A stretch of 64,000 bases of DNA, from NCBI GenBank assembly GCA_964617905.1, contig CAZTZZ010000001.1, forward strand, positions 28,080 through 92,079, read 5' to 3'. The position numbers and the translations under genes are program-made. How positions within the stretch are numbered: position 1 is the first letter of the stretch; each line of letters starts with the position of its first letter. This document shows, in pieces, positions 1 through 64,000 of the stretch. The DNA is from an uncultured Ignavibacteriaceae bacterium (GTDB lineage Bacteria > Bacteroidota > Ignavibacteria > Ignavibacteriales > Ignavibacteriaceae). A model generated the notes under the pieces. The model saw nothing but the letters and a program-made list of their open reading frames with translations. It searched no databases and had not been told where the DNA came from.

Positions 1-2
1 TA

Positions 3-749
3 AAAGATAAAAATGCATTTGTAATTTTTGAATGTAATCCAAAATTATATCATCTTTTTAAAGGACATAAGTATATTGATGAATTAATTCTGCAAACTGA
101 GTTAAAAGAACCTCAAATAAAATATGATTATCAAACAGCCTTATTGAGTCTGCCTAAATATTTTGATATAAAATTGGAAACTATTCCAAATGAAACACCA
201 TATTTATTTGTTAAACCGGACGATATAAAAAAATGGGAGGAAATAATTTCTTGTCATGGAGTGATGAAGATTGGGATTGCTTGGTCGGGTGCCTCGAATA
301 ATTTGTACGGTAAAAACCGTTCTTGTAAATTAGATGATTTGCTTCCTTTGTTTTCAATAAATGATGTGGAATATTTTTCGTTACAAAAAGATGATGAAGA
401 TAATGTTATTGATTATAAAGGTTTACCTGTTACTTCATTTAAGAATATTGATGAAACGCCCTTCATAGACACATCGGCAATTATAAAAAACCTTGACTTG
501 GTAATTTCAATCGATACGTCAATCGCTCATCTTGCAGGGGCTTTGGGGATAGAAACCTGGGTAATGCTGTCTTATCATTCTGACTGGCGCTGGTTTCTTA
601 ATCGAGGTGATTCCCCATGGTATCCAAATATGAAATTATTCAGACAGCAAATAAACAATAGTTGGGAAACCACAATTGAACAGATAAAAGAAAAATTGGA
701 ATATAAATTACTCTTAAAAAATTTTCCACATAACTTTAATTTAAACTGA
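3..749 (+). CDS. GT9-like (heptosyltransferase-fold) glycosyltransferase domain protein, 5'-truncated at the window edge
   Basis: The frame is open from base 3. KDKNAFVIFECNPKLYHLFKGHKYIDEL precedes the TTG at 144 used by the ORF track, so the gene starts upstream of the window. Motifs IGIAWSGAS, DLVISIDTSIAHLAGALGIETWVML and WYPNMKLFRQ fit the C-terminal half of GT9-type transferases. Confidence 0.6.
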   Translation, partial: KDKNAFVIFECNPKLYHLFKGHKYIDELILQTELKEPQIKYDYQTALLSLPKYFDIKLETIPNETPYLFVKPDDIKKWEEIISCHGVMKIGIAWSGASNNLYGKNRSCKLDDLLPLFSINDVEYFSLQKDDEDNVIDYKGLPVTSFKNIDETPFIDTSAIIKNLDLVISIDTSIAHLAGALGIETWVMLSYHSDWRWFLNRGDSPWYPNMKLFRQQINNSWETTIEQIKEKLEYKLLLKNFPHNFNLN

Positions 750-765
750 AACTGAAAGAGACTTT

Positions 766-2277
766 ATGATTACTCTGAGTATGATTGTTAAAAACGAAGA
801 AAAACACATTAAAGACTGTCTTGATAGTGTTGTGAACATTGTTGATGAAATAGTTGTTGTGGACACCGGTTCTACAGATAATACCATTAATATTGCAAAA
901 ACTTTCGGAGCAAAAATTTATAAGTTTGAATGGATTAATGATTTTTCCGCAGCAAGAAATTATGCATTGGAAAAATCAAATGGAGATTGGATTTTATATT
1001 TAGATGCAGATGAACGATTACTTTACAAATCAAAAAAAGAATTAAAAAAACTAACCGAACAAAAAAGCAATGCGGCATATTATTGCCGAATTAATAATAT
1101 AGATAAAATCAATAACAGACCTTCTGTTATGGCATATGTTAGATTATTTCCAAACGATAAGAATTTAAAATTTGAAGGCTCAATTCACGAACAAATAGAA
1201 AGCTCTTTAAAAAAGAACAATTACAAAATTAAAAATTCTGCTTTAGAGATTGATCATATTGGTTATAGTTTGACTAAAAATGATTTAAAGTTAAAAGCTC
1301 ACAGAAACCTGAAAATATTGTTGAAAGATTACAAGAAAAAGAAGAGCGCATATATTTCGTTTCATTTGGGTCAAACATATGGAATACTTGATGAAAAAGA
1401 AAAAGCACTGTTATATTTTGATGAAGCCTTAAAAGATCAGGATTTAAAAAAAGAGTATAAAGCACTTTCTTACAGATATATAGGAATTAGTCTTGCAGAA
1501 AAACAGAACTTTTACAAAGCAGAAAATTATATAAAAAATAGTATTAAATGTGATCCGGATCAACCGTTAAATTTATTGGCAGCTTCGGAAATTTATTTTG
1601 CAACCGGAAAATATAAAGATGCCGGTACATTTTGTTATAAGGCATATAAAGTTAACAAAGAATTCTCTGATGGTAAAAAATTCTCTTTTCAAAGCATACT
1701 GTTAGATAATGAAAGTATAATTTATCAGGGATTAAAAATTGCTGTGTTGTCCGGGGATTCAGAGTTATTTAATCTTTTTTTTCCATTGCTTAAGGAAATT
1801 AAAAAATTAAAGAATGACGATTCTTTAAATGAATTACAATTCTATAATGATTTATTGAACAATAAAAAATTTAAAGCAATTAATATTGAACAATATTTAA
1901 ACTTTATTGATGACAAAAACCTGGAACTTGTAATCACACTACTTGAAAAGTATAACAATTATGATAATAAAGTATTATTACTAAATGCTTTGTGTAATAA
2001 ATTTCCTTCAAATTCAAATTTATTTAATAAGCTGGGCATTACGCTATTACAGTTAAAGGCTTTTGCAGATGCTGAAAAAATGTTGGAAAAAGCAAACAAC
2101 TTAAATGAAAGTAATCCTTCAACAATTTTTTATTTAGTTTCTGCATATTTACAGAACAATAATTATACAAAGGTAAATACATTAATTCAATCTGCAGAAA
2201 GTAAATATGCTTCTTCTCCTGAATTATTAAACCGTCTGAAAACTCTTAAAGAAAAACTAAAACCCCAAAACAAATAA
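766..2277 (+). CDS. GT2-family glycosyltransferase with C-terminal TPR repeats
   Basis: The N-terminus (ITLSMIVKNEE..CLDSV..VVVDTGSTDNT..ARN..WILYLDADE) is a GT2 signature with DAD as the DxD motif. The C-terminal ~300 aa are helical TPR-like repeats (YFDEALKDQ, YKAENYIKNSIK, FADAEKMLEKANNLN). Confidence 0.7.
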   Translation: MITLSMIVKNEEKHIKDCLDSVVNIVDEIVVVDTGSTDNTINIAKTFGAKIYKFEWINDFSAARNYALEKSNGDWILYLDADERLLYKSKKELKKLTEQKSNAAYYCRINNIDKINNRPSVMAYVRLFPNDKNLKFEGSIHEQIESSLKKNNYKIKNSALEIDHIGYSLTKNDLKLKAHRNLKILLKDYKKKKSAYISFHLGQTYGILDEKEKALLYFDEALKDQDLKKEYKALSYRYIGISLAEKQNFYKAENYIKNSIKCDPDQPLNLLAASEIYFATGKYKDAGTFCYKAYKVNKEFSDGKKFSFQSILLDNESIIYQGLKIAVLSGDSELFNLFFPLLKEIKKLKNDDSLNELQFYNDLLNNKKFKAINIEQYLNFIDDKNLELVITLLEKYNNYDNKVLLLNALCNKFPSNSNLFNKLGITLLQLKAFADAEKMLEKANNLNESNPSTIFYLVSAYLQNNNYTKVNTLIQSAESKYASSPELLNRLKTLKEKLKPQNK

Positions 2278-2292
2278 TTTTTTAATCAAGCC

Positions 2293-2319
2293 TAAACTTC
2301 TTATTTGTCCTTCCGATAA
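2293..2319 (+). promoter_or_regulatory. sigma-28 (FliA) promoter of the flagellin gene
   Basis: TAAA (2293-2296), a 15-nt spacer, then TCCGATAA (2312-2319). It lies about 80 nt upstream of the flagellin ATG in a 123-nt intergenic gap. Known consensus is TAAA-N15-GCCGATAA. Confidence 0.8.
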
Positions 2320-2356
2320 TATACTTGAGAGTTAAATCTCAATAACTAATTACAAA

Positions 2357-2374
2357 CTGCATAAGGATATGCAG
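2357..2374 (+). promoter_or_regulatory. Putative CsrA binding site 1: hairpin presenting GGA in its loop (flagellin 5' leader)
   Basis: CTGCATA-AGGA-TATGCAG forms a perfect 7-bp stem with an AGGA tetraloop. It lies between the sigma-28 promoter and the Shine-Dalgarno. Confidence 0.55.
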
Positions 2375-2386
2375 TATTAATAACCA

Positions 2387-2397
2387 ACAAGGAGGTT
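2387..2397 (+). promoter_or_regulatory. Flagellin Shine-Dalgarno / putative CsrA binding site 2
   Basis: The sequence is ACAAGGAGGTT. Its GGA (2391-2393) lies inside the SD, 26 nt downstream of the loop GGA and just 5' of the ATG at 2401. Confidence 0.45.
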
Positions 2398-2400
2398 CTT

Positions 2401-3225
2401 ATGGCTTTTCAAATAAATTCAAATATGGGCGCAACTGCTGCTTATAATGCACTTAGGCAAACAAGTGCCCAGACACAAAAGGCTCAGCTACAATTGGCTT
2501 CACAAAAAAGAGTCAATAGTGTAGGTGACGATACATCCGGTTACAGGGTAGGTAAAGAACTTACTGCTAAAGTTTCTTTATTTAAAGCGGCAATGACAAA
2601 CATTTCTTCGGCAAAAAATCTTCTCTCTACAGCTGAATCAGCTTTGTCAAGTATCAATGATCTTTTAATTCAGATCAAAGGTAAAATATCAGATTCATTT
2701 GATACAACCAAAAACCAAACATCACTGGCTAATGATATTAAGGCTCTCGGTGATGAAATAAGTGCAATTTTTACAAACACAAAATTCAATGATACTGCTT
2801 TATTGAGTGCTGCTTCGGGTTACTCAGCAGCTTTCACTTTCAAAACAGGTGAAACTGAGAACACAACAGTAAACTTTGGTACAATGAACACTCTAAGCCT
2901 TGCCTCAATATCTACTGGTGGTACAGGTGCTGTTGACGGAACTAGTACTCACGCAATTAGCAGCCTGAGTGTTGATTCTCTACAAACTGCAGTACAGGAT
3001 GCTTTAGGCAAAGTTGGTAACTTTAGCCAGAGAATGGATGTAAAAAGTGAATTCGTTTCTACTGCAATGGCTAATGCTAAATCTACGGTTGACGGTATAT
3101 TCGGCGCTGACATCGCTCAACAACAGTTAAACGCTACAAAAGGAAATATTGCGTCACAAATATCCACAACAATGCTTGCCCAGTTGAACTCAGCTCCGCA
3201 ATCATTACTTGGATTATTCAGATAA
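2401..3225 (+). CDS. fliC: Flagellin (short, 274 aa)
   Basis: N-terminus MAFQINSNMGATAAYNAL..LASQKRVNSVGDDTSGY. C-terminus QQQLNATKGNIASQISTTMLAQLNSAPQSLLGLFR. These are the conserved flagellin D0/D1 termini. A strong AGGAGG SD precedes it. Confidence 0.93.
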   Translation: MAFQINSNMGATAAYNALRQTSAQTQKAQLQLASQKRVNSVGDDTSGYRVGKELTAKVSLFKAAMTNISSAKNLLSTAESALSSINDLLIQIKGKISDSFDTTKNQTSLANDIKALGDEISAIFTNTKFNDTALLSAASGYSAAFTFKTGETENTTVNFGTMNTLSLASISTGGTGAVDGTSTHAISSLSVDSLQTAVQDALGKVGNFSQRMDVKSEFVSTAMANAKSTVDGIFGADIAQQQLNATKGNIASQISTTMLAQLNSAPQSLLGLFR

Positions 3226-3241
3226 TATATTATCTATACTG

Positions 3242-3276
3242 AATTCCCCCGGTATTTTCCGGGGGGATTATTAATT
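3242..3276 (+). terminator. Rho-independent terminator after flagellin
   Basis: CCCCCGG-TATTTT-CCGGGGG is a GC-rich 7-bp stem extended by flanking AATT/(G)ATT pairs. An A/T-rich tail follows. Confidence 0.7.
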
Positions 3277-3303
3277 GTAAAAACCGACAATAGGAATTGA
3301 TAT

Positions 3304-3636
3304 ATGCTTAATAAAAATTTGGCACAAAATAAAAACAAATTAAACCCGTATCTTATAAAAGAAATAATTGAAGCAACACCTCAACAACTTTTGATTAAAA
3401 TATACGATTTTGCTATTGTTAACTGCCAAAGACAAAATCTTGAAAAAACTAATGCCGCTTTACAACAATTAATCAATGCATTAAGTTTTGAAACAGAAGA
3501 GGTTAAAGATATTTCAATTGGTTTTTTAAAATTGTATTTATATTGCCAGAACCAAATGCGAAAAAAGAACTACGATGAAGTAATTAAAATTCTTACAGAA
3601 TTGCGCGATGAATGGATGAAAGCTTTTAATATGTAA
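3304..3636 (+). CDS. fliS: Flagellin-specific chaperone FliS
   Basis: 110 aa. LLIKIYDFAIVNC..LEKTNAALQQLINALSFE..ISIGFLKLYLYCQNQM..EVIKILTELRDEW fits the FliS four-helix pattern. It sits between the flagellin gene and fliD. Confidence 0.8.
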   Translation: MLNKNLAQNKNKLNPYLIKEIIEATPQQLLIKIYDFAIVNCQRQNLEKTNAALQQLINALSFETEEVKDISIGFLKLYLYCQNQMRKKNYDEVIKILTELRDEWMKAFNM

Positions 3637-3647
3637 ATGGTGATAAA

Positions 3648-5453
3648 ATGGATGCTTCTGCTATCGGATCTTCAAATATTGGTCAGCAAATCGACTCACT
3701 TGTTCAGCAGTTTACAACTGCTGAATCCGCAAAATTAGTCGATCCTCTAAAAACAAAGCAAAAAAAATATCAGAATTTGTCAGATGGTTATGATACACTT
3801 TCTACCAAACTTACCGCTCTTAAATCATCGCTTTATGTTTTAAAACAAACCGGTACCGAATCCATCTTTGCCTCAAAAGCGACGTCTTCATCAAACAATG
3901 ATTTTGTGGAAGCTACTGCTACCACTTCAGCTTCAGCAAGTGGATACGATATAAGAGTAGATCAACTTGCCAAAAGTGATGTTGCTATTTCTCCGGATAT
4001 GACATCTGCTTCAATAAATGCAACAGCCACAACAGGAACACATGATTTTGTTATTGCAAGCGGCGACGGGAAGGGTAGTCAATTTACAAGCAATGTATCT
4101 GTTACATTTGATGCAAGTGAAACAAATAAAACTGCTATGGAAAAGGTAAGAGACGCAATAATTCAGAACCGTGCAGTAGTAACATCAAGTGTAAAAACCG
4201 CTGCAGCTGCTTACTCTGGAGGTTCCAGCACTTTTACAATCGATCTGAACGGAACTAGCACTGATATATCTGTAGTAGGTGGAAGTACATACAGTGATTT
4301 AATGGATGAAATTACTAATGCAGTTGGACAATCCGTACCCGGAATAAATGCAGTTAAGGTTCTTGATCAGCCTACTTCCGGAGATGCTAAATTGACTTTT
4401 ACCGTTACTGATACTTCAAACTATTTATCAATAACTGCAAAAAGCGGTTTTGACGTAGTTTCGGATCTTGGAATTGGTACAACTAATTTAAAATCTGCTG
4501 CAGGTATTGTTACAGCATCTGTGTTTTCACCCACTAGCACAACAAGCCAGTTATCTTTAACTGCGACCAAGACAGGACTAGATTACAAAATAGAAAATGT
4601 TTCCGATACGGGTCCCTCAACAGCTTTAAGTGCTGTTGGATTGAATCTTGGCGCCACCAGACCGGTTTTTGATCAAGGGACAGATCCGGATACCGCAGGT
4701 TTTATTTATGCCGATACAACAACAGCCAATAACCAGTTAAATTCAAAGTTTAAATTTAATGGGTTGGACATACAGAGGAACTCTAATAGTGTAAATGATT
4801 TAGCAACCGGGGTTACGTTTCAGCTAAAATCAGTAATGCAGGTTACTGATAACAGTGCTAATATTGTTGTTTCAAATGATGTTAAAACAATTGAAGATAA
4901 TCTTAAAAAATTCATTTCTGATTTTAATGATGTTTATACAAATATTAAAAACAATAGTATTTCAAGTGAAACCGAAAGAGGGATTTTTGTAGGTGATTCC
5001 AATGCCTCGACTATGTTAAGTTTGTTATCTTCAGTCTCTTATTCAAAAGTACAAGGGATTGCTTCCGGTAATTTAAGTTACTTAACTCAAATTGGTATTT
5101 CTTTTGATCCAATTAATGGACTGAGTATTGCTGATGATTCTAAGCTTCAACAAAAAATAAAAGATAGCGCAGACCAGGTAGCAGCAATTTTTAATTCAGC
5201 AAATGGAGTTGCCACATCTTTATATTCTGATACTTCGAATTATCTTGGTGCCGGTGGATCACTGTCACTTTCAAAAAGTAATCTTGGTGTAAATATAAAA
5301 ACAATTAGTGATAGAATAACTTCTACAAATAACAGGATTGATAAAGAGGCTGAAGCCTTAAGGCAGCAATACGTTAACCTTCAGATTCAGTTATCAACTT
5401 TAACAAACACACAAAGGTTTTTTAGCATAGGCGGTAATCCGTCATTCTTTTAA
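3648..5453 (+). CDS. fliD: Filament cap protein FliD
   Basis: N-terminal IDSLVQQFTTAESAKLVDPLKTKQKKYQNLSDGYDTLSTKLTALKSSL and C-terminal NRIDKEAEALRQQYVNLQIQLSTLTNTQ coiled-coil segments are typical of FliD. The central region is Ser/Thr-rich. Confidence 0.88.
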   Translation: MDASAIGSSNIGQQIDSLVQQFTTAESAKLVDPLKTKQKKYQNLSDGYDTLSTKLTALKSSLYVLKQTGTESIFASKATSSSNNDFVEATATTSASASGYDIRVDQLAKSDVAISPDMTSASINATATTGTHDFVIASGDGKGSQFTSNVSVTFDASETNKTAMEKVRDAIIQNRAVVTSSVKTAAAAYSGGSSTFTIDLNGTSTDISVVGGSTYSDLMDEITNAVGQSVPGINAVKVLDQPTSGDAKLTFTVTDTSNYLSITAKSGFDVVSDLGIGTTNLKSAAGIVTASVFSPTSTTSQLSLTATKTGLDYKIENVSDTGPSTALSAVGLNLGATRPVFDQGTDPDTAGFIYADTTTANNQLNSKFKFNGLDIQRNSNSVNDLATGVTFQLKSVMQVTDNSANIVVSNDVKTIEDNLKKFISDFNDVYTNIKNNSISSETERGIFVGDSNASTMLSLLSSVSYSKVQGIASGNLSYLTQIGISFDPINGLSIADDSKLQQKIKDSADQVAAIFNSANGVATSLYSDTSNYLGAGGSLSLSKSNLGVNIKTISDRITSTNNRIDKEAEALRQQYVNLQIQLSTLTNTQRFFSIGGNPSFF

Positions 5454-5458
5454 AAATA

Positions 5459-5791
5459 ATGAATAGCCTTAAAAACAAAACAGAAAACCTAAAAGATGTT
5501 CTAAAAAAAATTTTAATATTTTTAGATAAGTTAAATGAAGAAAACTTCCTGTTCAATTTGAATAAAGCAAATGAATTGATTCAAAATTCTCATATTTTAA
5601 AAAAAGAGATTAAAGAAAAATATAGAGAAGAAGAAATAAAATTATTTGAAAAAGAATTATTTACTTTGGCTAAACAAATCTCCAGTAAATTCGATAATAT
5701 AATTACAAATAAAAGGACCAAATTGAAAATAGTATCAAAAAAACTTATATTGGTTCAAAATCAGAAGAAATTACTAAATTATAGCAGGTAA
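5459..5791 (+). CDS. Hypothetical helical protein (FliT-like by position only)
   Basis: 110-aa Lys/Glu-rich helical ORF immediately after fliD, where Bacillus-type loci place fliT. I recognise no sequence motif. Confidence 0.3.
   Translation: MNSLKNKTENLKDVLKKILIFLDKLNEENFLFNLNKANELIQNSHILKKEIKEKYREEEIKLFEKELFTLAKQISSKFDNIITNKRTKLKIVSKKLILVQNQKKLLNYSR
5671..5697 (+). promoter_or_regulatory. Candidate internal sigma-28 promoter upstream of flgM
   Basis: TAAA (5671-5674), N15, TTCGATAA (5690-5697). It lies inside the preceding ORF, about 100 nt upstream of the flgM ATG. Confidence 0.45.
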
Positions 5792-5795
5792 ATAT

Positions 5796-6059
5796 ATGCA
5801 CATTAAACCGGTGTCTAATAAAGTTTATTTAGGAAACGATGTTCCAGAAAATGTTAAAGGCAAAAAGGAAATAAAAGAAAATAAAGTTCATGACAAGCTT
5901 GAATTGTCTGAAGAAGCAAAAAACATTCAAAAGAAACAAGTACCTGATAAAAATCTTGAAAAGATTAAAGCCAGAATTGATAGCAAATATTATGATTCTG
6001 AAGAGATAATTAATAAAGTTGCTGAGAAAATGTTAAAGGATATTAACTCCGAGGGATAA
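5796..6059 (+). CDS. flgM: Anti-sigma-28 factor FlgM
   Basis: 87 aa. DKLELSEEAKNIQ...NLEKIKARIDSKYYDSEEIINKVAEKML matches the FlgM C-terminal sigma-28-binding region (D.V.LS..A ... KV..IK.AI..G.Y.VD...IA..L). Confidence 0.75.
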   Translation: MHIKPVSNKVYLGNDVPENVKGKKEIKENKVHDKLELSEEAKNIQKKQVPDKNLEKIKARIDSKYYDSEEIINKVAEKMLKDINSEG

Positions 6060-6174
6060 AAACTTTCTAATTTTCTGATATATTCAAAATTTGATTTGCA
6101 ACTTTCATTACAACTATTCATGTTAATTATTATATTGCACTTCATTTTTTTAGGATATTACTAAATAGTTTTGA

Positions 6175-6906
6175 ATGTTGGAAATCGAAAAAAAAATTCA
6201 GGAAAATAAACTTCAATTATTAGGAAAACTGACTGCAAGTTTAATACACGAAATCCGAAATCCCCTGTCTGCTATTAAATTAACTTTTGATTTTCTAAAG
6301 TTAATTGAAACCTCGCTTCCTGAAGAAGCCATTGAATCTGTAGAACTTAGTAAAGAAGCACTTAACCGCATTCAATATCTTATTGATAACGTTCTGACAT
6401 TTTCACGAAAAAATGCAAAATATCAGGATAATTGTTCTTTAAATGAAATATCAAGAACCGCTGTTAATTTAATTAAATCGAGCGCAAAGAAAAAAAATAT
6501 AAAAATTGAGCTGGAATTAGATAACACTTTGCCAAATGGATGTTTTGATAAAAACAAAATCCTTCAAGTTTTTATTAATTTAATTACGAATGCTTTAGAA
6601 TCCTGCAGTCAAGGAGGAAAAGTTAAAATTAAAACCAGAGGGGATGACCCTGATTACATAATATGGGAAGTTATTGACAACGGTGAAGGTATTAACGAAG
6701 AAATTAAAGAAAAAATATTTCAGGATTTTTACACAAGTAAAGAAAATGGTACAGGTTTAGGTTTAAGTGTCTGCAAAATGCTATTACAGCCATATCAGGC
6801 AAAACTTGATTTTATAAGTACTGAGGGTGTAGGAACAAAATTTTTAATAATGTTTAATCCAAACTTAATGCAGATTAATGATGAAGTTCAAAGTATTAAT
6901 AGTTGA
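6175..6906 (+). CDS. Minimal cytoplasmic sensor histidine kinase (DHp + CA only), FlrB/FleS/FlgS-like by context
   Basis: H-box LTASLIHEIRNPLSAI with the His at about residue 25. N-box INLITNALES, G1 VIDNGEGI, G2 GTGLGLSV. No TM or input domain. It overlaps the downstream sigma-54 activator gene. Confidence 0.85.
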   Translation: MLEIEKKIQENKLQLLGKLTASLIHEIRNPLSAIKLTFDFLKLIETSLPEEAIESVELSKEALNRIQYLIDNVLTFSRKNAKYQDNCSLNEISRTAVNLIKSSAKKKNIKIELELDNTLPNGCFDKNKILQVFINLITNALESCSQGGKVKIKTRGDDPDYIIWEVIDNGEGINEEIKEKIFQDFYTSKENGTGLGLSVCKMLLQPYQAKLDFISTEGVGTKFLIMFNPNLMQINDEVQSINS

Positions 6907-8275
6907 TGATGATGATCTCGTATGTATTTCATTACGAAAATTATTAGTTAAACTTGGCTATGAAGTTGAAATATGTTTAAATGCAGGTGAAATATTTAAA
7001 ATAACTCAAGATTTTGAACCCGACATTATTCTCCTCGACATATATCTTACCACTCACAACGGACTTCATCTTTTAAAAGAGTTAAGGAAAAAGTTTTATA
7101 ATATACCTGTTATAATGATTACGGGTTATGCCGATGTGAAGATTGCTGTTTCTGCAATTAAATCCGGTGCTTTTGATTTCCTTTTAAAACCGATTGATAT
7201 CGAACAACTTCAAATTGTAATAAACAAAGCCCTCGATAATTTAACTTTAAAAGCTGAGGTAAATAAGCTGCACGAAATTATGAAGGGTGATGTTCTTACT
7301 AAAGATGTATTTGGGAAAAGTTTAAAAACACAAAAGCTTTTGAATTATGTAGAAAAACTTGCTGCAAGTTCCGATACCACTATTCTGTTACAAGGTGAAA
7401 GTGGAACCGGGAAGGAAGTTTTTGCAAAATACATTTATCAGAACAGTCCAAGAAAAAATGATACCTTTATCCAAATTAATTGTTCGGCAATTCCAAAGGA
7501 ACTTGCTGAAAGTGAATTATTCGGGCATGAAAAAGGGGCTTTTACTGGGGCTTCACAGAAAACCAAACTTGGTAAATTTGAATTAGCTAATGGCGGAACT
7601 ATTTTGTTGGATGAAATAGGTGAACTTTCTCTTGATCTGCAGGTTAAATTACTCAGGGTTTTACAAGAAAAAAGGTTCTACAGATTAGGGGGAGAAAAAG
7701 AAATTTCGGTTGATGTTAGAATTTTAGCAGCAACAAACAGAAATTTAGAGGAAGAAGTTAAAAAAGGAAATTTTAGAGAGGATTTATACTACAGGTTAAA
7801 TGTTGCAAGAATTCAAGTTCCACCTTTACGTGAAAGAAAAGAAGACATTCCTGTTTTAGCTTTTTCATTTCTATCCGAATTTGCTAAAAAGCTAAACAAA
7901 AATGTAAAAAACATTGATCAAGATGCAATAAAAAAGCTTAAAGAATATCCTTGGAAGGGTAATATCCGTGAATTAAAAAATATTATGGAAAGAGCTGCTC
8001 TGTTGCTCGATGAAGAAGAACTGAAGGAACACCATCTTTGTTATTTATTGGATGTAGGAGGTGAAGAAAATAAGGACGATTCGACAAATTTTGAACTAAA
8101 AATTCCCCCTAAAGGCGTAAAAGTTGATTTAGTACTTCGTACATTAATACAACAAACATTGAAGATAACAAAAGGAAATCAAGTAAGGGCTGCTAAAGTT
8201 TTAGGACTATCCAGATCAAAGCTCAGATATAGGATGGAACAACTTAATATTGAAGTAACAAAAAATGTTAATTAA
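6878..8275 (+). CDS. Sigma-54-dependent response regulator (REC + AAA+ + Fis-type HTH), FlrC/FleR/FlgR-like by context
   Basis: REC (VLIVDDDD..ILLDIYL..LLKP), Walker A GESGTGKE, GAFTGA motif in ELFGHEKGAFTGA, EDLYYRLNV, and C-terminal HTH NQVRAAKVLGLSRSKLRYRM. Confidence 0.9.
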   Translation: MMKFKVLIVDDDDLVCISLRKLLVKLGYEVEICLNAGEIFKITQDFEPDIILLDIYLTTHNGLHLLKELRKKFYNIPVIMITGYADVKIAVSAIKSGAFDFLLKPIDIEQLQIVINKALDNLTLKAEVNKLHEIMKGDVLTKDVFGKSLKTQKLLNYVEKLAASSDTTILLQGESGTGKEVFAKYIYQNSPRKNDTFIQINCSAIPKELAESELFGHEKGAFTGASQKTKLGKFELANGGTILLDEIGELSLDLQVKLLRVLQEKRFYRLGGEKEISVDVRILAATNRNLEEEVKKGNFREDLYYRLNVARIQVPPLRERKEDIPVLAFSFLSEFAKKLNKNVKNIDQDAIKKLKEYPWKGNIRELKNIMERAALLLDEEELKEHHLCYLLDVGGEENKDDSTNFELKIPPKGVKVDLVLRTLIQQTLKITKGNQVRAAKVLGLSRSKLRYRMEQLNIEVTKNVN

Positions 8276-8301
8276 CACATCTTTTTTTTTCTTTATAAAT
8301 T

Positions 8302-10683
8302 TTAATCTGATTCATCTTTTGGAAGTGTAAATGTAATTGAAGTACCCACAGATTTTTGACTTTTCACAGAAATCTTTCCACCCTGTTTCTCGAGCAATTC
8401 TTTTGTAATTATAAGCCCAAAACCGGTACCACTTTCGTCCTCTGTACCCGGTGAAGATTGATGTGAATCAATTCTAAATAAGTTTTTAACTATTTCTTCT
8501 GTCATTCCAACTCCATTGTCGGCAATTGTAATGTATATATCTTTATCTTCAGTAACGGTTGAAAGTTTTATTTCACCGCCTCTATTTGTGAATTTTATTG
8601 CATTAGAAATCAGGTTTTGTAAAACGGAATTTAAAACATTTGTATCGCAATAAACGAAAGTATCTTCAACTATTTCATTTACTATTTTAATCTCTTTATT
8701 ATCTGCATTATTTTTTAATAGATTTATTATGTACAGCACTTCAGTATATAAATCAATTCTTTGCTTTTCTAAGCTTATACTTTCTCGCTGAAGCTTTGAC
8801 CATTTAAGCAAATTCTCTATTAAATTAAATAAATTTTTTATAGAATCATTCATATTTGCTATGTATGATTTTATCTCTTCTTTCGTAAAAGTATCAAATT
8901 CATCAACAAGCACGCTGGCTAAACCAAGTAATCCCTGGAAAGGACTTCTTAAATCATGAGAAATAATAGAAAAGAATTTATCTTTCGTTAAATTTATGTC
9001 TTGAAGATTTTCAGAATTTTTCTTGATAGCTTCTTCAGCTGCTTTTCTAACCGTAATATCAAAACCAAGCCCGATTATAATTGTAACATTACCGCTTTCA
9101 TCTTTAAGAGGAATTTTTCTGAAATCTACAGTAATAGTTTTTCCATTTTGCATTGAAAATTTTTTATCTTCAAAAATAGAGCATCCGGTATTAATTATCT
9201 GAATATCTTCATTAAAAGAAATTTCAGCTTCTTTAGCAGATAATAAATCTTTAGCTGTTTTACCCTTGATTTCTTCCTTCGTATACCCTAAAAAATTACA
9301 CATTTGTTGATTGACAATAATATACTTATGATCTAGATCCTTTAGAAAAGCAAAGCCCGGAATGCTGTCTAAAAGAGTTGTCATTTCCTTTTGTCTAATT
9401 TTTAGTTCTTCTTCCATTTTTTTTCTGTCTGTAATATCTCGGGATATACAGTGAAAGCCTGAAATTTCATTATTTTTAAATATTAAATTAGAAGCCTGTC
9501 CAAACCATTTTATCTTTCCGTCTTTAGTTCTAAAAGGATATTCTAAATAGGCTGAGCTTTGTTTGGACATATATTGCTTAACATAAAACTTTTTTACTAA
9601 ATCTTTATAATTTGGTAAAATGATATCTAATGAATTTAAACCTAATATTTCTTCTTCAGTAAATCCACTATTAATAATTCCGACTTTATTTACATAAGTA
9701 AAACAACCTTTCAAATCGGCAGTAAAAATAATATCAGAAGCATTCTCTATTACTTCTTGATATCTTTTTTCCGATTCTACTAATTTTCTGTAAATTTCTT
9801 CCTTTTTAATTTTTAGTTTTATATTCTTTAAAGAAATAATAACTTCATTTGCTATACTTTTAAGTATTTGTATTTCATCTGAGTGAAACGAATAATTATT
9901 AAGATAAAGAGATAATATTCCGTATTTATAGTTATTATCAAAAAGTTTTATGACGATAAAGTTTTTACCATTTAGTTCAATTTGTTGAAAGGCAATATCG
10001 TCTTTTTTAGTCCTATTAATTTTTCCATTGCGATTTGATAATTTACCGGAACTATATTCCTCTTTTTCTTTCCCAAACATTTCGATTATGGTTTGGTATG
10101 TATTATTGTCTATTCCTTCTTTTGCTGATTCAAAGATGTTGTGCTTTTTATCAAATAAAAGCAAGCAGGCTCCGTTAAATTCCTGTGCGGAAGTAAATAC
10201 TTGTGTTATTTGCTTAATCAGTTTTTTTGAATTATTAGTCCGGTTTATTATCTGGTCAACTTTTTTTTCTATTTTAAACAGAGAACAGAGACGCTCTCTT
10301 CTTTTTTCAATTTTCCTTTTATATAAAGCAATCTCAATTGCGGCATATAATTCCCTGTCATTAAAGGGTTTTAACAAATAACCAAGCGGTTTTGAAATTT
10401 TTGCTTTTTCAAGCAGATGTGTGTTAAAATATCCTGTTAAAAAAATAATAGGTATTTTAAATTTAGACCATATTTCCTCGGCGGCTTCCGTACCTTTCAT
10501 AGAACTGTCTAAGACAATATCCATAAGAACGAGGTCTATATCAGATTCCTTCACATTAGTTATTGCGGCTTCACCCGTAGTAACTGTTGATGAAACGTTA
10601 TAGTTATGGCTTTCAAGAGTGTCTTTTATTTCTTCGGCAACAATTCTTTCGTCTTCAACTATTAAAATATTTGGTTTTTTCAT
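8302..10683 (-). CDS. Hybrid signalling protein: N-terminal REC, undefined middle region, two PAS domains, HisKA and HATPase
   Basis: REC (ILIVEDE..LVLMDIVL..LLKPF). PAS-like segments (ASDIIFTADLKG.., LLDSIPGFAFLKDLDHKYI..). H-box FFSIISHDLRSPF, N-box LISNAIKFT, G1 DNGVGM, G2 GTGFGL. It is the only minus-strand gene in the window. Confidence 0.85.
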   Translation of the reverse strand: MKKPNILIVEDERIVAEEIKDTLESHNYNVSSTVTTGEAAITNVKESDIDLVLMDIVLDSSMKGTEAAEEIWSKFKIPIIFLTGYFNTHLLEKAKISKPLGYLLKPFNDRELYAAIEIALYKRKIEKRRERLCSLFKIEKKVDQIINRTNNSKKLIKQITQVFTSAQEFNGACLLLFDKKHNIFESAKEGIDNNTYQTIIEMFGKEKEEYSSGKLSNRNGKINRTKKDDIAFQQIELNGKNFIVIKLFDNNYKYGILSLYLNNYSFHSDEIQILKSIANEVIISLKNIKLKIKKEEIYRKLVESEKRYQEVIENASDIIFTADLKGCFTYVNKVGIINSGFTEEEILGLNSLDIILPNYKDLVKKFYVKQYMSKQSSAYLEYPFRTKDGKIKWFGQASNLIFKNNEISGFHCISRDITDRKKMEEELKIRQKEMTTLLDSIPGFAFLKDLDHKYIIVNQQMCNFLGYTKEEIKGKTAKDLLSAKEAEISFNEDIQIINTGCSIFEDKKFSMQNGKTITVDFRKIPLKDESGNVTIIIGLGFDITVRKAAEEAIKKNSENLQDINLTKDKFFSIISHDLRSPFQGLLGLASVLVDEFDTFTKEEIKSYIANMNDSIKNLFNLIENLLKWSKLQRESISLEKQRIDLYTEVLYIINLLKNNADNKEIKIVNEIVEDTFVYCDTNVLNSVLQNLISNAIKFTNRGGEIKLSTVTEDKDIYITIADNGVGMTEEIVKNLFRIDSHQSSPGTEDESGTGFGLIITKELLEKQGGKISVKSQKSVGTSITFTLPKDESD

Positions 10684-10879
10684 CTTATTTAATTCCCCCG
10701 GAATTATTTAGCACAAAATAATCAACAGCACTATTTGAAAGCCAATCAACTTAATGCACACAATTTCTTATCTCTTATATTCGAAAAAAAAAATGAAAAC
10801 TTAAGGTCTGTTTCGATATCGCCAATAATACCTATTACTTAAGGATGTAAAGAATTTGATAAAATCAGGTATCTGATAC

Positions 10880-10906
10880 TAAAGTAAGTTAAATATTTAT
10901 CGATAA
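10880..10906 (+). promoter_or_regulatory. Candidate sigma-28 promoter upstream of cheW
   Basis: TAAA (10880-10883), N15, ATCGATAA (10899-10906). It is intergenic and ends 28 nt upstream of the cheW ATG. Confidence 0.55.
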
Positions 10907-10933
10907 TACTTATTAACAAAAACTAAAAATTTT

Positions 10934-11437
10934 ATGGATTATCAAATGCAAAACATTAAAGAAAACAATGAAGAATCTTCTGAACTTCTTCAACTGGTAA
11001 GTTTTATGGTGGATAAAGAGGAGTTCGGTGTAAATATATTATGTGTTCAGGAAATTAACCGTTTAATGCAGATTACAAAGGTTCCGAATGTTCCTGATTT
11101 TGTAGAAGGAGTAATTAATCTTAGGGGAAGGGTAATTCCCGTAGTTGATTTAAGAACAAAGTTAAAAATTCAAAGAAAAGAAAGAGATAATAATACAAGA
11201 ATTATTGTAGTAGAAGTGGAAGGTAAAACTATTGGGTTTATTGTTGATTCTGTAAAAGAAGTATTGCGAATTCCTATTAGCATTACAGAGGCACCTCCTG
11301 AGATGGTAACCGGAGTAAATTCAGAATACATAATGGCAGTAGCAAAACTTGATGACAGATTAATTACACTATTAAACCTGGAAAAGATTTTGTCTAATAC
11401 CGAAAAGGAAAAATTAGAGGAAGTTGAACAAACATGA
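10934..11437 (+). CDS. cheW: Chemotaxis coupling protein CheW
   Basis: LVSFMVDKEEFGVNILCVQEINRLMQITKVPNVPDFVEGVINLRGRVIPVVDLR is the CheW-domain core. Confidence 0.9.
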   Translation: MDYQMQNIKENNEESSELLQLVSFMVDKEEFGVNILCVQEINRLMQITKVPNVPDFVEGVINLRGRVIPVVDLRTKLKIQRKERDNNTRIIVVEVEGKTIGFIVDSVKEVLRIPISITEAPPEMVTGVNSEYIMAVAKLDDRLITLLNLEKILSNTEKEKLEEVEQT

Positions 11438-11615
11438 TTGATTTAAAATATCGGTTTACTTTTTAAATAAATAGTGAAGAAAAAATTCTTTCTATGATAT
11501 CTAAATATTGAATTTCAATTAATATAAAGGCAACCGATTTATTTTAAAAAGGGTTAACAATTTTTTGAAAAATACGATTATAAATAAAAAATAATTCAAT
11601 TTTAAAGGTAAAAGA

Positions 11616-12002
11616 ATGAAAAAATCAGTTATAATAATTATTGTTGCATTTATCTTATCTATAGTAATCAATACTCAAACAACAATGGCACAAGCTGCTC
11701 AATATTTACCTTTTGCGCAAGAAATGCCCAAACCTGTAGGAGGGTTGAAATCTATTTACAGCAAAATTAAATACCCTGAAATGGCTAAGAAAGCAGGTGT
11801 GGAAGGGAAGGTTTATGTATTAGTTTATGTAAATAAAAACGGAAATGTTGATGATGCTAAAGTTATTAAAGGAATAGGTGCGGGTTGTGACGAAGCTGCA
11901 GTAAACGGCGTAAAACAAATAAAATTTACAGTTGGAAAAAACAAAGGGGTTCCTGTAAAAGTTAAAGTTTCGATTTCAATAAATTTTAAGATCAAAGCAT
12001 AA
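11616..12002 (+). CDS. Secreted TonB C-terminal-domain protein
   Basis: Signal peptide MKKSVIIIIVAFILSIVINTQTTMAQA. This is followed by PKPVGGLKSIYSKIKYPEMAKKAGVEGKVYVLVYVNKNGNVDDAKVIKGIGAGCDEAAVNGVKQIKF, a TonB_C fold pattern. There is no TM anchor or Pro-rich rod. Confidence 0.7.
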   Translation: MKKSVIIIIVAFILSIVINTQTTMAQAAQYLPFAQEMPKPVGGLKSIYSKIKYPEMAKKAGVEGKVYVLVYVNKNGNVDDAKVIKGIGAGCDEAAVNGVKQIKFTVGKNKGVPVKVKVSISINFKIKA

Positions 12003-12021
12003 ATACATTACTTAATTAGCA

Positions 12022-14115
12022 ATGGAGTTTAAATTGAAAAATTTTTTTAATAATATAAAGTTTGTAAGAAAAATTCAGGGTGGTTTTACTTTTCTTGCTC
12101 TAATTTCCACAATTATTTTAGTCATCAGTTTTGTGCAACTAAATAAAATGGGAAAAATAAAAGATAATATTTTTAACGAATTCGTTAAACCCGAAGGACA
12201 AGTAAATAATGTTTACTCCAATTTTCAGCGCACCCAATTTATTATGATGCAATTTTCAATGCCGGCATTTGCTAATAAATTTAATGATAACGCAAAAGAA
12301 TACAATATCTTAAAAGATTTTATTGATACAACTGTTGATTCTCTAATAAAAACAGATTTGAACGAAGATATTAAAAAAGAAATTGTTGAGGTAAAAAAAG
12401 TATGGACTGATTATAAAAATTTGGTTGCTGATGCTATTCTAAGTGCATCTGTTACACAAAACTATGATATGGCTGCCGATATAGCCACTTCATCTGGTGA
12501 AGAAGTGGGGGTGAAGTTGCTGAAGAAATTTGAAAAAGTTCATAAACAGTTATTACTTAAAGCAGAGCAGCTTGACAAAAATATTAACAGTTCTGTACAA
12601 ACATCATCTATAAATTCAATTGTCGGAGCAATTGCCGGTAGTATTGTGTTTTTAATATGTGTATTCTTGTTGGCACCTGCAATCACCAAACCGATAAACA
12701 AACTTAGAGATATTGTAAAAGAGTTTGCATTGGGTAACTATGATTTAGAAATTAAACAAAAATCTAATGACGAAATCGGTGAATTAACAGAATCGTTAAG
12801 AACACTTCAAAAAGCACAAAAAGATAAAATATTTGCAGCTGAACAAATTGCTTCAGGCTTAATTAACAAGGTAGAGCTTGCATCAGAAAAAGATGCTCTT
12901 GCAATTGCTTTTAACAAAGAAGTTGAAACGATTGACAATTTATTAAATGAAACAAAAAATTTGGTAAAAGCTAATAGACAAGGTGACATGAACCTTCGTA
13001 GTAAATCATCCAATTTTGAAGGTGAGTGGAGCAAACTGCTTGAAGGAATAAATTCAATACTTGATGCCGTAACAGCTCCTATTAATGAATCGGCAAATGT
13101 TCTTAAAATAATGGCAAATGGCGATTTTACAATAAGAGTTACCGGCAACTATAAAGGTGATCACCAGTTAATGCAAAAAAATATTAATACGGTCAGCGAT
13201 TCACTTTCTGATGCTCTTAGAAAAGTAGGAGAGGCTGTACTGGCTACCGCAAGTTCAGCAAACGAAATTTCAGCTAGTGTTGAAGAAATGGCAGCTGGAG
13301 CTGGTGAACAAACTCAACAAGTATCAGAAATTGCACATTCTGTAGAACAAATGACACAGACAATTCTTGATAATACTAAAAATGCTACCATTGCCGCTGA
13401 AAGTGCTAAAGGCTCGGGTGAAAAGGCAAAATTAGGCGGTCAGGTTGTAGAAGATACTATAAAAGGAATGGAAAGAATAGCTGAAGTTGTAAAAGAATCG
13501 GCAGAAACTGTTGAAACTTTAGGAAAGAGCAGTGATGCAATAGGAGAAATAATTCAAGTAATTGACGACATAGCAGACCAGACTAATCTGTTAGCATTAA
13601 ATGCTGCTATCGAAGCAGCCCGAGCTGGTGAGAAAGGCCGTGGTTTTGCAGTAGTAGCCGACGAGGTAAGGAAACTGGCGGAACGTACTACAAAAGCCAC
13701 TAAAGAGATTGCCGATATGATAAAGCAAATTCAAAAAGATACTAACGATGCCGTTCAATCAATGACACAAGGAAGAGAAGAAGTAGATAAAGGAAAAAAT
13801 CTGGCAAATAAAGCAGGTGAAGTACTATATGAAATTATAGAAAATGCGCAAAAAGTATCAGATGTGGTTGCACTTGTAGCTGCAGCCAGCGAAGAACAAT
13901 CTTCTACCGCCGAGGAGATAAGCAGGAATATTGACTCTATTAGTAGTGTGACTCAGCAGAGTGCAAGCGGTACGCAGCAAATTGCTCACGCTACAGAAGA
14001 CTTAAGCGGATTGACACAAAATCTTGAAAGATTAATAAGCCATTTCAAAGTTGATAGTGTCGAACAAATTGAGCAAACTTCCCAAGCTTTTGTTGCTGAG
14101 TACAAAAACAATTAA
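12022..14115 (+). CDS. Methyl-accepting chemotaxis protein (two TM segments, periplasmic domain, HAMP-type linkers, MA domain)
   Basis: Signalling hairpin tip [44 protein letters not shown]-like segment [28 protein letters not shown] segments lie near residues 20-40 and 195-215. Confidence 0.92.
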
Positions 14116-14142
14116 TTTGTTAAAAAATATTTTCTCTAAATA

Positions 14143-14179
14143 AAACCTGATTGATTTAAAAAATTAATCAGGTTTTTTT
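14143..14179 (+). terminator. Rho-independent terminator after the mcp
   Basis: AAACCTGATT, a 13-nt loop, then AATCAGGTTT form a 10-bp stem running into a T7 tract. Confidence 0.8.
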
Positions 14180-14303
14180 ATGCTATCGTTTTTCTTCCAG
14201 TTGGCTAATATTGCACAGCAAAAGGTAAAAATCGGGACGAATTAGACACATAATAAGTCTTTTTTAACGGCATTAAATTTGAATAATAATCAACAGGTTT
14301 ATC

Positions 14304-14330
14304 TAAAAAAAATTAAAAAAAATACGATAA
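14304..14330 (+). promoter_or_regulatory. Candidate sigma-28 promoter upstream of the HEAT-cheR-cheY-cheZ-cheA-cheB operon
   Basis: TAAA (14304-14307), N15, TACGATAA (14323-14330). It is intergenic and ends 51 nt upstream of the TTG start at 14381. The A-rich context makes the -35 match less informative. Confidence 0.5.
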
Positions 14331-14380
14331 TAGAAATTAGTAGTTCTCCTATTAAAAAATAAAATAAGGAAATAACAATT

Positions 14381-15808
14381 TTGAATGATTCTAAAGATAT
14401 ACAGATTGAAGGTTTACAGTTGAATGGGTTGAGCAATCTAAATTCAGAAGATCCTTCGGAAAGAAGTTCGGCTGTTGAATCTTTAATTAATGAAGACCTA
14501 AGCGAAGATGTTGTAAAAACTTTATGCAATATGCTTGATGACCCCGATAAAGGGGTTAGGAATTCAGTTGACTATCTGCTGTCATCAAATCAAAATTCTT
14601 ATATACCACATTATTTAGTAAAGTATATATCGTCAGATAATATTAATACAAGAAACCTTGCAGGTGAAATACTTCTAAAAATTGGTAGTTCTTCAACAAA
14701 AGCAATGCTTAAGAGGCTCAAAGATTCAAACGACGATGATATTAAATTTTTAGTTGATGTATTGGGATTGATAGGTGATGAAAAAGCAGCGCCGCCAATA
14801 TTGGAAATTTTACAAAAAAATAAAAATGAAAATGTAGTCTTGGCTTGTATCGAATCATTGGGCAATTTAAAATATCCCGAAGCTCTTGATACGATAATAT
14901 CTTTATATGATGTTAATGAACTTTATAGGGCAACTATCTTTGAAGCAATTGGTAAAATAGGCTCTTCTAAAGCATTAGATTTTATCACATCAAAATTTCA
15001 ATCGGAAGATGATTTAACGAAATTTTCAATGATTGAAAGTTTGGGATTGATAGGTAATGAAGAGACAATGTATTTTCTTATTTCAGTATTAACGGAATTA
15101 AACGGTCCATTAATTTGGCCTATTTTAGAAGCAGTATTCTCTTTGAAAGAAAAGTTCAATTTGGATGTGCCGTTTGATGAAAGGATGAAAAATTTAATCC
15201 TTAACACAATTGATGAAGCAGATACAAAATATAAAAAGACAGCAGCCAAATTAATTACAGCGTATGATAGTAAAGAAATAATGCCGGCGTGTTTGAAAAT
15301 ATATGGAGAAGATTTTGAAACTGATGAAATGATAAAGCCCAAAATATTTGAAGTCCCGGGAGAATTCTTTCAACTGTTACCTTCATATATTATCAAAGAT
15401 TCAAAAAACTTAATGAGCCTTCTGGAATTAACTCTTGAATTGCTTTCTTCTGAAGAATCAAATTACAGAGATTTAATACCATCAATACAAATTAGAGAGT
15501 TAGCTGATTCGTGTACAAAGTGTTTGGATAATCCTGATGAAGAAATAAGAAAAGCAGGCATTGAAATTCTATTTTCTATTGATCATGAAATAGCTTTACT
15601 TTTTCTGGATAAGATGTTGGATGACAACAGTATGTGGAATAAGCTAAGATTATTAGAAATTTTAAGTGAGATTAATTCACCCGAAGCAGAAGATGCAATT
15701 AAAGTACTTTCAGAAGATAGTGAAGAAATGATTAGTGACAGGGCAAAGTATATGTTGGAAGAAAGAATGGAAAATCAACAGGCATCTAAACCGGAAGGAA
15801 CATTATGA
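14381..15808 (+). CDS. HEAT-repeat (PBS-lyase-type) protein, first gene of the che operon
   Basis: Repeated ~30-aa units such as DPSERSSAVESLIN, DPDKGVRNSVDYLL, NTRNLAGEILLKIG, FLVDVLGLIGDEKAAPPILEIL, VVLACIESLGNLKYPEALDTII and EEIRKAGIEILF. Apparent TTG start after AAGGA. A 4-nt ATGA overlap joins it to cheR. Confidence 0.65.
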   Translation: MNDSKDIQIEGLQLNGLSNLNSEDPSERSSAVESLINEDLSEDVVKTLCNMLDDPDKGVRNSVDYLLSSNQNSYIPHYLVKYISSDNINTRNLAGEILLKIGSSSTKAMLKRLKDSNDDDIKFLVDVLGLIGDEKAAPPILEILQKNKNENVVLACIESLGNLKYPEALDTIISLYDVNELYRATIFEAIGKIGSSKALDFITSKFQSEDDLTKFSMIESLGLIGNEETMYFLISVLTELNGPLIWPILEAVFSLKEKFNLDVPFDERMKNLILNTIDEADTKYKKTAAKLITAYDSKEIMPACLKIYGEDFETDEMIKPKIFEVPGEFFQLLPSYIIKDSKNLMSLLELTLELLSSEESNYRDLIPSIQIRELADSCTKCLDNPDEEIRKAGIEILFSIDHEIALLFLDKMLDDNSMWNKLRLLEILSEINSPEAEDAIKVLSEDSEEMISDRAKYMLEERMENQQASKPEGTL

Positions 15809-16698
15809 ATCTAATGCCGAATGCTGTTCTGCCAAAAAATAATTTTAGCTTAAAAAAACCTTCGTCAATGTTATCTGATGCTACATATGAAATTTTCAGA
15901 AAGTTTATTTATGAAAATTGCGGAATATATTTCCAGGACAACAAAAAATATCTTCTTGAGAGTAGACTTCTGAAGAGAATAAATTTTTTAGGTCTGAATT
16001 CTTTTGAAAACTATTTTGATTACTTAAAATTTAATGTGCGTAAAGAACAGGAAAAGAAATATTTATACGAAGTTATTACAATTAACGAAACTTTCTTTTT
16101 TAGAAATCAACCGCAGCTCAATGCGTTGGTTTCAAAAATTATTCCTGAGATTCTTACCTCAAAAGCGAGAATTGGAAATTCTAAATTAAAAATATGGAGC
16201 GCTGCATCTTCCTCGGGTGAAGAAGCTTATTCGGTTGCAATGACAATTCAAGATCTTGTTAAACCAAGGCACCCGAATTTATCAGTTGAAATAATTGGCA
16301 CGGATATTAGTCAGGCGGTAATTGATACAGCACAATCGGGTGTATATAGAGAATATTCAATTAGAAACACCCCCTCATATTATTTAAAAAAATTTTTTAC
16401 AATTAACAACAATAATTATGAACTTAAGAAAGATATTAAGGACATGGTCTCATTTAAAATACTTAACCTGTTTAACGATCAAAGTATGAGGGCCATGATG
16501 AATTTTGATATAATATTTTGTGCAAACGTACTAATCTATTTTGATTCTAATTCAAAAATTAAAGTAATATCAAACATTTATAATTCGCTTAATAAAGGCG
16601 GATATTTATTTATCGGGTATGCCGAGACATTACATATGGTGTCAAAAGCATTTAGCATTGTAAGTTTTCCGAAGACGATCGGATATAAGAAGGAGTAA
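15805..16698 (+). CDS. cheR: Chemotaxis methyltransferase CheR
   Basis: ITINETFFFRN and SAM-binding IWSAASSSGEEAYSVAM..IIGTDIS..IFCANVLIYF. Confidence 0.9.
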   Translation: MNLMPNAVLPKNNFSLKKPSSMLSDATYEIFRKFIYENCGIYFQDNKKYLLESRLLKRINFLGLNSFENYFDYLKFNVRKEQEKKYLYEVITINETFFFRNQPQLNALVSKIIPEILTSKARIGNSKLKIWSAASSSGEEAYSVAMTIQDLVKPRHPNLSVEIIGTDISQAVIDTAQSGVYREYSIRNTPSYYLKKFFTINNNNYELKKDIKDMVSFKILNLFNDQSMRAMMNFDIIFCANVLIYFDSNSKIKVISNIYNSLNKGGYLFIGYAETLHMVSKAFSIVSFPKTIGYKKE

Positions 16699-16702
16699 TA
16701 TA

Positions 16703-17068
16703 ATGAAAAAAATAATCCTGGTAGCTGATGATTCGCCATCTATTAGGAAATTCGTATCATTTGCATTGAAATTAAAAGGGTATGAAATAATTTCCGCCTC
16801 TGACGGTATGGAGGCGTTGGAGAAGTTACCAAGCGCAAAAATAAATCTGGTTATTACAGATTTAAATATGCCAAACCTGGACGGGTTTGAATTAATAAAA
16901 GCTATTAGAAATAATGTAGAGTTAAAAGAAATACCTATAATAATTTTATCTTCTTTATCGGGGAATGAGGAAATTAAAAAAGGTATGGAGATTGGTGCAA
17001 ATTCATATTTGGCTAAACCTTTTGACCAGCAAAGAATTGCATATGAAGTTTCTAAATATTTAAACTAA
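16703..17068 (+). CDS. CheY-like single-domain response regulator
   Basis: ILVADDS..LVITDLNMPNLDG..IIILSS..YLAKPF. All REC active-site positions are present. Confidence 0.85.
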   Translation: MKKIILVADDSPSIRKFVSFALKLKGYEIISASDGMEALEKLPSAKINLVITDLNMPNLDGFELIKAIRNNVELKEIPIIILSSLSGNEEIKKGMEIGANSYLAKPFDQQRIAYEVSKYLN

Positions 17069-17079
17069 AGGAAAGTATT

Positions 17080-17457
17080 ATGAATCTTAAATTTCTTGTC
17101 GTTGATGACTCAGTTACTATGCGTAGAATAGTTATCAATTCGTTACGTAACTTAGGTTACAATAATTTTGTTGAAGCCGGTGAGGGTAAAGAAGCACTCG
17201 AAAAGCTTTCAACGGAAGCGGGTATAAATTTCATTGTAACTGATTGGAATATGCCTGTAGTTTCCGGTCTTGAGTTGGTTAAAGCAATCCGCGGTAATGA
17301 AAAACTATCAAGTCTTCCAATCCTTATGGTTACCACTCGTGGCGTAAAAGAAGACATTGTAGTTGCTTTACAAGCAAAGGTTAATAACTATATTGTTAAA
17401 CCCTTTACACCACAAATTTTAAAAGAAAAAATCGACCAAATTCTTCAAGTATCCTAA
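17080..17457 (+). CDS. cheY: Chemotaxis response regulator CheY
   Basis: KFLVVDDSVTMRRIV..FIVTDWNMPVVSGLELVKAIR..PILMVTT..YIVKPFT is a canonical CheY pattern (TDWNMP). Confidence 0.88.
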   Translation: MNLKFLVVDDSVTMRRIVINSLRNLGYNNFVEAGEGKEALEKLSTEAGINFIVTDWNMPVVSGLELVKAIRGNEKLSSLPILMVTTRGVKEDIVVALQAKVNNYIVKPFTPQILKEKIDQILQVS

Positions 17458-17467
17458 AAGGTAAAAA

Positions 17468-18223
17468 ATGAAACAGGTTTTAAATATGTCCGATCTATTT
17501 GAGAGGCTGAATGAATTAAAATATGCTTTTAAATATGGACAGGATCTTATCCCCATGATTCAGAGCATTATAGATTTTGTAAAAGAAACTGTTCCCATGT
17601 TAGAAGAAATAAATTCTTCAATTGCCGACAGCACGGTTAAAATACCCAGATTAAAAGATCAGATTAACAATATATCAGACGCTACGGAATTAGCAACGAC
17701 AGAAATTCTTGATATTGTAGATTCAATATCAAACGATATTTTTGGATTGGAAGAACAAATTAAAAACAGTAAAGAAACAGAGTTAAAAAGGCAGAAAAAC
17801 TGGAATGAAATAAAGAAAGTGTTAAATAAAACCGGCTATACTGATTTAGCTGAAAAATTCGAAGCATCAGATAATATGTTTACATTAACTTCCGGCATAC
17901 TTCAGACTCTTGACGGGATAAAGCAAAAAGTTTACAATATAACTTTATCACTTCAAGTACAGGATATCACTTCACAACAATTAGCTTCTGTTAATCATTT
18001 GATTGATTCGGTTAGAAATAAATTAGCTTCTCTAATTTTAGTATTTGATAAAAATGCGAGATCAGATGTTGAACTAACCAAGGTTGATGTTGTTGATAAT
18101 GGTACTTTTGATGCAAATGCTTCTTACACAAAATCACCCGAGAGACAGAAATTAGCGGATAATTTAGTCAAAACTAATCTTAATAAAACAACACAGGATG
18201 AAATAGATAAATTATTTTCATAA
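17468..18223 (+). CDS. CheZ-like CheY-P phosphatase (putative)
   Basis: LSLQVQDITSQQLASVNHLI carries the DxxxQ catalytic spacing (D-I-T-S-Q), comparable with E. coli CheZ QDLTGQ. The protein is helical and sits between cheY and cheA. Confidence 0.55.
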   Translation: MKQVLNMSDLFERLNELKYAFKYGQDLIPMIQSIIDFVKETVPMLEEINSSIADSTVKIPRLKDQINNISDATELATTEILDIVDSISNDIFGLEEQIKNSKETELKRQKNWNEIKKVLNKTGYTDLAEKFEASDNMFTLTSGILQTLDGIKQKVYNITLSLQVQDITSQQLASVNHLIDSVRNKLASLILVFDKNARSDVELTKVDVVDNGTFDANASYTKSPERQKLADNLVKTNLNKTTQDEIDKLFS

Positions 18224-18226
18224 ACT

Positions 18227-20017
18227 ATGAATACACAAAATAATTACCCTATGCTTACAGATCCCGAGATGAAGGAGATCGTTGAAAGTTTTATAATTGA
18301 GACAAAAGAAATATTGGAAAAACTTGACGTTGATTTAATTGATCTTGAAAATCGTTCAACAGATAGTGATTTGTTAAATGAAGTTTTTAGATCATTTCAT
18401 ACTATTAAAGGTACTTCAGGTTTTCTTGGACTCGATAAACTAACAAAAGTAACTCACCGGTGTGAAGATATCCTCAATAAACTACGCAAAGGTGAGGCTG
18501 TTCTTACTACCGAATTGATGGATGGAATTCTTGAAGCTTATGATTGCATAAAGGAATTACTAACCTGCATTGAAACAAAGCAAAATGAAGATGTAGAGAT
18601 TGATAAAACAGTTGAACATTTAACAAATTTGATAAATGAATTAGAGGGTAATATTAAATCGGAAGATAAAGTAAATGAGAATATTGTTGTTCCTGAAAAA
18701 TCAGTTTCAAAAGAATTAATTAAAAAAGAAAATTCCGATAAATCTGACAAAAAAGATTCTAACGAAAAAAAAATTGAGACAAAAACATCCTCTGTTCAAA
18801 AGAAAAACTCGGTTAAATCAGAAAGAAAAATCGAAAACAATATACGAGTTGATGTTGAAAGATTGGACGAACTATTAAACATTGCTTCTGAATTAGTACT
18901 TGGAAGAAATAGACTGGCACAAGTTAATTCTGATTTTTCAATTGAATATGAAGGTACCAAATTTTCACGTGATCTTGCAGATGCAACTAAATTGATTGAC
19001 CTAATGACTAATGAACTACAGCTTGTAGTTATGAAAACAAGGATGGTTAAAATAAGTAAAGTGTTTAACAGATTTCCACGTGTTGTTAGAGACCTTGCAA
19101 AAGAAAATCTTAAAGAAATAAAACTTACAATTAAAGGTGAAAACACAGAACTGGATAAAACACTAATAGAAGAAATAAATGATCCTCTTGTGCATCTGGT
19201 TAGAAATTCTGTCGACCATGGAATTGAAGAACCTGATGTTAGAAAAAAAGCCGGCAAAAATCCTGTTGGTTCTATCATTCTTTCTGCTGAGCAGGAAGGC
19301 AATCTGATTATTATTTCAATAGAGGATGACGGTAAAGGAATAAATCCTGATATTATAAAAGAGAAAGCAGTAAGTAAAGGTCTTATTTCAAAAGATAAAG
19401 CAAAAGAACTTTCACAACAGGAAATATTTAATTTAATATTTTTGCCCGGTTTTTCTACTGCCGAAGTAGTAACAAATGTTTCAGGAAGGGGTGTAGGTAT
19501 GGATGTTGTTAAAACAAATGTTACAAAACTAAGAGGATTAATTAACATTGAATCTGAATTAGGTAAAGGCACAAAGATAATTATTAAATTACCCCTAACT
19601 TTAGCTATTATACCCGGAATGGTTGTTAAACTAAATTCTGAAACAATAGTAATTCCTCTAAATTCCGTTATTGAAACATTTAGAATACATATAGAAGATA
19701 TTCATACAATAAACGGCCACGAAGCAATAAAAAGGAGAGACGGTGTAATCCCATTAATTGCCATTGATGGAATGCTGTATAATAAAGGGGAAAAAGATAA
19801 AATTAAAATATGGCATTACATAGTAGTTGTTGGTATAGCCGAGAAAAGGTTTGGTATTAAGGTTGATGAATTAGTCGGTCAAAAAGATGTGGTTATTAAA
19901 TCTCTCGGCAGTTACCTTGGTAACATTAACGGGATTGCAGGATCCACAATAATGGGAGATGGAACGGTTGTAATGATTATAGACATCGGGGAGTTAATAC
20001 ATAAAGTTGAAATCTAA
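18227..20017 (+). CDS. cheA: Chemotaxis histidine kinase CheA
   Basis: P1 FRSFHTIKGTSGFLGL, P3 IRVDVERLDELLNIASELVLGRNRL, N-box HLVRNSVDHGIE, G1 EDDGKGI, G2 GRGVGMDVV, and a C-terminal CheW-like domain. A Lys/Ser/Glu-rich linker sits where P2 normally is. Confidence 0.93.
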   Translation: MNTQNNYPMLTDPEMKEIVESFIIETKEILEKLDVDLIDLENRSTDSDLLNEVFRSFHTIKGTSGFLGLDKLTKVTHRCEDILNKLRKGEAVLTTELMDGILEAYDCIKELLTCIETKQNEDVEIDKTVEHLTNLINELEGNIKSEDKVNENIVVPEKSVSKELIKKENSDKSDKKDSNEKKIETKTSSVQKKNSVKSERKIENNIRVDVERLDELLNIASELVLGRNRLAQVNSDFSIEYEGTKFSRDLADATKLIDLMTNELQLVVMKTRMVKISKVFNRFPRVVRDLAKENLKEIKLTIKGENTELDKTLIEEINDPLVHLVRNSVDHGIEEPDVRKKAGKNPVGSIILSAEQEGNLIIISIEDDGKGINPDIIKEKAVSKGLISKDKAKELSQQEIFNLIFLPGFSTAEVVTNVSGRGVGMDVVKTNVTKLRGLINIESELGKGTKIIIKLPLTLAIIPGMVVKLNSETIVIPLNSVIETFRIHIEDIHTINGHEAIKRRDGVIPLIAIDGMLYNKGEKDKIKIWHYIVVVGIAEKRFGIKVDELVGQKDVVIKSLGSYLGNINGIAGSTIMGDGTVVMIIDIGELIHKVEI

Positions 20018-21098
20018 TTTTGAAAATAATAAAATTAAAGCATTAGTAGTGGATGATTCCGCATTTATGAGGAAATCCATTTCTATTTTACTTGAGAGTG
20101 ACCCAGATATTAAAGTTGTTGCCACGGGCAGAGACGGAGAAGAGGGGGTTGAACTGGCAAAAACCCTACGCCCTGATATAATTACACTTGATATTGAAAT
20201 GCCTCGCATGGATGGCTTGACTGCATTAAAAAAAATTATGTCTGAGTGTCCAACTTCTGTTATAATGTTGAGTTCGCTAACAACAGAAGGAGCAGATGTT
20301 ACTATAAAAGCTCTTGAATACGGCGCAGTTGATTTTATTCCTAAAGAATTATCTTTTGTTAATGTTAATATTGTTAATATCAAAGATGAATTAATTAGAA
20401 AAATAAAAGAAATAGTAAAACATCAAGCATTAAAAAACAGGTTAAAAAGAATTCAAAAATTAAATCCTTCTTCTACGCCTGCACGACATTATAGACAAAT
20501 TGAATTACCCAAAATAAGTTATTCAGCAATAGCTCTTGGAATTTCAACAGGAGGTCCATTTTCACTTCAAAAAATAATACCTGTTCTTTCAAACAAAATT
20601 AAATGTCCTATTTTTATAGTACAGCATATGCCTCCCAAGTTTACTAAGTCATTAGCCGATAGGTTAGATGGATTAACTCAGCTGGAAGTTAAAGAAGCTG
20701 AGGATGATGAGACAGTTAGAAATGGTGTTGTCTATATTGCTCCGGGCGGATATCACATGACGGTAGTTAAAAATTCAATAGGACAAAACAGAATTAGAAT
20801 TTCCGATGAACCTGCTACAACTTTAAATAAACCTTCTGTAGATATTATGACTAAATCAGTTATAGACATTTATGGTAAATATACTTTGGGAGTAATAATG
20901 ACCGGTATGGGAAAAGACGGGCTAAAAGGCATTTCTAAATTAAAATCTTTAGGCGGTTATTGCATTGCACAAGATGAAAAAACTTGTGTAGTTTACGGTA
21001 TGCCCAAGTCAATTGTTGATGCTGAACTGGCCGATGTTATAGCACCACTTGAAAAAATACCAAGAATTATTAATGAGGCTGTTGTTAATGAAAAATAA
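20007..21098 (+). CDS. cheB: Chemotaxis methylesterase CheB (REC + esterase)
   Basis: REC ALVVDDSAFMRKSI..IITLDIEMPRMDG. Esterase motifs GISTGGP, VQHMPP and GMGKDG. The TTG start overlaps the cheA end by 11 nt. Confidence 0.9.
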   Translation: MKSNFENNKIKALVVDDSAFMRKSISILLESDPDIKVVATGRDGEEGVELAKTLRPDIITLDIEMPRMDGLTALKKIMSECPTSVIMLSSLTTEGADVTIKALEYGAVDFIPKELSFVNVNIVNIKDELIRKIKEIVKHQALKNRLKRIQKLNPSSTPARHYRQIELPKISYSAIALGISTGGPFSLQKIIPVLSNKIKCPIFIVQHMPPKFTKSLADRLDGLTQLEVKEAEDDETVRNGVVYIAPGGYHMTVVKNSIGQNRIRISDEPATTLNKPSVDIMTKSVIDIYGKYTLGVIMTGMGKDGLKGISKLKSLGGYCIAQDEKTCVVYGMPKSIVDAELADVIAPLEKIPRIINEAVVNEK

Positions 21099-21333
21099 TT
21101 TTGAAGAACCTGTTTTTAATGAACTTAGTTATGACTCTATAAATAGTTCAGGCAATTATATTAAAAAAGAAAATGTAAGAGTTGTAGGTAAAACTAAAAT
21201 AAAAATTGAAGAAGAAAGTCACCAAGGGGTTAAAATAATTTTGAAAAAAGATGAAGATGAATCAATAAAAGAAATAAAATTTGTATGTTCCTGCGGACAA
21301 ACGAAAATGATACTTTTAAACTATTCTGAATAA
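21088..21333 (+). CDS. Hypothetical small protein (81 aa)
   Basis: ATG at 21088 (MKNNFEEPVF...) overlaps the cheB stop by 11 nt. The ORF-track start at 21049 would overlap by 50 nt. No recognisable motif apart from a C-terminal FVCSCGQTK. Confidence 0.35.
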   Translation: MKNNFEEPVFNELSYDSINSSGNYIKKENVRVVGKTKIKIEEESHQGVKIILKKDEDESIKEIKFVCSCGQTKMILLNYSE

Positions 21334-21410
21334 TAATTTCCAACTGAACAACTTTAGCCAATTTTTATACACACACACCTAATAATTAAGCAAAACAACA
21401 ACTCTTTAAA

Positions 21411-21425
21411 TGGCATTTAATTTGA
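21411..21425 (+). promoter_or_regulatory. Candidate sigma-54 promoter upstream of flgB (non-canonical -12)
   Basis: TGGCAT-TTAAT-TTGA has the GG-N10-G spacing of TGGCAC-N5-TTGC, but with A in place of the -12 C. It ends 34 nt upstream of the flgB ATG, in a 125-nt gap. Confidence 0.4.
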
Positions 21426-21458
21426 CTCTCTAATAGAGAATCAAAAATAGGTCAAAAT

Positions 21459-21848
21459 ATGCCACAATCGACAATTAAACTTTTGGAAAAATTTGCAAGC
21501 TATTGCTCAGTTAAACATAAAATTATTTCAAACAACATTGCAAACGTTGGTACTGAAAATTATAAGAGACTTGATGTTAAATTTAAAGATGTCTTAGAGG
21601 AAAATCTACAGGGAAATTTAAGAGCTACAGAAAAAAATCATATAGCTAATAATAATTTTGATTACAAATCGAACTTCGAAATAATTAAAGATACAAACCA
21701 GGATAATGTTTCTGGAATCAATAATGTTGATATTGATACAGAAATGGCTGAACTGGCTGCAAATAACCTGAATTTTAAATTCGCAACAATTAAAATCAGA
21801 AATTATTTTAAGATGATGCAGGGTGTAATTAGAGGAGGCAAATTATGA
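21459..21848 (+). CDS. flgB: Proximal rod protein FlgB
   Basis: IISNNIANVGTENYKRLDVKF is the rod N-terminal motif. It is the first gene of flgB-flgC-fliE. Confidence 0.85.
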   Translation: MPQSTIKLLEKFASYCSVKHKIISNNIANVGTENYKRLDVKFKDVLEENLQGNLRATEKNHIANNNFDYKSNFEIIKDTNQDNVSGINNVDIDTEMAELAANNLNFKFATIKIRNYFKMMQGVIRGGKL

Positions 21849-22345
21849 AAATTAGTTCACTATTTCCGGGATTTAAGATTAGTGCTAAAGGCTTGAGTAT
21901 TCAACGTAAAAGAATGAACCTGATTGCTGAAAACATTGCTAATGCTAATGTTACAAGAACATCCGAAGGTAAACCTTATGAAAGAAAATTTTTAACTGTT
22001 ACAGCAAAACAAAACTTGTTTAATGATAATCTTATAAATGAAGGAAATAATCTAAAACTTAATACTACAAACGGCTCACATATTTCATTTTCAAAAGCTA
22101 CACTAATTGATAATAATACGGGACAATACTCTTTAAATTTTAACGAGGTAGTTGATAAAACTCCAGGTGATATAGTTTATATGCCTGGTAATCCAAATGC
22201 AGATTCCGATGGTTACGTTCAAGAATCAAATGTTAATATTGTAAACGAAATGATAGATATGATTTCGGCCTCAAGAAGTTATGAAGCCAATCTTACTGCT
22301 TTAAATTCTTCCAAACAGATGATAAAAGATTCAATGGAGATATAA
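21845..22345 (+). CDS. flgC: Proximal rod protein FlgC
   Basis: MNLIAENIANANVTRTSEGKPYERK and C-terminal VNIVNEMIDMISASRSYEANLTALNSSKQMIKDSMEI. Confidence 0.9.
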   Translation: MKISSLFPGFKISAKGLSIQRKRMNLIAENIANANVTRTSEGKPYERKFLTVTAKQNLFNDNLINEGNNLKLNTTNGSHISFSKATLIDNNTGQYSLNFNEVVDKTPGDIVYMPGNPNADSDGYVQESNVNIVNEMIDMISASRSYEANLTALNSSKQMIKDSMEI

Positions 22346-22348
22346 CTA

Positions 22349-22618
22349 ATGAAAATATTAACTAACAGCGTAGGCAACTATTCACCGCACACAAATAATA
22401 ATTCGGTTAAACAAGCAAAGTTAACCCAAAAGAAAGAGGGTACTGATTTAGAAACTGTTGCAAAAACTAAAAACAATGATTTAACATCTGATGAGAAAAA
22501 TTATTTTATGAAAGTATATCCACAAAATACATCTGAGATAATTGATTATCATTTTTACCAGAAAAACGGGGAGATGTCCGGAGTAAAAATAGGTTCACTT
22601 TTAAATAGGAGAGGCTAA
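22349..22618 (+). CDS. Hypothetical 89-aa protein inserted between flgC and fliE
   Basis: ORF with a 3-nt gap after flgC and a 1-nt overlap (TAATG) with fliE. Hydrophilic, with no motif I recognise. Confidence 0.4.
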   Translation: MKILTNSVGNYSPHTNNNSVKQAKLTQKKEGTDLETVAKTKNNDLTSDEKNYFMKVYPQNTSEIIDYHFYQKNGEMSGVKIGSLLNRRG

Positions 22619-22911
22619 TGATTAAAATAAGTTCAATTCAGAATAATTTCCCTGAATTAAAAACACCAAAATCTACTGAAAATCCTTCAAATGAAAAATT
22701 TGGTAACGTGCTTTCAGATTTTCTGGGACAGGTTAACCAGCAGCAGTTTAAGGCTGATAATTTAACAAGAAGTTTTATAGCAGGTGAAAATGTCGAGATT
22801 CAGGATGTTATGATTGCAGGAGAACAAGCAAAAACAAGTCTTCAATTGCTTATGGAAATAAGAAACAAAGCACTTGATATGTACAAAGAATTAACTAGAA
22901 TGCAAATCTAA
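22618..22911 (+). CDS. fliE: Rod/MS-ring adaptor FliE
   Basis: FGNVLSDFLGQVNQQQFKADNL..AGENVEIQDVMIAGEQAKTSLQLLMEIRNKALDMYKELTRMQI. Confidence 0.88.
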   Translation: MIKISSIQNNFPELKTPKSTENPSNEKFGNVLSDFLGQVNQQQFKADNLTRSFIAGENVEIQDVMIAGEQAKTSLQLLMEIRNKALDMYKELTRMQI

Positions 22912-22916
22912 ATAAT

Positions 22917-24518
22917 ATGAAAGAAAATAAGTTAAGTTCAATTCTAAATATTTTCACAAAACTTTCCATCCAGCAAAAATTGGTTGTTGGTGGAACAGTA
23001 ATAACAACAATAATTCTCTTAATTGTTTTTTTATTTTTTCTAAACGAACCTAATTATGAACCGCTTTACACCAATTTAAATGAGCAGGATGCATCTAAAA
23101 TTATTGAAGAACTTAATTCGCAAAAAGCTCCGTATGAAATTAGTGATAATGGAAAAACAATTAAAGTTCCCAAGAACAAAGTTTATGAACAAAGATTAAA
23201 ACTGGCTTCAAAAGGAATTCCAAACAGCGGAGTAGTTGGGTATGAGATTTTTGATAAAATGACAATGGGAATGTCTGAGTTTATGCAAAAACTAAACTAT
23301 ATAAGAGCACTTGAAGGTGAATTATCAAAAACTATTTCAAGCTTAAACGGTGTTGAGGGAGCAAGAGTCCATATAGTTTTACCGAAAAAATCCGTATTTA
23401 AAGATGAACAAAAACTACCAACAGCGGCAGTTGTACTTAAATTGAAAAATAATAATTCTCTAACTAAAAATAATATTGATGCAATTGTCAATTTAGTTTC
23501 GAGCAGTGTAGAGGGGCTTCAAACAGGAAAAGTAACCTTAATAGATACCAAGGGTAAGTTATTATCTAAAGAAAACACGGAAGACCCTTTGGCTATATCA
23601 AGTACAAAACAATATGAAATAAAAAAATCTGTTGAAACATACCTTGCACATAAAGCACAAAGTATTCTTGATAATGTAATAGGATATGGGAATGGAATAG
23701 TAGAAATAAATGCGGATCTTAATTTCAACCAGGTTCAGAAAACAATGGAATCATATAACCCTGATTCCCAGGTAGCTATTAGTGAACAGACTATAAAAAC
23801 TTCCAATGGAGGTAAAAGTCTTGGAGATTCCACATCTCAGGTTAGTCAGAACACAACTACAAATTATGAAATCAATAAGACAATTCAGAAAGTAATTGAA
23901 AGCTCGGGTAATATTACAAGGTTGAGTGTTGCAGTAGTTGTAAATGAAATTCAAAAAAAAGTTAAAAAGGGAAATAAACAAAAAATTGTATTTGAACCAC
24001 GTTCACCTGAACAATTAAAAAAACTTGAAGAAATAATTAAAAATTCAGTAGGTATTAATTCCGAAAGGAATGATGTATTTACTCTAAAAAGTATTCCATT
24101 TGCTCCTAAAGAGATTGAACCTGTTGAGTTTTTAAAACCGGGAGTGATGGATGATGTAAATAAATGGTCAAATACTATATTATTGATTCTCGCTGCCCTG
24201 GCATCGTTAATATTTCTGAAAGGTCTTATGAAAAAATTAAAAACCCAAAAAATTCTAATAGGTTCTCTCGGTAACAATGAAATGGCAATAAACAGTTTTA
24301 CAACTGATAGTTTAATACAACCGCAGACTGTTCCGTCACTAATTGAAAAACAAATTCCTAAAAAGAATCTGCTGCCTCTTGGAAACCTGGAAGATGAGAT
24401 ATCTGATGAAGCCATCAGTAAACGAAATCAACAGGAAAGGATTTCAAATTATGTAGCTAAAAATCCGCTAGATGCAGCTAAATTAATTAACTCTTGGCTA
24501 CACGAAGATGAAATATAA
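22917..24518 (+). CDS. fliF: MS-ring protein FliF
   Basis: N-terminal TM, then YEPLYTNLNEQDASKIIEELNSQKAPYEISDNGKTIKVP (YscJ/FliF family), a second TM near LILAALASLIFL, and a C-terminal FliG-binding tail. Confidence 0.92.
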   Translation: MKENKLSSILNIFTKLSIQQKLVVGGTVITTIILLIVFLFFLNEPNYEPLYTNLNEQDASKIIEELNSQKAPYEISDNGKTIKVPKNKVYEQRLKLASKGIPNSGVVGYEIFDKMTMGMSEFMQKLNYIRALEGELSKTISSLNGVEGARVHIVLPKKSVFKDEQKLPTAAVVLKLKNNNSLTKNNIDAIVNLVSSSVEGLQTGKVTLIDTKGKLLSKENTEDPLAISSTKQYEIKKSVETYLAHKAQSILDNVIGYGNGIVEINADLNFNQVQKTMESYNPDSQVAISEQTIKTSNGGKSLGDSTSQVSQNTTTNYEINKTIQKVIESSGNITRLSVAVVVNEIQKKVKKGNKQKIVFEPRSPEQLKKLEEIIKNSVGINSERNDVFTLKSIPFAPKEIEPVEFLKPGVMDDVNKWSNTILLILAALASLIFLKGLMKKLKTQKILIGSLGNNEMAINSFTTDSLIQPQTVPSLIEKQIPKKNLLPLGNLEDEISDEAISKRNQQERISNYVAKNPLDAAKLINSWLHEDEI

Positions 24519-24523
24519 ATATT

Positions 24524-25546
24524 ATGGCAAGAGAATATAACCAGTCAGAAATAACAGGCGTTCAAAAGGCTGCATTATTAATGATTGCCTTGAATATAGA
24601 GAACGCATCACAGGTATTTAAACATCTGGATTCTTCTGAAGTTGAATTAATTTCAACAGAAATATCAAAGGTAAAAAATATTCCTTCTCAAACCGTAGAC
24701 TCTGTATTAGAAGAATTCTATACCATGGTAACTGCAAGAGAATATGTACTTGAAGGTGGATTGGAATATGCCGAAGCCGTTTTGGAAAAATCGTTTGGTA
24801 TAAATAAAGCGACCGAAATAATTGAAAAAGTAAGAAATCTTACCACGCTAAAAGGGTTTGACGTACTAAAAAAAGCAGATTCTACCCAACTGATAAATTT
24901 TTTAAGTAAAGAGCACCCGCAAACAATTGCATTAATACTTTCTCATCTTCATCCTGACCAAACAGCCTCAGCACTAAAAGAATTAACTGAACCATTAAGA
25001 ACCGAAGTTGTTTACAGAATAGCAACACTAGGTAAAATTTCACCTCAGACTCTAAAAAGAATAGAAAAAGTTGTTGATGAAATGGCAGGGTTAAATATGG
25101 GGCAGTCCTTAAGTAAAATTGGAGGAACGAAAAGTCTTGCCGGTGTTCTCAACAGAACAAATATCGGCTTAAGTAAAGAAATAATAGCAAGCCTTGAAGA
25201 AAAAGATGCTGACGTTGCTAATGAAATTAAAAGACTGATGTTTTTATTTGAAGACATAATAAATATTCAGGATAAAGATATACAGAAAATATTACGACAA
25301 GTTGACAGAAAAGATATTGCTATAGCACTGAAAATTGTAGATGACAAATTAAAAGATAAAATATTTTCTAATATGTCAGAAAGAGCATCGGAATTATTAA
25401 AAGAAGAAATTCAGTATATGGGAAAAGTGAAGCTTAAAGAAGTTGAGTCAGTACAGGCTAAAATTGTAGATTTAATAAAAAGTCTTGAAGAGACAGGGGA
25501 AATATCTCTTAATATGAGAGGAGGTTCAGAAGAAGTATATGTCTGA
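24524..25546 (+). CDS. fliG: Rotor/switch protein FliG
   Basis: GVQKAALLMIALNIENASQVFKHL, the MFLFEDI motif, and a C-terminal charged helix region (LKEEIQYMGKVKLKEVE). Confidence 0.93.
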   Translation: MAREYNQSEITGVQKAALLMIALNIENASQVFKHLDSSEVELISTEISKVKNIPSQTVDSVLEEFYTMVTAREYVLEGGLEYAEAVLEKSFGINKATEIIEKVRNLTTLKGFDVLKKADSTQLINFLSKEHPQTIALILSHLHPDQTASALKELTEPLRTEVVYRIATLGKISPQTLKRIEKVVDEMAGLNMGQSLSKIGGTKSLAGVLNRTNIGLSKEIIASLEEKDADVANEIKRLMFLFEDIINIQDKDIQKILRQVDRKDIAIALKIVDDKLKDKIFSNMSERASELLKEEIQYMGKVKLKEVESVQAKIVDLIKSLEETGEISLNMRGGSEEVYV

Positions 25547-26153
25547 TGTTTTAAACGTAAAATTAAAATCCAGAAGGATGAGTGTTACTTTATATAATCC
25601 AATGGAAATTAACGCTTTGGAAACTGAGGAAGAAGAGAATTATCTTAAACGGGAATTAGATATTCAATATAGAAGGGGCTTAAATGATGGAGAGATACTT
25701 ACGAAAGAAAAGTTAGAAAAGGAATTCACAGATAAAATAATGGAGAATAAGGAAGAGATTAATAAAAAGGAACAATTAATCGATAAAATAATACCTGAAT
25801 ATGAACGATCTTTTGAGCAAGCAGTGATAAACTTATCTATCCTTATAGCAGAAAAAATTGTTCAACGGGAAATTATAAAAGAATCCATAATTAATAATGT
25901 TTTAAAGGATGCAATTAAAAAAGTTTCTGGTGCAAATAATGTTATTGTCAAGTTAAATCCCCTTGATTATAAAATATTAGATTCAAAAAGTGATGAGTCC
26001 TTATCTATTAATTCATTTGATAAAATAAAATTTGAACAAGACGAAAATATTGAACAGGGTGGATGTTTTATAGAAACAGATATTGGTAGTGTTGATGCCA
26101 GAATATCTACTCAGTGTAGTGAAATACGCAAACAACTTGAAGCAAGTATATAG
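25539..26153 (+). CDS. fliH: Export ATPase regulator FliH
   Basis: Charged coiled-coil N-terminal half. C-terminal VIVKLNPLDYKIL...GGCFIETDIGSVDARISTQ. Position between fliG and fliI. Confidence 0.8.
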   Translation: MSDVLNVKLKSRRMSVTLYNPMEINALETEEEENYLKRELDIQYRRGLNDGEILTKEKLEKEFTDKIMENKEEINKKEQLIDKIIPEYERSFEQAVINLSILIAEKIVQREIIKESIINNVLKDAIKKVSGANNVIVKLNPLDYKILDSKSDESLSINSFDKIKFEQDENIEQGGCFIETDIGSVDARISTQCSEIRKQLEASI

Positions 26154-27482
26154 ATGGAAATAGCACAAAATATTTTAAAAAAATATAAAAGAGTAGTTCA
26201 AAAAATAGATCCGGTTATTGTCAATGGTAAAGTATCTGATGTTGTCGGATTGGTGATTGTATCGGTTGGACCGAATGTATCTCTTGGTGAAGTATGTATT
26301 GTTTTAGACAGGGATGGTAAAGAAGTATGCAAGTCCGAAGTAGTTGGATTTAAAGACGGTAAAGTACTTTCAATTGCTTTGGGTGAAGTTCATAACATCT
26401 CCCCTTCCTGTCAAATAAAAGCAACTGGAAAAAGTTTTACTGTTAATGTAGGCAAAGAATTATTAGGAAGAGTTATCGATGGCTTGGGGAACCCTATTGA
26501 TGGTAAAGGTGAAATATATTGTACTACTAATTCAACAATATATCGTGAGCCACCAAATCCAATGGAAAGGAATAGAATTACAAAACCTCTTCAAACAGGA
26601 GTTAGGGCAATTGATGGATTACTTACTGTTGGAAAAGGACAACGCATTGGAATATTTGCAGGAAGCGGTGTTGGTAAAAGTGTAACTATGGGTATGATTG
26701 CCCGTAATACAAATGCAGATATTAATGTGATAATATTAATAGGTGAACGCGGCAGAGAAGTTAGAGAATTTATTGAAAAGGATCTTGGTCCCGAAGGATT
26801 ACAAAAATCTGTTGTGATTGTAGCTACAAGCGATAAGAGTGCATTAGTTAGATTAAAAGGTGCATTTATTGGTACTACTATTGCAGAATATTTCAGAGAT
26901 AAAGGAAAGGATGTTGTGTTAATGATGGATTCAGTTACAAGGTTTGCAATGGCTCAAAGAGAAATCGGATTAACTGTAGGTGAACCACCAGCTACTAAAG
27001 GATATACACCTTCTGTATTTGCAATTTTACCCAAGCTTTTGGAAAGAGCGGGAAATACTGATAGAGGCTCTATTACAGGATTTTATACTGTGCTTGTTGA
27101 TGGCGACGATATGACCGAACCTATTGCTGATTCAGTAAGATCAATTCTGGATGGTCATGTAGTTCTTTCTAGAAAGCTTGCTAATAAAGGGCAATTTCCC
27201 GCTGTAGATCCGTTGCAGAGTGTGAGTCGTGTTATGCCGGATATTGTCACTGATGATCACAGAAAAAGAGCAATTATTTTTAATGAAATATTGGCAACAT
27301 ATAAAGAAGCAGAAGATCTTATAAATATTGGTGCTTACGTTAAGGGCAGTAATCCACAAATAGATCATGCTTTAACAAAAATAAAGATCCTGAGAAATTT
27401 TTTAAAACAAGATATGATGGAAGCTACTCATTATAATGAGACAATAAATCAACTTGAACAAATAATAGAACAACCGTTATAG
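26154..27482 (+). CDS. fliI: Flagellar export ATPase FliI
   Basis: Walker A GIFAGSGVGKS, Walker B VVLMMDSVTRFAMAQREI, and F1-ATPase-like LPKLLERAG. Confidence 0.95.
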   Translation: MEIAQNILKKYKRVVQKIDPVIVNGKVSDVVGLVIVSVGPNVSLGEVCIVLDRDGKEVCKSEVVGFKDGKVLSIALGEVHNISPSCQIKATGKSFTVNVGKELLGRVIDGLGNPIDGKGEIYCTTNSTIYREPPNPMERNRITKPLQTGVRAIDGLLTVGKGQRIGIFAGSGVGKSVTMGMIARNTNADINVIILIGERGREVREFIEKDLGPEGLQKSVVIVATSDKSALVRLKGAFIGTTIAEYFRDKGKDVVLMMDSVTRFAMAQREIGLTVGEPPATKGYTPSVFAILPKLLERAGNTDRGSITGFYTVLVDGDDMTEPIADSVRSILDGHVVLSRKLANKGQFPAVDPLQSVSRVMPDIVTDDHRKRAIIFNEILATYKEAEDLINIGAYVKGSNPQIDHALTKIKILRNFLKQDMMEATHYNETINQLEQIIEQPL

Positions 27483-27489
27483 AAAATAT

Positions 27490-27927
27490 ATGGCAAAATT
27501 TATTTACAAATTTGAATCTATTAAAAAAGTTAAGGGCGCACTAGAGAAAAAAGCGCAAAAAGAAGTTTGTGTTATAGATTTAGAAATTGAGAGGAAAAAA
27601 AAAGAATATGAAAAAATAGTTAATGAAGAAAATGAGAGTAGAAATAAATTTAAGAAAAGAGCTGTTTCGGTAGGCGAGTTGAAATTTATTAAAGGTTATG
27701 AACTTTGTCTTAAGAAAAAACGAGCGGGAATACTTAAAGATATTAAAAAACTTAATACTAAACGTGAAAAAAAGATGGTGGAACTGATTCAAAAAACTAA
27801 AGAACACAAAATTTTTAACAAACTGGAAGAAAAATATATAGAAGATTTTCGGCAGGTGCAGAATAATTTGGAACTTGGTGTGATAGATGAATTAGCGACT
27901 CAAAAATTTGTAAGGCGAAATAAATGA
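27490..27927 (+). CDS. fliJ: Export chaperone/stalk protein FliJ
   Basis: 145-aa coiled-coil protein beginning MAKFIYKFESIKKVKGALEKKAQ, directly after fliI. Confidence 0.7.
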   Translation: MAKFIYKFESIKKVKGALEKKAQKEVCVIDLEIERKKKEYEKIVNEENESRNKFKKRAVSVGELKFIKGYELCLKKKRAGILKDIKKLNTKREKKMVELIQKTKEHKIFNKLEEKYIEDFRQVQNNLELGVIDELATQKFVRRNK

Positions 27928-28526
27928 AAGAAAAAATCATCTATATTAGTTCATTCCTAGCTGCTTTTTTGATTGTTACAATGGGGGTTGTTTATTTGAA
28001 TTCTGAATACAAAGATATTTTCCATTTTAAATTTGATAAAATAGAAAAGATAGAACCTAAGGAATCAAAAATAGATACAACCAGCATCCAAATGAGTCAT
28101 CTAAAAGAATTTTTACAGCAGCAATTAAAAAGCTTTGTTCTTGATTCAATAAAAACATATGCAACTAGAACAAAAACAGATACTGTATTTAATGAAGTAG
28201 TGAATGATTCGTCATTAATTGACAGCCTGAAAAATCTAAAAAACAAATTAAAAGAAACAAATTCTGTATTAGCCAAACAGTTTAAAAAATCTAAAAACCT
28301 AGAAAAAATTCTAAATGTAAAACCAGATAGTCTTTATGTTTCTTGGAAAAAAAAGACGGCAAAACTTTACGAAACAATGGATCCCTCGAAGGCTGCTAAA
28401 ATAATTCAGGGTTATTCCGATAATATAGCAAGAGATATAATTTATACAATGAAGCAGAAAAAAGCTGCTGAAGTTTTAGCGGAATTTAATCCAAAAATTG
28501 CTAACAGAATTATGAGAGTTAAATAG
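27924..28526 (+). CDS. YlxF/MotE-family flagellar protein (MgtE_N-like C-terminus)
   Basis: N-terminal TM. C-terminal YETMDPSKAAKIIQGYSDNIARDIIYTMKQKKAAEVLAEFNPKIANRIM. It occupies the fliJ-ylxF-fliK position seen in Bacillus-type operons. Confidence 0.55.
   Translation: MKEKIIYISSFLAAFLIVTMGVVYLNSEYKDIFHFKFDKIEKIEPKESKIDTTSIQMSHLKEFLQQQLKSFVLDSIKTYATRTKTDTVFNEVVNDSSLIDSLKNLKNKLKETNSVLAKQFKKSKNLEKILNVKPDSLYVSWKKKTAKLYETMDPSKAAKIIQGYSDNIARDIIYTMKQKKAAEVLAEFNPKIANRIMRVK
28397..28423 (+). promoter_or_regulatory. Exact sigma-28 motif inside the ylxF-like gene, upstream of fliK
   Basis: TAAA (28397-28400), N15, TCCGATAA (28416-28423). These are the same 12 specified bases as at the flagellin promoter. 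It lies about 105 nt upstream of the fliK ATG. Confidence 0.45.
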
Positions 28527-28527
28527 A

Positions 28528-30696
28528 ATGATGTTCAACCCACTCTTTTTACAAAACAATTTACAAAACTCCTCAAATGGAAATTCTAAACTAACCAAGC
28601 TCAGTAATCCGGCTTATTTGTTCTCAGATATAATTAGGCTATTAAACGATACTTCAAAAGAACAAAACGTAAATGTTTCAAGTGGAAGTATTCAGGAACA
28701 AGGAAATAATAATTTTCTCTTTCCATTGTTAAATGAAAGTACAATTGACGATAGCGAAACTAAAAATCCTAATCAATCAGAAATTATTAATATGGTTGAA
28801 GAATCTGTTTTAAGCAGCGACTCAACTATTGAAATTGCCGGCATAAATGATTCCGATTCATTAAATCTTCTTCCTCCTAAAATAGATTTAGCAGCTTCTT
28901 TAGAAAAAATATTTAATGGTGTGCAAATAAATAAACTTAGTATTAACAATGTGGAATTGCTGAACAATTTAACATCGATATCAAGCATTGATAATGATAA
29001 TGAAAAAAATGAGCTGAATGTAAGCGGTAACCCTCTTAATACGATGGAGAATAATACCCCGGCTTTAAATTTTAACTTATTGAGTAGTGCTGCTTTGAAT
29101 TTTAATGATAAGCAACAATTGCTTATTAAAGTATTTAATTCTGGAAGTGATAAAAACTTAGTTTCAGAGAATCCTGAGATTACTGAAAAAAAATTCCTAA
29201 ATAAAGAAATTGAAAAAATAGCTTCTCTGTTATTTGGACTTTTAACTCAACAGAAAACTGTAACTGCTGAAAGTATTAATCAAGTAATATCTATTGACCC
29301 TGCAAAAGCTAAAACGATAGATGCTGACAATATTAATCAGCTGGATTTAAATGTAAAGGATACAATAATAAATCATCTTAGTTCTAATGAACCATTAATG
29401 TTGAATATTACTGTTGGCGGAGAAAAATTGAAAATTGAGGTTACTTCCGAACCTGTGCAAGAAACAAATAATAATTTAGAAATACCGGATAACTTAAGTG
29501 ATAATAATTTCTCTGTAAATACTGAAAAAACAAACAGTAAAGAAGTAAAAAAATCTATAAAAAATAATATCTTAAAAACTGTAACTCCTGAGACGAATAA
29601 GAAGCAGCTTAAAAAAGTTGATTTGATGAATACGGAAGAAGCTTTTTTAAGTAATAAAGATTCCGATATAAAAACAGAAAAATTAAAACCAGATAAAAAA
29701 TTCATATTAAAGATTATTCAGGAAAATGTTAATGAACATTCCAAAAGTATAAATGCTTTGAAGGAAATGCTCCAAAATATGGGCGTTAAAGAAGATATTG
29801 GAATTAAGATATTAACTCCCGAGAAAAGAAATTTTCGTAAAAATGTAACTCAGTTAATTGATGGATTATTATCAAAAGATAAAAAAGGAATTGTTAAAAC
29901 TAATAACGGTGTGCCTGTAAAAAACAAAATAAGTCAAAATATTCTTAATCAAGAAATCACAACAATTAACGAAATAACGAATGTTGAAAATAAAGTTTCT
30001 GGTGAATTGGTTGAAACAATTGATAAAATAAATCGGAAGTCTTCTGAATCAAAAAAGAAAATCAGTAATACAGAGATTAATTCTAAAAGAGCTGTATTTG
30101 AAAACCAAAACAAAAAAGTAGTTACTGATATTACCGAAACACCTGATAAAAATACCGAACAAGAGAAACAACCTGATAAAAAAGAATTACTAGATTTAAA
30201 ACCAGCCGATAATCATACAAATACGCAAAATCCAGAAATAATAAAAAATGAAAAACCACAAAAAATATTTAAGCTTTTTGGTGAAAATAATATAACGGTT
30301 AAAGCATCCAACTTGTTGAATGAAATATCCCGCTTGTTTGAGAAGGGAGAATCAAAAAGTATTATAATGAAATTAAAACCCGATACTCTCGGTAATGTTA
30401 AAATTGTTTTAGATGTAGTTGATAAAGCTGTTCACGCTAATATCCAAGTAAATAATGAATCCGTGAAACAGATGGTACAGAATAATATGAATACACTTAT
30501 TCAGACTCTTAATTCATCCGGATTACAACTCAGCAGTTTCAATGTATCTTTAAGCAATAATGAAAACAAAGAAAATCAATCCAACGGTCAGAAAAAGAAA
30601 TCTTCAAGTTTGCTCTTTAATCGTGAAATACCTGAAGATAATGATTCAATTAATTCGAAAAGTATGGGATATAATACCTACGACTTTTTAATATAG
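28528..30696 (+). CDS. fliK: Hook-length control protein FliK (long, 722 aa)
   Basis: C-terminal Flg_hook domain IIMKLKPDTLGNVKIVLDVVDKAVHANIQVNNESVKQMVQNNMNTLIQTLNSSGLQLSSFNVSLS. A long Asn/Lys/Ser/Glu-rich low-complexity ruler precedes it. Confidence 0.85.
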   Translation: MMFNPLFLQNNLQNSSNGNSKLTKLSNPAYLFSDIIRLLNDTSKEQNVNVSSGSIQEQGNNNFLFPLLNESTIDDSETKNPNQSEIINMVEESVLSSDSTIEIAGINDSDSLNLLPPKIDLAASLEKIFNGVQINKLSINNVELLNNLTSISSIDNDNEKNELNVSGNPLNTMENNTPALNFNLLSSAALNFNDKQQLLIKVFNSGSDKNLVSENPEITEKKFLNKEIEKIASLLFGLLTQQKTVTAESINQVISIDPAKAKTIDADNINQLDLNVKDTIINHLSSNEPLMLNITVGGEKLKIEVTSEPVQETNNNLEIPDNLSDNNFSVNTEKTNSKEVKKSIKNNILKTVTPETNKKQLKKVDLMNTEEAFLSNKDSDIKTEKLKPDKKFILKIIQENVNEHSKSINALKEMLQNMGVKEDIGIKILTPEKRNFRKNVTQLIDGLLSKDKKGIVKTNNGVPVKNKISQNILNQEITTINEITNVENKVSGELVETIDKINRKSSESKKKISNTEINSKRAVFENQNKKVVTDITETPDKNTEQEKQPDKKELLDLKPADNHTNTQNPEIIKNEKPQKIFKLFGENNITVKASNLLNEISRLFEKGESKSIIMKLKPDTLGNVKIVLDVVDKAVHANIQVNNESVKQMVQNNMNTLIQTLNSSGLQLSSFNVSLSNNENKENQSNGQKKKSSSLLFNREIPEDNDSINSKSMGYNTYDFLI

Positions 30697-30709
30697 GAGA
30701 GATAATAAA

Positions 30710-31399
30710 ATGTTTAACGGAGTAAATACAGTTGCAGCAACCCAGCCAAACAATACAACTCAAAACAAGGGTTCGCTAGGTAAGGATGATTTTATGAAAT
30801 TACTTATACAACAAATGAAACATCAAGATCCGATGAATCCGATGGACGGAACGCAATTTGCCGCTCAGCTAGCTCAATTCAGTTCCTTAGAACAATTGCA
30901 AAATCTCAATTCTTCGATGACCAGCAGTATAAATGCGAATTATTTATTGACTCAATCAATTAATAATACATTGTCTTCAACATTAATTGGAAAGGCTGTT
31001 AAAATCGGTGGCTCCGGATTTAGCAACTCCGGTCAGAATTTAGTACAACTTGGATATAAACTTCCTGCAAATGCATCTACCGTAAGTGTGAATATTTATG
31101 ATGAGAACGGAAATCTTATAAAAACAATTGATGATCTACCAGCTTCAAAGGGAGACCATAAACTTTCCTGGGACTTTTCCGATAATAACGGTAATAAAGT
31201 TCCCAAAGGGAAATATACATTTGAAGTAAAGGCAAAAGATATGTCAGGTAATAATTTAATAACAACATCATATAAATATGGAGTAGTATCAGGAGTACGA
31301 TTCACTAATTCAGGAACTTTATTAGTAGTTGATAATTCAGAATATAACTTCTCTGATATTCTGGAAATAATTAAAGCTGACAGCAAGGGAGGTAATTGA
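30710..31399 (+). CDS. flgD: Hook cap/scaffold protein FlgD
   Basis: LGKDDFMKLLIQQMKHQDPMNPMDGTQFAAQLAQFSSLEQL, plus a C-terminal FlgD Ig-like part (KGDHKLSWDFSDNNGNKVPKGKYTFEV). Confidence 0.92.
   Translation: MFNGVNTVAATQPNNTTQNKGSLGKDDFMKLLIQQMKHQDPMNPMDGTQFAAQLAQFSSLEQLQNLNSSMTSSINANYLLTQSINNTLSSTLIGKAVKIGGSGFSNSGQNLVQLGYKLPANASTVSVNIYDENGNLIKTIDDLPASKGDHKLSWDFSDNNGNKVPKGKYTFEVKAKDMSGNNLITTSYKYGVVSGVRFTNSGTLLVVDNSEYNFSDILEIIKADSKGGN
31159..31185 (+). promoter_or_regulatory. Exact sigma-28 motif inside flgD
   Basis: TAAA (31159-31162), N15, TCCGATAA (31178-31185). This is the third exact copy of the flagellin-type motif. It lies about 210 nt upstream of the next ORF and about 690 nt upstream of flgE. 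Confidence 0.4.
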
Positions 31400-31773
31400 T
31401 GACAGAACTTAACGGTATTAGTGTTCCTTTTATACCGATTACTCAAAATAAAAATTCTAACTCTGTTAAAATAAGGGACAATTCAGATAATTTCAGTAAT
31501 ATATTTCAAGAAGAACTTAGTAAAGTAAAATTTTCAAATCATGCTATGAAGAGACTTGAATCCAGACAGATTCAATTGAGTAATAATGAAATTGATAAGA
31601 TTCAGGAAGCTGTACAGCAAGCGGAACAGAAAGGGTCTAAAGATTCTTTGGTGATGATGAATAGCACTGCATTCATAGTAAATGTACCAAATCGAACTGT
31701 TGTTACGGCATTACCGGTTGAAGAAAATAACGAAAACATTTTTACGAATATTGACAGTGTAGTTTTTACTTAA
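31396..31773 (+). CDS. Flagellar operon protein of the flgD-flgE intergenic family (TIGR02530-like)
   Basis: VKFSNHAMKRLESRQIQLSNNEIDKIQEAVQQAEQKGSKDSLVMMNSTAFIVNVPNRTVVTAL fits my recollection of that family's pattern. An ATGA overlap joins it to flgD. Confidence 0.55.
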   Translation: MMTELNGISVPFIPITQNKNSNSVKIRDNSDNFSNIFQEELSKVKFSNHAMKRLESRQIQLSNNEIDKIQEAVQQAEQKGSKDSLVMMNSTAFIVNVPNRTVVTALPVEENNENIFTNIDSVVFT

Positions 31774-31790
31774 AAATAATAATAAATAAT

Positions 31791-31842
31791 CAAAGCGGGA
31801 CCTTTACAGGGCGCTTTGGAATCGGCTGATTGACTGAAGCCG
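31791..31842 (+). promoter_or_regulatory. Structured flgE 5' leader (two hairpins)
   Basis: Hairpin 1 pairs CAAAGCG (31791-31797) with CGCTTTG (31812-31818). Hairpin 2 pairs CGGCT (31823-31827) with AGCCG (31838-31842). A GGA lies between them (31818-31820) and another in the AGGAGG SD (31863-31868). Confidence 0.3.
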
Positions 31843-31873
31843 TTTCAATAATAGAAAAACCCAGGAGGTTAAA

Positions 31874-33502
31874 ATGGCACTTCTTAACTCACTATTTTCA
31901 GGCGTTTCTGGTCTGCAAAATTTACAAGCAATGATGGATGTTATTGGTAACAATATAGCCAATGTTAATACAATTGGTTTTAAAGGATCCAGAGTTACTT
32001 TTAGCGATACATTTAATCAATTTATTAAAGCAGGTACAAACCCATCGAGTTCAACAGGTGGTACAAACTCATTTCAAATTGGACTTGGAATGAAAGTCAA
32101 TTCTATAGACAGAAATTGGAATCAGGGAACTTTTGAAAGAACAGGTATTACTACTGATCTTGCATTACAAGGTCCCGGAATGTTTATTCTTAAAAGTAAC
32201 GGGCAGCAACTATACTCGCGTGCAGGTGCATTTATTTTTGACGCAGATGGTAAACTTGTAAATCCGCAAAACGGTGCTATAGTACAGGGAAAAGTAGCTG
32301 TAGACGGTCTTATTCCACCAGGAAATACAATTGAAGATGTAAAAGTGGATAAAAATCTTAGAATACCTGCTATTAAAACTACTAATACAAGTTGGGGAGG
32401 TAACCTGCAAAGTAGTTCAGATATTACACAAACAGAAAATATTGTTCAGGGTGGAACAATGGTTCCAGGTACTGCATATCCAAATATTACTTCTAAGGAT
32501 ACAACTATTTATGATAAAAATGGTAATGCATTCACACTTTCATTAAGATATACTGAAACTGCCGCGAATACTTTTGATTTGGATTATCAAATAACAAGTG
32601 ATACTACAGTTTTAAAAGACTGGACTTCACTAGATACTGGGGTCAATATTAATGCAACAAAAGGTCCATCTACGTATAAAATATCTGCATTATCAACAAC
32701 AATATCGGATAAAACAATTGATACAGGTGAGATTAATTTAGATGCTACGGCTGTAAGGACAGGAACTGATGACACGTTAAGTTATATTGTTGATGAAAAC
32801 AGAGTTCCGACAATAAATAATGGTTCTGTAACTGTATTTGATTCCCTGGGTAACTCGCATACTTTAACATTGAAATTTACAAAAACAGATCAAGGTACCT
32901 GGAGGTATAATGCATCTGTACCAACAACGGAAGGAACTGTATCAAATAATACCGGAACAATAATCTTTGATGCAAATGGTACAATACAGTCGATGTCTCC
33001 AAATCCCGCTATTCTTTCTTTTAAACCGTCAGGAGGTGCTGATACTCAGACAATAAAATTAGATTTTGGTTCAGGAACTTCGGGTATAACTCAAACTTCG
33101 TTAAGTTCACAAGTAGCTGCTCTAACCCAAAATGGTTCGGCTTCAGCATCACTTTCTAATATAAATATTGATCAATTTGGTAAGATAGAAGGAATTTTTT
33201 CTAACGGGCAATCCAGAGAATTAGCACAAATTATGGTTTCTACATTCAAAAACTTGAACGGTTTAGTTAGTGTTGGAGATAATATGTACAATGTTGCTGC
33301 AAACTCAGGAGATCCTAGAATTGAAGCTCCGGGTGAAATTTCTAATACTACAATACAGTCTGGTGCACTGGAACAATCTAATGTAGATTTATCAGAAGAA
33401 TTTACAAAAATGATTGTTTCTCAAAGAGGATTTCAAGCAAATGCCAGGGTTGTAACTACTGCGGATCAACTTTTGCAGGAAATTACAAGTTTGGTAAGAT
33501 AG
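31874..33502 (+). CDS. flgE: Hook protein FlgE
   Basis: MALLNSLFSGVSGLQNLQAMMDVIGNNIANVNTIGFKGSRVTF and C-terminal IQSGALEQSNVDLSEEFTKMIVSQRGFQANARVVTTADQLLQEI. Confidence 0.95.
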   Translation: MALLNSLFSGVSGLQNLQAMMDVIGNNIANVNTIGFKGSRVTFSDTFNQFIKAGTNPSSSTGGTNSFQIGLGMKVNSIDRNWNQGTFERTGITTDLALQGPGMFILKSNGQQLYSRAGAFIFDADGKLVNPQNGAIVQGKVAVDGLIPPGNTIEDVKVDKNLRIPAIKTTNTSWGGNLQSSSDITQTENIVQGGTMVPGTAYPNITSKDTTIYDKNGNAFTLSLRYTETAANTFDLDYQITSDTTVLKDWTSLDTGVNINATKGPSTYKISALSTTISDKTIDTGEINLDATAVRTGTDDTLSYIVDENRVPTINNGSVTVFDSLGNSHTLTLKFTKTDQGTWRYNASVPTTEGTVSNNTGTIIFDANGTIQSMSPNPAILSFKPSGGADTQTIKLDFGSGTSGITQTSLSSQVAALTQNGSASASLSNINIDQFGKIEGIFSNGQSRELAQIMVSTFKNLNGLVSVGDNMYNVAANSGDPRIEAPGEISNTTIQSGALEQSNVDLSEEFTKMIVSQRGFQANARVVTTADQLLQEITSLVR

Positions 33503-33523
33503 CACCCACAACACCCACCAAAT

Positions 33524-33560
33524 AAAGGGAGTACTTCTAAGCGGTACTCCTTTTTCTTTT
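33524..33560 (+). terminator. Rho-independent terminator after flgE
   Basis: GGGAGTAC, a 9-nt loop, then GTACTCC, running into TTTTTCTTTT. Confidence 0.8.
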
Positions 33561-33639
33561 AAAATCGACCATGTGTAGAATAATAACCAACCCTTATTGA
33601 AAAAAACTTCCATATTTATAAAATATTCTAATTATTTAT

Positions 33640-33654
33640 TGGCATATCAATTGA
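33640..33654 (+). promoter_or_regulatory. Candidate sigma-54 promoter upstream of fliL (non-canonical -12)
   Basis: TGGCAT-ATCAA-TTGA has the same architecture as the flgB site. It ends 28 nt upstream of the fliL ATG and lies downstream of the flgE terminator. Confidence 0.4.
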
Positions 33655-33681
33655 TTCAAGAATTAAAAAAAACAAAGTATT

Positions 33682-34236
33682 ATGCCATTACAAGAAGAAG
33701 AAAAATTAGAACAAAAAAACCCGGAAGAATTAGAGATAGATGAAAAAAAATCTTCTTTGAATATGAAGATATTAATGTTTGGACTTCCGGCTTTTATCGT
33801 ACAATTAATTATTGTCTACTTTATCACCGCAAATATTTTGGTTAAAAGATTTCAAAGCCAAAAAATTACAAAAGATAATGTGACAGAAGTTAAACAGGTT
33901 GAAACTGATGAAGATGAACCACAGGTTGAATTAGGAAAGTTTATCTATTCGATTCTTGACATAATTGTAAATCCCGCAAATACGGATGGTAAAAGATTAT
34001 TGTTAACCAATGTTGGCTTGGATGTAGGGCAAGAAGAAATGATTGAGAAACTTAAAAAAAGTGAAGCACTTGTAAAGGATGTAATTATATCAACTTTATC
34101 CAGTAAAGATATTGTAGCACTAAACAATACAGCATACAGGGACACATTAAAGATGGAAATTTCCGGTAGGCTGGCAAAACTTATTCCTGATATAAAAATA
34201 AACAGAGTTTATTTCAGTAAATATATAATTCAATAA
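33682..34236 (+). CDS. fliL: Basal-body-associated protein FliL
   Basis: Single TM (ILMFGLPAFIVQLIIVYFI), then ILDIIVNPANTDGKRLLLTNVGLDV..VKDVIISTLSSKDIVAL..LKMEISGRL. Confidence 0.85.
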   Translation: MPLQEEEKLEQKNPEELEIDEKKSSLNMKILMFGLPAFIVQLIIVYFITANILVKRFQSQKITKDNVTEVKQVETDEDEPQVELGKFIYSILDIIVNPANTDGKRLLLTNVGLDVGQEEMIEKLKKSEALVKDVIISTLSSKDIVALNNTAYRDTLKMEISGRLAKLIPDIKINRVYFSKYIIQ

Positions 34237-34242
34237 AACACT

Positions 34243-35229
34243 ATGGCTGAAGTTCTATCACAACAGGAAATTGACCAACTATTAAATAAGGTTAAAAGCG
34301 GAGAAGAACAAAATCCTGCTCAACCGGTGGAAAAAGAAGCTATCCTCTTTGATTTTCGACTTCCAAACAGAATATCAAAGAATCAACTTAGAACAATAAG
34401 AAACATTAATGAAACTTTCGCAGAAGGATTTTCCGGATTTTTGGTTTCCAAACTTCAAAGCATAGTTAATATTAATGTTACTTCAATTGATCAGATATAT
34501 TATTCGGAATATATATTATCAGTGTCAAATCCTGCCTGTTTATATACTTTTGAAATAAGGAATACCGATATAAAGGGAATACTTGAATTGAATTTGGATT
34601 TCTCATATGCACTTGTTGACAGGTTGTTAGGCGGCAATGGAGAAGGTTCAAAACAAAGCAATGTAATTACAACTATTGAGCAGAAAGTACTTGGTGTAAT
34701 TGCAGAGAGAGTAATGCTGGAATTAAAGAAAGCCTGGCAAATGGTGGATAATTTCGATTTTAAAGTTGAAAAATTTGAATCTGATATAGATTTCGCGCAG
34801 ATAACATCACAGAATGAGTCCGTGCTTTTAATTTCATTTGAAATAATGATTGGCGAAAAATCATATATGATGAATCTTTGTTTTGCTACTTTTGCTTTTG
34901 ATATTATCCTTTCAAAACTTTCTTCACAAAAGATGACTGCAATAAGACCCACAAGATATGCTGATACAACATCCAGTGAAATATTAACAAATCATTTATA
35001 TAAAACTAACTTACCGGTTACTGTAGAATTTGGTGTATCAAAATTAACCGTGCAGGATATTTTGGAATTACAAAAAGACGACGTTTTTAAGTTGGAGACA
35101 TTGATAAGTGATGAACAGAGTGTAAAAGTAGGAAATAAAATACTTTTTTATGGAAGGACAGGAATTGTTAACGGTCATAAAGCTATAAAAGTTACAAGAA
35201 AAATTGATATAAATAATAAAACAGAATAG
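34243..35229 (+). CDS. fliM: Switch protein FliM
   Basis: N-terminal CheY-P-binding peptide EVLSQQEIDQLL, then ILFDFRLPNRISK, and a C-terminal SpoA-like domain. Confidence 0.93.
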   Translation: MAEVLSQQEIDQLLNKVKSGEEQNPAQPVEKEAILFDFRLPNRISKNQLRTIRNINETFAEGFSGFLVSKLQSIVNINVTSIDQIYYSEYILSVSNPACLYTFEIRNTDIKGILELNLDFSYALVDRLLGGNGEGSKQSNVITTIEQKVLGVIAERVMLELKKAWQMVDNFDFKVEKFESDIDFAQITSQNESVLLISFEIMIGEKSYMMNLCFATFAFDIILSKLSSQKMTAIRPTRYADTTSSEILTNHLYKTNLPVTVEFGVSKLTVQDILELQKDDVFKLETLISDEQSVKVGNKILFYGRTGIVNGHKAIKVTRKIDINNKTE

Positions 35230-35237
35230 GCACTTAA

Positions 35238-35666
35238 ATGGAAGAAAAAGATTCTCAAGAAAACTTAACACCCGAAAACGGAAAAAGTACAGAACCCGAA
35301 GAAATAAATGATAACGGGAAAGATGAATCACAGGAATCAACAGTTGCTACAACTGTAGCTGAATTTGAAGAATTTGATGAATCTAAAATAAAAGATCTGG
35401 GCTCAAATGAAAAGTTGGAATTTCTTAAAGACCTTCAGCTGAATGTATATATTGAGTTGGGAAGGACACAAATGCAGATAAAAGAAATTCTTGAACTTGA
35501 AAGAGGTTATGTAATTGAAGTTGACAAGTTAGCGAGCGAACCTGTGGATATCTATGTAAATAATAAAAAAATTGCAGAGGGTGAGGTTGTTGTAATTGAC
35601 AAGCATTTCGGGATAAGGATTACAAATCTTAATGAAGTAAATAACAGGCTGAAAGGATTATATTAA
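35238..35666 (+). CDS. fliN: Switch protein FliN
   Basis: LQLNVYIELGRTQMQIKEILELERGYVIEVDKLASEPVDIYVNNKKIAEGEVVVIDKHFGIRITNL is a SpoA domain. The N-terminus is acidic and there is no CheC-like domain. Confidence 0.9.
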   Translation: MEEKDSQENLTPENGKSTEPEEINDNGKDESQESTVATTVAEFEEFDESKIKDLGSNEKLEFLKDLQLNVYIELGRTQMQIKEILELERGYVIEVDKLASEPVDIYVNNKKIAEGEVVVIDKHFGIRITNLNEVNNRLKGLY

Positions 35667-36013
35667 TGCAGATTATGGACATTGTAACAGCTGTTATTCC
35701 GCTTTTAGTAATAGTTGTGTTATTGTACGGTGTATTATTTTTTATAAAAAAATATGGTATAAAATTTAACAAAAACAAAAGCGGTGCTGTTTTAATAAAG
35801 GTAATCAGCTCTCAAATGATAATGCCAAAAAAATTTATATCTGTTGTAAAAGTTGAAGATAAACTTTTGGTTCTGGGAATAAGTGAGAATTCAATAACAC
35901 TGCTTAAGGAAATGGATGATAAAATAACACCAAATGATAAAACAGGTAATGAAGCAGAAAAGAATAATTTTTTTGATTTATTAAAGAAAAACCTGGGAAT
36001 TAAACATAAATGA
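35666..36013 (+). CDS. fliO: Export apparatus accessory protein FliO/FliZ
   Basis: 115 aa, single N-terminal TM, positioned between fliN and fliP, with overlapping stop/start codons. Confidence 0.65.
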   Translation: MQIMDIVTAVIPLLVIVVLLYGVLFFIKKYGIKFNKNKSGAVLIKVISSQMIMPKKFISVVKVEDKLLVLGISENSITLLKEMDDKITPNDKTGNEAEKNNFFDLLKKNLGIKHK

Positions 36014-36768
36014 AGAAAACATTGATATTAATAATCCTGGTTTTAGTTTTATCCAGTCCAGCTCTTTTATCAGCTCAACCGTCAACTCCGTTAACATTAC
36101 CAAAGGTTGGTATAACAATTGGGTCTTCAAATAATCCCGGAGATGTATCTACAACATTACAAATACTTTTACTTATAACAGTATTGTCTCTTGCCCCTGC
36201 ATTGATGATAATGACCACATCTTATCTGAGAATTATTATAGTGTTTCACTTTCTCCGTTCAGCCCTTGGCACACAACAAATGCCACCAAACCAATTAGTT
36301 GCCGGAATTACTTTGTTCATTACTTTCTTTATTATGGCACCTACTTGGAATAATGTAAATGAGCAGGCATTAAAGCCGCTAATGGATGGAAAAATAACTG
36401 CCCAGCAAGCCTACGATAAAGGGATCGAACCTGTAAGAGATTTTATGTTTCGAAATGTAAGAAACGAAGATGTGGAATTATTTATTGGTATGGCTAATCT
36501 TAGCAGACCAAATAAAAGAAAAGACCTTCCCACTTATGTTGTTATTCCTGCTTTTGTGCTAAGCGAATTAAGAGCAGGTTTTATTATAGGTTTTTTCCTT
36601 TTCATTCCATTTATAATGATTGATATGATTATTGCAAGTATATTAATGTCTATGGGTATGATGATGCTGCCACCAACATTGATATCATTACCTTTTAAAA
36701 TATTGTTATTCATTTTAGTAGACGGTTGGCGCCTAATAATAGGATCAGTAGTAAGGAGCTTTTCATAA
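36010..36768 (+). CDS. fliP: Export gate protein FliP
   Basis: Signal peptide, then MTTSYLRIIIVFHFLRSALGTQQMPPNQ as the FliP signature. Confidence 0.95.
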   Translation: MKKTLILIILVLVLSSPALLSAQPSTPLTLPKVGITIGSSNNPGDVSTTLQILLLITVLSLAPALMIMTTSYLRIIIVFHFLRSALGTQQMPPNQLVAGITLFITFFIMAPTWNNVNEQALKPLMDGKITAQQAYDKGIEPVRDFMFRNVRNEDVELFIGMANLSRPNKRKDLPTYVVIPAFVLSELRAGFIIGFFLFIPFIMIDMIIASILMSMGMMMLPPTLISLPFKILLFILVDGWRLIIGSVVRSFS

Positions 36769-37038
36769 ATGACAGAAGAAATTGTAATAGAAATTTTAAA
36801 AGAATCCTTTTATACAACTTTTATAATATTGTTGCCCATTTTAAGTGTCGGATTGATACTCGGTATTTCAATATCAATTTTTCAAGCAGCAACTTCAATT
36901 CAGGAAATGACGCTTACTTTTGTACCTAAAATTATGGTAACAATGATAGCAATTATCTTTTTGCTCCCTTGGATGATGGAAAAAATAATTTCTTTTACTA
37001 CTAAAATTTTAACAATGTTTAATACTGTATTAAAATGA
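36769..37038 (+). CDS. fliQ: Export gate protein FliQ
   Basis: 89 aa, two TM segments, between fliP and fliR. Confidence 0.9.
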   Translation: MTEEIVIEILKESFYTTFIILLPILSVGLILGISISIFQAATSIQEMTLTFVPKIMVTMIAIIFLLPWMMEKIISFTTKILTMFNTVLK

Positions 37039-37811
37039 CAAACATACCAGTAGGTGAATTTATTCTAGTGCTCCTTATTTTTTTAAGGATAATTTCAGCA
37101 TTAACTTCGGCTCCTGTATTCGGGCATCAGGTTGTACCGATTTTGGTAAAAATTTTTCTGTCTATGGTAACCGCATACGTGATATTTTTGACAATTGATA
37201 AATCAGATATTGTTATTGAAACTAATTTAGGCTGGTTGCTAACAAACGCTCTAAAAGAAATAATAACAGGTCTAATAATTGGTTTCACATTGAATATAGT
37301 ATTTCACGGAATTACATATGCCGGCAGCCTAATAGGATATGATATGCAATTATCAATGGCATCATCTTTAAATCCGTTTGATTTTACAAACAATAATGAT
37401 ATAGGGCAAGTCCTTTTTTTCGGAACTATTTTGATATTCTTGCTTATCAACGGTCATCATTATTTGATCAGTGCGCTTGTATCTTCTTTTTCTGTTGTTC
37501 ATATCGGCAAATTTCCGATCACAGAATCTGTTTTTCAATTACTTATAAAATATACGGGTTCTGTTTTCGTAATTGCTTTTAAAATAGCGTCACCAATAAT
37601 TGTTTCATATTTCTTGGTTTATTTAGCCGAAGGAATAATGACAAAAGTAATTCCTCAAATGCAGATATTTTTTGTATCACAGCCTTTAATTATTGGAATG
37701 GGTTTTGTGTTTTTATCAGGGTTAGTACCAATCTATGTTTATGTAATGAAATATTTATTAAAGGGTTATGAAAATAATCTGACTTTGTTAATTAAATCAA
37801 TGGGTCAATAA
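37035..37811 (+). CDS. fliR: Export gate protein FliR
   Basis: 258-aa polytopic membrane protein. ATGA overlap with fliQ and TAATG junction with flhB. Confidence 0.88.
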   Translation: MTNIPVGEFILVLLIFLRIISALTSAPVFGHQVVPILVKIFLSMVTAYVIFLTIDKSDIVIETNLGWLLTNALKEIITGLIIGFTLNIVFHGITYAGSLIGYDMQLSMASSLNPFDFTNNNDIGQVLFFGTILIFLLINGHHYLISALVSSFSVVHIGKFPITESVFQLLIKYTGSVFVIAFKIASPIIVSYFLVYLAEGIMTKVIPQMQIFFVSQPLIIGMGFVFLSGLVPIYVYVMKYLLKGYENNLTLLIKSMGQ

Positions 37812-38899
37812 TGGCAGAAGTAGACGGCCAGGAAAAAACCGAACAGGCATCAGGTAAAAAATTAAAGGATGCAAGGGATAAAGGTCAAGTTACAAAAAGC
37901 ACCGAAATAATTTCTTTTAGTGTTTTTTCTACCGGTATACTTATGGCTTATCTTACTCAAAAATATATAAGCAATCAACTGTCTGAATTCTCTATTAAAA
38001 TTTTTAGTACGCTTGATAAAATCAGTTTTAACGGAGAAATATTCCAGAATTTTACAAAAGAAACCCTTTTGTTTTTTATTGCAACATTAGCCCCTGTTTT
38101 GGGGGCGGTTTTTGTAATTAGCTTTATTGCTAATGTAGCTCAAGTTGGTTTTAAAATAAGTCCAAAAGCATTAGCTCCAAAGTTTAATAAATTAAACCCT
38201 CTAAAAGGGATAAAAAACACATTATTCTCATCTAAATCCTTTGTCGAATTAATAAAGTCTATACTTAAATTAATAATTATTAGCTGGTTTACCTATGTAG
38301 TTATTTCAAAGTTTATTCTAAGTTCCGGTTTATTGGTTGAACTTACTATTCCGGAAATTGTAAAATATATGATAGATGGAGCATTTGGTCTTTTGTGGAA
38401 AATCTCAATTGTTTACGTTTTAATAGCCGCTGTTGATTTTATTTTTCAGAAACATAAATTCAAAAAAGATATGATGATGACCAAACAAGAGGTTAAAGAA
38501 GAAAATAAACAGACAGAAGGAGACCCTGAAATTAAATCCAGAATTAAAAAAATGCAGTATCAGGCTGCAAAAAGCAGAATGATGCAAAGCATACCGGAAG
38601 CGGACGTAATAATAACCAACCCTACACATTATGCCATAGCACTAAAATATGATTTGAATCAGGACTCTGCCCCAAAGGTTTTAGCTAAAGGTGTTGATGG
38701 GTTAGCCCAAAGGATTAAAGAAATTGCAAAAGAAAATAACGTTCCGTTACATGAAGACCGTGAATTAGCAAGAGCACTTTATAAAATCTGTGATATTGGA
38801 GATGAAGTACCGGCATCATTGTTTAAAGCCGTAGCTAAAGTGCTGGCATATATTTATCAGTTAAAAAATAATGTTTATAAAAGAAATAGAATAATTTGA
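37811..38899 (+). CDS. flhB: Export switch protein FlhB
   Basis: EKTEQASGKKLKDARDKGQV N-terminus and the NPTHYAIAL autocleavage site. Confidence 0.95.
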   Translation: MAEVDGQEKTEQASGKKLKDARDKGQVTKSTEIISFSVFSTGILMAYLTQKYISNQLSEFSIKIFSTLDKISFNGEIFQNFTKETLLFFIATLAPVLGAVFVISFIANVAQVGFKISPKALAPKFNKLNPLKGIKNTLFSSKSFVELIKSILKLIIISWFTYVVISKFILSSGLLVELTIPEIVKYMIDGAFGLLWKISIVYVLIAAVDFIFQKHKFKKDMMMTKQEVKEENKQTEGDPEIKSRIKKMQYQAAKSRMMQSIPEADVIITNPTHYAIALKYDLNQDSAPKVLAKGVDGLAQRIKEIAKENNVPLHEDRELARALYKICDIGDEVPASLFKAVAKVLAYIYQLKNNVYKRNRII

Positions 38900-40944
38900 A
38901 ATTACCGGGAAAAAATACAGATATATTATTAGCATTTGGCCTTATATTTATTTTAGGGTTAATGATAATACCGCTTCCTGCAAGTATGTTGGATTTTTTC
39001 CTTGCCTTGAATATTACACTTTCGGTTTTAATTTTAATTGTATCACTTTATATTGAATCACCACTTGACATTTCCGTGTTTCCAGGTTTATTGCTTGTTT
39101 TAACACTTTTCCGTTTATCACTAAACATAAGTTCAACTAGATTAATTTTATTAAACGGTTTTGCAGGAAAAGTAATTGATACTTTCGGAGAGTTTGTTGT
39201 CGGAGGAAACTATGTTGTAGGATTTATAATTTTTATCATTCTTGTAATAATTCAGTTCATTGTAATTATAAAAGGATCAGGAAGAATTTCTGAAGTTGCT
39301 GCTAGATTTACTTTAGACGCTATGCCGGGTAAACAGATGGCTATTGATGCCGATTTAAATACAGGATTGATAAACGAATCTGATGCAAAGTTGAGGAGAG
39401 AAAAAATTAGCAGGGAAGCAGAATTTTACGGAGCAATGGACGGTGCCAGTAAATTTGTTAAAGGAGATGCTATAGCTGGTTTGCTTATAAACGGAATAAA
39501 TATAATAGGCGGGTTTATTATAGGTGTTGCAGGTAAAGGGTTATCTTTTACCGATGCAATACAAAACTATACAATTCTTACCATTGGTGACGGATTAGTA
39601 TCACAAATTCCCGCACTTTTAATTGCAACTGCAGCTGGACTGGTTGTAACAAGAAGTGCTGCAGGAACAGCACTGGATGTTCAAATGAAAACTCAACTGC
39701 TATCAAATCCACGGGTTCTTGCAACAGTTTCCGGTGCTATAGGTATGTTTGCATTTATACCCGGAATGCCGGTAGTTCCCTTCCTTTTTCTTAGTATTTT
39801 AATTGGTACGGCTGCTTATATTACAAATAAAAAGAAAGAGAAAGAAAGTACAAAACCAGAGACGCAAGAGGTTGAAGAAGTTGAAGTAGAAGAAAAAGTT
39901 GAACAGTATTTACAAGTGGATCCAGTAGAAATAGAAATTGGTTACGGACTGATCAGTCTTGTTGATGAAAAACAGGGAGGTAATTTATTCCAAAAAATTT
40001 CAGCAACAAGAAAATTTATTGCTTTGGAATACGGCGTACTAATTCCTCCTGTAAGGGTTCGTGATAACCTTCAATTGGAACCGAATGAATACATAATCAA
40101 AATTAAAGGAAATATTGTTGCAAATTATGAAATTTACACTGATAGATTTCTTGCTATGAATCCGGGAAACATAAAAGAAGTTTTAAATGGTATCCAAACT
40201 AAAGACCCTGCTTTTAATTTAACATGCTACTGGATAGATAAAGAAGAAAAAGATAAAGCAGAACTTCTTGAATATACTGTGGTTGATAGCATATCTGTTT
40301 TTTCAACTCATTTACAAGAGACACTAAAGAAAAACTTTGATAAAATATTAACACGGCAAGCTGTAAAGCAATTAATGGAAAATTTAAAGAAAGAATATCC
40401 AGCTGTTATAGAAGATATAAATACCGAAACTTTAACATTAGGTACAATTCAAAAAGTACTTCAAAATTTGTTAAGAGAATTAATTCCAGTGAAAGATCTT
40501 GTGCAGATATTAGAAGCACTAATTGATTACTCAAAAGTTACTAAAAATATCGATGTTCTTACTGAATATGTTAGACATGCAATGGGCGATACAATTGCCA
40601 ATATTTATAAAGATAATAACGGAGTAATTCATGCCGTTGCACTCGGTGAAGAAAATGAAGATATGATAACCGATGCTTTACAGAGTCAAAAAGAAGCAAC
40701 ACAAACACTCGGACTTAGCCCCAACACATTGAAAGAACTAAATGGAATGCTGCAGGATTATGTGGAACATTTTAAAATATTAGGATATATACCCGTAGTT
40801 ATAACATCCGCAACAATAAGACCATATTTCTACCGATTAATTAATGCAAGTTTTCCAGATGTTGCAGTTCTTTCATATTCTGAACTTCCATCGAATATAG
40901 AAATAGAGTTTATAGAAAAATTAGAGGTAGCAGATGCAAATTAA
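38896..40944 (+). CDS. flhA: Export gate protein FlhA
   Basis: FIVIIKGSGRISEVAARFTLDAMPGKQMAIDADL plus a large C-terminal cytoplasmic domain. The apparent TTG start overlaps flhB. Confidence 0.95.
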   Translation: MKLPGKNTDILLAFGLIFILGLMIIPLPASMLDFFLALNITLSVLILIVSLYIESPLDISVFPGLLLVLTLFRLSLNISSTRLILLNGFAGKVIDTFGEFVVGGNYVVGFIIFIILVIIQFIVIIKGSGRISEVAARFTLDAMPGKQMAIDADLNTGLINESDAKLRREKISREAEFYGAMDGASKFVKGDAIAGLLINGINIIGGFIIGVAGKGLSFTDAIQNYTILTIGDGLVSQIPALLIATAAGLVVTRSAAGTALDVQMKTQLLSNPRVLATVSGAIGMFAFIPGMPVVPFLFLSILIGTAAYITNKKKEKESTKPETQEVEEVEVEEKVEQYLQVDPVEIEIGYGLISLVDEKQGGNLFQKISATRKFIALEYGVLIPPVRVRDNLQLEPNEYIIKIKGNIVANYEIYTDRFLAMNPGNIKEVLNGIQTKDPAFNLTCYWIDKEEKDKAELLEYTVVDSISVFSTHLQETLKKNFDKILTRQAVKQLMENLKKEYPAVIEDINTETLTLGTIQKVLQNLLRELIPVKDLVQILEALIDYSKVTKNIDVLTEYVRHAMGDTIANIYKDNNGVIHAVALGEENEDMITDALQSQKEATQTLGLSPNTLKELNGMLQDYVEHFKILGYIPVVITSATIRPYFYRLINASFPDVAVLSYSELPSNIEIEFIEKLEVADAN

Positions 40945-42064
40945 AAAATTTACAGCCCCCACACTAAAAGAAGCTTCATCAAACATGAAACTGGAATTGG
41001 GAGATGATGCTGTAATTTTAGGCACAAGAGTTATATATGATGATAACTTAAAAGGATCACAAAGAAAATTTGAAATTACGGCAGGAATTGAAACTAATTA
41101 TAATGAACCTGCTTTGAGTATGCCATTGAAGGAAAATAAAATTCCAACGGCAGTGAAGAATTACACAAATGAAATAAACAATCTCCGTAACAAGATTTTT
41201 ATTAATCCACAGACAGAAAGAAAAACACAAACACGTAATTCTAAAAATTCTAAAACTTCAACAAAAGTAAAAACCAATATTGAAACCGATCTAAGGGAAA
41301 TTATAGATACACTTATTACAAGAGAAGTTCAAAGACCTATTATCTCATCAATAATAAATCAACTAAAAAAATTTAGAACGTATTTACATTCAACAAATAT
41401 TGATAGTTATGTATTGTCAAGTATTGCATCGATGATACCGACATATCATTTTGAAGTACACAAAAGCAAGGGACCAAAAGTTGTAGCTTTAGTCGGTCCA
41501 ACCGGAGTGGGAAAAACTACCTGTATTGCTAAGCTTGCAGTTATATCCAAAATATTGCACAATCTTAATGTAGGTTTAATTTCTATTGATACATATCGTT
41601 TAGGTGCTTTGGACCAACTGAGGATTTTTTCTGAAATAAGCAATGTTGATATGCTAGTAGCCTATGAAGAGAAAGAAATACCCGGTTTATTAAATTCATT
41701 TAAGGATAAAGATATTGTATTTATAGATACAGCAGGCAGGAGTCAGAACAATAAGGAACATCTAAAACAAGCCAGTGATTTTTTATCTTCGGCAAATGTT
41801 GACGAAACCTACCTGGTATTAAGTTCAACTGGTACAACCAAAAACCTTTTAGATGTATCAGAAAAATTTAAAATATTTAATTATAACTCAGTAATATTTA
41901 CAAAAATAGATGAAGCGGTTAGTTATGGAAATATTTTAAATATTGTAAGTAATTTCGATATTCCTGTAGCGTTTTTAACAAACGGGCAGGTAATACCGGA
42001 TGATATTATATCCGCTGATCCCGAATATATTGCAAATATGATATATACAGGAAAATTAAGCTGA
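40934..42064 (+). CDS. flhF: SRP-type GTPase FlhF
   Basis: G1 LVGPTGVGKTTCIAKLA, G3 IDTAGRS and G4 TKIDE. Confidence 0.9.
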   Translation: MQIKKFTAPTLKEASSNMKLELGDDAVILGTRVIYDDNLKGSQRKFEITAGIETNYNEPALSMPLKENKIPTAVKNYTNEINNLRNKIFINPQTERKTQTRNSKNSKTSTKVKTNIETDLREIIDTLITREVQRPIISSIINQLKKFRTYLHSTNIDSYVLSSIASMIPTYHFEVHKSKGPKVVALVGPTGVGKTTCIAKLAVISKILHNLNVGLISIDTYRLGALDQLRIFSEISNVDMLVAYEEKEIPGLLNSFKDKDIVFIDTAGRSQNNKEHLKQASDFLSSANVDETYLVLSSTGTTKNLLDVSEKFKIFNYNSVIFTKIDEAVSYGNILNIVSNFDIPVAFLTNGQVIPDDIISADPEYIANMIYTGKLS

Positions 42065-42891
42065 TGATTGGACAAACCGAAAGAATATTAGAATTAAAAA
42101 ATTTAAGTAACAACCAAAATGAAACCGTGGGAAATAAAATTATTGCATTTACTTCCGGTAAGGGAGGTACAGGCAAAACTTTTCTTTCTATAAACATAGC
42201 CTATTCTTTAGCTGAACTGGGGAAAAAAATTTTATTTGTCGACCTGGATTCAAATCTGTCTAATGCTAATATAATGCTGAACATAGTTGCTGAAAAAACA
42301 ATTTATGATTTTTATACTGAAAAAAAATTATTGAAAGATATAATTACAAAAGTGAATCCTAATTTACATTTTATTTTTGGAGATTCGGGTAAACTTAATT
42401 ACCCGGATGCTCATGAAAATTTAATTTCCAAATTATACAATCAGATTATTTTCTTACAAAATTCCTACGATTTTGTTTTTTTTGATACCGGCTCTGGTGC
42501 CGGTAGAAGTATAATAAATGTTTTATTAAAAGCAGAAAAAGTTGTTATTGTAACATCACCCGAGCCGACAGCCGTAATGGATTCCTATGTAATGTTAAAA
42601 TTGTTAAGTGCTTCCGAATATAAAGGTGAAAAATTTGTAATAGTAAACAAAAGTTTTGGGGAAAATGACAAGCAATCGACTTTTAATAATCTTTCCAATG
42701 CTTCAGAACATTTCTTAAAAAAATCTATTTCGTATTTAGGTGGTGTCAAATTTGATGGTATTGCCAGTAAGTCAATTATAGAGCAGGAATTAGTTGTTAA
42801 AAAATATCCTGAATCAGAAATCACAAGGCAAATTAGAGTAATCGGAAGCAGTATTATTGAATTCACTCATATGGCTAATATTCTCCATTAG
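42064..42891 (+). CDS. flhG: MinD/ParA-type ATPase FlhG (FleN/YlxH)
   Basis: Deviant Walker A FTSGKGGTGKTFLSINIA, directly after flhF. Confidence 0.88.
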   Translation: MIGQTERILELKNLSNNQNETVGNKIIAFTSGKGGTGKTFLSINIAYSLAELGKKILFVDLDSNLSNANIMLNIVAEKTIYDFYTEKKLLKDIITKVNPNLHFIFGDSGKLNYPDAHENLISKLYNQIIFLQNSYDFVFFDTGSGAGRSIINVLLKAEKVVIVTSPEPTAVMDSYVMLKLLSASEYKGEKFVIVNKSFGENDKQSTFNNLSNASEHFLKKSISYLGGVKFDGIASKSIIEQELVVKKYPESEITRQIRVIGSSIIEFTHMANILH

Positions 42892-42969
42892 GGGATAAAA
42901 TAGAATAATAAATTTCTTCTAAAACCGCATTTTATAAACCTTCTTTACAAATTATAAATTCAACCCCTT

Positions 42970-42984
42970 TGGTATGGTATTTGA
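42970..42984 (+). promoter_or_regulatory. Candidate sigma-54 promoter upstream of the small ORF-fliA operon (non-canonical -12)
   Basis: TGGTAT-GGTAT-TTGA has the same spacing as the flgB and fliL sites. It ends 29 nt upstream of the ATG at 43013. Confidence 0.35.
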
Positions 42985-43012
42985 CTTTTTACTATAAAAT
43001 AAAAAGACGAAC

Positions 43013-43237
43013 ATGAACAAAATAGTATTACAATTTGGCCTATTAGTTTTTTCACTTTCACTTATTTTTTTTAGCCGTATAGGGCTGACTTTCGATCAAG
43101 TAATATTAAAGGCTTTTTTCGTCTTTGTTATCACAACAATCTTATTAAGCATAGTAGTATTGGTTTTTATTCGTGCAATTAATAAAGAATCATATAATAA
43201 GAAGATAGAATATTCAGAAAAAATTAACAGGAAATAA
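43013..43237 (+). CDS. Hypothetical small membrane protein (74 aa, two predicted TM segments)
   Basis: Hydrophobic stretches VLQFGLLVFSLSLIFF and AFFVFVITTILLSIVVLVFI. It ends 5 nt before fliA. Confidence 0.4.
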   Translation: MNKIVLQFGLLVFSLSLIFFSRIGLTFDQVILKAFFVFVITTILLSIVVLVFIRAINKESYNKKIEYSEKINRK

Positions 43238-43242
43238 TAAAA

Positions 43243-43869
43243 ATGAATAACGCAACTTTATGGGCTGAATTTAAATCCTCACCGAGCGTAGATCTAAAAA
43301 AACAAATTGTTTTAAATTATGTAAAGTTAGTCCATTATGTAATTCATTATTCAAAATTTGCAACACCTGGCATACTAGACGAAAGAGATTATTTTCAATT
43401 TGGTATTGAAGGATTAAGTGAAGCTATTGACCGTTTTGATCCGGACTTCGGAACAAAGTTCGAAACTTATGCAATACAAAGAATTAGGGGTAAAATTATT
43501 GATAAGTTGAGAAAAATTAAGATTAAAAAAAAGAAGACAATTGAAGACCAAAAACCTTCCTATTATAATAATGTTTCATTAACAAGTCCTGTTGACGGTG
43601 AAGACGGATATATGCTCTACGAGATTATTCCGGAAGACACAGAATTGCCAGATGAAACAACAGAAAAAAATGAAGCAAAGGAAATTTTACTTGAAGCAAT
43701 TAAAGATATGGAAGAAAGGGATAGAATGATAATTACTCTATATTATTATGAAAACCTTACATATAAAGAGATTGGTAAACTTCTTAATATTTCTGTTTCC
43801 CGTGTTTCGCAAGTACATACAAGAATAGTGAAAATGTTAAAAACTAAACTTCAATATTTAAATGCATAA
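43243..43869 (+). CDS. fliA: Flagellar sigma factor FliA (sigma-28)
   Basis: Region 2 FETYAIQRIRGKIIDKLR. Region 4.2 HTH YYYENLTYKEIGKLLNISVSRVSQVHTRIVKMLK. Confidence 0.9.
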   Translation: MNNATLWAEFKSSPSVDLKKQIVLNYVKLVHYVIHYSKFATPGILDERDYFQFGIEGLSEAIDRFDPDFGTKFETYAIQRIRGKIIDKLRKIKIKKKKTIEDQKPSYYNNVSLTSPVDGEDGYMLYEIIPEDTELPDETTEKNEAKEILLEAIKDMEERDRMIITLYYYENLTYKEIGKLLNISVSRVSQVHTRIVKMLKTKLQYLNA

Positions 43870-44740
43870 TCAATCGTCAGAAAATAATCCGCAAAGGCAA
43901 AGAACATTAAGATTATTATCTTCTATAAGAAACTTACCTTCTGTTCCTTCCATAATATTTGAAGTATCAAGATTATTAAACAATTCAAAAACAAGCGCAA
44001 CAGATCTTGGAAAAGTAATTAGTAAAGATCAGGGGCTTGTAGCAAGAATATTAACTGTTGCTAATTCACCATTATATGGATTACCAAGAAGAGTCTCCAC
44101 AATAGATTTTGCTATAGTTATTCTTGGATTCGATCATATTAAAAATATTGTAATGGCTCTTTCTATGATAGAATCCTTTAGAAGTAATCAAACACATAAT
44201 TGGGACAGTATGGCTTATATGAATCATTCATTATTTACGGCAAGCGCCACAAAGAGGATTGCCGATGAACTTGGATTTTCTAGAGCCGGTGAAGCTTTTA
44301 TTGCTGGTCTGCTGCACGATATAGGTATTATAATTATTCAAAAATATTTTAATAAAGAATTCAATCAAATTTGCGAAATTGTTGAGTCGCAGGAAATGCT
44401 TTATCTGAAAGCCGAAGAACAAGTCCTAGGACTTACACACCAAGAAATTGGTCAATTTATAGTTAGTAAATGGAATTTTCCCGAATCACTTGGTGACTCT
44501 ATTGCACATCATCATAAACCATCAATCTCAGAAAATAATAAGGTGCTTTCATCTGTAATTCATCTTGCGGATTATATGACTCAAAATTTATGTGCTGGTC
44601 ACTTTTATTGGGATGATAATATACAGTTGGACGAAAATATAATTCAAATATTAAGATTCGGAGACGAAAGCAAATTAAACAATTTTATTGAAAGCCATAC
44701 AGAGTTATTCAATAACAATTTAGAAGCAATAGAAACATAA
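43862..44740 (+). CDS. HDOD-domain protein (paralogue 1)
   Basis: LPSVPSIIFEVSRLLNNSKTSATDLGKVISKDQGLVARILTVANSPLYGL and AGLLHDIGIIII. The start overlaps the fliA stop by 8 nt. Confidence 0.8.
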   Translation: MHNQSSENNPQRQRTLRLLSSIRNLPSVPSIIFEVSRLLNNSKTSATDLGKVISKDQGLVARILTVANSPLYGLPRRVSTIDFAIVILGFDHIKNIVMALSMIESFRSNQTHNWDSMAYMNHSLFTASATKRIADELGFSRAGEAFIAGLLHDIGIIIIQKYFNKEFNQICEIVESQEMLYLKAEEQVLGLTHQEIGQFIVSKWNFPESLGDSIAHHHKPSISENNKVLSSVIHLADYMTQNLCAGHFYWDDNIQLDENIIQILRFGDESKLNNFIESHTELFNNNLEAIET

Positions 44741-44750
44741 AGATAATATT

Positions 44751-45635
44751 ATGATAACATTAGCATCAGAATTACAAAAAAGAAAAGAAAAGACAGAGTT
44801 GGTTTTAAGAAACATAACTAACCTTCCAACAACTCCAAGAATATTGGCAGAAACGATGGAGTTATTGAATAATCCAACTCTTAATAACCATAATCTGGCA
44901 AAAGCAATTTCTAAAGATCAGGGATTGGTTGTAAAAATATTGATGATTGCAAATTCTCCTTTGCTTGGTTTGCATAGAAAAGTTACAACTATTGATTATG
45001 CAATACTTGTTCTTGGTCATATTGAAATAAAGAACATTGTATCGGTTTTATCTGTAATTGAATCGTTTAAAAATAAAACGGATAAATATCTTAGTGAAAG
45101 AGATTTTTGGACACATTCATTTTTAACAGGAATAACATCAAGACGACTTGCGGATGATTTTGGCTTTCAAAATGAAGGTGAAGCTTTTGTTGCAGGATTT
45201 TTACACGATTTAGGAGTTTCTGTTATTCATAAATTTTTCCACTCTAATTTTATTGATATTTATAAACAAGTAAACGAACTTAATATTACTTTCCAAGAAG
45301 CTGAATTGAATGTGCTTGGTATGACACACCAACAAATTGGACATTATCTGATAGAAAAGTGGAATTTCCCGGATCAACTTTGCGATGCAATTTTAAACCA
45401 TCATAATCCCGAGAATTCAGTTAACAACAAAACCCTTTCAACAATTATTCATTTTGCAGATTATATGACTCAAAAATTAAATAGGGGGAGTGTTTTCTGG
45501 GATGATAATATACAGCTTAAAATAGAAGAATTAGGAATGTTAAAAATTAATAATATGGATGAAGTGGAAGATTTTATAGGTAAATATGAAAACTTATATA
45601 AAAATCAAATTGAATCTATAAGGTATTTTAATTGA
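44751..45635 (+). CDS. HDOD-domain protein (paralogue 2)
   Basis: LPTTPRILAETMELLNNPTLNNHNLAKAISKDQGLVVKILMIANSPLLGL and AGFLHDLGVSVI. Collinear with the upstream paralogue along its whole length. Confidence 0.8.
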   Translation: MITLASELQKRKEKTELVLRNITNLPTTPRILAETMELLNNPTLNNHNLAKAISKDQGLVVKILMIANSPLLGLHRKVTTIDYAILVLGHIEIKNIVSVLSVIESFKNKTDKYLSERDFWTHSFLTGITSRRLADDFGFQNEGEAFVAGFLHDLGVSVIHKFFHSNFIDIYKQVNELNITFQEAELNVLGMTHQQIGHYLIEKWNFPDQLCDAILNHHNPENSVNNKTLSTIIHFADYMTQKLNRGSVFWDDNIQLKIEELGMLKINNMDEVEDFIGKYENLYKNQIESIRYFN

Positions 45636-46933
45636 GAGTAATAAAAGAAATAGAATTATATTATGAGCCTTTTCACGAAACTCTGCCAATACTAACAAGA
45701 GATGCTGTATTAACAGGAATTAAACCGCTTAGTAAAAAATTCAAGGAAATCAGAAAATACGAAAAGAATAATAACTACGATAAATTTTCAGAACTATTTG
45801 CATTACAATATAGAATTAGCCGTTCCAGTGACTTTGTAGAATTAGAACAAATATTTTCGGGTTATGTAAAAAATTCATTAAAGTTTGCAGAAGCCAATTT
45901 GTTTTTTATAGATGAAAAATTTACTGTTATAGAATCCCTTTCTGGTAAAGAATCTTTTAAGACAAAAACATTTCTAAATACTTTACTTTCTTCAGGCGTA
46001 ATTAAACAATTGATTGAGAAAAAAAACAGTAAAATTCTTCCAGCCAATTTAGAGAAAAACAATAAAAAAGATAAAACTTTTTATTTGTTGATGCCTTTCT
46101 TTTTTAGTCCCAAAAATAATGGATGTCTAGTAGTTAAAGTTAATCCTACAATAACTACAAATTCACCGGAAATCAATTTACTTAAAATAGGGCTTGAAAT
46201 TATTTCAAAAAGAATTGAATTCCTGGATAAACAGAAAGAGCTAAAGAATGTTTATAACGACCTTCAATTATTCCAGTCCAAATTGGCGAATGATTATAAA
46301 CTATCTGCAATTGGAGAACTTACTACAGGTATTTTAGAAGACATACTATCACCCTTGCAGGTTATAACTAGTTATATAGATTTCATTAAAAAGGAAAATG
46401 ACCCGGATTATAATTCCGCACTTAATACAATTAACTTACAAGCAAAAAAAATAAACCGGGTTGTTAACAGGCTGATAAATTTTGCTAAACCCGTAGAAGG
46501 TAAACTTAAACTTCGCCCTTGTAATGTAAATGAAATAATTACGGAATTTTATAATATGGTTATCTCTACTCTGAAGAAAGATAACTATGAATGCATACTA
46601 GACCTTGATGAAAATATTCCGGGGATTCTTTCCCATCCTAATTACTTAAATCAAGCTTTGATGAACATGTTTCTTCTTTTAAAACCAGATGAAAACAAAG
46701 TGGGAGGTGTGTTGCTGCAAAGTAAGTATCGGGTTGGACAGGTACTTTTAAGACTTTTTACTACTGATTATTATAAAAATCTTGAGAAATGTAGCGTCAC
46801 GGATACAAATGACGTAAACATTAAAATTATTAAAAACATTATCTCTCAACACCAAGGGAAATTGGAAATAGATTCAGAAAAAAATAAGGGAACAATAATA
46901 ACTATTTCATTTCCAATAAAAAGGAAGATGTAA
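45632..46933 (+). CDS. Histidine-kinase-like protein with degenerate H-box and ATP-binding motifs (putative pseudokinase)
   Basis: The DHp-like segment reads LSAIGELTTGILEDILSPLQVI where kinases have G.AHE..NPL, placing Glu at the His position. The CA-like end (LNQALMNMFLLL ... NIKIIKNIISQHQGKLEIDSEKNKGTIITISFP) shows no DxGxG or GxGxG. The TTG start overlaps the HDOD stop. Confidence 0.55.
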   Translation: MRVIKEIELYYEPFHETLPILTRDAVLTGIKPLSKKFKEIRKYEKNNNYDKFSELFALQYRISRSSDFVELEQIFSGYVKNSLKFAEANLFFIDEKFTVIESLSGKESFKTKTFLNTLLSSGVIKQLIEKKNSKILPANLEKNNKKDKTFYLLMPFFFSPKNNGCLVVKVNPTITTNSPEINLLKIGLEIISKRIEFLDKQKELKNVYNDLQLFQSKLANDYKLSAIGELTTGILEDILSPLQVITSYIDFIKKENDPDYNSALNTINLQAKKINRVVNRLINFAKPVEGKLKLRPCNVNEIITEFYNMVISTLKKDNYECILDLDENIPGILSHPNYLNQALMNMFLLLKPDENKVGGVLLQSKYRVGQVLLRLFTTDYYKNLEKCSVTDTNDVNIKIIKNIISQHQGKLEIDSEKNKGTIITISFPIKRKM

Positions 46934-46934
46934 T

Positions 46935-47651
46935 ATGAGATATATTCTATTTTTCTTTCTTATTTGTTCGTTTGTAACATCAGACTTTGGGCAGAATAAA
47001 AGTGATACAATAAGTAAAATAAAATCCATATCTGACACATCAAGAACGACAGATACACACACATCTGTAGACAGTATAAATATAAAGCAAATTGTAGAAG
47101 GACAAATCAGAGCTATTAAAGAGAAACAACTTTGGAAAACAAAAAAACAAATTATTGTTACGGCTTTGAAAAATGAAACAACTCAACCCGAAATTAAAAA
47201 AGGATTAAATAACATATGGAGTAATTTTGTACAGAATACTTTAGCACCATTTTTTGCTAAAATACAAAATGTAATTTTTTACTCCGAAGGAATTTCCAAT
47301 CAATTGTCAATTTTAGGTATTGCATCCTTAATTACATTTTTAATTGTAATAATCAGAAGAAAAATCATAAATAAAAAACCACTAAGGAAGAACGGACTTA
47401 AAGATAGCATAAGACTACTTAGGGAAGAAAGAGTGGGTAATAAAGTGGACATAAACTTAAAAGGAATAAGGAATAGATTAGTTAATAACACCTTAACATA
47501 TAGAAACACTAAAGCCGGAATTACTAAAGTTGCAAAAGAAATGAATATTTCAAAGGGAGAAGTATTGCTGGCTGCAAAAATAAAATCATACGAGTTAGAC
47601 AATAACTGGTTAGGACGTATTAATAAAAAAATGTATTGGAGAATTTTTTAG
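46935..47651 (+). CDS. Hypothetical membrane protein
   Basis: N-terminal signal/anchor MRYILFFFLICSFV. Internal TM LSILGIASLITFLIVII. The basic C-terminal part includes an HTH-like stretch, ITKVAKEMNISKGEVLLAAKIK. Confidence 0.4.
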   Translation: MRYILFFFLICSFVTSDFGQNKSDTISKIKSISDTSRTTDTHTSVDSINIKQIVEGQIRAIKEKQLWKTKKQIIVTALKNETTQPEIKKGLNNIWSNFVQNTLAPFFAKIQNVIFYSEGISNQLSILGIASLITFLIVIIRRKIINKKPLRKNGLKDSIRLLREERVGNKVDINLKGIRNRLVNNTLTYRNTKAGITKVAKEMNISKGEVLLAAKIKSYELDNNWLGRINKKMYWRIF

Positions 47652-47686
47652 AATAAATGAAAAAAATTTATAAAAAGGAATTTTAA

Positions 47687-48394
47687 ATGATTAAAGGTAT
47701 TTATACAGCCGCAAGGGGATTAAACAGCAGGATGAAAAATCTTGAGATAGTTGCAAATAATCTGGCAAATCTTAATACCACAGGTTTTAAACGCGAACTA
47801 CCTTTTTCTGAAATAATGAATCAATATGGAAAAATAGATATTAAAAAAGCTACTGATTTTCAGCAGGGTAATCTTACTGAAACTTCGAATCCTCTTGATT
47901 TTGCAATATCGGGGAACGGGTTTTTTGTAATTCAGACTGAAACCGGCACAGAGCTTACACGCGATGGCAAGTTTAATATTTCAATTGACGGGTACTTAGT
48001 AACCCAGCAGGGAAATAAAGTATTAGGAAAAAACGGACCAATTAGTGTTAACAATTTATCACTGGATAATAATAAAAAATTAACAGTTTCTTCTGACGGC
48101 GAAATCAAATATGGAGATGATGTTATTGATACTCTTCTTGTAGCTAATTTGAATAACCCAGAGCAATCTGTGAGATCTACTGGTGTAAATTTTAAAACCG
48201 GAGATGACGGATTTAAAATTGCATCACCAAATTCATTTATAATCAAACAAGGTTTCCAGGAAGAATCAAATATAAATCCGATAATGGAAATGCAGGCAAT
48301 GATACAGCTAAACACAGAATATGACTCCGCACACAAGATGATAAATTATTTAGATCGGTCACTTGGTCAAGCAAATCAAATTGGGAAAGTCTAA
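47687..48394 (+). CDS. flgF: Proximal rod protein FlgF
   Basis: IYTAARGLNSRMKNLEIVANNLANLNTTGFKRE and C-terminal QGFQEESNINPIMEMQAMIQLNTEYDSAHKMI. Confidence 0.85.
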   Translation: MIKGIYTAARGLNSRMKNLEIVANNLANLNTTGFKRELPFSEIMNQYGKIDIKKATDFQQGNLTETSNPLDFAISGNGFFVIQTETGTELTRDGKFNISIDGYLVTQQGNKVLGKNGPISVNNLSLDNNKKLTVSSDGEIKYGDDVIDTLLVANLNNPEQSVRSTGVNFKTGDDGFKIASPNSFIIKQGFQEESNINPIMEMQAMIQLNTEYDSAHKMINYLDRSLGQANQIGKV

Positions 48395-48410
48395 AAAAAG
48401 GAGATAAGAT

Positions 48411-49208
48411 ATGCCAAACAGAGCTTTAAGAACTGCAGCATCCGGAATGTATGCACAAGAGTTAAATATTGAAGTAATCTCAAACAATATTGCAAATATT
48501 AATACTACGGGATACAAAAGGAATAAAGCAGAATTTCAGGATTTAATGTATCAGCAAGTTAATGTAAATCCTGTAAATTCTTCAATACCGGGCGTTAATG
48601 ATAATCCTGCTAATTCAATTCAGGTTGGGAACGGCGTTGTTCCAACATCAACGGCAAAGATATTTACTCAGGGAGACATTACTCCTACGAATAATCAAAT
48701 GGATTTCGCAATTCAAGGTGATGGTTTTTTTCAAGTAAGAAAAGAAGATGGAACATTTGCGTATACTCGTGACGGGTCATTCAAGGTAAATGCTGATGGG
48801 AAAATAGTAACCTCCAGCGGTTATGTTGTTGATCCGGAATTATCTATTGATGAAAATGCGATTGGGATATCTGTGGGAAAAGAGGGTACTGTTACTGTAC
48901 AAGAAGCAGGCGGTAATTCATATGTATTAGGAAATATTGAACTTGCACGATTTATGAATCCCGGCGGTTTGAAAGCATTAGGTAATAATTTATATGCTCA
49001 GACAGAATCCTCAGGAACACCAATAATAGGTGCACCTGGCAAAGACGGTTTTGGTAATATTAGTCAAGGTTATCTGGAATCTTCTAATGTAGATATTGTT
49101 GAAGAAATGATATCAATGATAGCAGCACAAAGAGCTTACGAAATAAATTCTAAAACTGTACAAACAGTACAGGAAATGATGCAGATGGCAAATAACCTGA
49201 AAAGATAA
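48411..49208 (+). CDS. flgG: Distal rod protein FlgG
   Basis: ALRTAASGMYAQELNIEVISNNIANINTTGYKRNKAEFQDLMYQ and C-terminal GYLESSNVDIVEEMISMIAAQRAYEINSK. Confidence 0.93.
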   Translation: MPNRALRTAASGMYAQELNIEVISNNIANINTTGYKRNKAEFQDLMYQQVNVNPVNSSIPGVNDNPANSIQVGNGVVPTSTAKIFTQGDITPTNNQMDFAIQGDGFFQVRKEDGTFAYTRDGSFKVNADGKIVTSSGYVVDPELSIDENAIGISVGKEGTVTVQEAGGNSYVLGNIELARFMNPGGLKALGNNLYAQTESSGTPIIGAPGKDGFGNISQGYLESSNVDIVEEMISMIAAQRAYEINSKTVQTVQEMMQMANNLKR

Positions 49209-49211
49209 ATT

Positions 49212-49871
49212 ATGAGCACATTAATATTAGTAATATTTTCGTTTTTTATTCAAACCGGCACCCCTTTAAAAAGTCAGCTGGAAAATTATATGAATAAAAA
49301 CCTTACGAATTATACAAATTCCGGTGAGTATGAGTTCGAAATCATAAAACTGCCTAAGTTATATAAAGAGATTGTTTTATTAAAACCGAATGAATTCAAT
49401 ATAAAAGGAAATTTTGTTTATCTGCCGGTTAAAATTGTTAAGAATAGCGGAAGAGTTGTTAAAACATTTTTAACTATTAAAGTAAAAATATTCCGTAATG
49501 TACTTGTAACCAAGAAAAGAATTAACAGAAAAGAAAATCTTAAACCCGAAAATTTTAGATACGAGAAAAGGGATATTACTATAATAAAAGGAACTCCCAT
49601 TTATAAGTTGGATAGAATCCGCTTGTATAGAAGCAAGGTACTTAAACAACCCGATAATGTTTTAACTTCTGAGATTATAGAAAAAATTCCTATTGTAAAT
49701 GTGGGGGATGAGTTGATGGCAAAATATGTAACCGGAAATATTCTTGTTACTTTCAGGGCTTTTGCAAGACAGGAGGGGGCATCTGGCGATGTGATTTCAG
49801 TAATTACTAAAGATAAAAAACTGTTTAAAGGTAAAATATTTGATTCAAAAAATTTAAATATAGTAGAGTGA
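49212..49871 (+). CDS. flgA: P-ring assembly chaperone FlgA
   Basis: C-terminal SAF-type segment VNVGDELMAKYVTGNILVTFRAFARQEGASGDVISVITKDKKLFKGKI. Position before flgH-flgI. Confidence 0.75.
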   Translation: MSTLILVIFSFFIQTGTPLKSQLENYMNKNLTNYTNSGEYEFEIIKLPKLYKEIVLLKPNEFNIKGNFVYLPVKIVKNSGRVVKTFLTIKVKIFRNVLVTKKRINRKENLKPENFRYEKRDITIIKGTPIYKLDRIRLYRSKVLKQPDNVLTSEIIEKIPIVNVGDELMAKYVTGNILVTFRAFARQEGASGDVISVITKDKKLFKGKIFDSKNLNIVE

Positions 49872-49873
49872 AT

Positions 49874-50437
49874 ATGAAAGCCATAATTACATTAAGCATT
49901 TGCTTGCTCGCGTCAAATATGTTTGCACAGGATATGAGACAAAACATTTTTTCTTCTCTTTTCTCAGACCAAAAAGCAAATAAAATTGGAGATGCTATTA
50001 CTATCCTTGTCATTGAATCTTCACAGGCATCAAATAATGCAGAAACAAGTACGGGAAGAACAAGTGACCTTGGTTTTACACAAAAAATGCAGGACGGGAC
50101 TCCCGGTACAGGAATTACAATTGGATCAAATAATAACTTTAAAGGTTCGGGGTTTACAAAAACCCAAGGAATTGTCAGAACAAAAATCAGTGCTACGGTA
50201 GATTCTGTCTTGGCTAACGGTAATCTTGTTATAAAAGGTGAGAGAAAGATAATAATAAACGGTCAAGAACAGAAAGTATTTATTAAAGGTATTGTAAGAA
50301 TATCTGATATCGCTCCTGATAATTCAGTGTTATCATATAATATTTCAAATGCAGAGATAGTTTTTAGCGGTGAAGGATCAATTAATAGCTCGCTTTCTCC
50401 CGGTTGGTTAACCAAGTTTTTCCATTGGATTTTTTAG
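49874..50437 (+). CDS. flgH: L-ring protein FlgH
   Basis: LFSDQKANKIGDAITILVIESSQASNNAETSTGR and VLANGNLVIKGERKIIINGQEQKVFIKGIVR. I prefer the ATG at 49874 to the GTG at 49868. Confidence 0.88.
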   Translation: MKAIITLSICLLASNMFAQDMRQNIFSSLFSDQKANKIGDAITILVIESSQASNNAETSTGRTSDLGFTQKMQDGTPGTGITIGSNNNFKGSGFTKTQGIVRTKISATVDSVLANGNLVIKGERKIIINGQEQKVFIKGIVRISDIAPDNSVLSYNISNAEIVFSGEGSINSSLSPGWLTKFFHWIF

Positions 50438-50445
50438 GAATTATA

Positions 50446-51534
50446 ATGAAAAAATTAATTGTAATATATCTGTTGTTAGGTATAAGCCTTTTATACGGGC
50501 AAAGAATTAAAGATATCGCTTATTTAAACGGTGAAAAATCCGAACAGATAATTGGTTACGGATTAGTTGTAGGACTAGCAAGCACGGGAGATACTCAACG
50601 TTCTACATTTACTATTCAATCAATCACAAGTATGTTAAAAAGATTTGGAATTACTGTACCGCAAAATAATTTACGTGTAAGGAATGTAGCAGCAGTTATG
50701 GTTACCGCCACTTTAAGTTCATATCTGAAACCGGGTGCAAAATTTGATTTAACGGTTTCTTCGATGGGTGATGCAACTAGCCTTCAAGGGGGCACATTAT
50801 TGATGACTCCTTTGTCTGGGATGACAGGTGGTGTTTACGGATTCGGGCAGGGGCCTATTTCAGTTGGAGGTTATGATTTTAGAACTCGTACAGGAAACCG
50901 TATAGCAAAGAATCATACTCTTGGAGGAAGAGTTCCATTGGGAGGGATATTACAAACAACTATGCGCCAAAATAATGTTTCAAAAACTGAAGTCAGTGTT
51001 TATTTACGAGAGCCGGACATAACAACTTCTAATAATATTGCGGCGGCAATTAATAGCAAATTAGGCAAAGACATAGCAATTCCTAATGATGCTGCTGAAG
51101 TAAAAGTAAAAGTTCCTTCAGACAAGCAGAAAAATTTTATTTCTTTCTTAGCAGAGCTTGAAAACATTGAGGTGGAAAAAGATAATATTGCAAAGGTAGT
51201 TTTGGATGAAAGAAGCGGAACTATAGTTGCAGGTAATAAAGTGAAAATATTACCTTCTTCAATAACTCACGGTAGTCTTAATATTACTATAAGATCCTTT
51301 CCAATAATTTCGCAGCCAAATGCTTTTTCAAATGGAACCACAACTGTGTTTAATAACCTGGTCCCTTATGTTTCACAAGATTCCACCAATACAATTGCTA
51401 TTGAAGGAGCTTCAAATGTGCAACAGGTAGCTGCAGCGCTTAACTCATTAAAGGTTTCACCCAGGGATATAATTGCAATTTTTCAGGCATTAAAAAAAGC
51501 AGGTGCTCTTATCGGTGAACTGGAGGTAATATGA
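50446..51534 (+). CDS. flgI: P-ring protein FlgI
   Basis: Signal peptide MKKLIVIYLLLGISLLYG, then QRIKDIAYLNGEKSEQIIGYGLVVGLASTGD. The ORF-track start at 50404 adds 14 non-signal residues and overlaps flgH. Confidence 0.92.
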   Translation: MKKLIVIYLLLGISLLYGQRIKDIAYLNGEKSEQIIGYGLVVGLASTGDTQRSTFTIQSITSMLKRFGITVPQNNLRVRNVAAVMVTATLSSYLKPGAKFDLTVSSMGDATSLQGGTLLMTPLSGMTGGVYGFGQGPISVGGYDFRTRTGNRIAKNHTLGGRVPLGGILQTTMRQNNVSKTEVSVYLREPDITTSNNIAAAINSKLGKDIAIPNDAAEVKVKVPSDKQKNFISFLAELENIEVEKDNIAKVVLDERSGTIVAGNKVKILPSSITHGSLNITIRSFPIISQPNAFSNGTTTVFNNLVPYVSQDSTNTIAIEGASNVQQVAAALNSLKVSPRDIIAIFQALKKAGALIGELEVI

Positions 51535-52346
51535 TAAAAAATCTGCAGTTAAAAATTACCGATAACCATAGACATATTAATTCTCCGACTTCTGTGGGTA
51601 ATCGTTATTCAAACAAACAAAAAGCTAAAATAGCTGATGCATCAAAAAAATTCGAAAGTCTTTTAACATCAATGATGCTTAAAAGTATGAACCAAACTTC
51701 AGGCGGAATGTTCGGGAAGAACAGTTATGGCGGTGATATGTTTGATTCAATTTTTCAAAATGATATGTCTCTTTTTATTTCAAAAAACCATTCTCTCGGA
51801 GTTGCAGATATTCTTTATAAAAAAATTACTGGCGAGAATATTAACTCGTTGAACAATAATCCAAATGATTTTCAGCTTAATAAAATTTTTAATTTGAAAA
51901 AGAATAAAGCAAAAAATATTCATGCAATTGTTCCCACCAATAGCGCAATTAAAAGACTAAATAAATATGAGAAAATAATAGAAAAAGCATCTGTTAATTA
52001 CGGTGTAGATAAAAATCTCATTAAATCTGTAATTCTAACTGAATCCTCTGCAAGGGCAGATGCACTTTCCAAATCAAAAGCAAAAGGATTAATGCAGCTG
52101 ATTGATTCAACCGCGATAAAGGTAGGTGTTGAAAATGTATGGGATCCGTCACAAAATATTCTTGGGGGTACTAAATACCTTGCGGAATTACTTAGAAAAC
52201 ACGACGGGAATATAAAGCTTGCTTTGGCTTCCTATAATGCAGGACCATTAAATGTTGATAAGTATGGGGGAATTCCTCCTTTCGAGGAAACTCAAAATTA
52301 TGTAACAAGAGTTATTGGTTATCTGAATCATTTAAAAGGAGAATAA
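51531..52346 (+). CDS. flgJ: FlgJ-like rod-assembly protein: N-terminal rod-binding domain fused to an SLT-type lytic transglycosylase
   Basis: Rod-binding motif ASKKFESLLTSMMLKSM..GGDMFDSIFQNDMSLFISKNHSLGVADILYKKI. SLT motifs VILTESSARADALSKSKAKGLMQL (catalytic Glu-Ser), LALASYNAGP and PPFEETQNYV. Confidence 0.8.
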   Translation: MIKNLQLKITDNHRHINSPTSVGNRYSNKQKAKIADASKKFESLLTSMMLKSMNQTSGGMFGKNSYGGDMFDSIFQNDMSLFISKNHSLGVADILYKKITGENINSLNNNPNDFQLNKIFNLKKNKAKNIHAIVPTNSAIKRLNKYEKIIEKASVNYGVDKNLIKSVILTESSARADALSKSKAKGLMQLIDSTAIKVGVENVWDPSQNILGGTKYLAELLRKHDGNIKLALASYNAGPLNVDKYGGIPPFEETQNYVTRVIGYLNHLKGE

Positions 52347-52347
52347 A

Positions 52348-52800
52348 ATGGAAATGAGCGATTTGTTTAAGGCCCTTAAAGAGCAATATGAATTTCTTCA
52401 TGCTTATTTAGGTACTTTAATCCAACATCAAAAAGCTATAATAAGCGGCAACATTGAAGAGCTGGAAGAAACAATTAAAGGTGAGGGTGCTTTATTAATT
52501 ATTGTAGAAAATTATCAAAACAAAATTGTTGATGTAATTAAAAATTTATCCGATAAATATTTACTTAAACTACAAAATTATAAACTCTCTGATTTCATAG
52601 CCGCAATTAAACATGAAAACAAATATGATACTACCAGTCTTAGTAAAATGCAAGATTCTCTTGTCAAAATGGGGGATGAGATAATCAAAGTTAATAATCA
52701 AAATAAATTACTTGTAAATCAAGCAAGATATTTAATTAAAGAAACTATATCTACAATTGTGAATGAAAATAATGTGCCAATACTTGATAGGACAATTTAA
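52348..52800 (+). CDS. flgN: FlgN-like export chaperone (putative)
   Basis: 150-aa helical protein (LFKALKEQYEFLHAYLGTLIQHQKAIISGNIEELEE) immediately upstream of flgK-flgL. The call rests mainly on position and helical character. Confidence 0.5.
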   Translation: MEMSDLFKALKEQYEFLHAYLGTLIQHQKAIISGNIEELEETIKGEGALLIIVENYQNKIVDVIKNLSDKYLLKLQNYKLSDFIAAIKHENKYDTTSLSKMQDSLVKMGDEIIKVNNQNKLLVNQARYLIKETISTIVNENNVPILDRTI

Positions 52801-54158
52801 TGGGAATAAGCAGAATATTTAATATTGCACAAAAAAGTCTTTCGGTTTATCAGGGAGCGCTTGATGTAACTGCAAATAATATTGCCAATTCATCAAACCC
52901 AAATTATTCAAGACAGCGTGCAGTAATTACTAATGAAACTGCCCAGCAAATAGGCCATCTTTCTTGGGGTGTAGGTGTAAAACTGGATGATATACAAAGG
53001 GTTAGGGATTCTTTAATTGATCAGCAATTCCGTGCAAATAATCAACAATATTCTGATTTAGATCAGAGAAACATAATACTAAGTGAGATAGAAAATCTTT
53101 TTTCAGAACCATCGGATATCGGTCTGTCAAGTTTATCGACTGCATTTTATAATTCTTGGCAGCAACTTACAGTAACTCCTAATTCGGTAGTGTTGAGAAA
53201 TAATGTTATTCAAGCAGCACAAAATCTGAGCACTAAAATTAAAAATATAAATGATGGCTTAGATACAATAAAATCCAATATTGTATCGGAAACAACAGAC
53301 AAAGTAAATTCATTAAATTCAAATATAAAACAGATTCAAAGTTTAAATTCTCAAATTTTAAAAAGTAAATCTTCCGGTGTAAATGCAAATGATTTAATTG
53401 ATAAAAGAGATGAAGTGATTGATGATTTAAGTAAATTAGTTAACATTAGTGTCTCTTATGATTCTAACAATTCTGCTATTGTTACAATTGGAGGCGTATT
53501 TATAGCTGATAAGGCAAGTTTTGTTCAGTTTAAATCAACAGTAGAAGGTGGAAAATTAAAGATAACCTCTTCCGACGGAACTTCATCGCCAAATATAAAT
53601 AGCGGCCAGTTGTTTGCATTAACCGATACGTTTAATAAAACAATTCCGGGTTACCAATCATCACTTGACAGTTATATTAACAGTTTAGTTGATTCATTAA
53701 ATAAACAGCATACTAAAGGATACACAATTACAAACCCTCCGGTAACATCTGTTAATTTTTTTGACGGTTATGCTAATGGTGAACTTAAAATTAATTCACA
53801 AATACTTAATGATCCGAATAAAATAGCAATATCTAAAGACGGAACTTCAGGCAACGGTGATATTGCATTGAATATTGCCAATCTTTATACACAAAAAGAT
53901 GCGAACGGGGTAACGCTCCAAGATAATTATATAAATTTAATTGCACAAATTGGAAATGATAAAAAATCAGCAGCCGATTCTTCAAAAGCATATAAATTAT
54001 CAATAGATCATCTTCAAAAACAAAAGATATCTGTCTCCGGTGTTTCTATAGATGAAGAGATGTCAAATGTAATTCGATTTCAAAGGTCTTACGATGCATC
54101 GGCAAAATTAATTAAAGTAGCTGATGAAATGTTACAAATTCTTTTAAGAATGTTTTAG
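52800..54158 (+). CDS. flgK: Hook-filament junction protein FlgK (HAP1)
   Basis: IFNIAQKSLSVYQGALDVTANNIANSSNPNYSRQR and C-terminal VSIDEEMSNVIRFQRSYDASAKLIKVADEML. Confidence 0.92.
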   Translation: MGISRIFNIAQKSLSVYQGALDVTANNIANSSNPNYSRQRAVITNETAQQIGHLSWGVGVKLDDIQRVRDSLIDQQFRANNQQYSDLDQRNIILSEIENLFSEPSDIGLSSLSTAFYNSWQQLTVTPNSVVLRNNVIQAAQNLSTKIKNINDGLDTIKSNIVSETTDKVNSLNSNIKQIQSLNSQILKSKSSGVNANDLIDKRDEVIDDLSKLVNISVSYDSNNSAIVTIGGVFIADKASFVQFKSTVEGGKLKITSSDGTSSPNINSGQLFALTDTFNKTIPGYQSSLDSYINSLVDSLNKQHTKGYTITNPPVTSVNFFDGYANGELKINSQILNDPNKIAISKDGTSGNGDIALNIANLYTQKDANGVTLQDNYINLIAQIGNDKKSAADSSKAYKLSIDHLQKQKISVSGVSIDEEMSNVIRFQRSYDASAKLIKVADEMLQILLRMF

Positions 54159-54162
54159 AATT

Positions 54163-55419
54163 ATGAGAATAACTGACTTAATGTTAAATAATGATTTTGT
54201 TACGAATTTCAACAATTCAAAGACAAGAGTTAATGATCTTCAAACAAAAATCACAACCGGTAATAAATTTAATAAACCTTCGGACTCACCGGAAGGAACT
54301 TCCAGGTTACTCGGTTTAAAAAATCAAACATTACAAATTGATACGTTCAATAAAAATATTGAGAGTGGTTTATCGAATATGCAGGACACAATTACGGCAA
54401 TGGAAAGTATTCAGGGTGAGGTTACTGATGTAATGGTAAAATTAAGCAACCTTAGTAATGTTGCTGCAAGCAGCAATCTCAATAATTTTGCAGATCAAAT
54501 TGATGCTTCACTTAATGAGATATTAAACTTTTCTAATCTTAAATCTAATGGAAAATATTTATTTGGCGGTACTGATTTTTCTTCCGTTCCTTATGGCTTT
54601 TCATCGGATAAGTCAGCTATATTGGTAAAAGCAGGAGATGTATCAGGTAAACAATCAATAAGAACTTCTCAGAACACTTTTCAAAAAATTAATATGACAG
54701 GGACAGAAGTTTTTGGTACTATTGTAAATCAAAATGGAAATATTGATTCTACTACTGCGATTGGTTCAACGGTTACAAATCAAACTGATGTTTATGATGC
54801 TGCTGGTGTTAAATACACACTTAAAGTAGATTATAAAAAAACAGCGGCAAACAAATACACAATGAGTTACGATATTACCGATGGAAGCAACAACTCTGTT
54901 TTTACGCAGACACCTGCAACAAAAGCCTTGATTTTTAATTCAACTTCGGGTTATTTAGAAACAGTAGATGGTCAATCCCCCGAACAAATTCATATTAAGG
55001 CTGATAAAGCAAACATTGATTTTAATTTAGACCAAACTTCAATTAAAGTGGCAAGCGGAAGTTCTAGTCTTGCTTTTTCAGTAAATCAAAAAACTGACAT
55101 TTTTAATATCCTGCTTAATATTAGAAACGATCTTAGAGCCGGAAAAATTCCTACGGATGAACAGATAAAAAGTGTCTCTGATTTTAACAATCATTTATTA
55201 GACAACATTGCAAAAGCAGGAAATAATACCAATCAATTGAATAATGCTAAGGATGTGTTGAATAACCAGAAAACACAAATAGAAAAAGTTGCCGCCTCTA
55301 TTCAGGGGGTAGATATGGCAAAGGCTATAATGGATCTTCAAGCACAAAATTATTTATTGCAAGTTTCATATAAACTTGCTGCATCTATTTCAACAAAAAC
55401 ATTAATAGATTTTTTATGA
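54163..55419 (+). CDS. flgL: Hook-filament junction protein FlgL (HAP3)
   Basis: MRITDLMLNNDFVTNFNNSKTRVNDLQTKITTGNKFNKPSDSPEG and a flagellin-like C-terminus, VDMAKAIMDLQAQNYLLQVSYKLAASI. Confidence 0.88.
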   Translation: MRITDLMLNNDFVTNFNNSKTRVNDLQTKITTGNKFNKPSDSPEGTSRLLGLKNQTLQIDTFNKNIESGLSNMQDTITAMESIQGEVTDVMVKLSNLSNVAASSNLNNFADQIDASLNEILNFSNLKSNGKYLFGGTDFSSVPYGFSSDKSAILVKAGDVSGKQSIRTSQNTFQKINMTGTEVFGTIVNQNGNIDSTTAIGSTVTNQTDVYDAAGVKYTLKVDYKKTAANKYTMSYDITDGSNNSVFTQTPATKALIFNSTSGYLETVDGQSPEQIHIKADKANIDFNLDQTSIKVASGSSSLAFSVNQKTDIFNILLNIRNDLRAGKIPTDEQIKSVSDFNNHLLDNIAKAGNNTNQLNNAKDVLNNQKTQIEKVAASIQGVDMAKAIMDLQAQNYLLQVSYKLAASISTKTLIDFL

Positions 55420-56195
55420 TAAAAAAAGTAGGAACATTTTACGGACTTTTACTCGGGTTTCTTTCTATTTTCGGTGCCTTTATACTGGAAGGTGGGACAT
55501 TTAAATCATTGTTTTTAATTTCTCCTTTAATAATTGTTTTCGGTGGAACATTCTCGGCAATTATTATTGGGTTTGGATTTGACAGATTTAAAAATATACT
55601 ATCCCTGATAAAGTTAGCCTATTTCCCCCAAAAATATAATTTGAATAACATCATAAATAATTTGGTGGATTTTTCGATAATATCTAGAAAAGAAGGCTTA
55701 TTATCTATTGAAAAGAAAATAGATAGGTTGGAATATTTATTTCCCAAAAAGCTTATAAAATATGTTATTGACGGCTCAGAGGAAGATGCTTTGCAAAATC
55801 TTGCTGTATTAGAAATTAATGCAATGCAGGAAAGGCATTTTTCTAACATTTTTATTTTTACAAAAATGGGCGGATATGCCCCTACAATGGGAATTATAGG
55901 TACGGTGATGGGCCTGATTATGACACTTGCTGGTGCAAGCGGCGATCCAAGTTCTTTAATAAAAAATATCGCTTCTGCATTTATAGCAACATTATGGGGT
56001 GTTTTTAGTGCAAATATTTTATGGTTACCAATTGGTGATAAGTTAAAAAAATGTCATATGGAAGAGAAAAAAATGATGGAACTTTCTCTGGAGGGAGTGT
56101 TAGCCTTACAGAGCGGGGAGATTCCCTCGGTGGTAAAAGCCAGGTTAGTAAGCCTAATGCCACAAAAAGAGCAACAAAAAATGTTGAATCTTTAA
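55416..56195 (+). CDS. motA: Stator channel protein MotA, set 1
   Basis: Four TM segments. MGGYAPTMGIIGTVMGLI and ASAFIATLWGVFSANILWLPIGDKL are MotA/TolQ/ExbB family motifs. Followed by an OmpA-like MotB. Confidence 0.85.
   Translation: MIKKVGTFYGLLLGFLSIFGAFILEGGTFKSLFLISPLIIVFGGTFSAIIIGFGFDRFKNILSLIKLAYFPQKYNLNNIINNLVDFSIISRKEGLLSIEKKIDRLEYLFPKKLIKYVIDGSEEDALQNLAVLEINAMQERHFSNIFIFTKMGGYAPTMGIIGTVMGLIMTLAGASGDPSSLIKNIASAFIATLWGVFSANILWLPIGDKLKKCHMEEKKMMELSLEGVLALQSGEIPSVVKARLVSLMPQKEQQKMLNL
55654..55680 (+). promoter_or_regulatory. Sigma-28-like motif inside motA (set 1)
   Basis: TAAA (55654-55657), N15, TTCGATAA (55673-55680), in the sense orientation, 370-530 nt upstream of the possible motB starts. 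Confidence 0.25.
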
Positions 56196-56209
56196 ACTCT
56201 TCCGGACCT

Positions 56210-56905
56210 TTGTTTGACGAAGATAGCGAAAAAGATCGTTATCTAATTACATATGCTGATTTAATAACTTTATTATTAGGATTATTTATTATTTTATATT
56301 CTATTTCAAATATTGACACCGGCAAATACAAAAAAATGCTTTCCGCTATGGAGAGTGTATTTGGTAATAAAAACAAGGTTGTTTCTACTGAATCGAATGT
56401 TTTACCAAATATAAATTATAAGGATGGCATTTTAAAAACTAAATTAATTAAACTTATTGATAAATATAATTACGGTAATTCAATCAGATTAGATGAAAAT
56501 GAAAGGGGAATTACTATTCATATTTTAGAAAATATTCTCTTTGCCTCCGGTAATGCTATTCTGAATAATGGATCCAAAGAAGTTTTAAATAGACTTGCTG
56601 TCATTTTAAAAGAATTACCAAATGATATAAGGATTGAAGGGCATACCGACAATATACCTATCCATAATTCAATTTTTATTTCTAACTGGCACCTTTCTGT
56701 TACCCGGGCTTTAAATACCGCATATTATTTTATAAATAAACAAGGACTTTCAGCCGAAAAAATTTCAATAGTTGGTTATTCAAAATATAAACCTATTGAT
56801 AATAACAATTCCGTAAAAGGAAGAGCGAGTAATAGAAGAGTAGATATTGTAATAATAAGAGACACTAAAAATGGAAATAATAAAATATCAATTTGGAAAA
56901 ATTGA
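56210..56905 (+). CDS. motB: Stator protein MotB, set 1 (start uncertain)
   Basis: TM/plug region RYLITYADLITLLLGLFIILYSI. OmpA-like domain FASGNAILNNGSKEVL..IRIEGHTDNIPI..SNWHLSVTRAL..NRRVDIVI. The only in-frame ATG (56051) gives a 145-nt overlap with a motA C-terminus that looks genuine. A TTG at 56210 is the first canonical start after motA, but it has no obvious SD. Confidence 0.8.
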   Translation: MFDEDSEKDRYLITYADLITLLLGLFIILYSISNIDTGKYKKMLSAMESVFGNKNKVVSTESNVLPNINYKDGILKTKLIKLIDKYNYGNSIRLDENERGITIHILENILFASGNAILNNGSKEVLNRLAVILKELPNDIRIEGHTDNIPIHNSIFISNWHLSVTRALNTAYYFINKQGLSAEKISIVGYSKYKPIDNNNSVKGRASNRRVDIVIIRDTKNGNNKISIWKN

Positions 56906-56970
56906 AATAAAATAATTATAAAAATTCTTATTCAGGATTATTTTGTTTTTAATTCCTGAGGTATTATAAA

Positions 56971-57396
56971 ATGATTAATGAAGGAAAAAAAACAACTATA
57001 CTAATTGTTGATGATTCAGAGATAATAATAAGAGTACTGAAACATTTTTTTAAAGATTATAATATTGAACTTTTGACAAGTAAAAATGGACTTGAAGGAA
57101 TTGAAATGGCTGAAAAATATAAACCGGCATTAATTTTTTTGGATATTATGATGCCGAATATTGATGGAATTAAGGTGCTGCAGATATTGAAAATATTTGA
57201 AAGTATTAAAAAGATACCTGTAATAGTAATAAGCGGAAATACTAATCGTGAAAATACAATGACATCCATAGAAGCAGGTGCAGAAAGAATAATGTCAAAA
57301 CCGTTAGATAAAAATGTTGTTATAAAATTTATCAATGAAATTTTAGGTAGTAATTTTCTAGAAAAACTTAAAAAAACAAGAATAGCTGAGGCATAA
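56971..57396 (+). CDS. Single-domain response regulator (REC), paralogue of the REC in 58136-58861
   Basis: ILIVDDSEIII..LIFLDIMMPNIDGIKVL..PVIVISGNTNR..IEAGAERIMSKPL. Confidence 0.85.
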   Translation: MINEGKKTTILIVDDSEIIIRVLKHFFKDYNIELLTSKNGLEGIEMAEKYKPALIFLDIMMPNIDGIKVLQILKIFESIKKIPVIVISGNTNRENTMTSIEAGAERIMSKPLDKNVVIKFINEILGSNFLEKLKKTRIAEA

Positions 57397-57494
57397 TAAA
57401 TAAAGGTTATAAAAATAAATTTGCAGATAAATACAAAAAACAAAAAAATAAAATAATTTAAGAGCAGTTATTTTAATAATTAGAAGTAATAAAA

Positions 57495-57875
57495 ATGAAA
57501 ATAAAAACATACCAATTTGGCGAAATTGAATATAAACAGGAACACCTGATCAATTTTTCATCAGGTTTATTTGGTTTTGAACATCTGAAGGAATTCCTGC
57601 TAATAAAAATTGAAGAAGAATTATTTTATTGGCTTACTTCTGTAGAAAAGCCTGAAATAATTTTCCCTTTAATCGGGGTAAGAGCGATTGATGATAAATA
57701 TCCCGAGGTGGAAAAACATGAAGCCTTCGGTATAGTTACGTTGAATTCTGATTTATTAAATGTTACTGTCAATCTGAAATCACCTGTTTATATTGATGAG
57801 GGAACAAAAACCGGTTTTCAGAAAATATTAGATTCTGAAACATACAAAGTAGAATATAACTTATTTAAACAATGA
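57495..57875 (+). CDS. fliW: Flagellar assembly factor FliW (CsrA antagonist)
   Basis: FGEIEYKQEHLINFSSGLFGFEHLKEFLLI...FYWLTSVEKPEIIFPLI...VTVNLKSPVYI, immediately upstream of csrA. Confidence 0.85.
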   Translation: MKIKTYQFGEIEYKQEHLINFSSGLFGFEHLKEFLLIKIEEELFYWLTSVEKPEIIFPLIGVRAIDDKYPEVEKHEAFGIVTLNSDLLNVTVNLKSPVYIDEGTKTGFQKILDSETYKVEYNLFKQ

Positions 57876-57891
57876 TGAGTGTGGATTATAT

Positions 57892-58149
57892 ATGCTTGTT
57901 TTAACTAGAAAGACTGATGACGAAATAAAGATTAATTCGGAAATTACAATAAAAGTATTGGCAATATCTGAAGGACAGGTAAAACTTGGTATTTCGGCTC
58001 CGGATAACGTAGAAATATACAGAGGTGAGATCTACGAAAAAATTAGGCAAGCAACTATCGAAGCTTCTGAAAGTAGTAAACTAAAGCCTAAAGACTTATC
58101 AGCTTTATTAGTAAATAAAATCAGGAAAATAAAAAATGATAAACGATGA
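57892..58149 (+). CDS. csrA: Carbon storage regulator CsrA
   Basis: MLVLTRKTDDEIKINSEITIKVLAISEGQVKLGISAPDNVEIYRGEIYEKI. Confidence 0.93.
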   Translation: MLVLTRKTDDEIKINSEITIKVLAISEGQVKLGISAPDNVEIYRGEIYEKIRQATIEASESSKLKPKDLSALLVNKIRKIKNDKR

Positions 58150-58861
58150 AAAAAAATTGACGATTCTTGTTGTAGATGATTCAGATTTAATAAGGACCTC
58201 ACTAAAAACATTTTTTGGTGACTATAACATAAAAGTTATTACAAGTAATGACGGGTTGGACGGCATTCAAAAGGCTGTTAAATATAAACCGTCATTAATA
58301 TTTCTTGACTTATTGATGCCGAATTTTGACGGCATAAAAATGCTTCAGGTAATTAAAGTTCTCGATCATATAAAAGTTATACCTGTAATAGTAATAAGCG
58401 GAAATACAAATAGAACAAATGTAATTGCGTCATTAGAAGCAGGTGCAGAAAGAGTAATCTCAAAACCGTTAAAAAAAGAAATATTGTTAAAAAACATAAA
58501 TGAAATTTTAGGCAGTAATTTCCTAAAGAACGCTAAATTATCTTCAAAGGAATCCAATGTTAATAATGATGAATTAAAACAAAAATTAACGGAATCATTT
58601 TTAAATACTTTTTCCGATAGAAAAAATATTATTGAAAGATCTTTGTTTAATCATAATGTAGCGGAAATACAAAAAATAGCTCACGAATTAAAAGGTGAAG
58701 GAGGGATGATTGGGTTAAATAAATTAAGTTTATTAGGCGGAAAAATTGAAGATCATCTTTCTAAAAAAGATATTGATTGGAATAATATAAAAAAAATGTA
58801 CAATCAAGTATTTGCAATAGTATCTAACTTAGAAGAATTAAATTTTAAAAATATGGAATAA
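58136..58861 (+). CDS. REC-Hpt fusion protein
   Basis: REC (ILVVDDSDLIR..LIFLDLLMPNFDGIKML..PVIVISGNTNR..LEAGAERVISKPL) plus a C-terminal Hpt motif, IAHELKGEGGMIGLNKL. The ATG overlaps the last 14 nt of csrA. Confidence 0.8.
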   Translation: MINDEKKLTILVVDDSDLIRTSLKTFFGDYNIKVITSNDGLDGIQKAVKYKPSLIFLDLLMPNFDGIKMLQVIKVLDHIKVIPVIVISGNTNRTNVIASLEAGAERVISKPLKKEILLKNINEILGSNFLKNAKLSSKESNVNNDELKQKLTESFLNTFSDRKNIIERSLFNHNVAEIQKIAHELKGEGGMIGLNKLSLLGGKIEDHLSKKDIDWNNIKKMYNQVFAIVSNLEELNFKNME

Positions 58862-58864
58862 ATT

Positions 58865-59719
58865 GTGTTTGTAATAGTCGGCATAGTAGTAGTAGTTTTA
58901 TCAATAGCTGTAGGTTTTTTAATTGCAGGAGGAAATTTATTATTGCTCATTCAATGGTCAGAATTCCTTGTAATTGGCGGAGCTGCACTTGGTAGTCTTT
59001 TAATTTCTGCACCTCTTTCTTTATTAAAAAAAATCTTTGCGGAAATTCTTAAAATTTTAAAACCGGACCATTTTAACAAAGAAGATTATCTGGAATTACT
59101 AAAATCATTTAATGAATTATTCCAGATAGCACAAAGAGATGGATTAATTTCAATAGAATCACATATTGAAGAACCACAGGAAAGCGAGATATTGTCAAAG
59201 AACAAAAAATTTGTTGAAAATGAAATGCTTCGAAATTTCTTTTCCGATACTATGAAAGTTATGCTTTCGGGAGGTGTTCCTCCTCACGAACTCGAAGATT
59301 TAATTGATACAGAAATAGAAACATTTGAGTTGGAGAATAAACCTATAGGCGGAACAATTGCAAAAGTTGGAGATTCTTTACCCGGGTTGGGTATTGTTGC
59401 TGCCGTATTAGGAATTATAGTTACAATGGGTTCAATTAACGAAGGAGCCGAAGTGGTAGGGCATCACGTTGCTTCTGCTCTTGTTGGTACTTTTTTAGGT
59501 GTTTTAATGGCTTATGGATTTGTTAATCCTCTGGCTTCTAATGTTGAGCACAGTTTTGAAAATAAAACCAGGTTACTACAAACAATTAAATCTTGTATTG
59601 TTGCTTTTGCCAAAGGAAATCCACCGATTGTAGCTGTAGAAATTGCAAGAAGGACAATCTTTTCTGATAACAGACCAACATTTAGTGAATTAGAAAATTA
59701 TGTAAGAGGGAAAAAATAA
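58865..59719 (+). CDS. motA: Stator channel protein MotA, set 2 (proteobacterial-type)
   Basis: 284 aa. GDSLPGLGIVAAVLGIIVTMGSI and HHVASALVGTFLGVLMAYGFVNPLA. GTG start. Confidence 0.85.
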   Translation: MFVIVGIVVVVLSIAVGFLIAGGNLLLLIQWSEFLVIGGAALGSLLISAPLSLLKKIFAEILKILKPDHFNKEDYLELLKSFNELFQIAQRDGLISIESHIEEPQESEILSKNKKFVENEMLRNFFSDTMKVMLSGGVPPHELEDLIDTEIETFELENKPIGGTIAKVGDSLPGLGIVAAVLGIIVTMGSINEGAEVVGHHVASALVGTFLGVLMAYGFVNPLASNVEHSFENKTRLLQTIKSCIVAFAKGNPPIVAVEIARRTIFSDNRPTFSELENYVRGKK

Positions 59720-59722
59720 GTA

Positions 59723-60505
59723 ATGTCCGAAGAGAAAAGCAGCCAACCGATAATTGTTAAGAAAATAAACAAGCATGGAGGACATCACGGCGGTGCGTGG
59801 AAGGTTGCTTATGCTGACTTTGTTACGGCTATGATGGCATTATTTATTGTTTTATGGATATTAGGACAAGATCAAAAAATCAGAAATTCTGTTGCCCACT
59901 ATTTTAAAAACCCAATTGGATTTTCTAATAAAGGAAAGAATATTTTAGTTGGTGATAATTCCGGTTTATCAGGGGCTAATGATGCACAAAAAAACAGCAA
60001 ATTAATATCCCGATTACAAGAAATGAAAATTTTAAGAGAAATGGGCGAGAAACTTCTGGGGGAATTAAAAAAAAATGAAACTTTTAAATCTCTGGCCGGA
60101 CAAATAAAAATTGATTTTGTTAAAGAAGGTTTAAGGATAGAAATATTAGAATCATCTAAAGACTTTTTTTTTGAAATAGGTACGGCTAAACTTAAAAAAT
60201 CAGCAAGACTTCTTTTAGCACAAATTGGAAATAACCTTGCGAAATTACCGAATAAAATAATTTTACAGGGTCACACAGATTCACGCCCTTATTCAGGAGG
60301 AGGTAAAGGTTATACTAATTTTGAACTGAGTGCAGACAGAGCAAATTCGGCAAGACGAGCTTTAATTGCCGACAGTTTATCTGAAAAACAAATATTCGAA
60401 GTTAATGGTTTTGCTGATAGTAAATTAAGAGACCCCAAACATCCATACAGTTTTATAAACAGACGAATAAGTATTATAGTCAAATATACGGACGAAGGAA
60501 AATGA
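59723..60505 (+). CDS. motB: Stator protein MotB, set 2
   Basis: HHGGAWKVAYADFVTAMMALFIVLWIL, closely resembling the E. coli MotB N-terminus. OmpA-like LQGHTDSRPY..NFELSADRANSARRAL..NRRISIIV. Confidence 0.88.
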   Translation: MSEEKSSQPIIVKKINKHGGHHGGAWKVAYADFVTAMMALFIVLWILGQDQKIRNSVAHYFKNPIGFSNKGKNILVGDNSGLSGANDAQKNSKLISRLQEMKILREMGEKLLGELKKNETFKSLAGQIKIDFVKEGLRIEILESSKDFFFEIGTAKLKKSARLLLAQIGNNLAKLPNKIILQGHTDSRPYSGGGKGYTNFELSADRANSARRALIADSLSEKQIFEVNGFADSKLRDPKHPYSFINRRISIIVKYTDEGK

Positions 60506-60894
60506 AAAAAATTCTTGTTGTGGAAGATAATCAGTTAATTATTGATTTTTATAAAATTATTCTAAAAAATGCCGGTTATTATCCTGTTGTTCTTGAGGAC
60601 GGAGAAAAAATTATGAGTTTACTGGCTCAAGATGAGGTTAGTTTAATTATTATGGATATAAACTTGGGCAATTGTTATCTTTCAGGTGAAAAAATTGATG
60701 GTATCAAACTTTCTAATCATATAAAGCAAGATGTAAGGTTCTTTAGTATTCCATTAATAATGGTTTCTGCCTATACACCTGATATTTTAGAAGGAAGGAT
60801 TGATGGCAACTACAAACCGGATTGTTTTTTGACTAAACCAATTTTAGATTTTGACATATTAATTAATAAAATAAATCAGTTAGTATTAAATTGA
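60502..60894 (+). CDS. Single-domain response regulator with an insertion after the phospho-acceptor Asp
   Basis: ILVVEDN..LIIMDINLGNCYLSGEKIDGIKL..LIMVSAY..FLTKPI. ATGA overlap with motB set 2. Confidence 0.8.
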   Translation: MKKILVVEDNQLIIDFYKIILKNAGYYPVVLEDGEKIMSLLAQDEVSLIIMDINLGNCYLSGEKIDGIKLSNHIKQDVRFFSIPLIMVSAYTPDILEGRIDGNYKPDCFLTKPILDFDILINKINQLVLN

Positions 60895-61544
60895 ATACGA
60901 ATAAAATTCTCGTTGTGGAAGATGAAAAGGATACACTTTTTATCTTAGAAAGGCTCCTTTTGAAAAATAATTACCAGGTTTTTACTGCAACCAACGGTCA
61001 GGAAGCACTAGAGATGCTAAAAAAAATGATGCCAGATGTAATTATTGCAGATTGGACTATGCCGATAATAGATGGGATTGAATTGTGCGATATTATTAAA
61101 AAAGATGAAAAATACAAACTGATTTATTTTATATTATTAACTGCAAGGGCTTCTTTGAAAGACCGAGTTGCGGGTTTAGATATTGGTGCAGATGATTTTC
61201 TTGTAAAACCGGTTCAGAATCAAGAAATTATGGCACGAATTAGGTCAGGTATTAGAATTCATAATTTACAGAATGAATTAAAAAGAATTGAACATGGTAA
61301 AGTACTTTTAGAGATGGCAGCAACAATCGGTCATAAAATTAATAATCCTTTAAGCAGCTTGTTGATGACTATTAAAAGTCTTGAAGATGATTTAAAAAAT
61401 GATGAAAATAAATTTGAAGAGGATTTTCAAATAATTAATGCATCTATTGAAAGAATTAAAAAGCTTGCGAACGACCTTTCCCAAATTAAAGTTCCGGAAA
61501 TAATTGATTACACAGCCGATAGCAAAATGATAAAATTAGAATAG
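60891..61544 (+). CDS. REC + DHp (HisKA-like) protein with no ATPase domain
   Basis: REC (ILVVEDEKD..VIIADWTMPIIDGIEL..FILLTA..FLVKPV), then LLEMAATIGHKINNPLSSLLMTI (H-box). The protein ends about 70 aa later with no N/G1/G2 boxes. The TTG start overlaps the previous stop. Confidence 0.75.
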   Translation: MNTNKILVVEDEKDTLFILERLLLKNNYQVFTATNGQEALEMLKKMMPDVIIADWTMPIIDGIELCDIIKKDEKYKLIYFILLTARASLKDRVAGLDIGADDFLVKPVQNQEIMARIRSGIRIHNLQNELKRIEHGKVLLEMAATIGHKINNPLSSLLMTIKSLEDDLKNDENKFEEDFQIINASIERIKKLANDLSQIKVPEIIDYTADSKMIKLE

Positions 61545-61589
61545 CTGCCCTTAATATTTTACCCATTTTTTCGATTATAAGGTAGGGAA

Positions 61590-62252
61590 ATGGGTATGTT
61601 AGATAAAATTAATAAAATAAATTCAGGCAGTGATTTTTCTAAATCAACGGGACCTAAAGTATACAGATCAGGTATTCACTCAAAGAATAAACCTGAAATA
61701 GATTATCATGATTCTGTTGATATCTCTCCTGCATTTAAATATATAATTAACGTTAACTGGAGATTAAAAAATTTTAAATATGATAAAGATGAAAAATTAT
61801 TAATTGATTTTATTGTTTCCGGTATTGAATTTCAATTGTCCGTTGATTTAATGAATTATAAAAACCTTTCTTCTTTTAATTATAGGTTATATAAAGTTGT
61901 GGTAAAAGGTACGGAAAATTATAAGATTGTTGCGGATGTTAATTCTAAGATTGAATCGATAAATTATGAACATGATTCAGAGTTATTAAATTTTTCAGCG
62001 TTAAATATATTCTTTAACCGTATTTTTGAGCAAAATATTTATGTTGGTCTAATTAAAGATGACAAATATTTCTTTGATGATTTACTTGAAGGAATTTTTC
62101 AAGGAATTAAAGAAGAATTTAAGCAACTAAATAACCAGGTACTTGTTTTTTTTAATAGGTTAACAGGAAAAAAAATTCTAAATAATATCTCAACAAATCA
62201 AGATTATCTTGAGCCAATATTGATTAAAAAAATTAAAATTATAGATGTCTGA
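61590..62252 (+). CDS. Hypothetical protein
   Basis: 220-aa ORF with no recognisable motif. An alternative ATG lies at 61596. Its stop overlaps the start of the following kinase gene. Confidence 0.4.
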   Translation: MGMLDKINKINSGSDFSKSTGPKVYRSGIHSKNKPEIDYHDSVDISPAFKYIINVNWRLKNFKYDKDEKLLIDFIVSGIEFQLSVDLMNYKNLSSFNYRLYKVVVKGTENYKIVADVNSKIESINYEHDSELLNFSALNIFFNRIFEQNIYVGLIKDDKYFFDDLLEGIFQGIKEEFKQLNNQVLVFFNRLTGKKILNNISTNQDYLEPILIKKIKIIDV

Positions 62253-64000
62253 AATCATTCCCCCAAAAAATTTGTATAATACAACTTATAATGATATACT
62301 TACTGAAGTTGAATCGTTTGATGTGTTGCCGGAAAGTGATCCGTTAATAGTTGTAGATGATTCTTGTGAAGTAATGTTTTCTAATAATTCATTTAAGAAA
62401 ACGTTTCGCTTAAATAACGAGCAAGATTTTTTTAACTTAACAACCGAACCCGATCTTAAAGCATTGGTTAAAAATTTAAGCAGTAGAAACTACACCAACT
62501 TTCAGATTGATTTGACCATATCATCAGAAAATGATTTTGATGGTAATCTATTCAATTTGGAATTAGAACGGCTTACCCTTGAAAACAAAAAATACAACAC
62601 AATTAAGTTAAAATCATTAAAAGAAAATTCCAGATTTGAAGAGAGAATTAATAACCTTCATTTTGCGCTTGAATATGGGAAAGTTCCTGTAATATTTATT
62701 GATAAAGACGGAATAATAAAATATTCAACTGCTTTTTTTGAAGATATATTAAAATTTAATATCGAAGAATTATTTAATAAGTCTATCTCGGAAGTATTGT
62801 TTGAATTTCTAACTTATAAGGAAAAAGATCGTTTTGATAAAGCTATTCTTGATAAAAAAGAATGGTCGAAAACAATTTCAAGAAAATTAGTGAATGGAAA
62901 CGTGGAATATTATGATTTAAAACTTCTGCCTATTTATAAAGGAGTGGATGATAAACCAAGTTTTCTTTTAACAGCTAATGATATAACTGATTATGTATTG
63001 AAAAACTTATTCGTAAAAAAATCTGAAAAAAGACTTAAATCAATTATTAATAATATTACTGACCTGTTATTGATATTTCAGAAAAAAGGTAACGAATACT
63101 TATTTGAAAATGCTAATGATAATTTCTGCAAATCGTTTTCTATTGATAAAAATAAAGTATTAAGGAAAAATCTTAATTTATTTTTAGATAAGTCTTTCTT
63201 TCTACAACTTCAACTTTCAATTCAAGAATTTTATACAAGTAAAAGTATGATTGTTGAATTTAACTATAGAAGTAAACAAAACAGAACATTCAGCGCTAAG
63301 ATTACTTTTATAGGGCCTAAATCATTTGACAATACGTTGTATATATTAAGTATGGAAGATATAACAGATCAGGTTTTATACAGGGAGCAACTTGAAATAG
63401 CTTATAAGAAAGAAATTAATCTAAATAAACTTAAGACAGCTTTTCTTGAAAATATGTCTCACGAAATACGGACACCTTTCAATGCTATACTTGGCTATTC
63501 AGATATAATTGATGATTGCATAAAGGATAAAGATTATGAAACTATTTTGGAATTGATGTCTTCTTTTAAAGATGTTTTAAACAGAGTACTTAAGTTGTTT
63601 AATAATATTGATGAAGTTTTTCAAATTACCTCCGGTGAATTGGAGTTAGATTTTGTTACACTTAATATTAACCAGGTGTTAAAAGCAGTATATAATAAAA
63701 GGATTCAAGAAGTAACTAGTAAAAACCTAGATTTCAAATTGGAGCTTTATAAAAATGATTTGTGCATTGATACTGACTGGGTAAAATTTGAAAAAATTAT
63801 AAACTCTCTTATAGATAACGCAATTAAGTATACTAATGAAGGACGTATAAAATTAATTTCAAGATTCTTAAATGATAAAGCCGAAATAGTAATTTCCGAT
63901 ACAGGCAAAGGAATTAAGACGGAAAATATGAAAAAGTTATTTGAACCATTTGTACAAGAGGAAGAAGCTTATATAAGAAACTATGAAGGTGCAGGTCTTG
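62245..64000 (+). CDS. PAS-type sensor histidine kinase, 3'-truncated at the window edge
   Basis: Not in the ORF track because no stop is reached. From the ATG at 62245 I saw no in-frame stop to the window end. The translation contains PAS-like segments (VPVIFIDKDGIIKYSTAFFEDIL), H-box FLENMSHEIRTPFNAILGYSD, N-box LIDNAIKYT and G1 ISDTGKGI. The window ends within G2 (GAGL). Confidence 0.75.
   Translation, partial: MSEIIPPKNLYNTTYNDILTEVESFDVLPESDPLIVVDDSCEVMFSNNSFKKTFRLNNEQDFFNLTTEPDLKALVKNLSSRNYTNFQIDLTISSENDFDGNLFNLELERLTLENKKYNTIKLKSLKENSRFEERINNLHFALEYGKVPVIFIDKDGIIKYSTAFFEDILKFNIEELFNKSISEVLFEFLTYKEKDRFDKAILDKKEWSKTISRKLVNGNVEYYDLKLLPIYKGVDDKPSFLLTANDITDYVLKNLFVKKSEKRLKSIINNITDLLLIFQKKGNEYLFENANDNFCKSFSIDKNKVLRKNLNLFLDKSFFLQLQLSIQEFYTSKSMIVEFNYRSKQNRTFSAKITFIGPKSFDNTLYILSMEDITDQVLYREQLEIAYKKEINLNKLKTAFLENMSHEIRTPFNAILGYSDIIDDCIKDKDYETILELMSSFKDVLNRVLKLFNNIDEVFQITSGELELDFVTLNINQVLKAVYNKRIQEVTSKNLDFKLELYKNDLCIDTDWVKFEKIINSLIDNAIKYTNEGRIKLISRFLNDKAEIVISDTGKGIKTENMKKLFEPFVQEEEAYIRNYEGAGL

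What the first reader, a model, noticed from the sequence alone, without database searches (positions are those of the whole stretch)
21411..21425. Three identically spaced TGG(C/T)AT-N5-TTGA motifs head the three large structural operons
Three sites share the motif: 21411 (flgB operon), 33640 (fliL operon) and 42970 (small ORF-fliA operon). All have the GG-N10-G spacing of sigma-54 promoters. They end 34, 28 and 29 nt upstream of the first start codon, each in one of the few sizeable intergenic gaps.

An NtrC-type sigma-54 activator and its kinase are encoded at 6175-8275.

The oddity is the -12 element. All three read TTGA(C/T)T instead of TTGC, so the normally well-conserved C is A. Either the host RpoN tolerates or prefers this variant, or the motif belongs to a different sigma factor.
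Basis: partly seen in the sequence, partly recalled or inferred. Interest (0 to 1): 0.6.

Follow-up and report, generated by a model that had tools for sequence, protein, structure and literature searches.

The report
Sigma-54 flagellar promoters, variant -12 box
The three sites are real, evolutionarily conserved sigma-54-type promoters of the flagellar operons of an uncultured Ignavibacteria bacterium; each has a shared upstream activator site, and the odd A in place of C in the second promoter box is normal for this bacterial order.

Summary
TGGYAT-N5-TTGA sits at 21411, 33640 and 42970, 29-34 nt before flgB, fliL and the small ORF-fliA operon. The window has five matches (0.44 expected). 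The two extra ones lie inside fliD and cheA and are codon coincidences.

The genome is an Ignavibacteriaceae MAG (Bacteroidota) with one intact rpoN and about ten enhancer-binding activators. All three promoters are conserved at the same place in 26-30 related genomes each, with an invariant 5-nt spacer.

The base after TTG is not a conserved C in this order:
- flgB: A 31, C 8, T 8, G 6.
- fliL: A 22 of 30.
- fliA operon: C 12, A 9, T 7.
- Genome-wide: it equals background composition.

Another Bacteroidota family keeps TTGC in 23 of 24 hsp20-dnaK promoters.

New here: an imperfect 16-bp dyad (TGgcTAAT/ATTAGCCA) lies 50 or 82 nt upstream of each promoter in 100 of 111 orthologous regions. A fourth unit precedes the che operon. 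The neighbouring REC-AAA+-HTH activator co-occurs with flagella.

This is a known design (FlrC/FleR/FlbD-like) with a lineage-specific relaxed -12 box. The scan has noted similar modules on other DNA.

The parts
21411..21425 (+). Sigma-54-type promoter of the flgB operon (TGGCAT-N5-TTGA); predicted start near 21437
   Evidence: Conserved 36-52 nt before flgB in 26-28 of the 29 readable upstream regions in family f1 (26 by the regex) and in 26 of 27 f3 genomes.
33640..33654 (+). Sigma-54-type promoter of the fliL operon (TGGCAT-N5-TTGA); predicted start near 33666
   Evidence: Conserved in 30 of 30 genomes of the order; the base after TTG is A in 22.
42970..42984 (+). Sigma-54-type promoter of the small-ORF-fliA operon (TGGTAT-N5-TTGA); predicted start near 42996
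   Evidence: Conserved about 270 nt before fliA in 29 of 30 genomes. The TGGTA form is itself conserved.
21341..21360 (.). Upstream dyad element (CANNTG-N3-..TTAGCCA), a candidate enhancer; 50 nt gap to the -24 TGG
33570..33589 (.). Upstream dyad element, a candidate enhancer; 50 nt gap to the -24 TGG
42868..42887 (.). Upstream dyad element (CATATGGCTAATATTCTCCA), overlapping the last codons of flhG; 82 nt gap to the -24 TGG
14198..14217 (.). Fourth copy of the dyad element (CAGTTGGCTAATATTGCACA) before the che operon
14268..14282 (+). Candidate fourth sigma-54-type promoter (CGGCAT-N5-TTTGA). It lies 50 nt after the dyad and 98 nt before the HEAT-protein/che operon. A sigma-28-like motif follows at 14304-14329.
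   Evidence: Conservation in relatives was not tested.
6175..6906 (+). Histidine kinase with no sensor domain detected (HisKA + HATPase_c only, 243 aa)
6878..8275 (+). Response-regulator enhancer-binding protein (REC, AAA+ with GAFTGA at residue 220, Fis-type HTH_8); candidate activator of the promoters
   Evidence: An ortholog is present in 31 of 31 flgB-positive family genomes and absent from 28 of 30 flgB-negative ones.
43243..43869 (+). fliA (sigma-28), second gene of the third operon; the link to the late, sigma-28-type promoters

Best explanation
The three sites are enhancer-dependent sigma-54 (RpoN) promoters that start the flgB-flgE, fliL-flhG and small-ORF-fliA operons.

Proposed mechanism (inferred unless marked):
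1. The sensor-less kinase (6175-6906) phosphorylates the REC-AAA+-HTH activator (6878-8275).
2. The activator binds as a dimer or higher oligomer to an imperfect 16-bp dyad, TGgcTAAT/ATTAGCCA. The dyad lies 50 nt (flgB, fliL, che) or 82 nt (fliA) upstream of the -24 TGG. The difference of 32 bp is about three helical turns.
3. The activator then remodels the closed sigma-54 holoenzyme complex at TGGYAT-N5-TTGA.
4. FliA made from the third operon drives the late sigma-28 promoters.

The A in place of the -12 C is a tolerated, sub-consensus form of the -12 box. In the order Ignavibacteriales the C is not under general selection, whereas TGG, the spacer and TTG are. The likely consequence is a weaker or less tightly locked closed complex.

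Shown here: the sequences, their conservation, the geometry, the gene content and the co-occurrence of activator and flagella. Inferred: RpoN dependence, the activator-to-dyad assignment, and the effect of A at -12.
For: - One intact rpoN and about ten activators are present.
- The promoter is conserved with an invariant 5-nt spacer in front of the orthologous operons: flgB, fliL 30 of 30, fliA operon 29 of 30.
- TGGYAY-N5-TTG is 4.4-fold enriched in intergenic DNA, and 24 sites are oriented before ORFs.
- The same motif precedes dnaK, hsp20 and clpB. These genes have sigma-54-type promoters with mapped start sites in F. psychrophilum.
- The base after TTG in this genome is A 9, T 10, C 3, G 2, which equals background. 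At flgB it is A 13, G 6, C 4, T 3 in family f3. At fliL it is A 22, T 4, C 2, G 2.
- P. putida sigma-54 transcribes TTGGTA/TTGAAT templates in vitro, though the strongest templates carry TTGCAT.
- The dyad is found in 100 of 111 orthologous upstream regions with a tight gap of 50-51 or 82 nt. Only 16 other copies occur in 759 kb of the same loci. In the window it has 2 exact matches against 0.13 expected.
- The activator carries GAFTGA and an HTH_8 domain. It tracks flagellar genes across 61 family genomes and lies beside fliS in the cluster.
Against:
- The -12 C, part of the classical GG/GC signature that H377, S379 and R383 of sigma-54 read in Klebsiella (PMC9770992), is absent.
- At fliL, A is kept in 73% of genomes against about 37% background. 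This hints at selection for A rather than mere tolerance.
- Family f2 keeps TTGCA at the fliA-operon promoter, so the picture depends on both promoter and lineage.
- Assigning the dyad to this particular activator rests only on location and co-occurrence. Related genomes are not independent samples.
- ORF calls outside the window come from a crude in-house caller.
Confidence: 0.75

Rival explanations
1. These are sigma-54 promoters, but the sigma-54 of Ignavibacteriales has changed its -12 specificity. It no longer reads the C, or it prefers A/T. TTGA is then the optimal box here, not a tolerated weak one.
For: - C shows no enrichment over background in this genome.
- A is over-represented at flgB and fliL.
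- Region I of RpoN in families f1-f3 reads PQQIQYQKLLQLNTL, where other Bacteroidota have L or I at the position of Klebsiella I23. That residue helps hold the flipped -12 base.
Against: - The DNA-reading helix (MDISTISRV) is identical in a family that keeps TTGC in 23 of 24 promoters.
- Family f2 has the same region I but keeps TTGCA at the fliA-operon promoter.
- An unmodified Pseudomonas sigma-54 already uses TTGAAT.
- The region I difference is a single correlation across one clade.
Confidence: 0.17
2. The conserved TGGYAT-N5-TTGA is a site for another sigma factor (sigma-28, the Bacteroidota primary sigma, or an ECF sigma).
For: The missing -12 C first suggested this. TTTG is also the core of the Bacteroidota -7 box, TAnnTTTG.
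Against: - No TAnnTTTG is present at any of the three sites, and the TA is not conserved in relatives.
- No sigma-28 motif lies at the sites.
- The conserved letters and the fixed spacer are those of -24/-12 promoters.
- The same motif precedes chaperone genes known to be sigma-54-type in the phylum.
Confidence: 0.04
3. The motif is a conserved operator for a repressor or other DNA-binding protein, and the true promoters lie elsewhere in the gaps.
For: Conservation alone cannot tell a promoter from an operator, and a second conserved element (the dyad) sits nearby.
Against: - The motif is not symmetric.
- It occurs in front of many unrelated genes genome-wide, always oriented towards the gene.
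- No other conserved promoter-like block lies between it and the start codons.
Confidence: 0.04

Closest known systems
FlrB/FlrC (Vibrio), FleS/FleR (Pseudomonas) and FlgS/FlgR (Campylobacter, Helicobacter): two-component control of sigma-54-dependent rod and hook operons
   Same: A soluble kinase and a REC-AAA+ activator are encoded inside the flagellar cluster. -24/-12 promoters precede flgB-type and fliL-type operons. Sigma-28 takes over for the late genes.
   Different: The -12 box reads TTGA, not TTGC. fliA itself and probably the che operon sit behind the same promoter type. The dyad sequence is different. The lineage is Bacteroidota (Ignavibacteria). No master regulator of the FlrA/FleQ kind was looked for.
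Caulobacter crescentus FlbD with ftr enhancers at class III/IV flagellar promoters
   Same: A dyad enhancer lies several helical turns from a sigma-54 promoter and is reused at several flagellar operons.
   Different: The sequence is unrelated (an AT-rich TGgcTAAT/ATTAGCCA dyad). Here a cognate kinase gene lies directly upstream of, and overlaps, the activator gene. No binding was tested.
Secondary sigma-54 motifs TTGGTA / TTGAAT recovered in vitro with Pseudomonas putida holoenzyme (PMC11997794)
   Same: The same letters appear: TGGTA at -24 and TTGA at -12.
   Different: In P. putida they are minor, weaker motifs from a random library. Here they are the prevailing natural form and are conserved across an order.
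Sigma-54 regulon (motif SM4) of Flavobacterium psychrophilum (PMC9723704)
   Same: Same phylum. Chaperone genes (dnaK, clpB and others) lie behind -24/-12 promoters, as in this genome.
   Different: The authors describe that motif as typical. In this genome the equivalent promoters read TTGG or TTGA. Flavobacteria have no flagella.

Membership tests
Sigma-54 (RpoN) -24/-12 promoter | GG doublet within TGGCAC-like -24 box | tested here: met
   TGGCAT, TGGCAT and TGGTAT at the three sites. TGG plus A at position 5 is invariant in the orthologous promoters that match the search pattern.
Sigma-54 (RpoN) -24/-12 promoter | Fixed spacing between the two boxes (GG-N10-G) | tested here: met
   All orthologous flgB, fliL and fliA-operon promoters recovered with a fixed-spacer pattern carry the 5-nt spacer: 26 of 27, 30 of 30 and 29 of 30 regions.
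Sigma-54 (RpoN) -24/-12 promoter | GC doublet in the -12 box (TTGC) | tested here: not met
   The G is conserved and the C is not. All three window sites carry A. Genome-wide, C is 3 of 24, which equals background. C is a minority at flgB and fliL in the order.
Sigma-54 (RpoN) -24/-12 promoter | rpoN gene in the genome | tested here: met
   One 478-aa RpoN with an RpoN box lies on the same contig, about 29 kb beyond the window's end.
Sigma-54 (RpoN) -24/-12 promoter | AAA+ enhancer-binding activator with a GAFTGA loop | tested here: met
   The protein at 6878-8275 has REC, Sigma54_activat with GAFTGA at residue 220, and HTH_8. About ten such proteins are encoded in the genome.
Sigma-54 (RpoN) -24/-12 promoter | Transcription starts about 12 nt after the -12 box and depends on rpoN | not testable with these tools
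No genetics is possible on a MAG.
Enhancer (upstream activator site) of an NtrC-family activator | Dyad-symmetric site shared by the co-regulated promoters | tested here: met
   An imperfect 16-bp dyad is present in 100 of 111 orthologous regions of the three operons. The best genome-wide matches all lie in the flagellar region of contig C1.
Enhancer (upstream activator site) of an NtrC-family activator | Position upstream of the promoter with helical phasing | tested here: inconclusive
   The gaps are 50-51 nt (flgB, fliL, che) and 82 nt (fliA). The difference is about 3 turns. Two sites outside the window have gaps of 58-59 nt, which fits phasing less well.
Enhancer (upstream activator site) of an NtrC-family activator | Bound by the activator | not testable with these tools
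   Only co-occurrence and synteny of the activator with flagellar genes are available.
Sigma-28 (FliA) promoter | TAAA-N15-(G/T)CCGATAA | tested here: not met
   The matches in the window lie elsewhere (2293, 28397, 31159, 63876). None is at the three sites.
Bacteroidota primary-sigma promoter | -7 box TAnnTTTG | tested here: not met
   No match lies within 60 nt upstream or 50 nt downstream of any of the three sites. The TA is not conserved in relatives.

The most novel reading that the evidence does not exclude
The sigma-54 of the order Ignavibacteriales may have lost base-specific reading of the -12 C. Possible routes are changes in region I (Gln at the Klebsiella I23 position) or in how the fork junction is held. 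A at this position would then be positively kept at flagellar promoters to set how tightly the closed complex is locked. That would be a lineage-wide change in the grammar of a promoter class thought to be nearly universal.
Probability: 0.17. Interest if true: 0.6.

Novelty: new variant of a known kind. Interest (0 to 1): 0.42.

Why it matters
Sigma-54 promoters are usually found by searching for GG-N10-GC. In Ignavibacteriales that rule would miss most real sites, including the whole flagellar regulon and the chaperone genes. The 2025 cross-phylum survey read here (PMC12316311) itself states limited power for promoters that deviate from the consensus.

The data give three things:
- A ready-made regulon map for a little-studied flagellated branch of Bacteroidota: kinase, activator, dyad site, four to six promoters, then sigma-28.
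- A natural series of -12 variants (A, T, G, C) at orthologous promoters.
- A same-phylum contrast family with strict TTGC.

Together these could be used to ask what the -12 C contributes to closed-complex locking. The regulatory design itself is ordinary.

Tried and rejected
1. **Reading-helix hypothesis.** RpoN here has MDIS where proteobacteria have MHES (H377 and S379 read the GC). I took this as the cause of the lost C. It is rejected as sole cause: the change is present in all 35 RpoN sequences recovered from 40 sampled Bacteroidota genomes (34 read DIS/DVS/DLS, one DDS), one or two per family, including a family that keeps TTGC in 23 of 24 promoters.
2. **Iterated weight matrix.** The matrix drifted onto tRNA genes (TGGCAGAGC...). 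I went back to strict pattern counts.
3. **Divergent small gene.** The conserved TTTAGCCA(T/C/A) upstream of flgB looked like an ATG/GTG/TTG start codon of a divergent gene. The frames are only 7-43 codons long and are not conserved, so it is a DNA element. It proved to be half of the dyad.
4. **Pattern search over five genomes.** This was meant to tabulate the -12 base, but the trailing N is dropped by the tool, so it was uninformative.
5. **dnaK promoter in a second family of the class (f5).** No consistent sigma-54 site was found, so where in the class the relaxation begins is unresolved.
6. **Papers.** Campbell et al. 2017 (Aquifex sigma-N bound to DNA) is not held. The supplement of PMC12316311 has no Bacteroidota promoters among its validated set, and the matrix file I opened holds protein motifs.

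Full report
**What is in the sequence.** The three sites are as described:
- TGGCATTTAATTTGA at 21411
- TGGCATATCAATTGA at 33640
- TGGTATGGTATTTGA at 42970

They end 34, 28 and 29 nt before the start codons of flgB, fliL and a 74-aa ORF that precedes fliA. The pattern has five matches in the window, all on the + strand, against 0.44 expected.

They encode the conserved peptides IGISFD and FGIKVD. In four relatives each, the synonymous positions change so that the motif disappears. They are coincidences of coding sequence.

**Whose genome.** The window is part of contig C1 of a 2.63-Mb, 104-contig, 32.7% G+C assembly. The closest RpoN genes (85-90% identity) are from Ignavibacteriaceae/Ignavibacteria MAGs, that is Bacteroidota.

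The genome has one intact rpoN: 478 aa, RpoN box ARRTVAKYR, E = 5e-84 to solved sigma-54 chains. It encodes about ten strong PF00158 activators.

The window encodes a large flagellar and chemotaxis cluster. The proteins identified here are:
- flagellin, FliD, an FliS-family protein
- a kinase and an activator
- CheW, CheA, CheB
- FlgB, FlgE, FliL
- FlhF-like and FlhG-like ATPases
- FliA

**Are they promoters?** Phylogenetic footprinting says yes. TGGCAY-N5-TTGx lies 36-52 nt before flgB in most of the 29 family genomes with a readable upstream region (26 by the regex). It is present in 26 of 27 genomes of a sister family, and before fliL in 30 of 30 genomes of the order.

TGGTAY-N5-TTGx lies about 270 nt before fliA, in front of the small ORF, in 29 of 30 genomes. 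The spacer length never varies. The flanks are otherwise poorly conserved.

In this genome TGGYAY-N5-TTG has 92 hits. Of these, 34% fall in the 7.7% of DNA that is intergenic, and 24 point at an ORF start within 200 nt. Targets include dnaK, hsp20, clpB, T9SS-tail proteins, a LytTR regulator and a glycosyltransferase. The chaperone genes are the ones behind start-site-mapped sigma-54-type promoters in Flavobacterium psychrophilum (PMC9723704).

No sigma-28 motif and no Bacteroidota -7 box is present at the three sites.

**The odd -12 box.** In this genome the base after TTG at the 24 oriented sites is A 9, T 10, C 3, G 2. The C share of 12.5% equals the intergenic background of 12.7%.

| Promoter set | Base after TTG |
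|---|---|
| flgB, family f1 | about A 18, T 5, C 4 |
| flgB, sister family f3 | A 13, G 6, C 4, T 3 |
| fliL, order | A 22, T 4, C 2, G 2 |
| fliA operon, order | C 12 (mostly one family, as TTTGCA), A 9, T 7, G 1 |
| dnaK, family f1 | mixed |

By contrast, in another Bacteroidota family (40-55% G+C) the hsp20-dnaK promoter reads TGGCAY-N5-TTGC in 23 of 24 genomes. The relaxation is therefore a property of Ignavibacteriales, not of the phylum. It varies with promoter and lineage.

Published work puts this in context:
- H377, S379 and R383 of Klebsiella sigma-54 read the GC, and the G-C pair next to the melted base is thought to matter for the fork junction (PMC9770992).
- Yet P. putida holoenzyme transcribes random templates carrying TTGGTA and TTGAAT. 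TTGCAT dominates only among the strongest templates (PMC11997794).

TTGA is therefore a usable, probably weaker, box even for a canonical sigma-54.

**Is RpoN different?** All 80 close relatives and all 35 RpoN sequences recovered from 40 sampled Bacteroidota genomes (one or two per family) carry D at the Klebsiella H377 position (MDISTISRV or a near variant, against proteobacterial MHESTISRV). This holds equally in the family with strict TTGC, so it cannot explain the loss of C.

The only clade-specific differences I found are in region I. Families f1-f3 have PQQIQYQKLLQLNTL, where other Bacteroidota have L or I at the Klebsiella I23 position and P where f1-f3 have N. This is one correlation over one clade. 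Family f2 shares it and still keeps TTGCA at one promoter. I treat it as a lead only.

**A shared upstream site.** Aligning the orthologous upstream regions revealed a second conserved block at all three promoters: CANNTG-N3-AATATTARCCA. This is an imperfect 16-bp dyad, TGgcTAAT/ATTAGCCA.
- It is present in 100 of 111 regions. Only 16 other copies occur in 759 kb of the same loci.
- The gap from its CCA to the -24 TGG has a median of 50-51 nt at flgB and fliL and 82 nt at the fliA operon. The difference is about three helical turns.
- In the window it lies at 21341-21360, 33570-33589 and 42868-42887.
- A fourth copy lies at 14198-14217. Exactly 50 nt later comes CGGCAT-N5-TTTGA, in front of the HEAT-protein/che operon.
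- The two best genome-wide matches outside the window lie 18-23 kb upstream on the same contig. They precede sugar-modification genes (DegT, WbqC, formyltransferase, glycosyltransferases) and are followed 58-59 nt later by TGGAAT/TGGCAT-N5-TAGC.

**Which activator?** The protein at 6878-8275 has REC, an AAA+ domain with GAFTGA, and a Fis-type HTH. It overlaps a 243-aa kinase for which only HisKA and HATPase domains were detected.

Its receiver domain finds clear orthologs (53-89% identity, E ≤ 1e-42) in 32 of 60 other family genomes. Paralogs stop at 41% identity. Orthologs are present in all 31 genomes that have flgB and absent from 28 of the 30 that lack it. At least one exception has fliL. 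In relatives the ortholog lies beside fliS in the flagellar cluster. Related genomes are not independent, so this is supportive rather than statistical proof.

**Verdict.** The system works like FlrBC/FleSR/FlgSR or FlbD-ftr control of flagellar middle genes, and fliA lies under the same control.

It fails one textbook membership criterion, the -12 C, and it fails it order-wide. I therefore file it as a variant of a known kind.

Earlier notes of this scan describe similar promoter-plus-palindrome modules in Marinimicrobia (also with TTGA) and in other Ignavibacteria. I did not check those.

Noticed in passing
window 21049-21333: The 94-aa ORF after cheB is real coding sequence. Its C-terminal KEIKFVCSCGQTK..LDYSE and its stop codon are conserved in most family genomes just upstream of the flgB dyad element. 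It has no Pfam match.
   Followed up: partly
window 14268-14329: The che operon gap carries both a sigma-54-like CGGCAT-N5-TTTGA (with a dyad 50 nt upstream) and, 22 nt further on, a sigma-28-like TAAA-N16-ACGATAA. This suggests possible dual control.
   Followed up: partly
G000 contig C1 5526-5620 and 9641-9731 (outside the window; L366:2526-2620 and 6641-6731): The two best copies of the dyad in the genome precede sugar-modification genes (DegT, WbqC, formyltransferase, a 1822-aa multi-glycosyltransferase). They are followed by TGGAAT/TGGCAT-N5-TAGC boxes. This may be a flagellin glycosylation island in the same regulon.
   Followed up: partly
RpoN, L001:547-1983, and loci L002-L151: RpoN from 35 sampled Bacteroidota genomes of about 34 families, plus all 80 close relatives, has D (usually MDISTISRV) where proteobacteria have MHESTISRV, so the His reported to read the -12 GC is Asp. 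Five other sampled sequences could not be read. One such family still keeps TTGC.
   Followed up: partly
G000 contig C10 169-2442: Three tandem units each combine TGGYAT-N5-TTTGC with a shared leader (..AAGTTATAGTACCGAGGACTAAAGTTGTAC..) and a 188-aa ORF with no Pfam match. An activator fragment lies next to them (C10:3116-3448).
   Followed up: no
G000 contig C3 47059-47314: Two sigma-54-like boxes lie 234 nt apart on the minus strand. Each is followed by a similar ..TATGAAAATAGTT.. stretch, and no ORF of 70 aa or more lies downstream. These may be small RNAs or small proteins.
   Followed up: no
G000 C4:15888, C15:32552, C3:76516: dnaK, hsp20 and clpB are preceded by sigma-54-type boxes reading TTGG, TTGG and TTGA. 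The Bacteroidota chaperone regulon under sigma-54 therefore seems to extend to Ignavibacteria.
   Followed up: partly
They arise from codons of the conserved peptides IGISFD and FGIKVD and are not conserved as DNA motifs.
   Followed up: yes

Follow-up and report, generated by a model that had tools for sequence, protein, structure and literature searches.

A conserved cassette of two HDOD proteins and a histidine-kinase homologue adjoins the sigma-28 gene in the flagellar operon of an Ignavibacteriales bacterium

What are two HDOD genes and a kinase-like gene doing directly behind fliA, the gene for sigma-28, inside a flagellar operon? In the window, the whole 64,000-nt stretch of DNA analysed, seven tightly packed or overlapping genes run from a sigma-54-type promoter motif into a block of the order flgF-G-A-H-I-J, flgN, flgK, flgL, motA, motB. 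The fliA stop and the HDOD1 start overlap by 8 nt (ATGCATAA) and the HDOD2 stop and the kinase-like start by 4 nt (TTGA); HDOD1 is separated from HDOD2 by 10 nt, the kinase-like gene from the membrane-protein gene by 1 nt, and the latter from flgF by 35 nt. A sequence-only reading had described this packed order, from a small 2-TM ORF through fliA, HDOD, HDOD, the kinase-like gene and a membrane protein to flgF-motB, together with both overlaps; all of the ORFs lie where it placed them, and both overlaps can be read in the sequence. On the + strand we found no terminator-like site between 42891 and 52000 and no sigma-28-type motif between 43000 and 48000, and no recognisable promoter or terminator precedes the flgF block. 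The locus is a probably sigma-54-driven flgV-fliA operon of an Ignavibacteriales bacterium, and between sigma-28 and the gene for a putative TM+HTH (FipA-like) protein it holds a conserved signalling cassette of two HDODs and a histidine-kinase homologue.

Table 1. Positions of the operon genes, the promoter motif and linked regulators in the window
Feature	Coordinates	Strand	Description
Candidate flgM (expected anti-sigma-28 factor)	5796..6059	+	87 aa
Soluble FlgS-like histidine kinase	6175-6906	+	
NtrC-type sigma-54 activator	6878-8275	+	
Sigma-54-type promoter motif TGGTAT-N5-TTGA	42970..42984	+	reads TGGTATGGTATTTGA
Small 2-TM ORF	43013-43237	+	FlgV-like, 74 aa
fliA (sigma-28)	43243-43869	+	208 aa
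HDOD1, stand-alone	43862-44740	+	292 aa; PF08668 8e-61
HDOD2	44751-45635	+	294 aa; PF08668 7e-52
Kinase-like gene (putative pseudo-histidine kinase)	45632-46933	+	433 aa
Membrane protein, putative TM+HTH	46935-47651	+	238 aa; no Pfam match
flgF	47687-48394	+	opens rod, ring, hook-associated block
REC protein and REC-DHp protein	60502..61544	+	130 aa and 217 aa

The promoter motif carries the -24 GG and the -12 TTG at the correct spacing, and the C of the consensus GC is kept at only some of the orthologous sites. The window contains 8 copies of the pattern TGGYAY-N5-TTG, where 1.9 would be expected. A motif of this type lies upstream of the flgV-like gene in all 11 loci of the window's order that have this intergenic region, is also kept in locus L039, and recurs in 6/6 loci of a non-flagellated Ignavibacteria family (f15), where it is the sole such motif in each locus. 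The genome encodes rpoN, and the FlgS-like kinase and the NtrC-type activator (6175..8275) are likely to drive the promoter; the activator is 56% identical to the one that adjoins the sigma-HDOD cassette in the non-flagellated family. Orthologues of the window's REC and REC-DHp proteins (39% and 46% identity) are encoded in that family directly 3' of the kinase-like gene. The candidate flgM product has a FlgM-like C-terminus and matches PF04316 at E=0.075, under the cut-off, and the flagellin gene at 2401 is preceded, at 2293, by the 26-nt motif TAAA-N16-CCGATA, a promoter motif cognate to sigma-28.

The sequence-only reading had put no family name on the small ORF or the membrane protein. Neither is an unknown: the first resembles FlgV and the second the TM+HTH (FipA/DUF2802-like) protein, both published members of the flhF-flhG-flgV-sigma28 submodule (PMC11607428, PMC11620751). 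The FlgV family comprises 2-TM proteins that have a polar tail, carry a conserved basic residue within TM2 and are encoded between flhG and fliA (PMC11607428). The window ORF sits between the same two genes, and its product has two TM segments, a basic K33 that starts TM2 (K or R in relatives) and a polar tail, with [KR][SA]F at the TM2 start in all orthologues read. It gave no significant Pfam or NCBIfam match, the libraries searched returning no FlgV family, and we assign it to that family provisionally, by position and signature. The membrane protein has a single TM segment, a signal/anchor sequence, a DSINIKxIV motif on the periplasmic side and a cytoplasmic C-terminal A-x7-GE-x2-LA motif; in the latter, A200 and E209 do not vary among 22 orthologues, and conservation is at least 90% at G208 and L212. 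Among its 22 positional orthologues, 7 match DUF6115 (best 3.1e-6) and 6 match DUF2802 (best 1.6e-5), two DUF2802/DUF6115 matches having bit scores that are both under the cut-offs; the window copy matches neither at E<=1, and hhalign of order-level against distant orthologues gave 82% probability. We therefore call it a putative TM+HTH protein, FipA/DUF2802- or DUF6115-like. In Vibrio, Pseudomonas and Shewanella, FlhF has FipA (DUF2802) as its membrane partner (PMC11620751), and the window protein shares with FipA the TM anchor, the cytoplasmic C-terminal G...E..L motif and the place at the end of an flhA-flhF-flhG-fliA operon. Some of its orthologues match DUF2802 or DUF6115; the window copy itself has no Pfam match, and its long periplasmic N-terminal part carries a conserved motif of its own.

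The gene order of the window is that of the flhF-flhG-flgV-sigma28-(FapA-YjfB)-TM+HTH submodule (Zamba-Campero et al. 2024, Nat Commun 15:10417; PMC11607428), with a 2-TM protein, basic at TM2, encoded between flhG and fliA, and the set closed by a membrane protein whose tail is HTH-like, except that HDOD-HDOD-pseudokinase stands between sigma-28 and TM+HTH instead of FapA and YjfB. That study makes no mention of HDOD, does not list FCB phyla and places all members inside the flagellar superoperon (PMC11607428), whereas here the 2-TM gene is kept in a non-flagellated family.

How widely this arrangement is shared was the first point the sequence-only reading had put forward for checking, and the synteny survey of fliA-HDOD-(HDOD)-kinase was clearly positive, class-wide and beyond. 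All through Ignavibacteria the fliA, HDOD and kinase genes follow one another in this order, as they do in MAGs labelled Calditrichota, Fibrobacterota and Latescibacteria. The order is present in 19/20 genome regions fetched around kinase homologues, in two loci of close relatives (L001 and L002) and in 17 further Ignavibacteria/Bacteroidota-labelled loci (L049-L064 and L072, the contig ending before the kinase position in L053, L058 and L060), and fliA lies immediately upstream of HDOD in 11 loci whose label reads Calditrichota, Fibrobacterota or Latescibacteria or is missing; these counts are biased because the loci, other than those of f15, which were found through FliA, were picked by homology to cassette genes. 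The cassette and operon genes have dN/dS values of 0.05-0.19 (fliA 0.045, HDOD1 0.076, HDOD2 0.088, FlgV-like ORF 0.11, kinase-like gene 0.116, TM+HTH gene 0.19), indicating purifying selection, the values being rough because dS is near saturation (about 1).

Both HDOD proteins score above the PF08668 cut-off of 22.9 bits (205.4 for HDOD1, 176.2 for HDOD2) and give HD and HDIG profile matches, and HDOD1 aligns to the di-iron HDOD structure 3HC1 at 5e-36. Among 13 sequences, H122, H152-D153, H193 and H217-H218 do not vary, and conservation is at least 90% at H234 and D237. The di-metal ligand set of 3HC1, five His and one Asp, is complete in HDOD1 and HDOD2 alike, and we predict that both bind metal. 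They are 45% identical and form sister clades confined to the window's order in a quick tree (SH-aLRT 94), which bears out their earlier description as tandem paralogues. The fold family includes G. sulfurreducens 3HC1, C. jejuni Cj0248 (1VQR) and Pseudomonas SadB, none of which is reported as a fixed neighbour of fliA, unlike the window HDODs. SadB links the family to the control of motility and biofilms and offers a precedent for an adaptor role (PMC6543031, PMC12075610); it has lost most of the metal ligands that the window HDODs keep.

The intact H..HD..H..HH..D ligand set and the HD and HDIG matches are also what would be expected if the HDODs, in the way of HD-GYP proteins, served as enzymes for a nucleotide second messenger or as its receptors, the messenger being c-di-GMP or something related, with the kinase-like protein regulating them. 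SadB of P. fluorescens was reported to bind c-di-GMP (PMC6543031), and HDOD genes occur inside flagellar export operons without an adjacent fliA, for example in Armatimonadota. We consider this reading unlikely: the GYP motif is absent from the HDOD proteins, a later study of SadB from P. aeruginosa detected no binding of c-di-GMP and assigned the HDOD domain the role of a ligand-free protein adaptor (PMC12075610), and genomes that lack a flagellar motor still carry the cassette.

The third cassette protein has the architecture of a GAF-DHp-CA histidine kinase, with a GAF-like domain, a DHp helix that is its best-conserved part and a CA domain that has degenerated; it stays under both Pfam cut-offs, with 25.7 bits for HisKA and 20.7 bits (cut-off 26.4) for HATPase_c. 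Its AF2 model (pLDDT 72) has a sensor-DHp-CA fold with Foldseek matches to histidine kinases (E down to 8e-13), including YF1, DivL, ZraS and HK853, and its best NCBIfam matches are AtoS and ZraS. In sister families its positional orthologues, with which it is colinear, are intact GAF-HisKA-HATPase kinases. Glu stands in place of the acceptor His (GILEDILSPL versus AHEINNPL), the position being E in 16/19 and Q in 3/19 loci of the order and His in sister families; the N-box is degenerate or lost, about 10 residues are deleted in the G1/F-box region, and the G1, F and G2 motifs are all gone. The sequence-only reading had called the kinase degenerate, and the replaced acceptor His and lost ATP-binding boxes agree with that. 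The protein is, by these motifs, predicted to be no longer able to autophosphorylate: a dead kinase, yet one under purifying selection. DivL of Caulobacter is a histidine-kinase homologue without the acceptor His that has been reused as sensor and scaffold (PMC4211667). The window kinase resembles DivL, which (as 4Q20) is among its top structural matches, in its replaced acceptor His, retained DHp-CA fold and conserved sequence; DivL has a Tyr acceptor and a largely intact CA domain, whereas the window's order has Glu or Gln at that position and has lost the ATP-binding motifs.

Loss of kinase catalysis with retention of the scaffold has occurred at least three separate times, in the window's order, in Calditrichota, whose homologue keeps the acceptor His and has lost N, G1 and G2, and in f15. 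Within the order it has company. FliA of the window has regions 2 and 4 and is missing about 40 aa corresponding to region 3, scoring 141.7 bits against TIGR02479, under the 189.6 cut-off; it is nonetheless, following flhF-flhG, the positional orthologue of full-length FliA. FliA measures 208-218 aa in 20/20 loci of the order, against 242-272 aa in flagellated sister families (one exception, a 215-216-aa copy in L135), and loss of FliA region 3, duplication of the HDOD and death of the kinase coincide perfectly across loci. The form with two HDODs and a dead kinase is a derived state common to the window's whole order, the ancestral cassette having comprised one core HDOD plus an active GAF kinase.

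Sister families keep an active kinase, and in several of them sigma region 4 also recurs as a copy fused to an HDOD. These HDOD-sigma70_r4 fusions, about 40 protein clusters, score above the Pfam cut-offs and yield a model that is confident for both domains; the 4.1 helix is conserved and the recognition helix variable. With its degenerate recognition helix, the region-4 copy looks like a built-in mimic of sigma-28. A profile search found no sigma-like domain in HDOD1 or HDOD2 of the window, so the decoy idea does not apply directly there.

The non-flagellated family bears on function. In f15 the sigma-54 motif, the 2-TM ORF, a FliA-like sigma, an HDOD and the kinase-like gene are all kept, and the cassette lies beside genes orthologous to the activator, REC and REC-DHp genes of the window, while FlhA and flagellin are absent in the five f15 genomes sampled (97-100% complete). 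Retention with promoter and sigma gene in such a family points to control of the sigma circuit, not to flagellar assembly. The cassette had been proposed as an uncharacterised module acting on FliA activity or on late flagellar assembly; the same result favours the former and speaks against the latter. It also makes it very improbable that these are assembly or placement factors working with FlhF, FlhG, FlgV and the FipA-like protein, even though the rest of the flhF-flhG-flgV-fliA-TM+HTH submodule in which the genes are embedded serves assembly or placement (PMC11607428, PMC11620751), and a variant in which they are passengers unrelated to fliA is opposed by purifying selection and by gene order conserved across phyla.

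The explanation we favour, with moderate confidence, is that the cassette controls sigma-28, or the sigma-54-to-sigma-28 circuit, post-translationally. A more tentative alternative moves its action to a higher or a parallel level, the two-component part of the circuit, where the pseudo-kinase would bind the receiver of the NtrC-type activator or of REC/REC-DHp, or heterodimerise with the FlgS-like kinase, and so feed back on sigma-54-dependent early gene expression, with the HDODs as accessory sensors. DivL reads DivK~P and RetS blocks GacS, and both offer models for such a role. The AtoS/ZraS-type affinity of the kinase fits action upstream of fliA, these being partners of sigma-54 activators; DivL and ZraS are among the top fold matches, the DHp helix is what is best conserved, and in f15 the kinase-like gene has the activator on its 5' side and REC and REC-DHp directly 3'. 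In a Chitinispirillaceae MAG, an HDOD gene lies between cheA and a hybrid kinase. Such a role leaves unexplained, however, the linkage of HDOD to fliA across phyla and the fusion of HDOD to sigma region 4 in sister families, and the phosphatase motif beside the acceptor position is altered as well (EDILS versus HExxN).

For control of sigma-28 itself we propose the following steps, inferred from gene order, motifs and distribution. The cassette would be produced together with FliA from one activator-dependent promoter. The HDOD metal pocket could sense redox state, a gas or a nucleotide, and the HDODs would bind FliA, probably at region 4, or the anti-sigma factor FlgM, and thereby set the level of free sigma-28; candidate FlgM alone might suffice for that control. 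The dead kinase may have been retained, much like DivL, to sense and to scaffold; through its GAF domain and DHp surface it would couple a second signal, or the phosphorylation state of the REC proteins of the cluster, to the HDODs. The sister-family arrangement, a sensor fused to a degenerate sigma region-4 copy and adjoining the cognate sigma gene, resembles the PhyR-NepR-sigma(EcfG) partner switch, a case of sigma-factor mimicry, with the differences that the window HDODs carry no sigma-like domain, that the sensor is an HDOD and not a receiver, and that no NepR-like partner was identified. A GHKL-fold protein encoded with a sigma factor likewise recalls anti-sigma kinases of the SpoIIAB/RsbW type, except that the kinase-like protein is a DHp-CA histidine-kinase homologue and not a serine kinase.

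We found no publication on the HDOD/kinase cassette in the literature. Its conservation across several phyla, and even in relatives without flagella, would mark it as an undescribed partner of sigma-28 regulation.

The sequence-only reading had described a fliA operon in the window in which two HDOD genes, a kinase-like gene and a membrane-protein gene run into flgF-motB, and all of its ORFs were recovered by ORF listing and profile searches. Profile searches place flhA, flhF and a MinD-type flhG upstream of a small two-transmembrane (2-TM) ORF, which is followed by fliA, HDOD1, HDOD2, the kinase-like gene and the membrane-protein gene; flgG, flgA, flgH, flgI, flgJ (rod-binding domain plus SLT), flgN, flgK, flgL, motA and motB lie 3' of flgF in this order. 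From fliA to flgF, neighbouring genes in turn overlap by 8 nt, lie 10 nt apart, overlap by 4 nt (TTGA) and are separated by 1 nt and then by 35 nt; the fliA/HDOD1 and HDOD2/kinase-like overlaps reported earlier are thus present in the sequence. The window has a G+C content of ~30%, and among public sequences it is closest to MAGs with the labels Ignavibacteria and Ignavibacteriaceae. Measured against the closest relative, all block genes are under purifying selection, with dN/dS values (rough, because dS is ~1) of 0.045 (fliA), 0.08-0.09 (HDOD genes), 0.12 (kinase-like gene), 0.19 (membrane-protein gene) and 0.11 (2-TM ORF). As listed, motA and motB share 145 nt, and the real motB start is therefore probably further downstream.

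Coordinates of features in the window and in compared genomic loci (L numbers)
Feature	Locus	Coordinates	Strand	Remarks
candidate flgM	window	5796-6059		87 aa; between 110-aa ORF (after fliD) and FlgS-like kinase
soluble FlgS-like kinase and NtrC-type activator	window	6175-8275
sigma-54-type motif before flgB	window	21411-21424	+	TGGCATTTAATTTG
sigma-54-type motif before ORF at 33682	window	33640-33653	+	TGGCATATCAATTG
sigma-54-type motif before 2-TM ORF	window	42970	+	TGGTATGGTATTTGA
2-TM ORF	window	43013-43237		74 aa
fliA	window	43243-43869		profile searches; product lacks region 3
HDOD1	window	43862-44740		profile searches
HDOD2	window	44751-45635		profile searches
kinase-like gene	window	45632-46933		HisKA and HATPase_c matches, both under Pfam cut-offs
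sigma-28-like motif, TAAA-N14-CCGATA	window	46727-46750	-	antisense within kinase-like gene
membrane-protein gene	window	46935-47651		238 aa; no match in Pfam search
flgF	window	47687-48394		profile searches
motA	window	55416-56195
motB	window	56051-56905
REC gene	window	60502-60894
REC-DHp gene	window	60891-61544
GAF kinase behind HDOD	L076	9935-11353
FliK-like gene	L024	11714-13100
FliK-like gene	L076	12809-13951
stand-alone HDOD gene	L045, L046	6001-6867		between fliR and flhB
collapsed regulatory locus	L131	1895-9319		flagellum-less family

The window contains 8 copies of the sigma-54-type motif TGGYAY-N5-TTG, where 1.9 would be expected. Three copies are intergenic and on the + strand, and the one before the 2-TM ORF is kept at the same position in 11 of 11 order-level loci having that intergenic region. 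The genome contains rpoN, and the window itself encodes an NtrC-type activator at 6878-8275. Sigma-28-type motifs (TAAA-N14-16-CCGATA) precede flagellin, where a TAAA-N16-CCGATA match lies at 2293, and occur at three other + strand sites, with none on the + strand between 43000 and 48000; nor is there a terminator-like site on the + strand from 42891 to 52000. Because consensus promoter and terminator scans returned sites no more numerous than in shuffled sequence, we used them as negative evidence only. Given the kept sigma-54 site and the lack of + strand sigma-28 motifs and terminator-like sites, a single transcript running from 42970 across the HDOD and kinase-like genes into flgF would be the simplest reading of the sequence. 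An antisense promoter inside the kinase-like gene was set aside; its motif is probably a chance match, since its spacer is 14 nt and that of the other four matches, all on the + strand, is 16.

Full-length homologues of the kinase-like protein are found in many genomes of the class Ignavibacteria. Among 20 regions of 20 kb fetched around such homologues, 19 share a common order: flhA-flhF-flhG, a small TM ORF, fliA, one to three HDOD genes, the kinase, a membrane protein whose C-terminal part carries a GE..L motif, optional FliK-like and FlhB-C-like genes, and then flgF. A second search, with an HDOD alignment as query, yielded 80 loci from many phyla. HDOD and kinase-like genes directly behind fliA (hereafter, the cassette) occur in all 17 further Ignavibacteria- or Bacteroidota-labelled loci (L049-L064, L072), the contig ending before the kinase in L053, L058 and L060; the flanks of L127, labelled Ignavibacteriales, are without any flagellar gene. 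Flagellar genes lie in the flanks of ~20 of the other 62 loci, and in 11 of those fliA is directly upstream of the HDOD gene. Of these 11, the labelled ones are Calditrichota, Fibrobacterota/Chitinispirillaceae or Latescibacteria and the rest are MAGs without a label; several have a GAF kinase directly 3' of HDOD. One Calditrichota locus, read over its whole length, has flhG, 2-TM ORF, fliA, HDOD, GAF kinase, a TPR/TM protein bearing two GE..L motifs and a FliK-like gene in this order. The gene order first noticed in a single window is therefore conserved across the class, and its fliA-HDOD core extends beyond it.

Other arrangements were also seen. In Desulfobacterales, an HDOD gene, sometimes with a kinase, lies ~5 kb upstream of flgB. 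Two Armatimonadota loci (L045, L046) place a stand-alone HDOD gene within the export operon, with fliA not adjacent, and in three Fibrobacteria-labelled MAGs (L087, L088, L101) a FliN-like gene directly follows HDOD, no other flagellar genes being detected in the flanks. Many relatives (L024, L025, L026, L027, L040, L035, L039, L076) encode a FliK-like protein of 367-450 aa, with a Flg_hook match in L039, between the membrane-protein gene and flgF, and several of them an FlhB-C-terminal-like ORF of ~95 aa in the same interval; the window has neither. G103, a 100%-complete genome of the window's family, yielded neither a FliA match at E<=1e-25 nor a kinase-like orthologue, and has probably lost both flagellum and cassette.

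The two membrane proteins of the block resemble published families. FlgV proteins have two TM segments, the second with a conserved basic residue, and a polar tail; their genes lie between flhF-flhG and a submodule of sigma-28, FapA, YjfB and 'TM+HTH' (PMC11607428). The window's 2-TM ORF fits this family. The FlgV paper does not mention HDOD or list FCB phyla (PMC11607428). The 238-aa protein corresponds to the 'TM+HTH' gene of that submodule: 6-7 of its 22 positional orthologues have weak matches to DUF6115 or to DUF2802, which is FipA, a membrane partner of FlhF (PMC11620751), and hhalign of the membrane-protein alignments gives a match confined to the N-terminal motif. Because the window's own copy matches neither DUF2802 nor DUF6115, its membership in a TM+HTH/FipA-like family is, from these comparisons, only likely.

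In the window's order, Ignavibacteriales (20 loci, including Melioribacter- and Ignavibacteriaceae-labelled MAGs), the cassette has taken a derived form: a short FliA, a duplicated core HDOD and a dead kinase coincide without exception across 40-odd loci. FliA is 208-218 aa long in the order and 242-272 aa in the sister families, where L135 (215-216 aa) is the sole length exception among flagellated loci. The short form reflects a clean deletion of ~40 residues that removes region 3. Region-3-less FliA is encoded in the window and in L001, L002, L023-L028, L040-L042, L049-L055 and L072; across the order, FliA is an ECF-like two-domain sigma-28.

The order has two HDOD genes of ~290 aa each, and sister families have one core HDOD of 286-317 aa, which in at least three of them (f4, f11, f16) is accompanied by one or two longer copies of 344-406 aa. 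Because HDOD1 and HDOD2 form sister clades restricted to the order (quick tree, SH-aLRT 94), the phylogeny indicates that the core HDOD was tandemly duplicated there; an origin from a sigma-4 fusion is not supported. HDOD1 aligns with the di-iron HDOD structure 3HC1 at 5e-36, and all metal ligands are kept in HDOD1, HDOD2 and 11 relatives. The extension of the longer copies is sigma-70 region 4, matched above Pfam cut-offs, which rules out a receiver domain on the long first HDOD of sister families. Such HDOD-sigma4 fusions form ~40 clusters in public data, all named ones labelled Bacteroidota or Bacteroidetes; their region 4.1 helix (ALxYYE) is invariant and their recognition helix variable, and structure prediction gives two confident domains joined by a floppy linker.

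In the predicted model of the window's kinase-like protein, residues 48-170 form a GAF-like domain; the model also has a long linker helix, a pair of DHp helices and an alpha/beta domain of CA type, and its best structural matches are sensor kinases, including YF1, DivL, ZraS and HK853. The acceptor His of sister families is replaced in the order by Glu (16 loci) or Gln (3 loci), and the N, G1 and G2 boxes, nearly always all present in sister families, are gone. Same-position kinases in L076 and L090 (both Calditrichota-labelled) and in L067 retain the acceptor His (AHEINNPL) but no longer have N, G1 or G2 boxes; judged from these motifs, their loss of ATP binding is independent of that in the window's order. 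Because the Calditrichota kinases have the His and none of the three boxes, catalysis has disappeared on more than one occasion with the protein itself retained.

The best case for linking the HDOD and kinase pair to a sigma circuit is made by a family without flagella, f15, found by a FliA search at E<=1e-25, a threshold too strict for counting flagellated families. FHIPEP (FlhA) and flagellin are both absent from five f15 genomes of 97-100% completeness, each of which keeps one collapsed regulatory locus of fixed gene order (loci of the family: L129-L134). This runs from an NtrC-type activator (sharing 56% identity with that of the window) and a REC protein through the locus's only sigma-54 motif to a 74-aa 2-TM ORF, a 230-aa FliA-like sigma, HDOD, a kinase-like protein that has diverged strongly, a REC (39% identical to the window's REC at 60502-60894) and a REC-DHp protein (46% identical to the window's). 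The f15 435-aa ORF has no BLASTP match to the window's pseudo-kinase and is colinear only with an intact kinase, at E=0.005. An insensitive FlgM profile found no match in f15; the absence is weak evidence, because that profile (PF04316) gives the window's own candidate, whose C-terminus is FlgM-like, only E=0.075. In f15 the structural genes have disappeared while the regulatory ones remain together, which argues that the pair is part of the sigma circuit rather than of the assembly machinery. The sequence-only reading had allowed for action on FliA or on late flagellar assembly; the former is favoured, whereas the latter is at odds with a cassette kept without flagella, and an assembly or passenger role is very improbable. 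The f15 gene neighbourhood, together with the AtoS/ZraS-like DHp domain, is also what would be expected if the cassette acted on receiver proteins or the sigma-54 activator, which is the main rival reading and which we consider unlikely.

Direct action on FliA or FlgM, to which we give an even chance, is favoured because the fliA-HDOD adjacency is fixed across phyla, because sister families have a sigma-4 mimic and because the cassette co-varies with FliA architecture. An activator-dependent promoter would drive the cassette together with FliA, and the cassette would control sigma-28 availability or the surrounding circuit. The earlier observations on ORFs and junctions are confirmed, and the interpretation placed on them is supported in part, its mechanism being inferred. 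More tentatively, and with the balance against it, stand-alone di-metal HDOD proteins may form a new class of regulator that binds sigma-28 (or FlgM), with the dead GAF kinase as an obligate scaffold; they would then gate the late flagellar sigma in response to redox state, a gas or a nucleotide, whether or not FlgM is secreted. If true, the orphan HDOD domain would gain its first defined molecular role, and the survival of the HDOD/kinase pair in non-flagellated lineages would be explained.

To our knowledge, HDOD is a widespread signalling domain without an agreed function. Its only link to motility in the literature is through Pseudomonas SadB, first reported to bind c-di-GMP (PMC6543031) and later shown to be a ligand-independent adaptor for AmrZ proteolysis (PMC12075610). 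A nucleotide-messenger role for the cassette seems to us decidedly improbable. Full-text literature searches for HDOD with FliA, or with histidine kinase and flagella, returned nothing on this cassette, and the I. album genome paper describes a 71-gene flagellar cluster, mentioning neither fliA nor HDOD. The cassette is a widespread arrangement of known domains not found in the literature searched, and we class it with systems in which accessory sensors and pseudo-kinases regulate alternative sigma factors.

Because HDOD is fixed beside the well-understood sigma-28 across several phyla, it has a concrete, testable partner. The genera Ignavibacterium and Melioribacter belong to the window's order, with I. 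album and M. roseus as cultured type strains; as related loci also carry Melioribacter sp. and Ignavibacteriaceae labels, experiments are feasible. The lineages further offer natural 'mutants': kinases that are active, lack ATP-binding motifs or lack the acceptor His; HDOD alone or with the sigma-4 mimic; FliA having or lacking region 3; and flagellated and non-flagellated hosts. Comparing them could reveal what controls sigma-28 apart from FlgM secretion, and in what ways dead histidine kinases are repurposed.

Follow-up and report, generated by a model that had tools for sequence, protein, structure and literature searches.

Sequence scars of a tandem duplication and deletion behind a lineage-specific receiver gene upstream of fliW-csrA in an Ignavibacteria flagellar operon

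Introduction

In a 64,000-nt stretch of DNA from an uncultured Ignavibacteria bacterium (hereafter the window), which is part of a flagellar/chemotaxis supercluster, fliW and csrA are flanked by two genes that encode receiver domains, the downstream one being fused to an Hpt domain and overlapping csrA. A first-pass annotation of this DNA proposed that the flagellin-FliW-CsrA partner switch is here embedded in a His-Asp phosphorelay module that could couple CsrA output to phosphorylation. The partner switch has been described for Hag-FliW-CsrA of Bacillus subtilis and FlaA-FliW-CsrA of Campylobacter jejuni (PMC6529632; PMC4894983). The locus raises the question of whether the bracket formed by the two receivers is a functional module or a product of the history of this lineage.

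Organization of the locus

An ORF check placed every called gene where the first-pass annotation had it, on the + strand, which is the orientation of all features given below. The first stator set consists of motA1 (56195 being its last nucleotide; 55416..56195; Pfam MotA_ExbB, with MotA chains as the best PDB matches, E=8e-55) and motB1 (56210..56905; Pfam MotB_plug and OmpA), the start of which is that of the JGI gene call; the longest motB1 ORF starts at 56051. It is followed by REC1 (56971..57396), a stand-alone receiver of 141 aa, and then by fliW (57495..57875; 126 aa), which matches the Pfam FliW profile PF02623 with 76 bits (cut-off 25) and lies 16 nt upstream of csrA (57892..58149; 85 aa), itself matching the CsrA profile PF02599 over positions 1-52 of 53 with 80.6 bits (cut-off 27). 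Downstream are REC-Hpt (58136..58861; 241 aa; Pfam Response_reg and Hpt) and the second stator set, comprising motA2 (58865..59719), the product of which is 21% identical to MotA1, and motB2 (59723..60505; identified by Pfam). The series continues with the single-domain receiver gene REC3 (60502..60894; Pfam), with REC-HisKA (60891..61544), encoding a receiver fused to a DHp domain in which Pfam found no HATPase domain, and with orf220 (61590..62252), and ends with a PAS-HisKA-HATPase histidine kinase gene (62260..64000) that runs off the window end. The orf220 product is conserved and of unknown fold: it had no Pfam or PDB match, its AF2 model has a pLDDT of 34.5, and its 12 homologues, where named, are all from Ignavibacteria.

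Kinase, receivers and Hpt encoded together represent the gene set of a multi-step His-Asp phosphorelay, the predicted members being the PAS-HisKA-HATPase kinase, REC1, REC-Hpt, REC3 and REC-HisKA, and fliW-csrA is indeed physically set among these genes. Scans for sigma-70-type promoters and terminators across 52-63 kb gave counts no higher than expected from shuffled sequence, no terminator-like site was found on the + strand between 52000 and 59379, and a sigma-28 motif, present at the flagellin gene and a few other sites, was not found near fliW, csrA or REC1.

The two receivers

The coordinates agree with the earlier description of REC1 and the receiver half of REC-Hpt as flanking fliW-csrA on both sides. 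They had been described as paralogous, aligning without gaps at roughly 60% identity by eye; BLASTP gave 86 identities in 134 positions (64%), 84% positives and no gaps (E=2e-61), the two genes are 72.9% identical over 402 nt, and the receivers are true paralogues. Both match Response_reg (PF00072), REC1 with 85 bits (cut-off 30.2) and REC-Hpt with 81.6 bits. The active-site quintet of receivers, consisting of two acidic residues after beta1, the phospho-Asp after beta3, a Ser/Thr after beta4 and a Lys after beta5, is complete in REC1 as D14, D15, D58, S88 and K110.

The Hpt domain reported for the downstream copy is recovered by Pfam (33.2 bits, cut-off 24.6). REC-Hpt is laid out as a receiver (residues 8-125), a disordered linker (137-141) and a four-helix Hpt bundle (144-240), in which the predicted phospho-His is H183. 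Among 35 homologues D14, D15, D58, K110 and H183 are invariant, as is G187, which closes the HxxKG motif (H183-E-L-K-G187); a precomputed Hpt match exists for 24 of the 35 (alignment A1). The AF2 model (pLDDT 84.9) consists of the receiver and a four-helix bundle with helices at 144-172, 175-191, 195-208 and 215-240 (pLDDT about 85-94), and H183 falls on helix 2, where Hpt domains characteristically have a solvent-exposed His. When the whole model was compared by Foldseek, the receiver half led the best 50 matches listed and no Hpt-only entry was among them. Judged by its residues and its model, REC-Hpt looks functional.

Conservation of the gene order in Ignavibacteria

Conservation was assessed in a synteny set of 80 Ignavibacteria loci annotated by BLASTP against the window proteins. 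Across these 80 genomes the order flgK-flgL-motA1-motB1-fliW-csrA-REC/Hpt-motA2-motB2-REC-REC/HisKA-orf220 is conserved, usually followed by the PAS kinase (a homologue of which adjoins in 47 of 60 loci), with all genes on one strand and separated by tiny gaps or overlaps. REC/Hpt directly follows csrA in 80/80 loci, at a distance of -20 to +14 nt in 79 of them and with an overlap in about half, and a complete Ignavibacterium genome has the same gene order, including this junction. csrA and REC/Hpt are neighbors throughout the class, and REC/Hpt is joined just as tightly to motA2, the gap there being typically 0-1 nt. An origin of both motAB pairs in the same recent duplication was rejected, the MotA proteins being so divergent and both pairs being present in all relatives.

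As had been reported, the REC-Hpt ATG of the window (58136) lies 14 nt inside csrA, whose stop codon, a TGA, occupies 58147-58149. This overlap is not special because short overlaps and gaps of 1-6 nt are the rule across the operon; within the window, 4-nt overlaps also occur at flgL/motA1, motB2/REC3 and REC3/REC-HisKA.

The upstream half of the bracket has a different distribution. In relatives the distance between motB1 and fliW ranges from -35 to +33 nt and is most often 5-6 nt, so that no gene fits between them, whereas in the window it is 589 nt; of the 77 loci that have both genes, none could accommodate another at this position, and a receiver between the two was found in none of the 80 loci. 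These 77 loci include the closest relatives. The first-pass annotation had let its reading depend on the bracket being conserved in relatives, and on this point it fails, because no relative has the gene space. A search among 5.8 billion proteins yielded no REC1 orthologue, and the best match of REC1 was its own neighbor REC-Hpt (64%). Two short receiver-only matches considered as orthologues (P0123 and P0125) were rejected, both being split or frameshifted REC/Hpt genes that lie after csrA. The bracket is thus unique to the window lineage, an evolutionary by-product and not a conserved module.

The flagellin checkpoint and the phosphorelay

A target for CsrA is found in the same cluster, at the flagellin gene (2401..3225; 274 aa; Pfam Flagellin_N and Flagellin_C). 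Its leader (2293..2400; folding z-score -2.4) has a sigma-28-like promoter (TAAA-N15-CCGATAA), a hairpin, ACUGCAUA-AGGA-UAUGCAGU, which presents a GGA in its tetraloop about 40 nt upstream of the ATG, and a Shine-Dalgarno sequence (AAGGAGG) that contains a second GGA. The leader is presumed to be a canonical two-site CsrA target, and FliW-CsrA most likely runs the ordinary flagellin checkpoint on it.

A phosphorelay that is wired to the FliW-CsrA switch, with the bracket as a functional module, would be a quite different arrangement; CsrA or FliW would then respond to phosphorylation of a receiver or Hpt domain, or the relay genes would themselves be translated under CsrA control. The strict and often overlapping succession of csrA and REC/Hpt in every locus of the set and in Ignavibacterium sp. 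speaks for such wiring and would equally be expected from a real functional link, and a second receiver was retained beside fliW-csrA after the duplication described below. Against it stand the absence of the bracket from every relative, the equally close attachment of REC/Hpt to motA2 and the generic nature of overlaps in the operon. Furthermore, just 38% of loci have a GGA or CsrA-type site before REC/Hpt, a share no higher than that for neighboring genes, RNA structure was not significant either at the junction of csrA and REC-Hpt (z = +0.23) or in the leader of REC1 (z = -0.04), and the flagellin leader already supplies a canonical target. Where a GGA precedes REC/Hpt, it belongs to the conserved part of csrA that encodes the C terminus. 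The sequence analysis found no specific evidence for phosphorylation control of CsrA, and no paper in the searchable literature was found to connect receivers or Hpt proteins with a FliW-type CsrA. Wiring of this kind is considered unlikely.

Origin of REC1

The sequences that flank REC1 retain traces of how it arose. Copy A of a repeat (56774..56965), upstream of REC1, comprises the intact 3′ end of motB1 and a degenerate 5′ remnant of fliW (fliW′), and copy B (57405..57595), downstream of REC1, comprises a degenerate non-coding remnant of the motB1 3′ end (57405-57494) and the real 5′ end of fliW. Local alignment of the two copies gave a score of 58, compared with 17.2 +/- 2.7 (maximum 31) for shuffled sequences, and a 77-nt core is 79% identical. 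The spacing is 624 nt for the flanking repeats and 1165 nt for the receivers. The fliW′ remnant extends from 56871 to about 56965; its first 48 nt (56871-56918) read MEIIKYQFGKIEIK*, a fliW-like sequence that can be aligned with the genuine starts of fliW in the related loci L001 and L002, and the remnant now serves as leader and Shine-Dalgarno sequence of REC1. The last 35 nt of motB1 read through this dead fliW′ start.

It is proposed that, in the window lineage, a unit of ∼1165 bp was duplicated in tandem. This unit would have started ∼97 nt before the end of motB1, taken in fliW and csrA and ended at the REC-Hpt linker. A deletion of ∼535-541 bp would then have eliminated the surplus csrA together with the larger part of the surplus fliW, leaving a dead fliW′ stub of ∼95 nt as a leader, followed by the receiver-only gene REC1. 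The junction between the end of unit 1 and the start of unit 2 is placed at 57397..57404 by inference from the repeat coordinates, directly 3′ of the REC1 stop codon. As far as comparison of sequences can show it, the repeat scars establish the origin of REC1 by tandem duplication plus deletion, with the receiver portion of REC-Hpt as its source, and fliW-csrA appears bracketed because these events left REC1 upstream.

The age of the duplication is less sharply marked. In a neighbor-joining tree of 84 receiver sequences, REC1 is basal to all REC/Hpt receivers and not sister to its neighbor, on a branch of 0.18 as opposed to 0.05; this position is read as a long-branch effect, and gives no positive support for a recent origin. 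At shared amino acids the paralogues use identical codons at 52 of 79 positions and the orthologues at 46-47 of 79, a difference that is too small to decide. Since dS is near saturation, the order of the duplication and the L001/L002 split cannot be fixed, and the duplication may be older, having been lost in relatives by recombination between the repeats.

Selection on REC1

Differences between REC1 and the receiver of REC-Hpt are distributed over the three codon positions as 38/15/56, and the 141-codon ORF of REC1 has stayed open in sequence of 26% GC despite these 109 nucleotide differences, for which the chance after 60-100 neutral substitutions is 0.4-3%. REC1 keeps 26 of 28 family-invariant columns and shows no changes relative to its parent in the active-site loops, whereas 7 of 13 positions in alpha1 and 5 of 9 in alpha4 have changed. 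Between REC1 and its parent dN is 0.257 and dS 0.77 (dN/dS 0.34), as against dN of 0.07-0.09 and dS of 1.2-1.5 (dN/dS 0.05-0.07) for orthologous receivers; for other genes compared with L001 and L002, dS is 0.6-1.5. A three-point estimate assigns a dN of about 0.22 to the REC1 branch and about 0.04 to that of the parent. On these statistics, selection has maintained REC1 as an intact, predicted phospho-acceptor domain, and its protein evolved about 5 times faster than the parent, with changes concentrated in alpha1 and alpha4.

The same rate, the restriction of REC1 to one lineage, the raised dN/dS of the paralogue pair and a leader recycled from fliW coding sequence would also fit a non-functional relic of the duplication that happens to be still undisabled. 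Such a relic is, however, difficult to reconcile with an ORF that neutral drift would rarely have left open, with the preservation of all five active-site residues and nearly all invariant columns, with second codon positions having changed least and third positions most, with a gapless alignment to the parent, or with the GAGG that lies 8 nt upstream of the REC1 ATG, and it is rated as improbable, somewhat more so than a wired checkpoint. That the duplicated receiver is an artefact of metagenome assembly (a chimera, or a collapsed or expanded repeat) can practically be discounted, even though the contig was assembled from the metagenome of one sample only, taken from the source community JGI 3300002231, because a second contig of the same metagenome (L085, a 68-kb JGI contig) carries the same arrangement at 99.88% identity over 6426 bp (7 mismatches, 1 gap), and because nucleotide divergence is 27% between the copies and about 21% between the flanking repeats, diverged repeats of a kind that assemblers do not create.

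The explanation that best accommodates these observations, and that is considered probable, combines a late operon of conserved order, a REC1 gene that arose by duplication and deletion and was then kept by selection, most likely as a sink or branch of the relay, and an ordinary flagellin checkpoint. REC1 would most likely be phosphorylated from the same relay, by the PAS kinase or by Hpt or DHp donors, and would act in it as a free-standing sink or competitor, or as an additional branch. The relay overall most likely tunes motor or stator behavior; this motor-related output and the role of REC1 are inferred. That csrA and REC-Hpt are neighbors would then come from their joint expression as late-operon genes and not from a biochemical link.

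Comparison with known systems

As in the partner switches of B. subtilis and C. jejuni, fliW and csrA are adjacent and lie downstream of flgK-flgL in a late flagellar operon, and the flagellin leader combines a GGA in a hairpin loop, a GGA in the Shine-Dalgarno sequence and a sigma-28-type promoter. Unlike in those systems, Ignavibacteria have motA1 and motB1 between flgL and fliW, csrA runs into REC-Hpt, a second stator set and further relay genes, and the flagellin gene, in the same cluster, is about 55 kb away. No two-component protein is known to take part in this checkpoint elsewhere.

The HptB branch in Pseudomonas is tied to CsrA/RsmA control. A His-Asp relay and CsrA/RsmA are likewise joined in one circuit, by means of decoy sRNAs, in the BarA-UvrY and GacS-GacA systems (PMC7652899; PMC4682653). 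The likeness consists in a relay and a CsrA-family protein within one circuit, and in the window it extends to genomic adjacency only. Those systems act through a DNA-binding response regulator and sRNAs, with a CsrA that has no FliW partner, whereas the receivers described here lack a DNA-binding output and no sRNA is evident.

Stand-alone receivers that act as phosphate sinks or branches include CheY1/CheY2 of Sinorhizobium meliloti and Spo0F-type intermediates. REC1 resembles them in being a single-domain protein with a complete active site, and the receiver from which it derives is encoded next to it and feeds an Hpt domain. It is not a CheY orthologue, because the che operon with its two cheY genes is located at 16703-17457. 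Motors with dual stators have been described for MotAB/MotCD in Pseudomonas, MotAB/MotPS in Bacillus and PomAB/MotAB in Shewanella (PMC11005332; PMC7595845), and the window similarly has two divergent MotA/MotB pairs (MotA identity 21%) for one flagellar system. Here, in contrast to those motors, both pairs are in one operon, with only fliW-csrA-REC/Hpt between them in relatives' conserved order, and relay genes directly follow the second pair.

Implications

All parts of the locus belong to well-known families (FliW, CsrA, receivers, Hpt and stators), and a search of the literature on Ignavibacteria with fliW, csrA, stators or REC-Hpt returned nothing relevant. As far as the searchable literature shows, the class-wide arrangement in which fliW-csrA lies between two unrelated stator sets and runs into REC-Hpt and further relay genes is new. 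The bracket should not be used to argue for a novel mode of CsrA regulation, because it is an evolutionary by-product and not a conserved module.

There is a small chance that the class-wide FliW-CsrA checkpoint is functionally tied to the stator-associated phosphorelay. Such a tie could take the form of translation of REC-Hpt and the second stator set being coupled to that of csrA, or of REC-Hpt~P or REC1~P acting on FliW or CsrA. If it existed, filament completion would be coordinated with motor/stator signaling, a FliW-type CsrA would for the first time have a His-Asp input or output, and the lineage-specific REC1 would be a fresh modulator of the link between checkpoint and phosphorelay.

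REC1 itself provides a clean, scar-documented case of the birth of a stand-alone receiver, new as far as the searchable literature shows, in which old coding sequence was reused as a new leader and ribosome-binding site. The operon design of Ignavibacteria is a testable candidate for cross-talk between the control of filament assembly and motor signaling, and cultured species in which it could be tested exist in Ignavibacterium album and Melioribacter roseus.

Gene organization of the flagellar cluster

A flagellar and chemotaxis supercluster of ∼60 kb (GC content about 31%) is carried on a single strand of the window, and its gene order was assigned by Pfam scans of the window ORFs. Flagellin (2401-3225) is followed by fliS and fliD (3304-5791), a kinase and sigma-54 activator pair (6175-8275), an MCP gene (12022-14115) and cheR, cheY, cheY, cheZ, cheA and cheB (15805-21098). 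The stretch 21459-42891 carries flgB/C and fliF, then fliJ-like, fliK, flgD, flgE, fliL, fliM, fliN, fliR, flhB, flhA, flhF-like and flhG-like genes; the scan left out the ORFs at 24524-27482 and a few others. Right after fliA (43243-43869) come a tandem pair of HDOD/HD-domain paralogues (292 and 294 aa) and a degenerate kinase with sub-threshold HisKA and HATPase matches (43862-46933), possibly a second signalling module within the cluster. The remainder comprises flgF, flgG, flgA, flgH, flgI, flgJ and flgN (47687-52800), flgK and flgL (52800-55419), motA1 and motB1 (55416-56905), the stand-alone receiver gene REC1 (56971-57396), fliW (57495-57875), csrA (57892-58149), the receiver-Hpt fusion REC-Hpt (58136-58861), motA2 and motB2 (58865-60505), a third receiver, REC3 (60502-60894), REC-HisKA (60891-61544), orf220 (61590-62252) and a PAS-HisKA-HATPase kinase that runs from 62260 beyond the window end.

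Conservation of the receivers flanking fliW-csrA

The first-pass annotation had described gapless paralogous receivers on both sides of fliW-csrA, the downstream one starting within csrA, and both observations hold. REC1 (141 aa) aligns without gaps to the first 134 residues of REC-Hpt (241 aa) at 64% identity (BLASTP, E=2e-61; 72.9% at the DNA level), and the REC-Hpt ATG falls within csrA, giving a 14-nt overlap. The same structure occurs in a second contig of this metagenome (JGI 3300002231; 99.88% identity over 6.4 kb), so the arrangement is not an assembly accident. Aligned with the window, this contig (L085) shows a single gap in the 6.4 kb; its flgL is represented by two genes (294 and 123 aa; L085 192-1449) as opposed to one 418-aa ORF in the window (54163-55419), which may reflect either an error in sequencing or a frameshift at strain level.

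REC-Hpt has hundreds of homologues, and all named ones are from Ignavibacteria (Ignavibacteriaceae, Melioribacteraceae and Ignavibacterium). Synteny was sampled in 80 genome loci with 10-kb flanks, the ORFs being labelled by BLASTP against the window proteins, and in essentially all of them the order is flgK-flgL-motA1-motB1-fliW-csrA-REC/Hpt-motA2-motB2-REC3-REC/HisKA-orf220. A receiver between motB1 and fliW was found among the labelled ORFs of none of the 80, which include the closest relatives, L001 and L002 (REC/Hpt receivers 85–87% identical to that of the window), and the complete Ignavibacterium sp. chromosome AP026678 likewise has none. The motB1-fliW spacing is −35 to +33 nt in relatives, mostly 5–6 nt, compared with 589 nt in the window. 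No REC1 orthologue was detected among 5.8 billion proteins, where the best match is its own neighbour REC-Hpt; a few short receiver-only matches were rejected as orthologues, these being split REC/Hpt genes in the downstream position. The supposed conservation of the complete bracket, REC-fliW-csrA-REC/Hpt, is thus contradicted by the relatives, the upstream receiver being lineage-specific. The embedding of fliW-csrA among phosphorelay genes is borne out: csrA is directly followed by REC/Hpt in all 80 loci, making this adjacency class-wide, with a spacing of −20 to +14 nt in 79 and an overlap in about half. The REC/Hpt-motA2 junction is equally tight (mostly 0–1 nt in the 80 loci), and a PAS kinase homologue follows orf220 in 47 of the 60 loci with enough downstream DNA. 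Some loci with the typical Ignavibacteria block, among them L026, L034 and L065, are filed under other phyla (Syntrophomonadaceae, Acidobacteriota and Bacillota MAGs), names that probably stem from misbinning or mislabelling of the public records.

Origin of REC1

The bracket is a lineage-specific scar of tandem duplication and deletion, which yielded a new, selected stand-alone receiver. DNA located 5′ of REC1 recurs 3′ of it, with a 77-nt core (56830-56906 and 57454-57530) that is 79% identical and that local alignment extends to 56774-56965 (copy A) and 57405-57595 (copy B), with a score of 58 against 17.2 ± 2.7 (maximum 31) in 1000 shuffles. Both copies join the final ∼97 nt of motB1 to the opening ∼95 nt of fliW. 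Copy A retains an intact motB1 segment and a dead fliW segment, which reads MEIIKYQFGKIEIK followed by a stop and aligns with the genuine fliW starts in L001 and L002; copy B has the reverse, an intact fliW and a degenerate motB1 segment that no longer codes. The two receivers lie 1165 nt from each other, and the spacing of the flanking repeats is 624 nt. The simplest history is a tandem duplication that copied a unit of ∼1165 bp (motB1 3′ end-fliW-csrA-receiver), with the junction at the REC1 stop codon (about 57397-57404), and subsequent deletion of ∼535–541 bp containing the rest of the extra fliW and the whole extra csrA. Former fliW coding sequence now serves as the REC1 leader and supplies its GAGG ribosome-binding site. 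A stoichiometry of about 1:1:1 has been reported for the B. subtilis system (PMC6529632), and by analogy one might speculate that the extra fliW-csrA was lost owing to dosage sensitivity. The dead fliW start constitutes a 14-codon mini-ORF (56871-56918) that overlaps the motB1 end and lies 52 nt upstream of REC1. Translation of this mini-ORF may persist and might affect initiation at REC1.

Several lines of sequence evidence argue that REC1 is under selection. Its 109 nucleotide differences from its parent are distributed 38/15/56 over codon positions 1/2/3, and the ORF stayed open in only 0.4–3% of neutral simulations (60–100 substitutions drawn from the window base composition). Of the 28 columns with at least 98% conservation among 81 REC/Hpt receivers, REC1 retains 26. 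Its acidic pocket, beta4-Ser loop and residues 102-105 are unchanged from the parent, and the changes that did occur cluster in helices alpha1 (7/13) and alpha4 (5/9). In receiver domains, alpha1 is the phosphodonor docking surface and alpha4 forms part of the output face. The REC1/REC-Hpt receiver pair has a dN of 0.257 and a dS of 0.77, compared with 0.07–0.09 and 1.2–1.5 for orthologous receivers and a dS of 0.6–1.5 for other genes between the window and L001/L002; a three-point estimate of the paralogue dN assigns about 0.22 to the REC1 branch and about 0.04 to the parent. By this comparison the duplication has about the same age as the split from L001/L002, or is younger, saturation preventing a firm order, and a neighbour-joining tree is uninformative on REC1 because of its long branch. 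Alternatively, REC1 may have been lost in relatives through recombination between the repeats.

Relay proteins and stators

In 35 diverse REC/Hpt homologues, D14, D15, D58, K110 and H183 show no variation. The AlphaFold model of REC-Hpt (mean pLDDT 84.9) has a (beta-alpha)5 receiver joined by a disordered linker (137-141) to a four-helix bundle, whose second helix bears H183; REC-Hpt therefore looks like a working receiver-phosphotransfer fusion. REC-HisKA combines a receiver with a HisKA (DHp) domain in which H148 (HKINNPL) is the candidate phospho-His. No HATPase domain was detected in it by Pfam, and it is conserved across loci at 56–90% identity; it may act as a phosphotransferase or a phosphatase. 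The 220-aa orf220 product, encoded between REC-HisKA and the PAS kinase, is conserved, with no Pfam or PDB match and only 12 database homologues, all named ones from Ignavibacteria; its AF2 model (pLDDT 34.5) is unusable.

Both complete stator sets (55416-56905 and 58865-60505) lie in one operon, separated in relatives only by fliW-csrA-REC/Hpt, and are kept in all 80 loci. MotA1 and MotA2 share only 21% identity; recent duplication was rejected as their source, and motA1B1 and motA2B2 represent two old stator types.

Putative CsrA target and proposed role

The flagellin leader (2293-2400) contains a sigma-28-like promoter (TAAA-N15-CCGATAA), an 8-bp hairpin with an AGGA tetraloop and the Shine-Dalgarno sequence AAGGAGG, which together make up a textbook-looking putative CsrA target with two sites. 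Every sequence element of the ordinary checkpoint is thus present. Plus-strand sigma-28-like motifs (TAAA-N15-xCGATAA) number seven against a shuffle mean of 1.5, above every shuffle. Besides the one at flagellin, they occur at 28397-28423, 31159-31185, 10880-10906, 14304-14330 and 55654-55680. Some fall within coding sequence, in motA1 and ahead of fliK, the che operon and the gene that follows flgD, and may act as class-III promoters inside operons.

A GGA precedes REC/Hpt in only 38% of loci, in a stretch constrained by csrA C-terminal coding sequence, and no significant RNA structure was detected at the csrA/REC-Hpt junction or in the REC1 leader. The 14-nt overlap, initially taken to imply translational coupling, is not a special signal, since short overlaps are generic in the operon. 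Co-transcription is plausible but unproven, as no plus-strand terminator-like site was found in 52000-59379 and promoter-like matches were not enriched over 52-63 kb. A literature search returned no report tying FliW-type CsrA to two-component proteins and no description of the Ignavibacteria arrangement. A direct biochemical link of the relay to CsrA or FliW, such as the class-wide adjacency might suggest, is considered quite unlikely. The best mechanistic reading is that the PAS kinase, REC-Hpt, REC3 and REC-HisKA would form a relay tuning a dual-stator motor, which REC1 would tap as a sink or extra branch, and that FliW-CsrA would be expressed together with these late genes and carry out the usual flagellin checkpoint.
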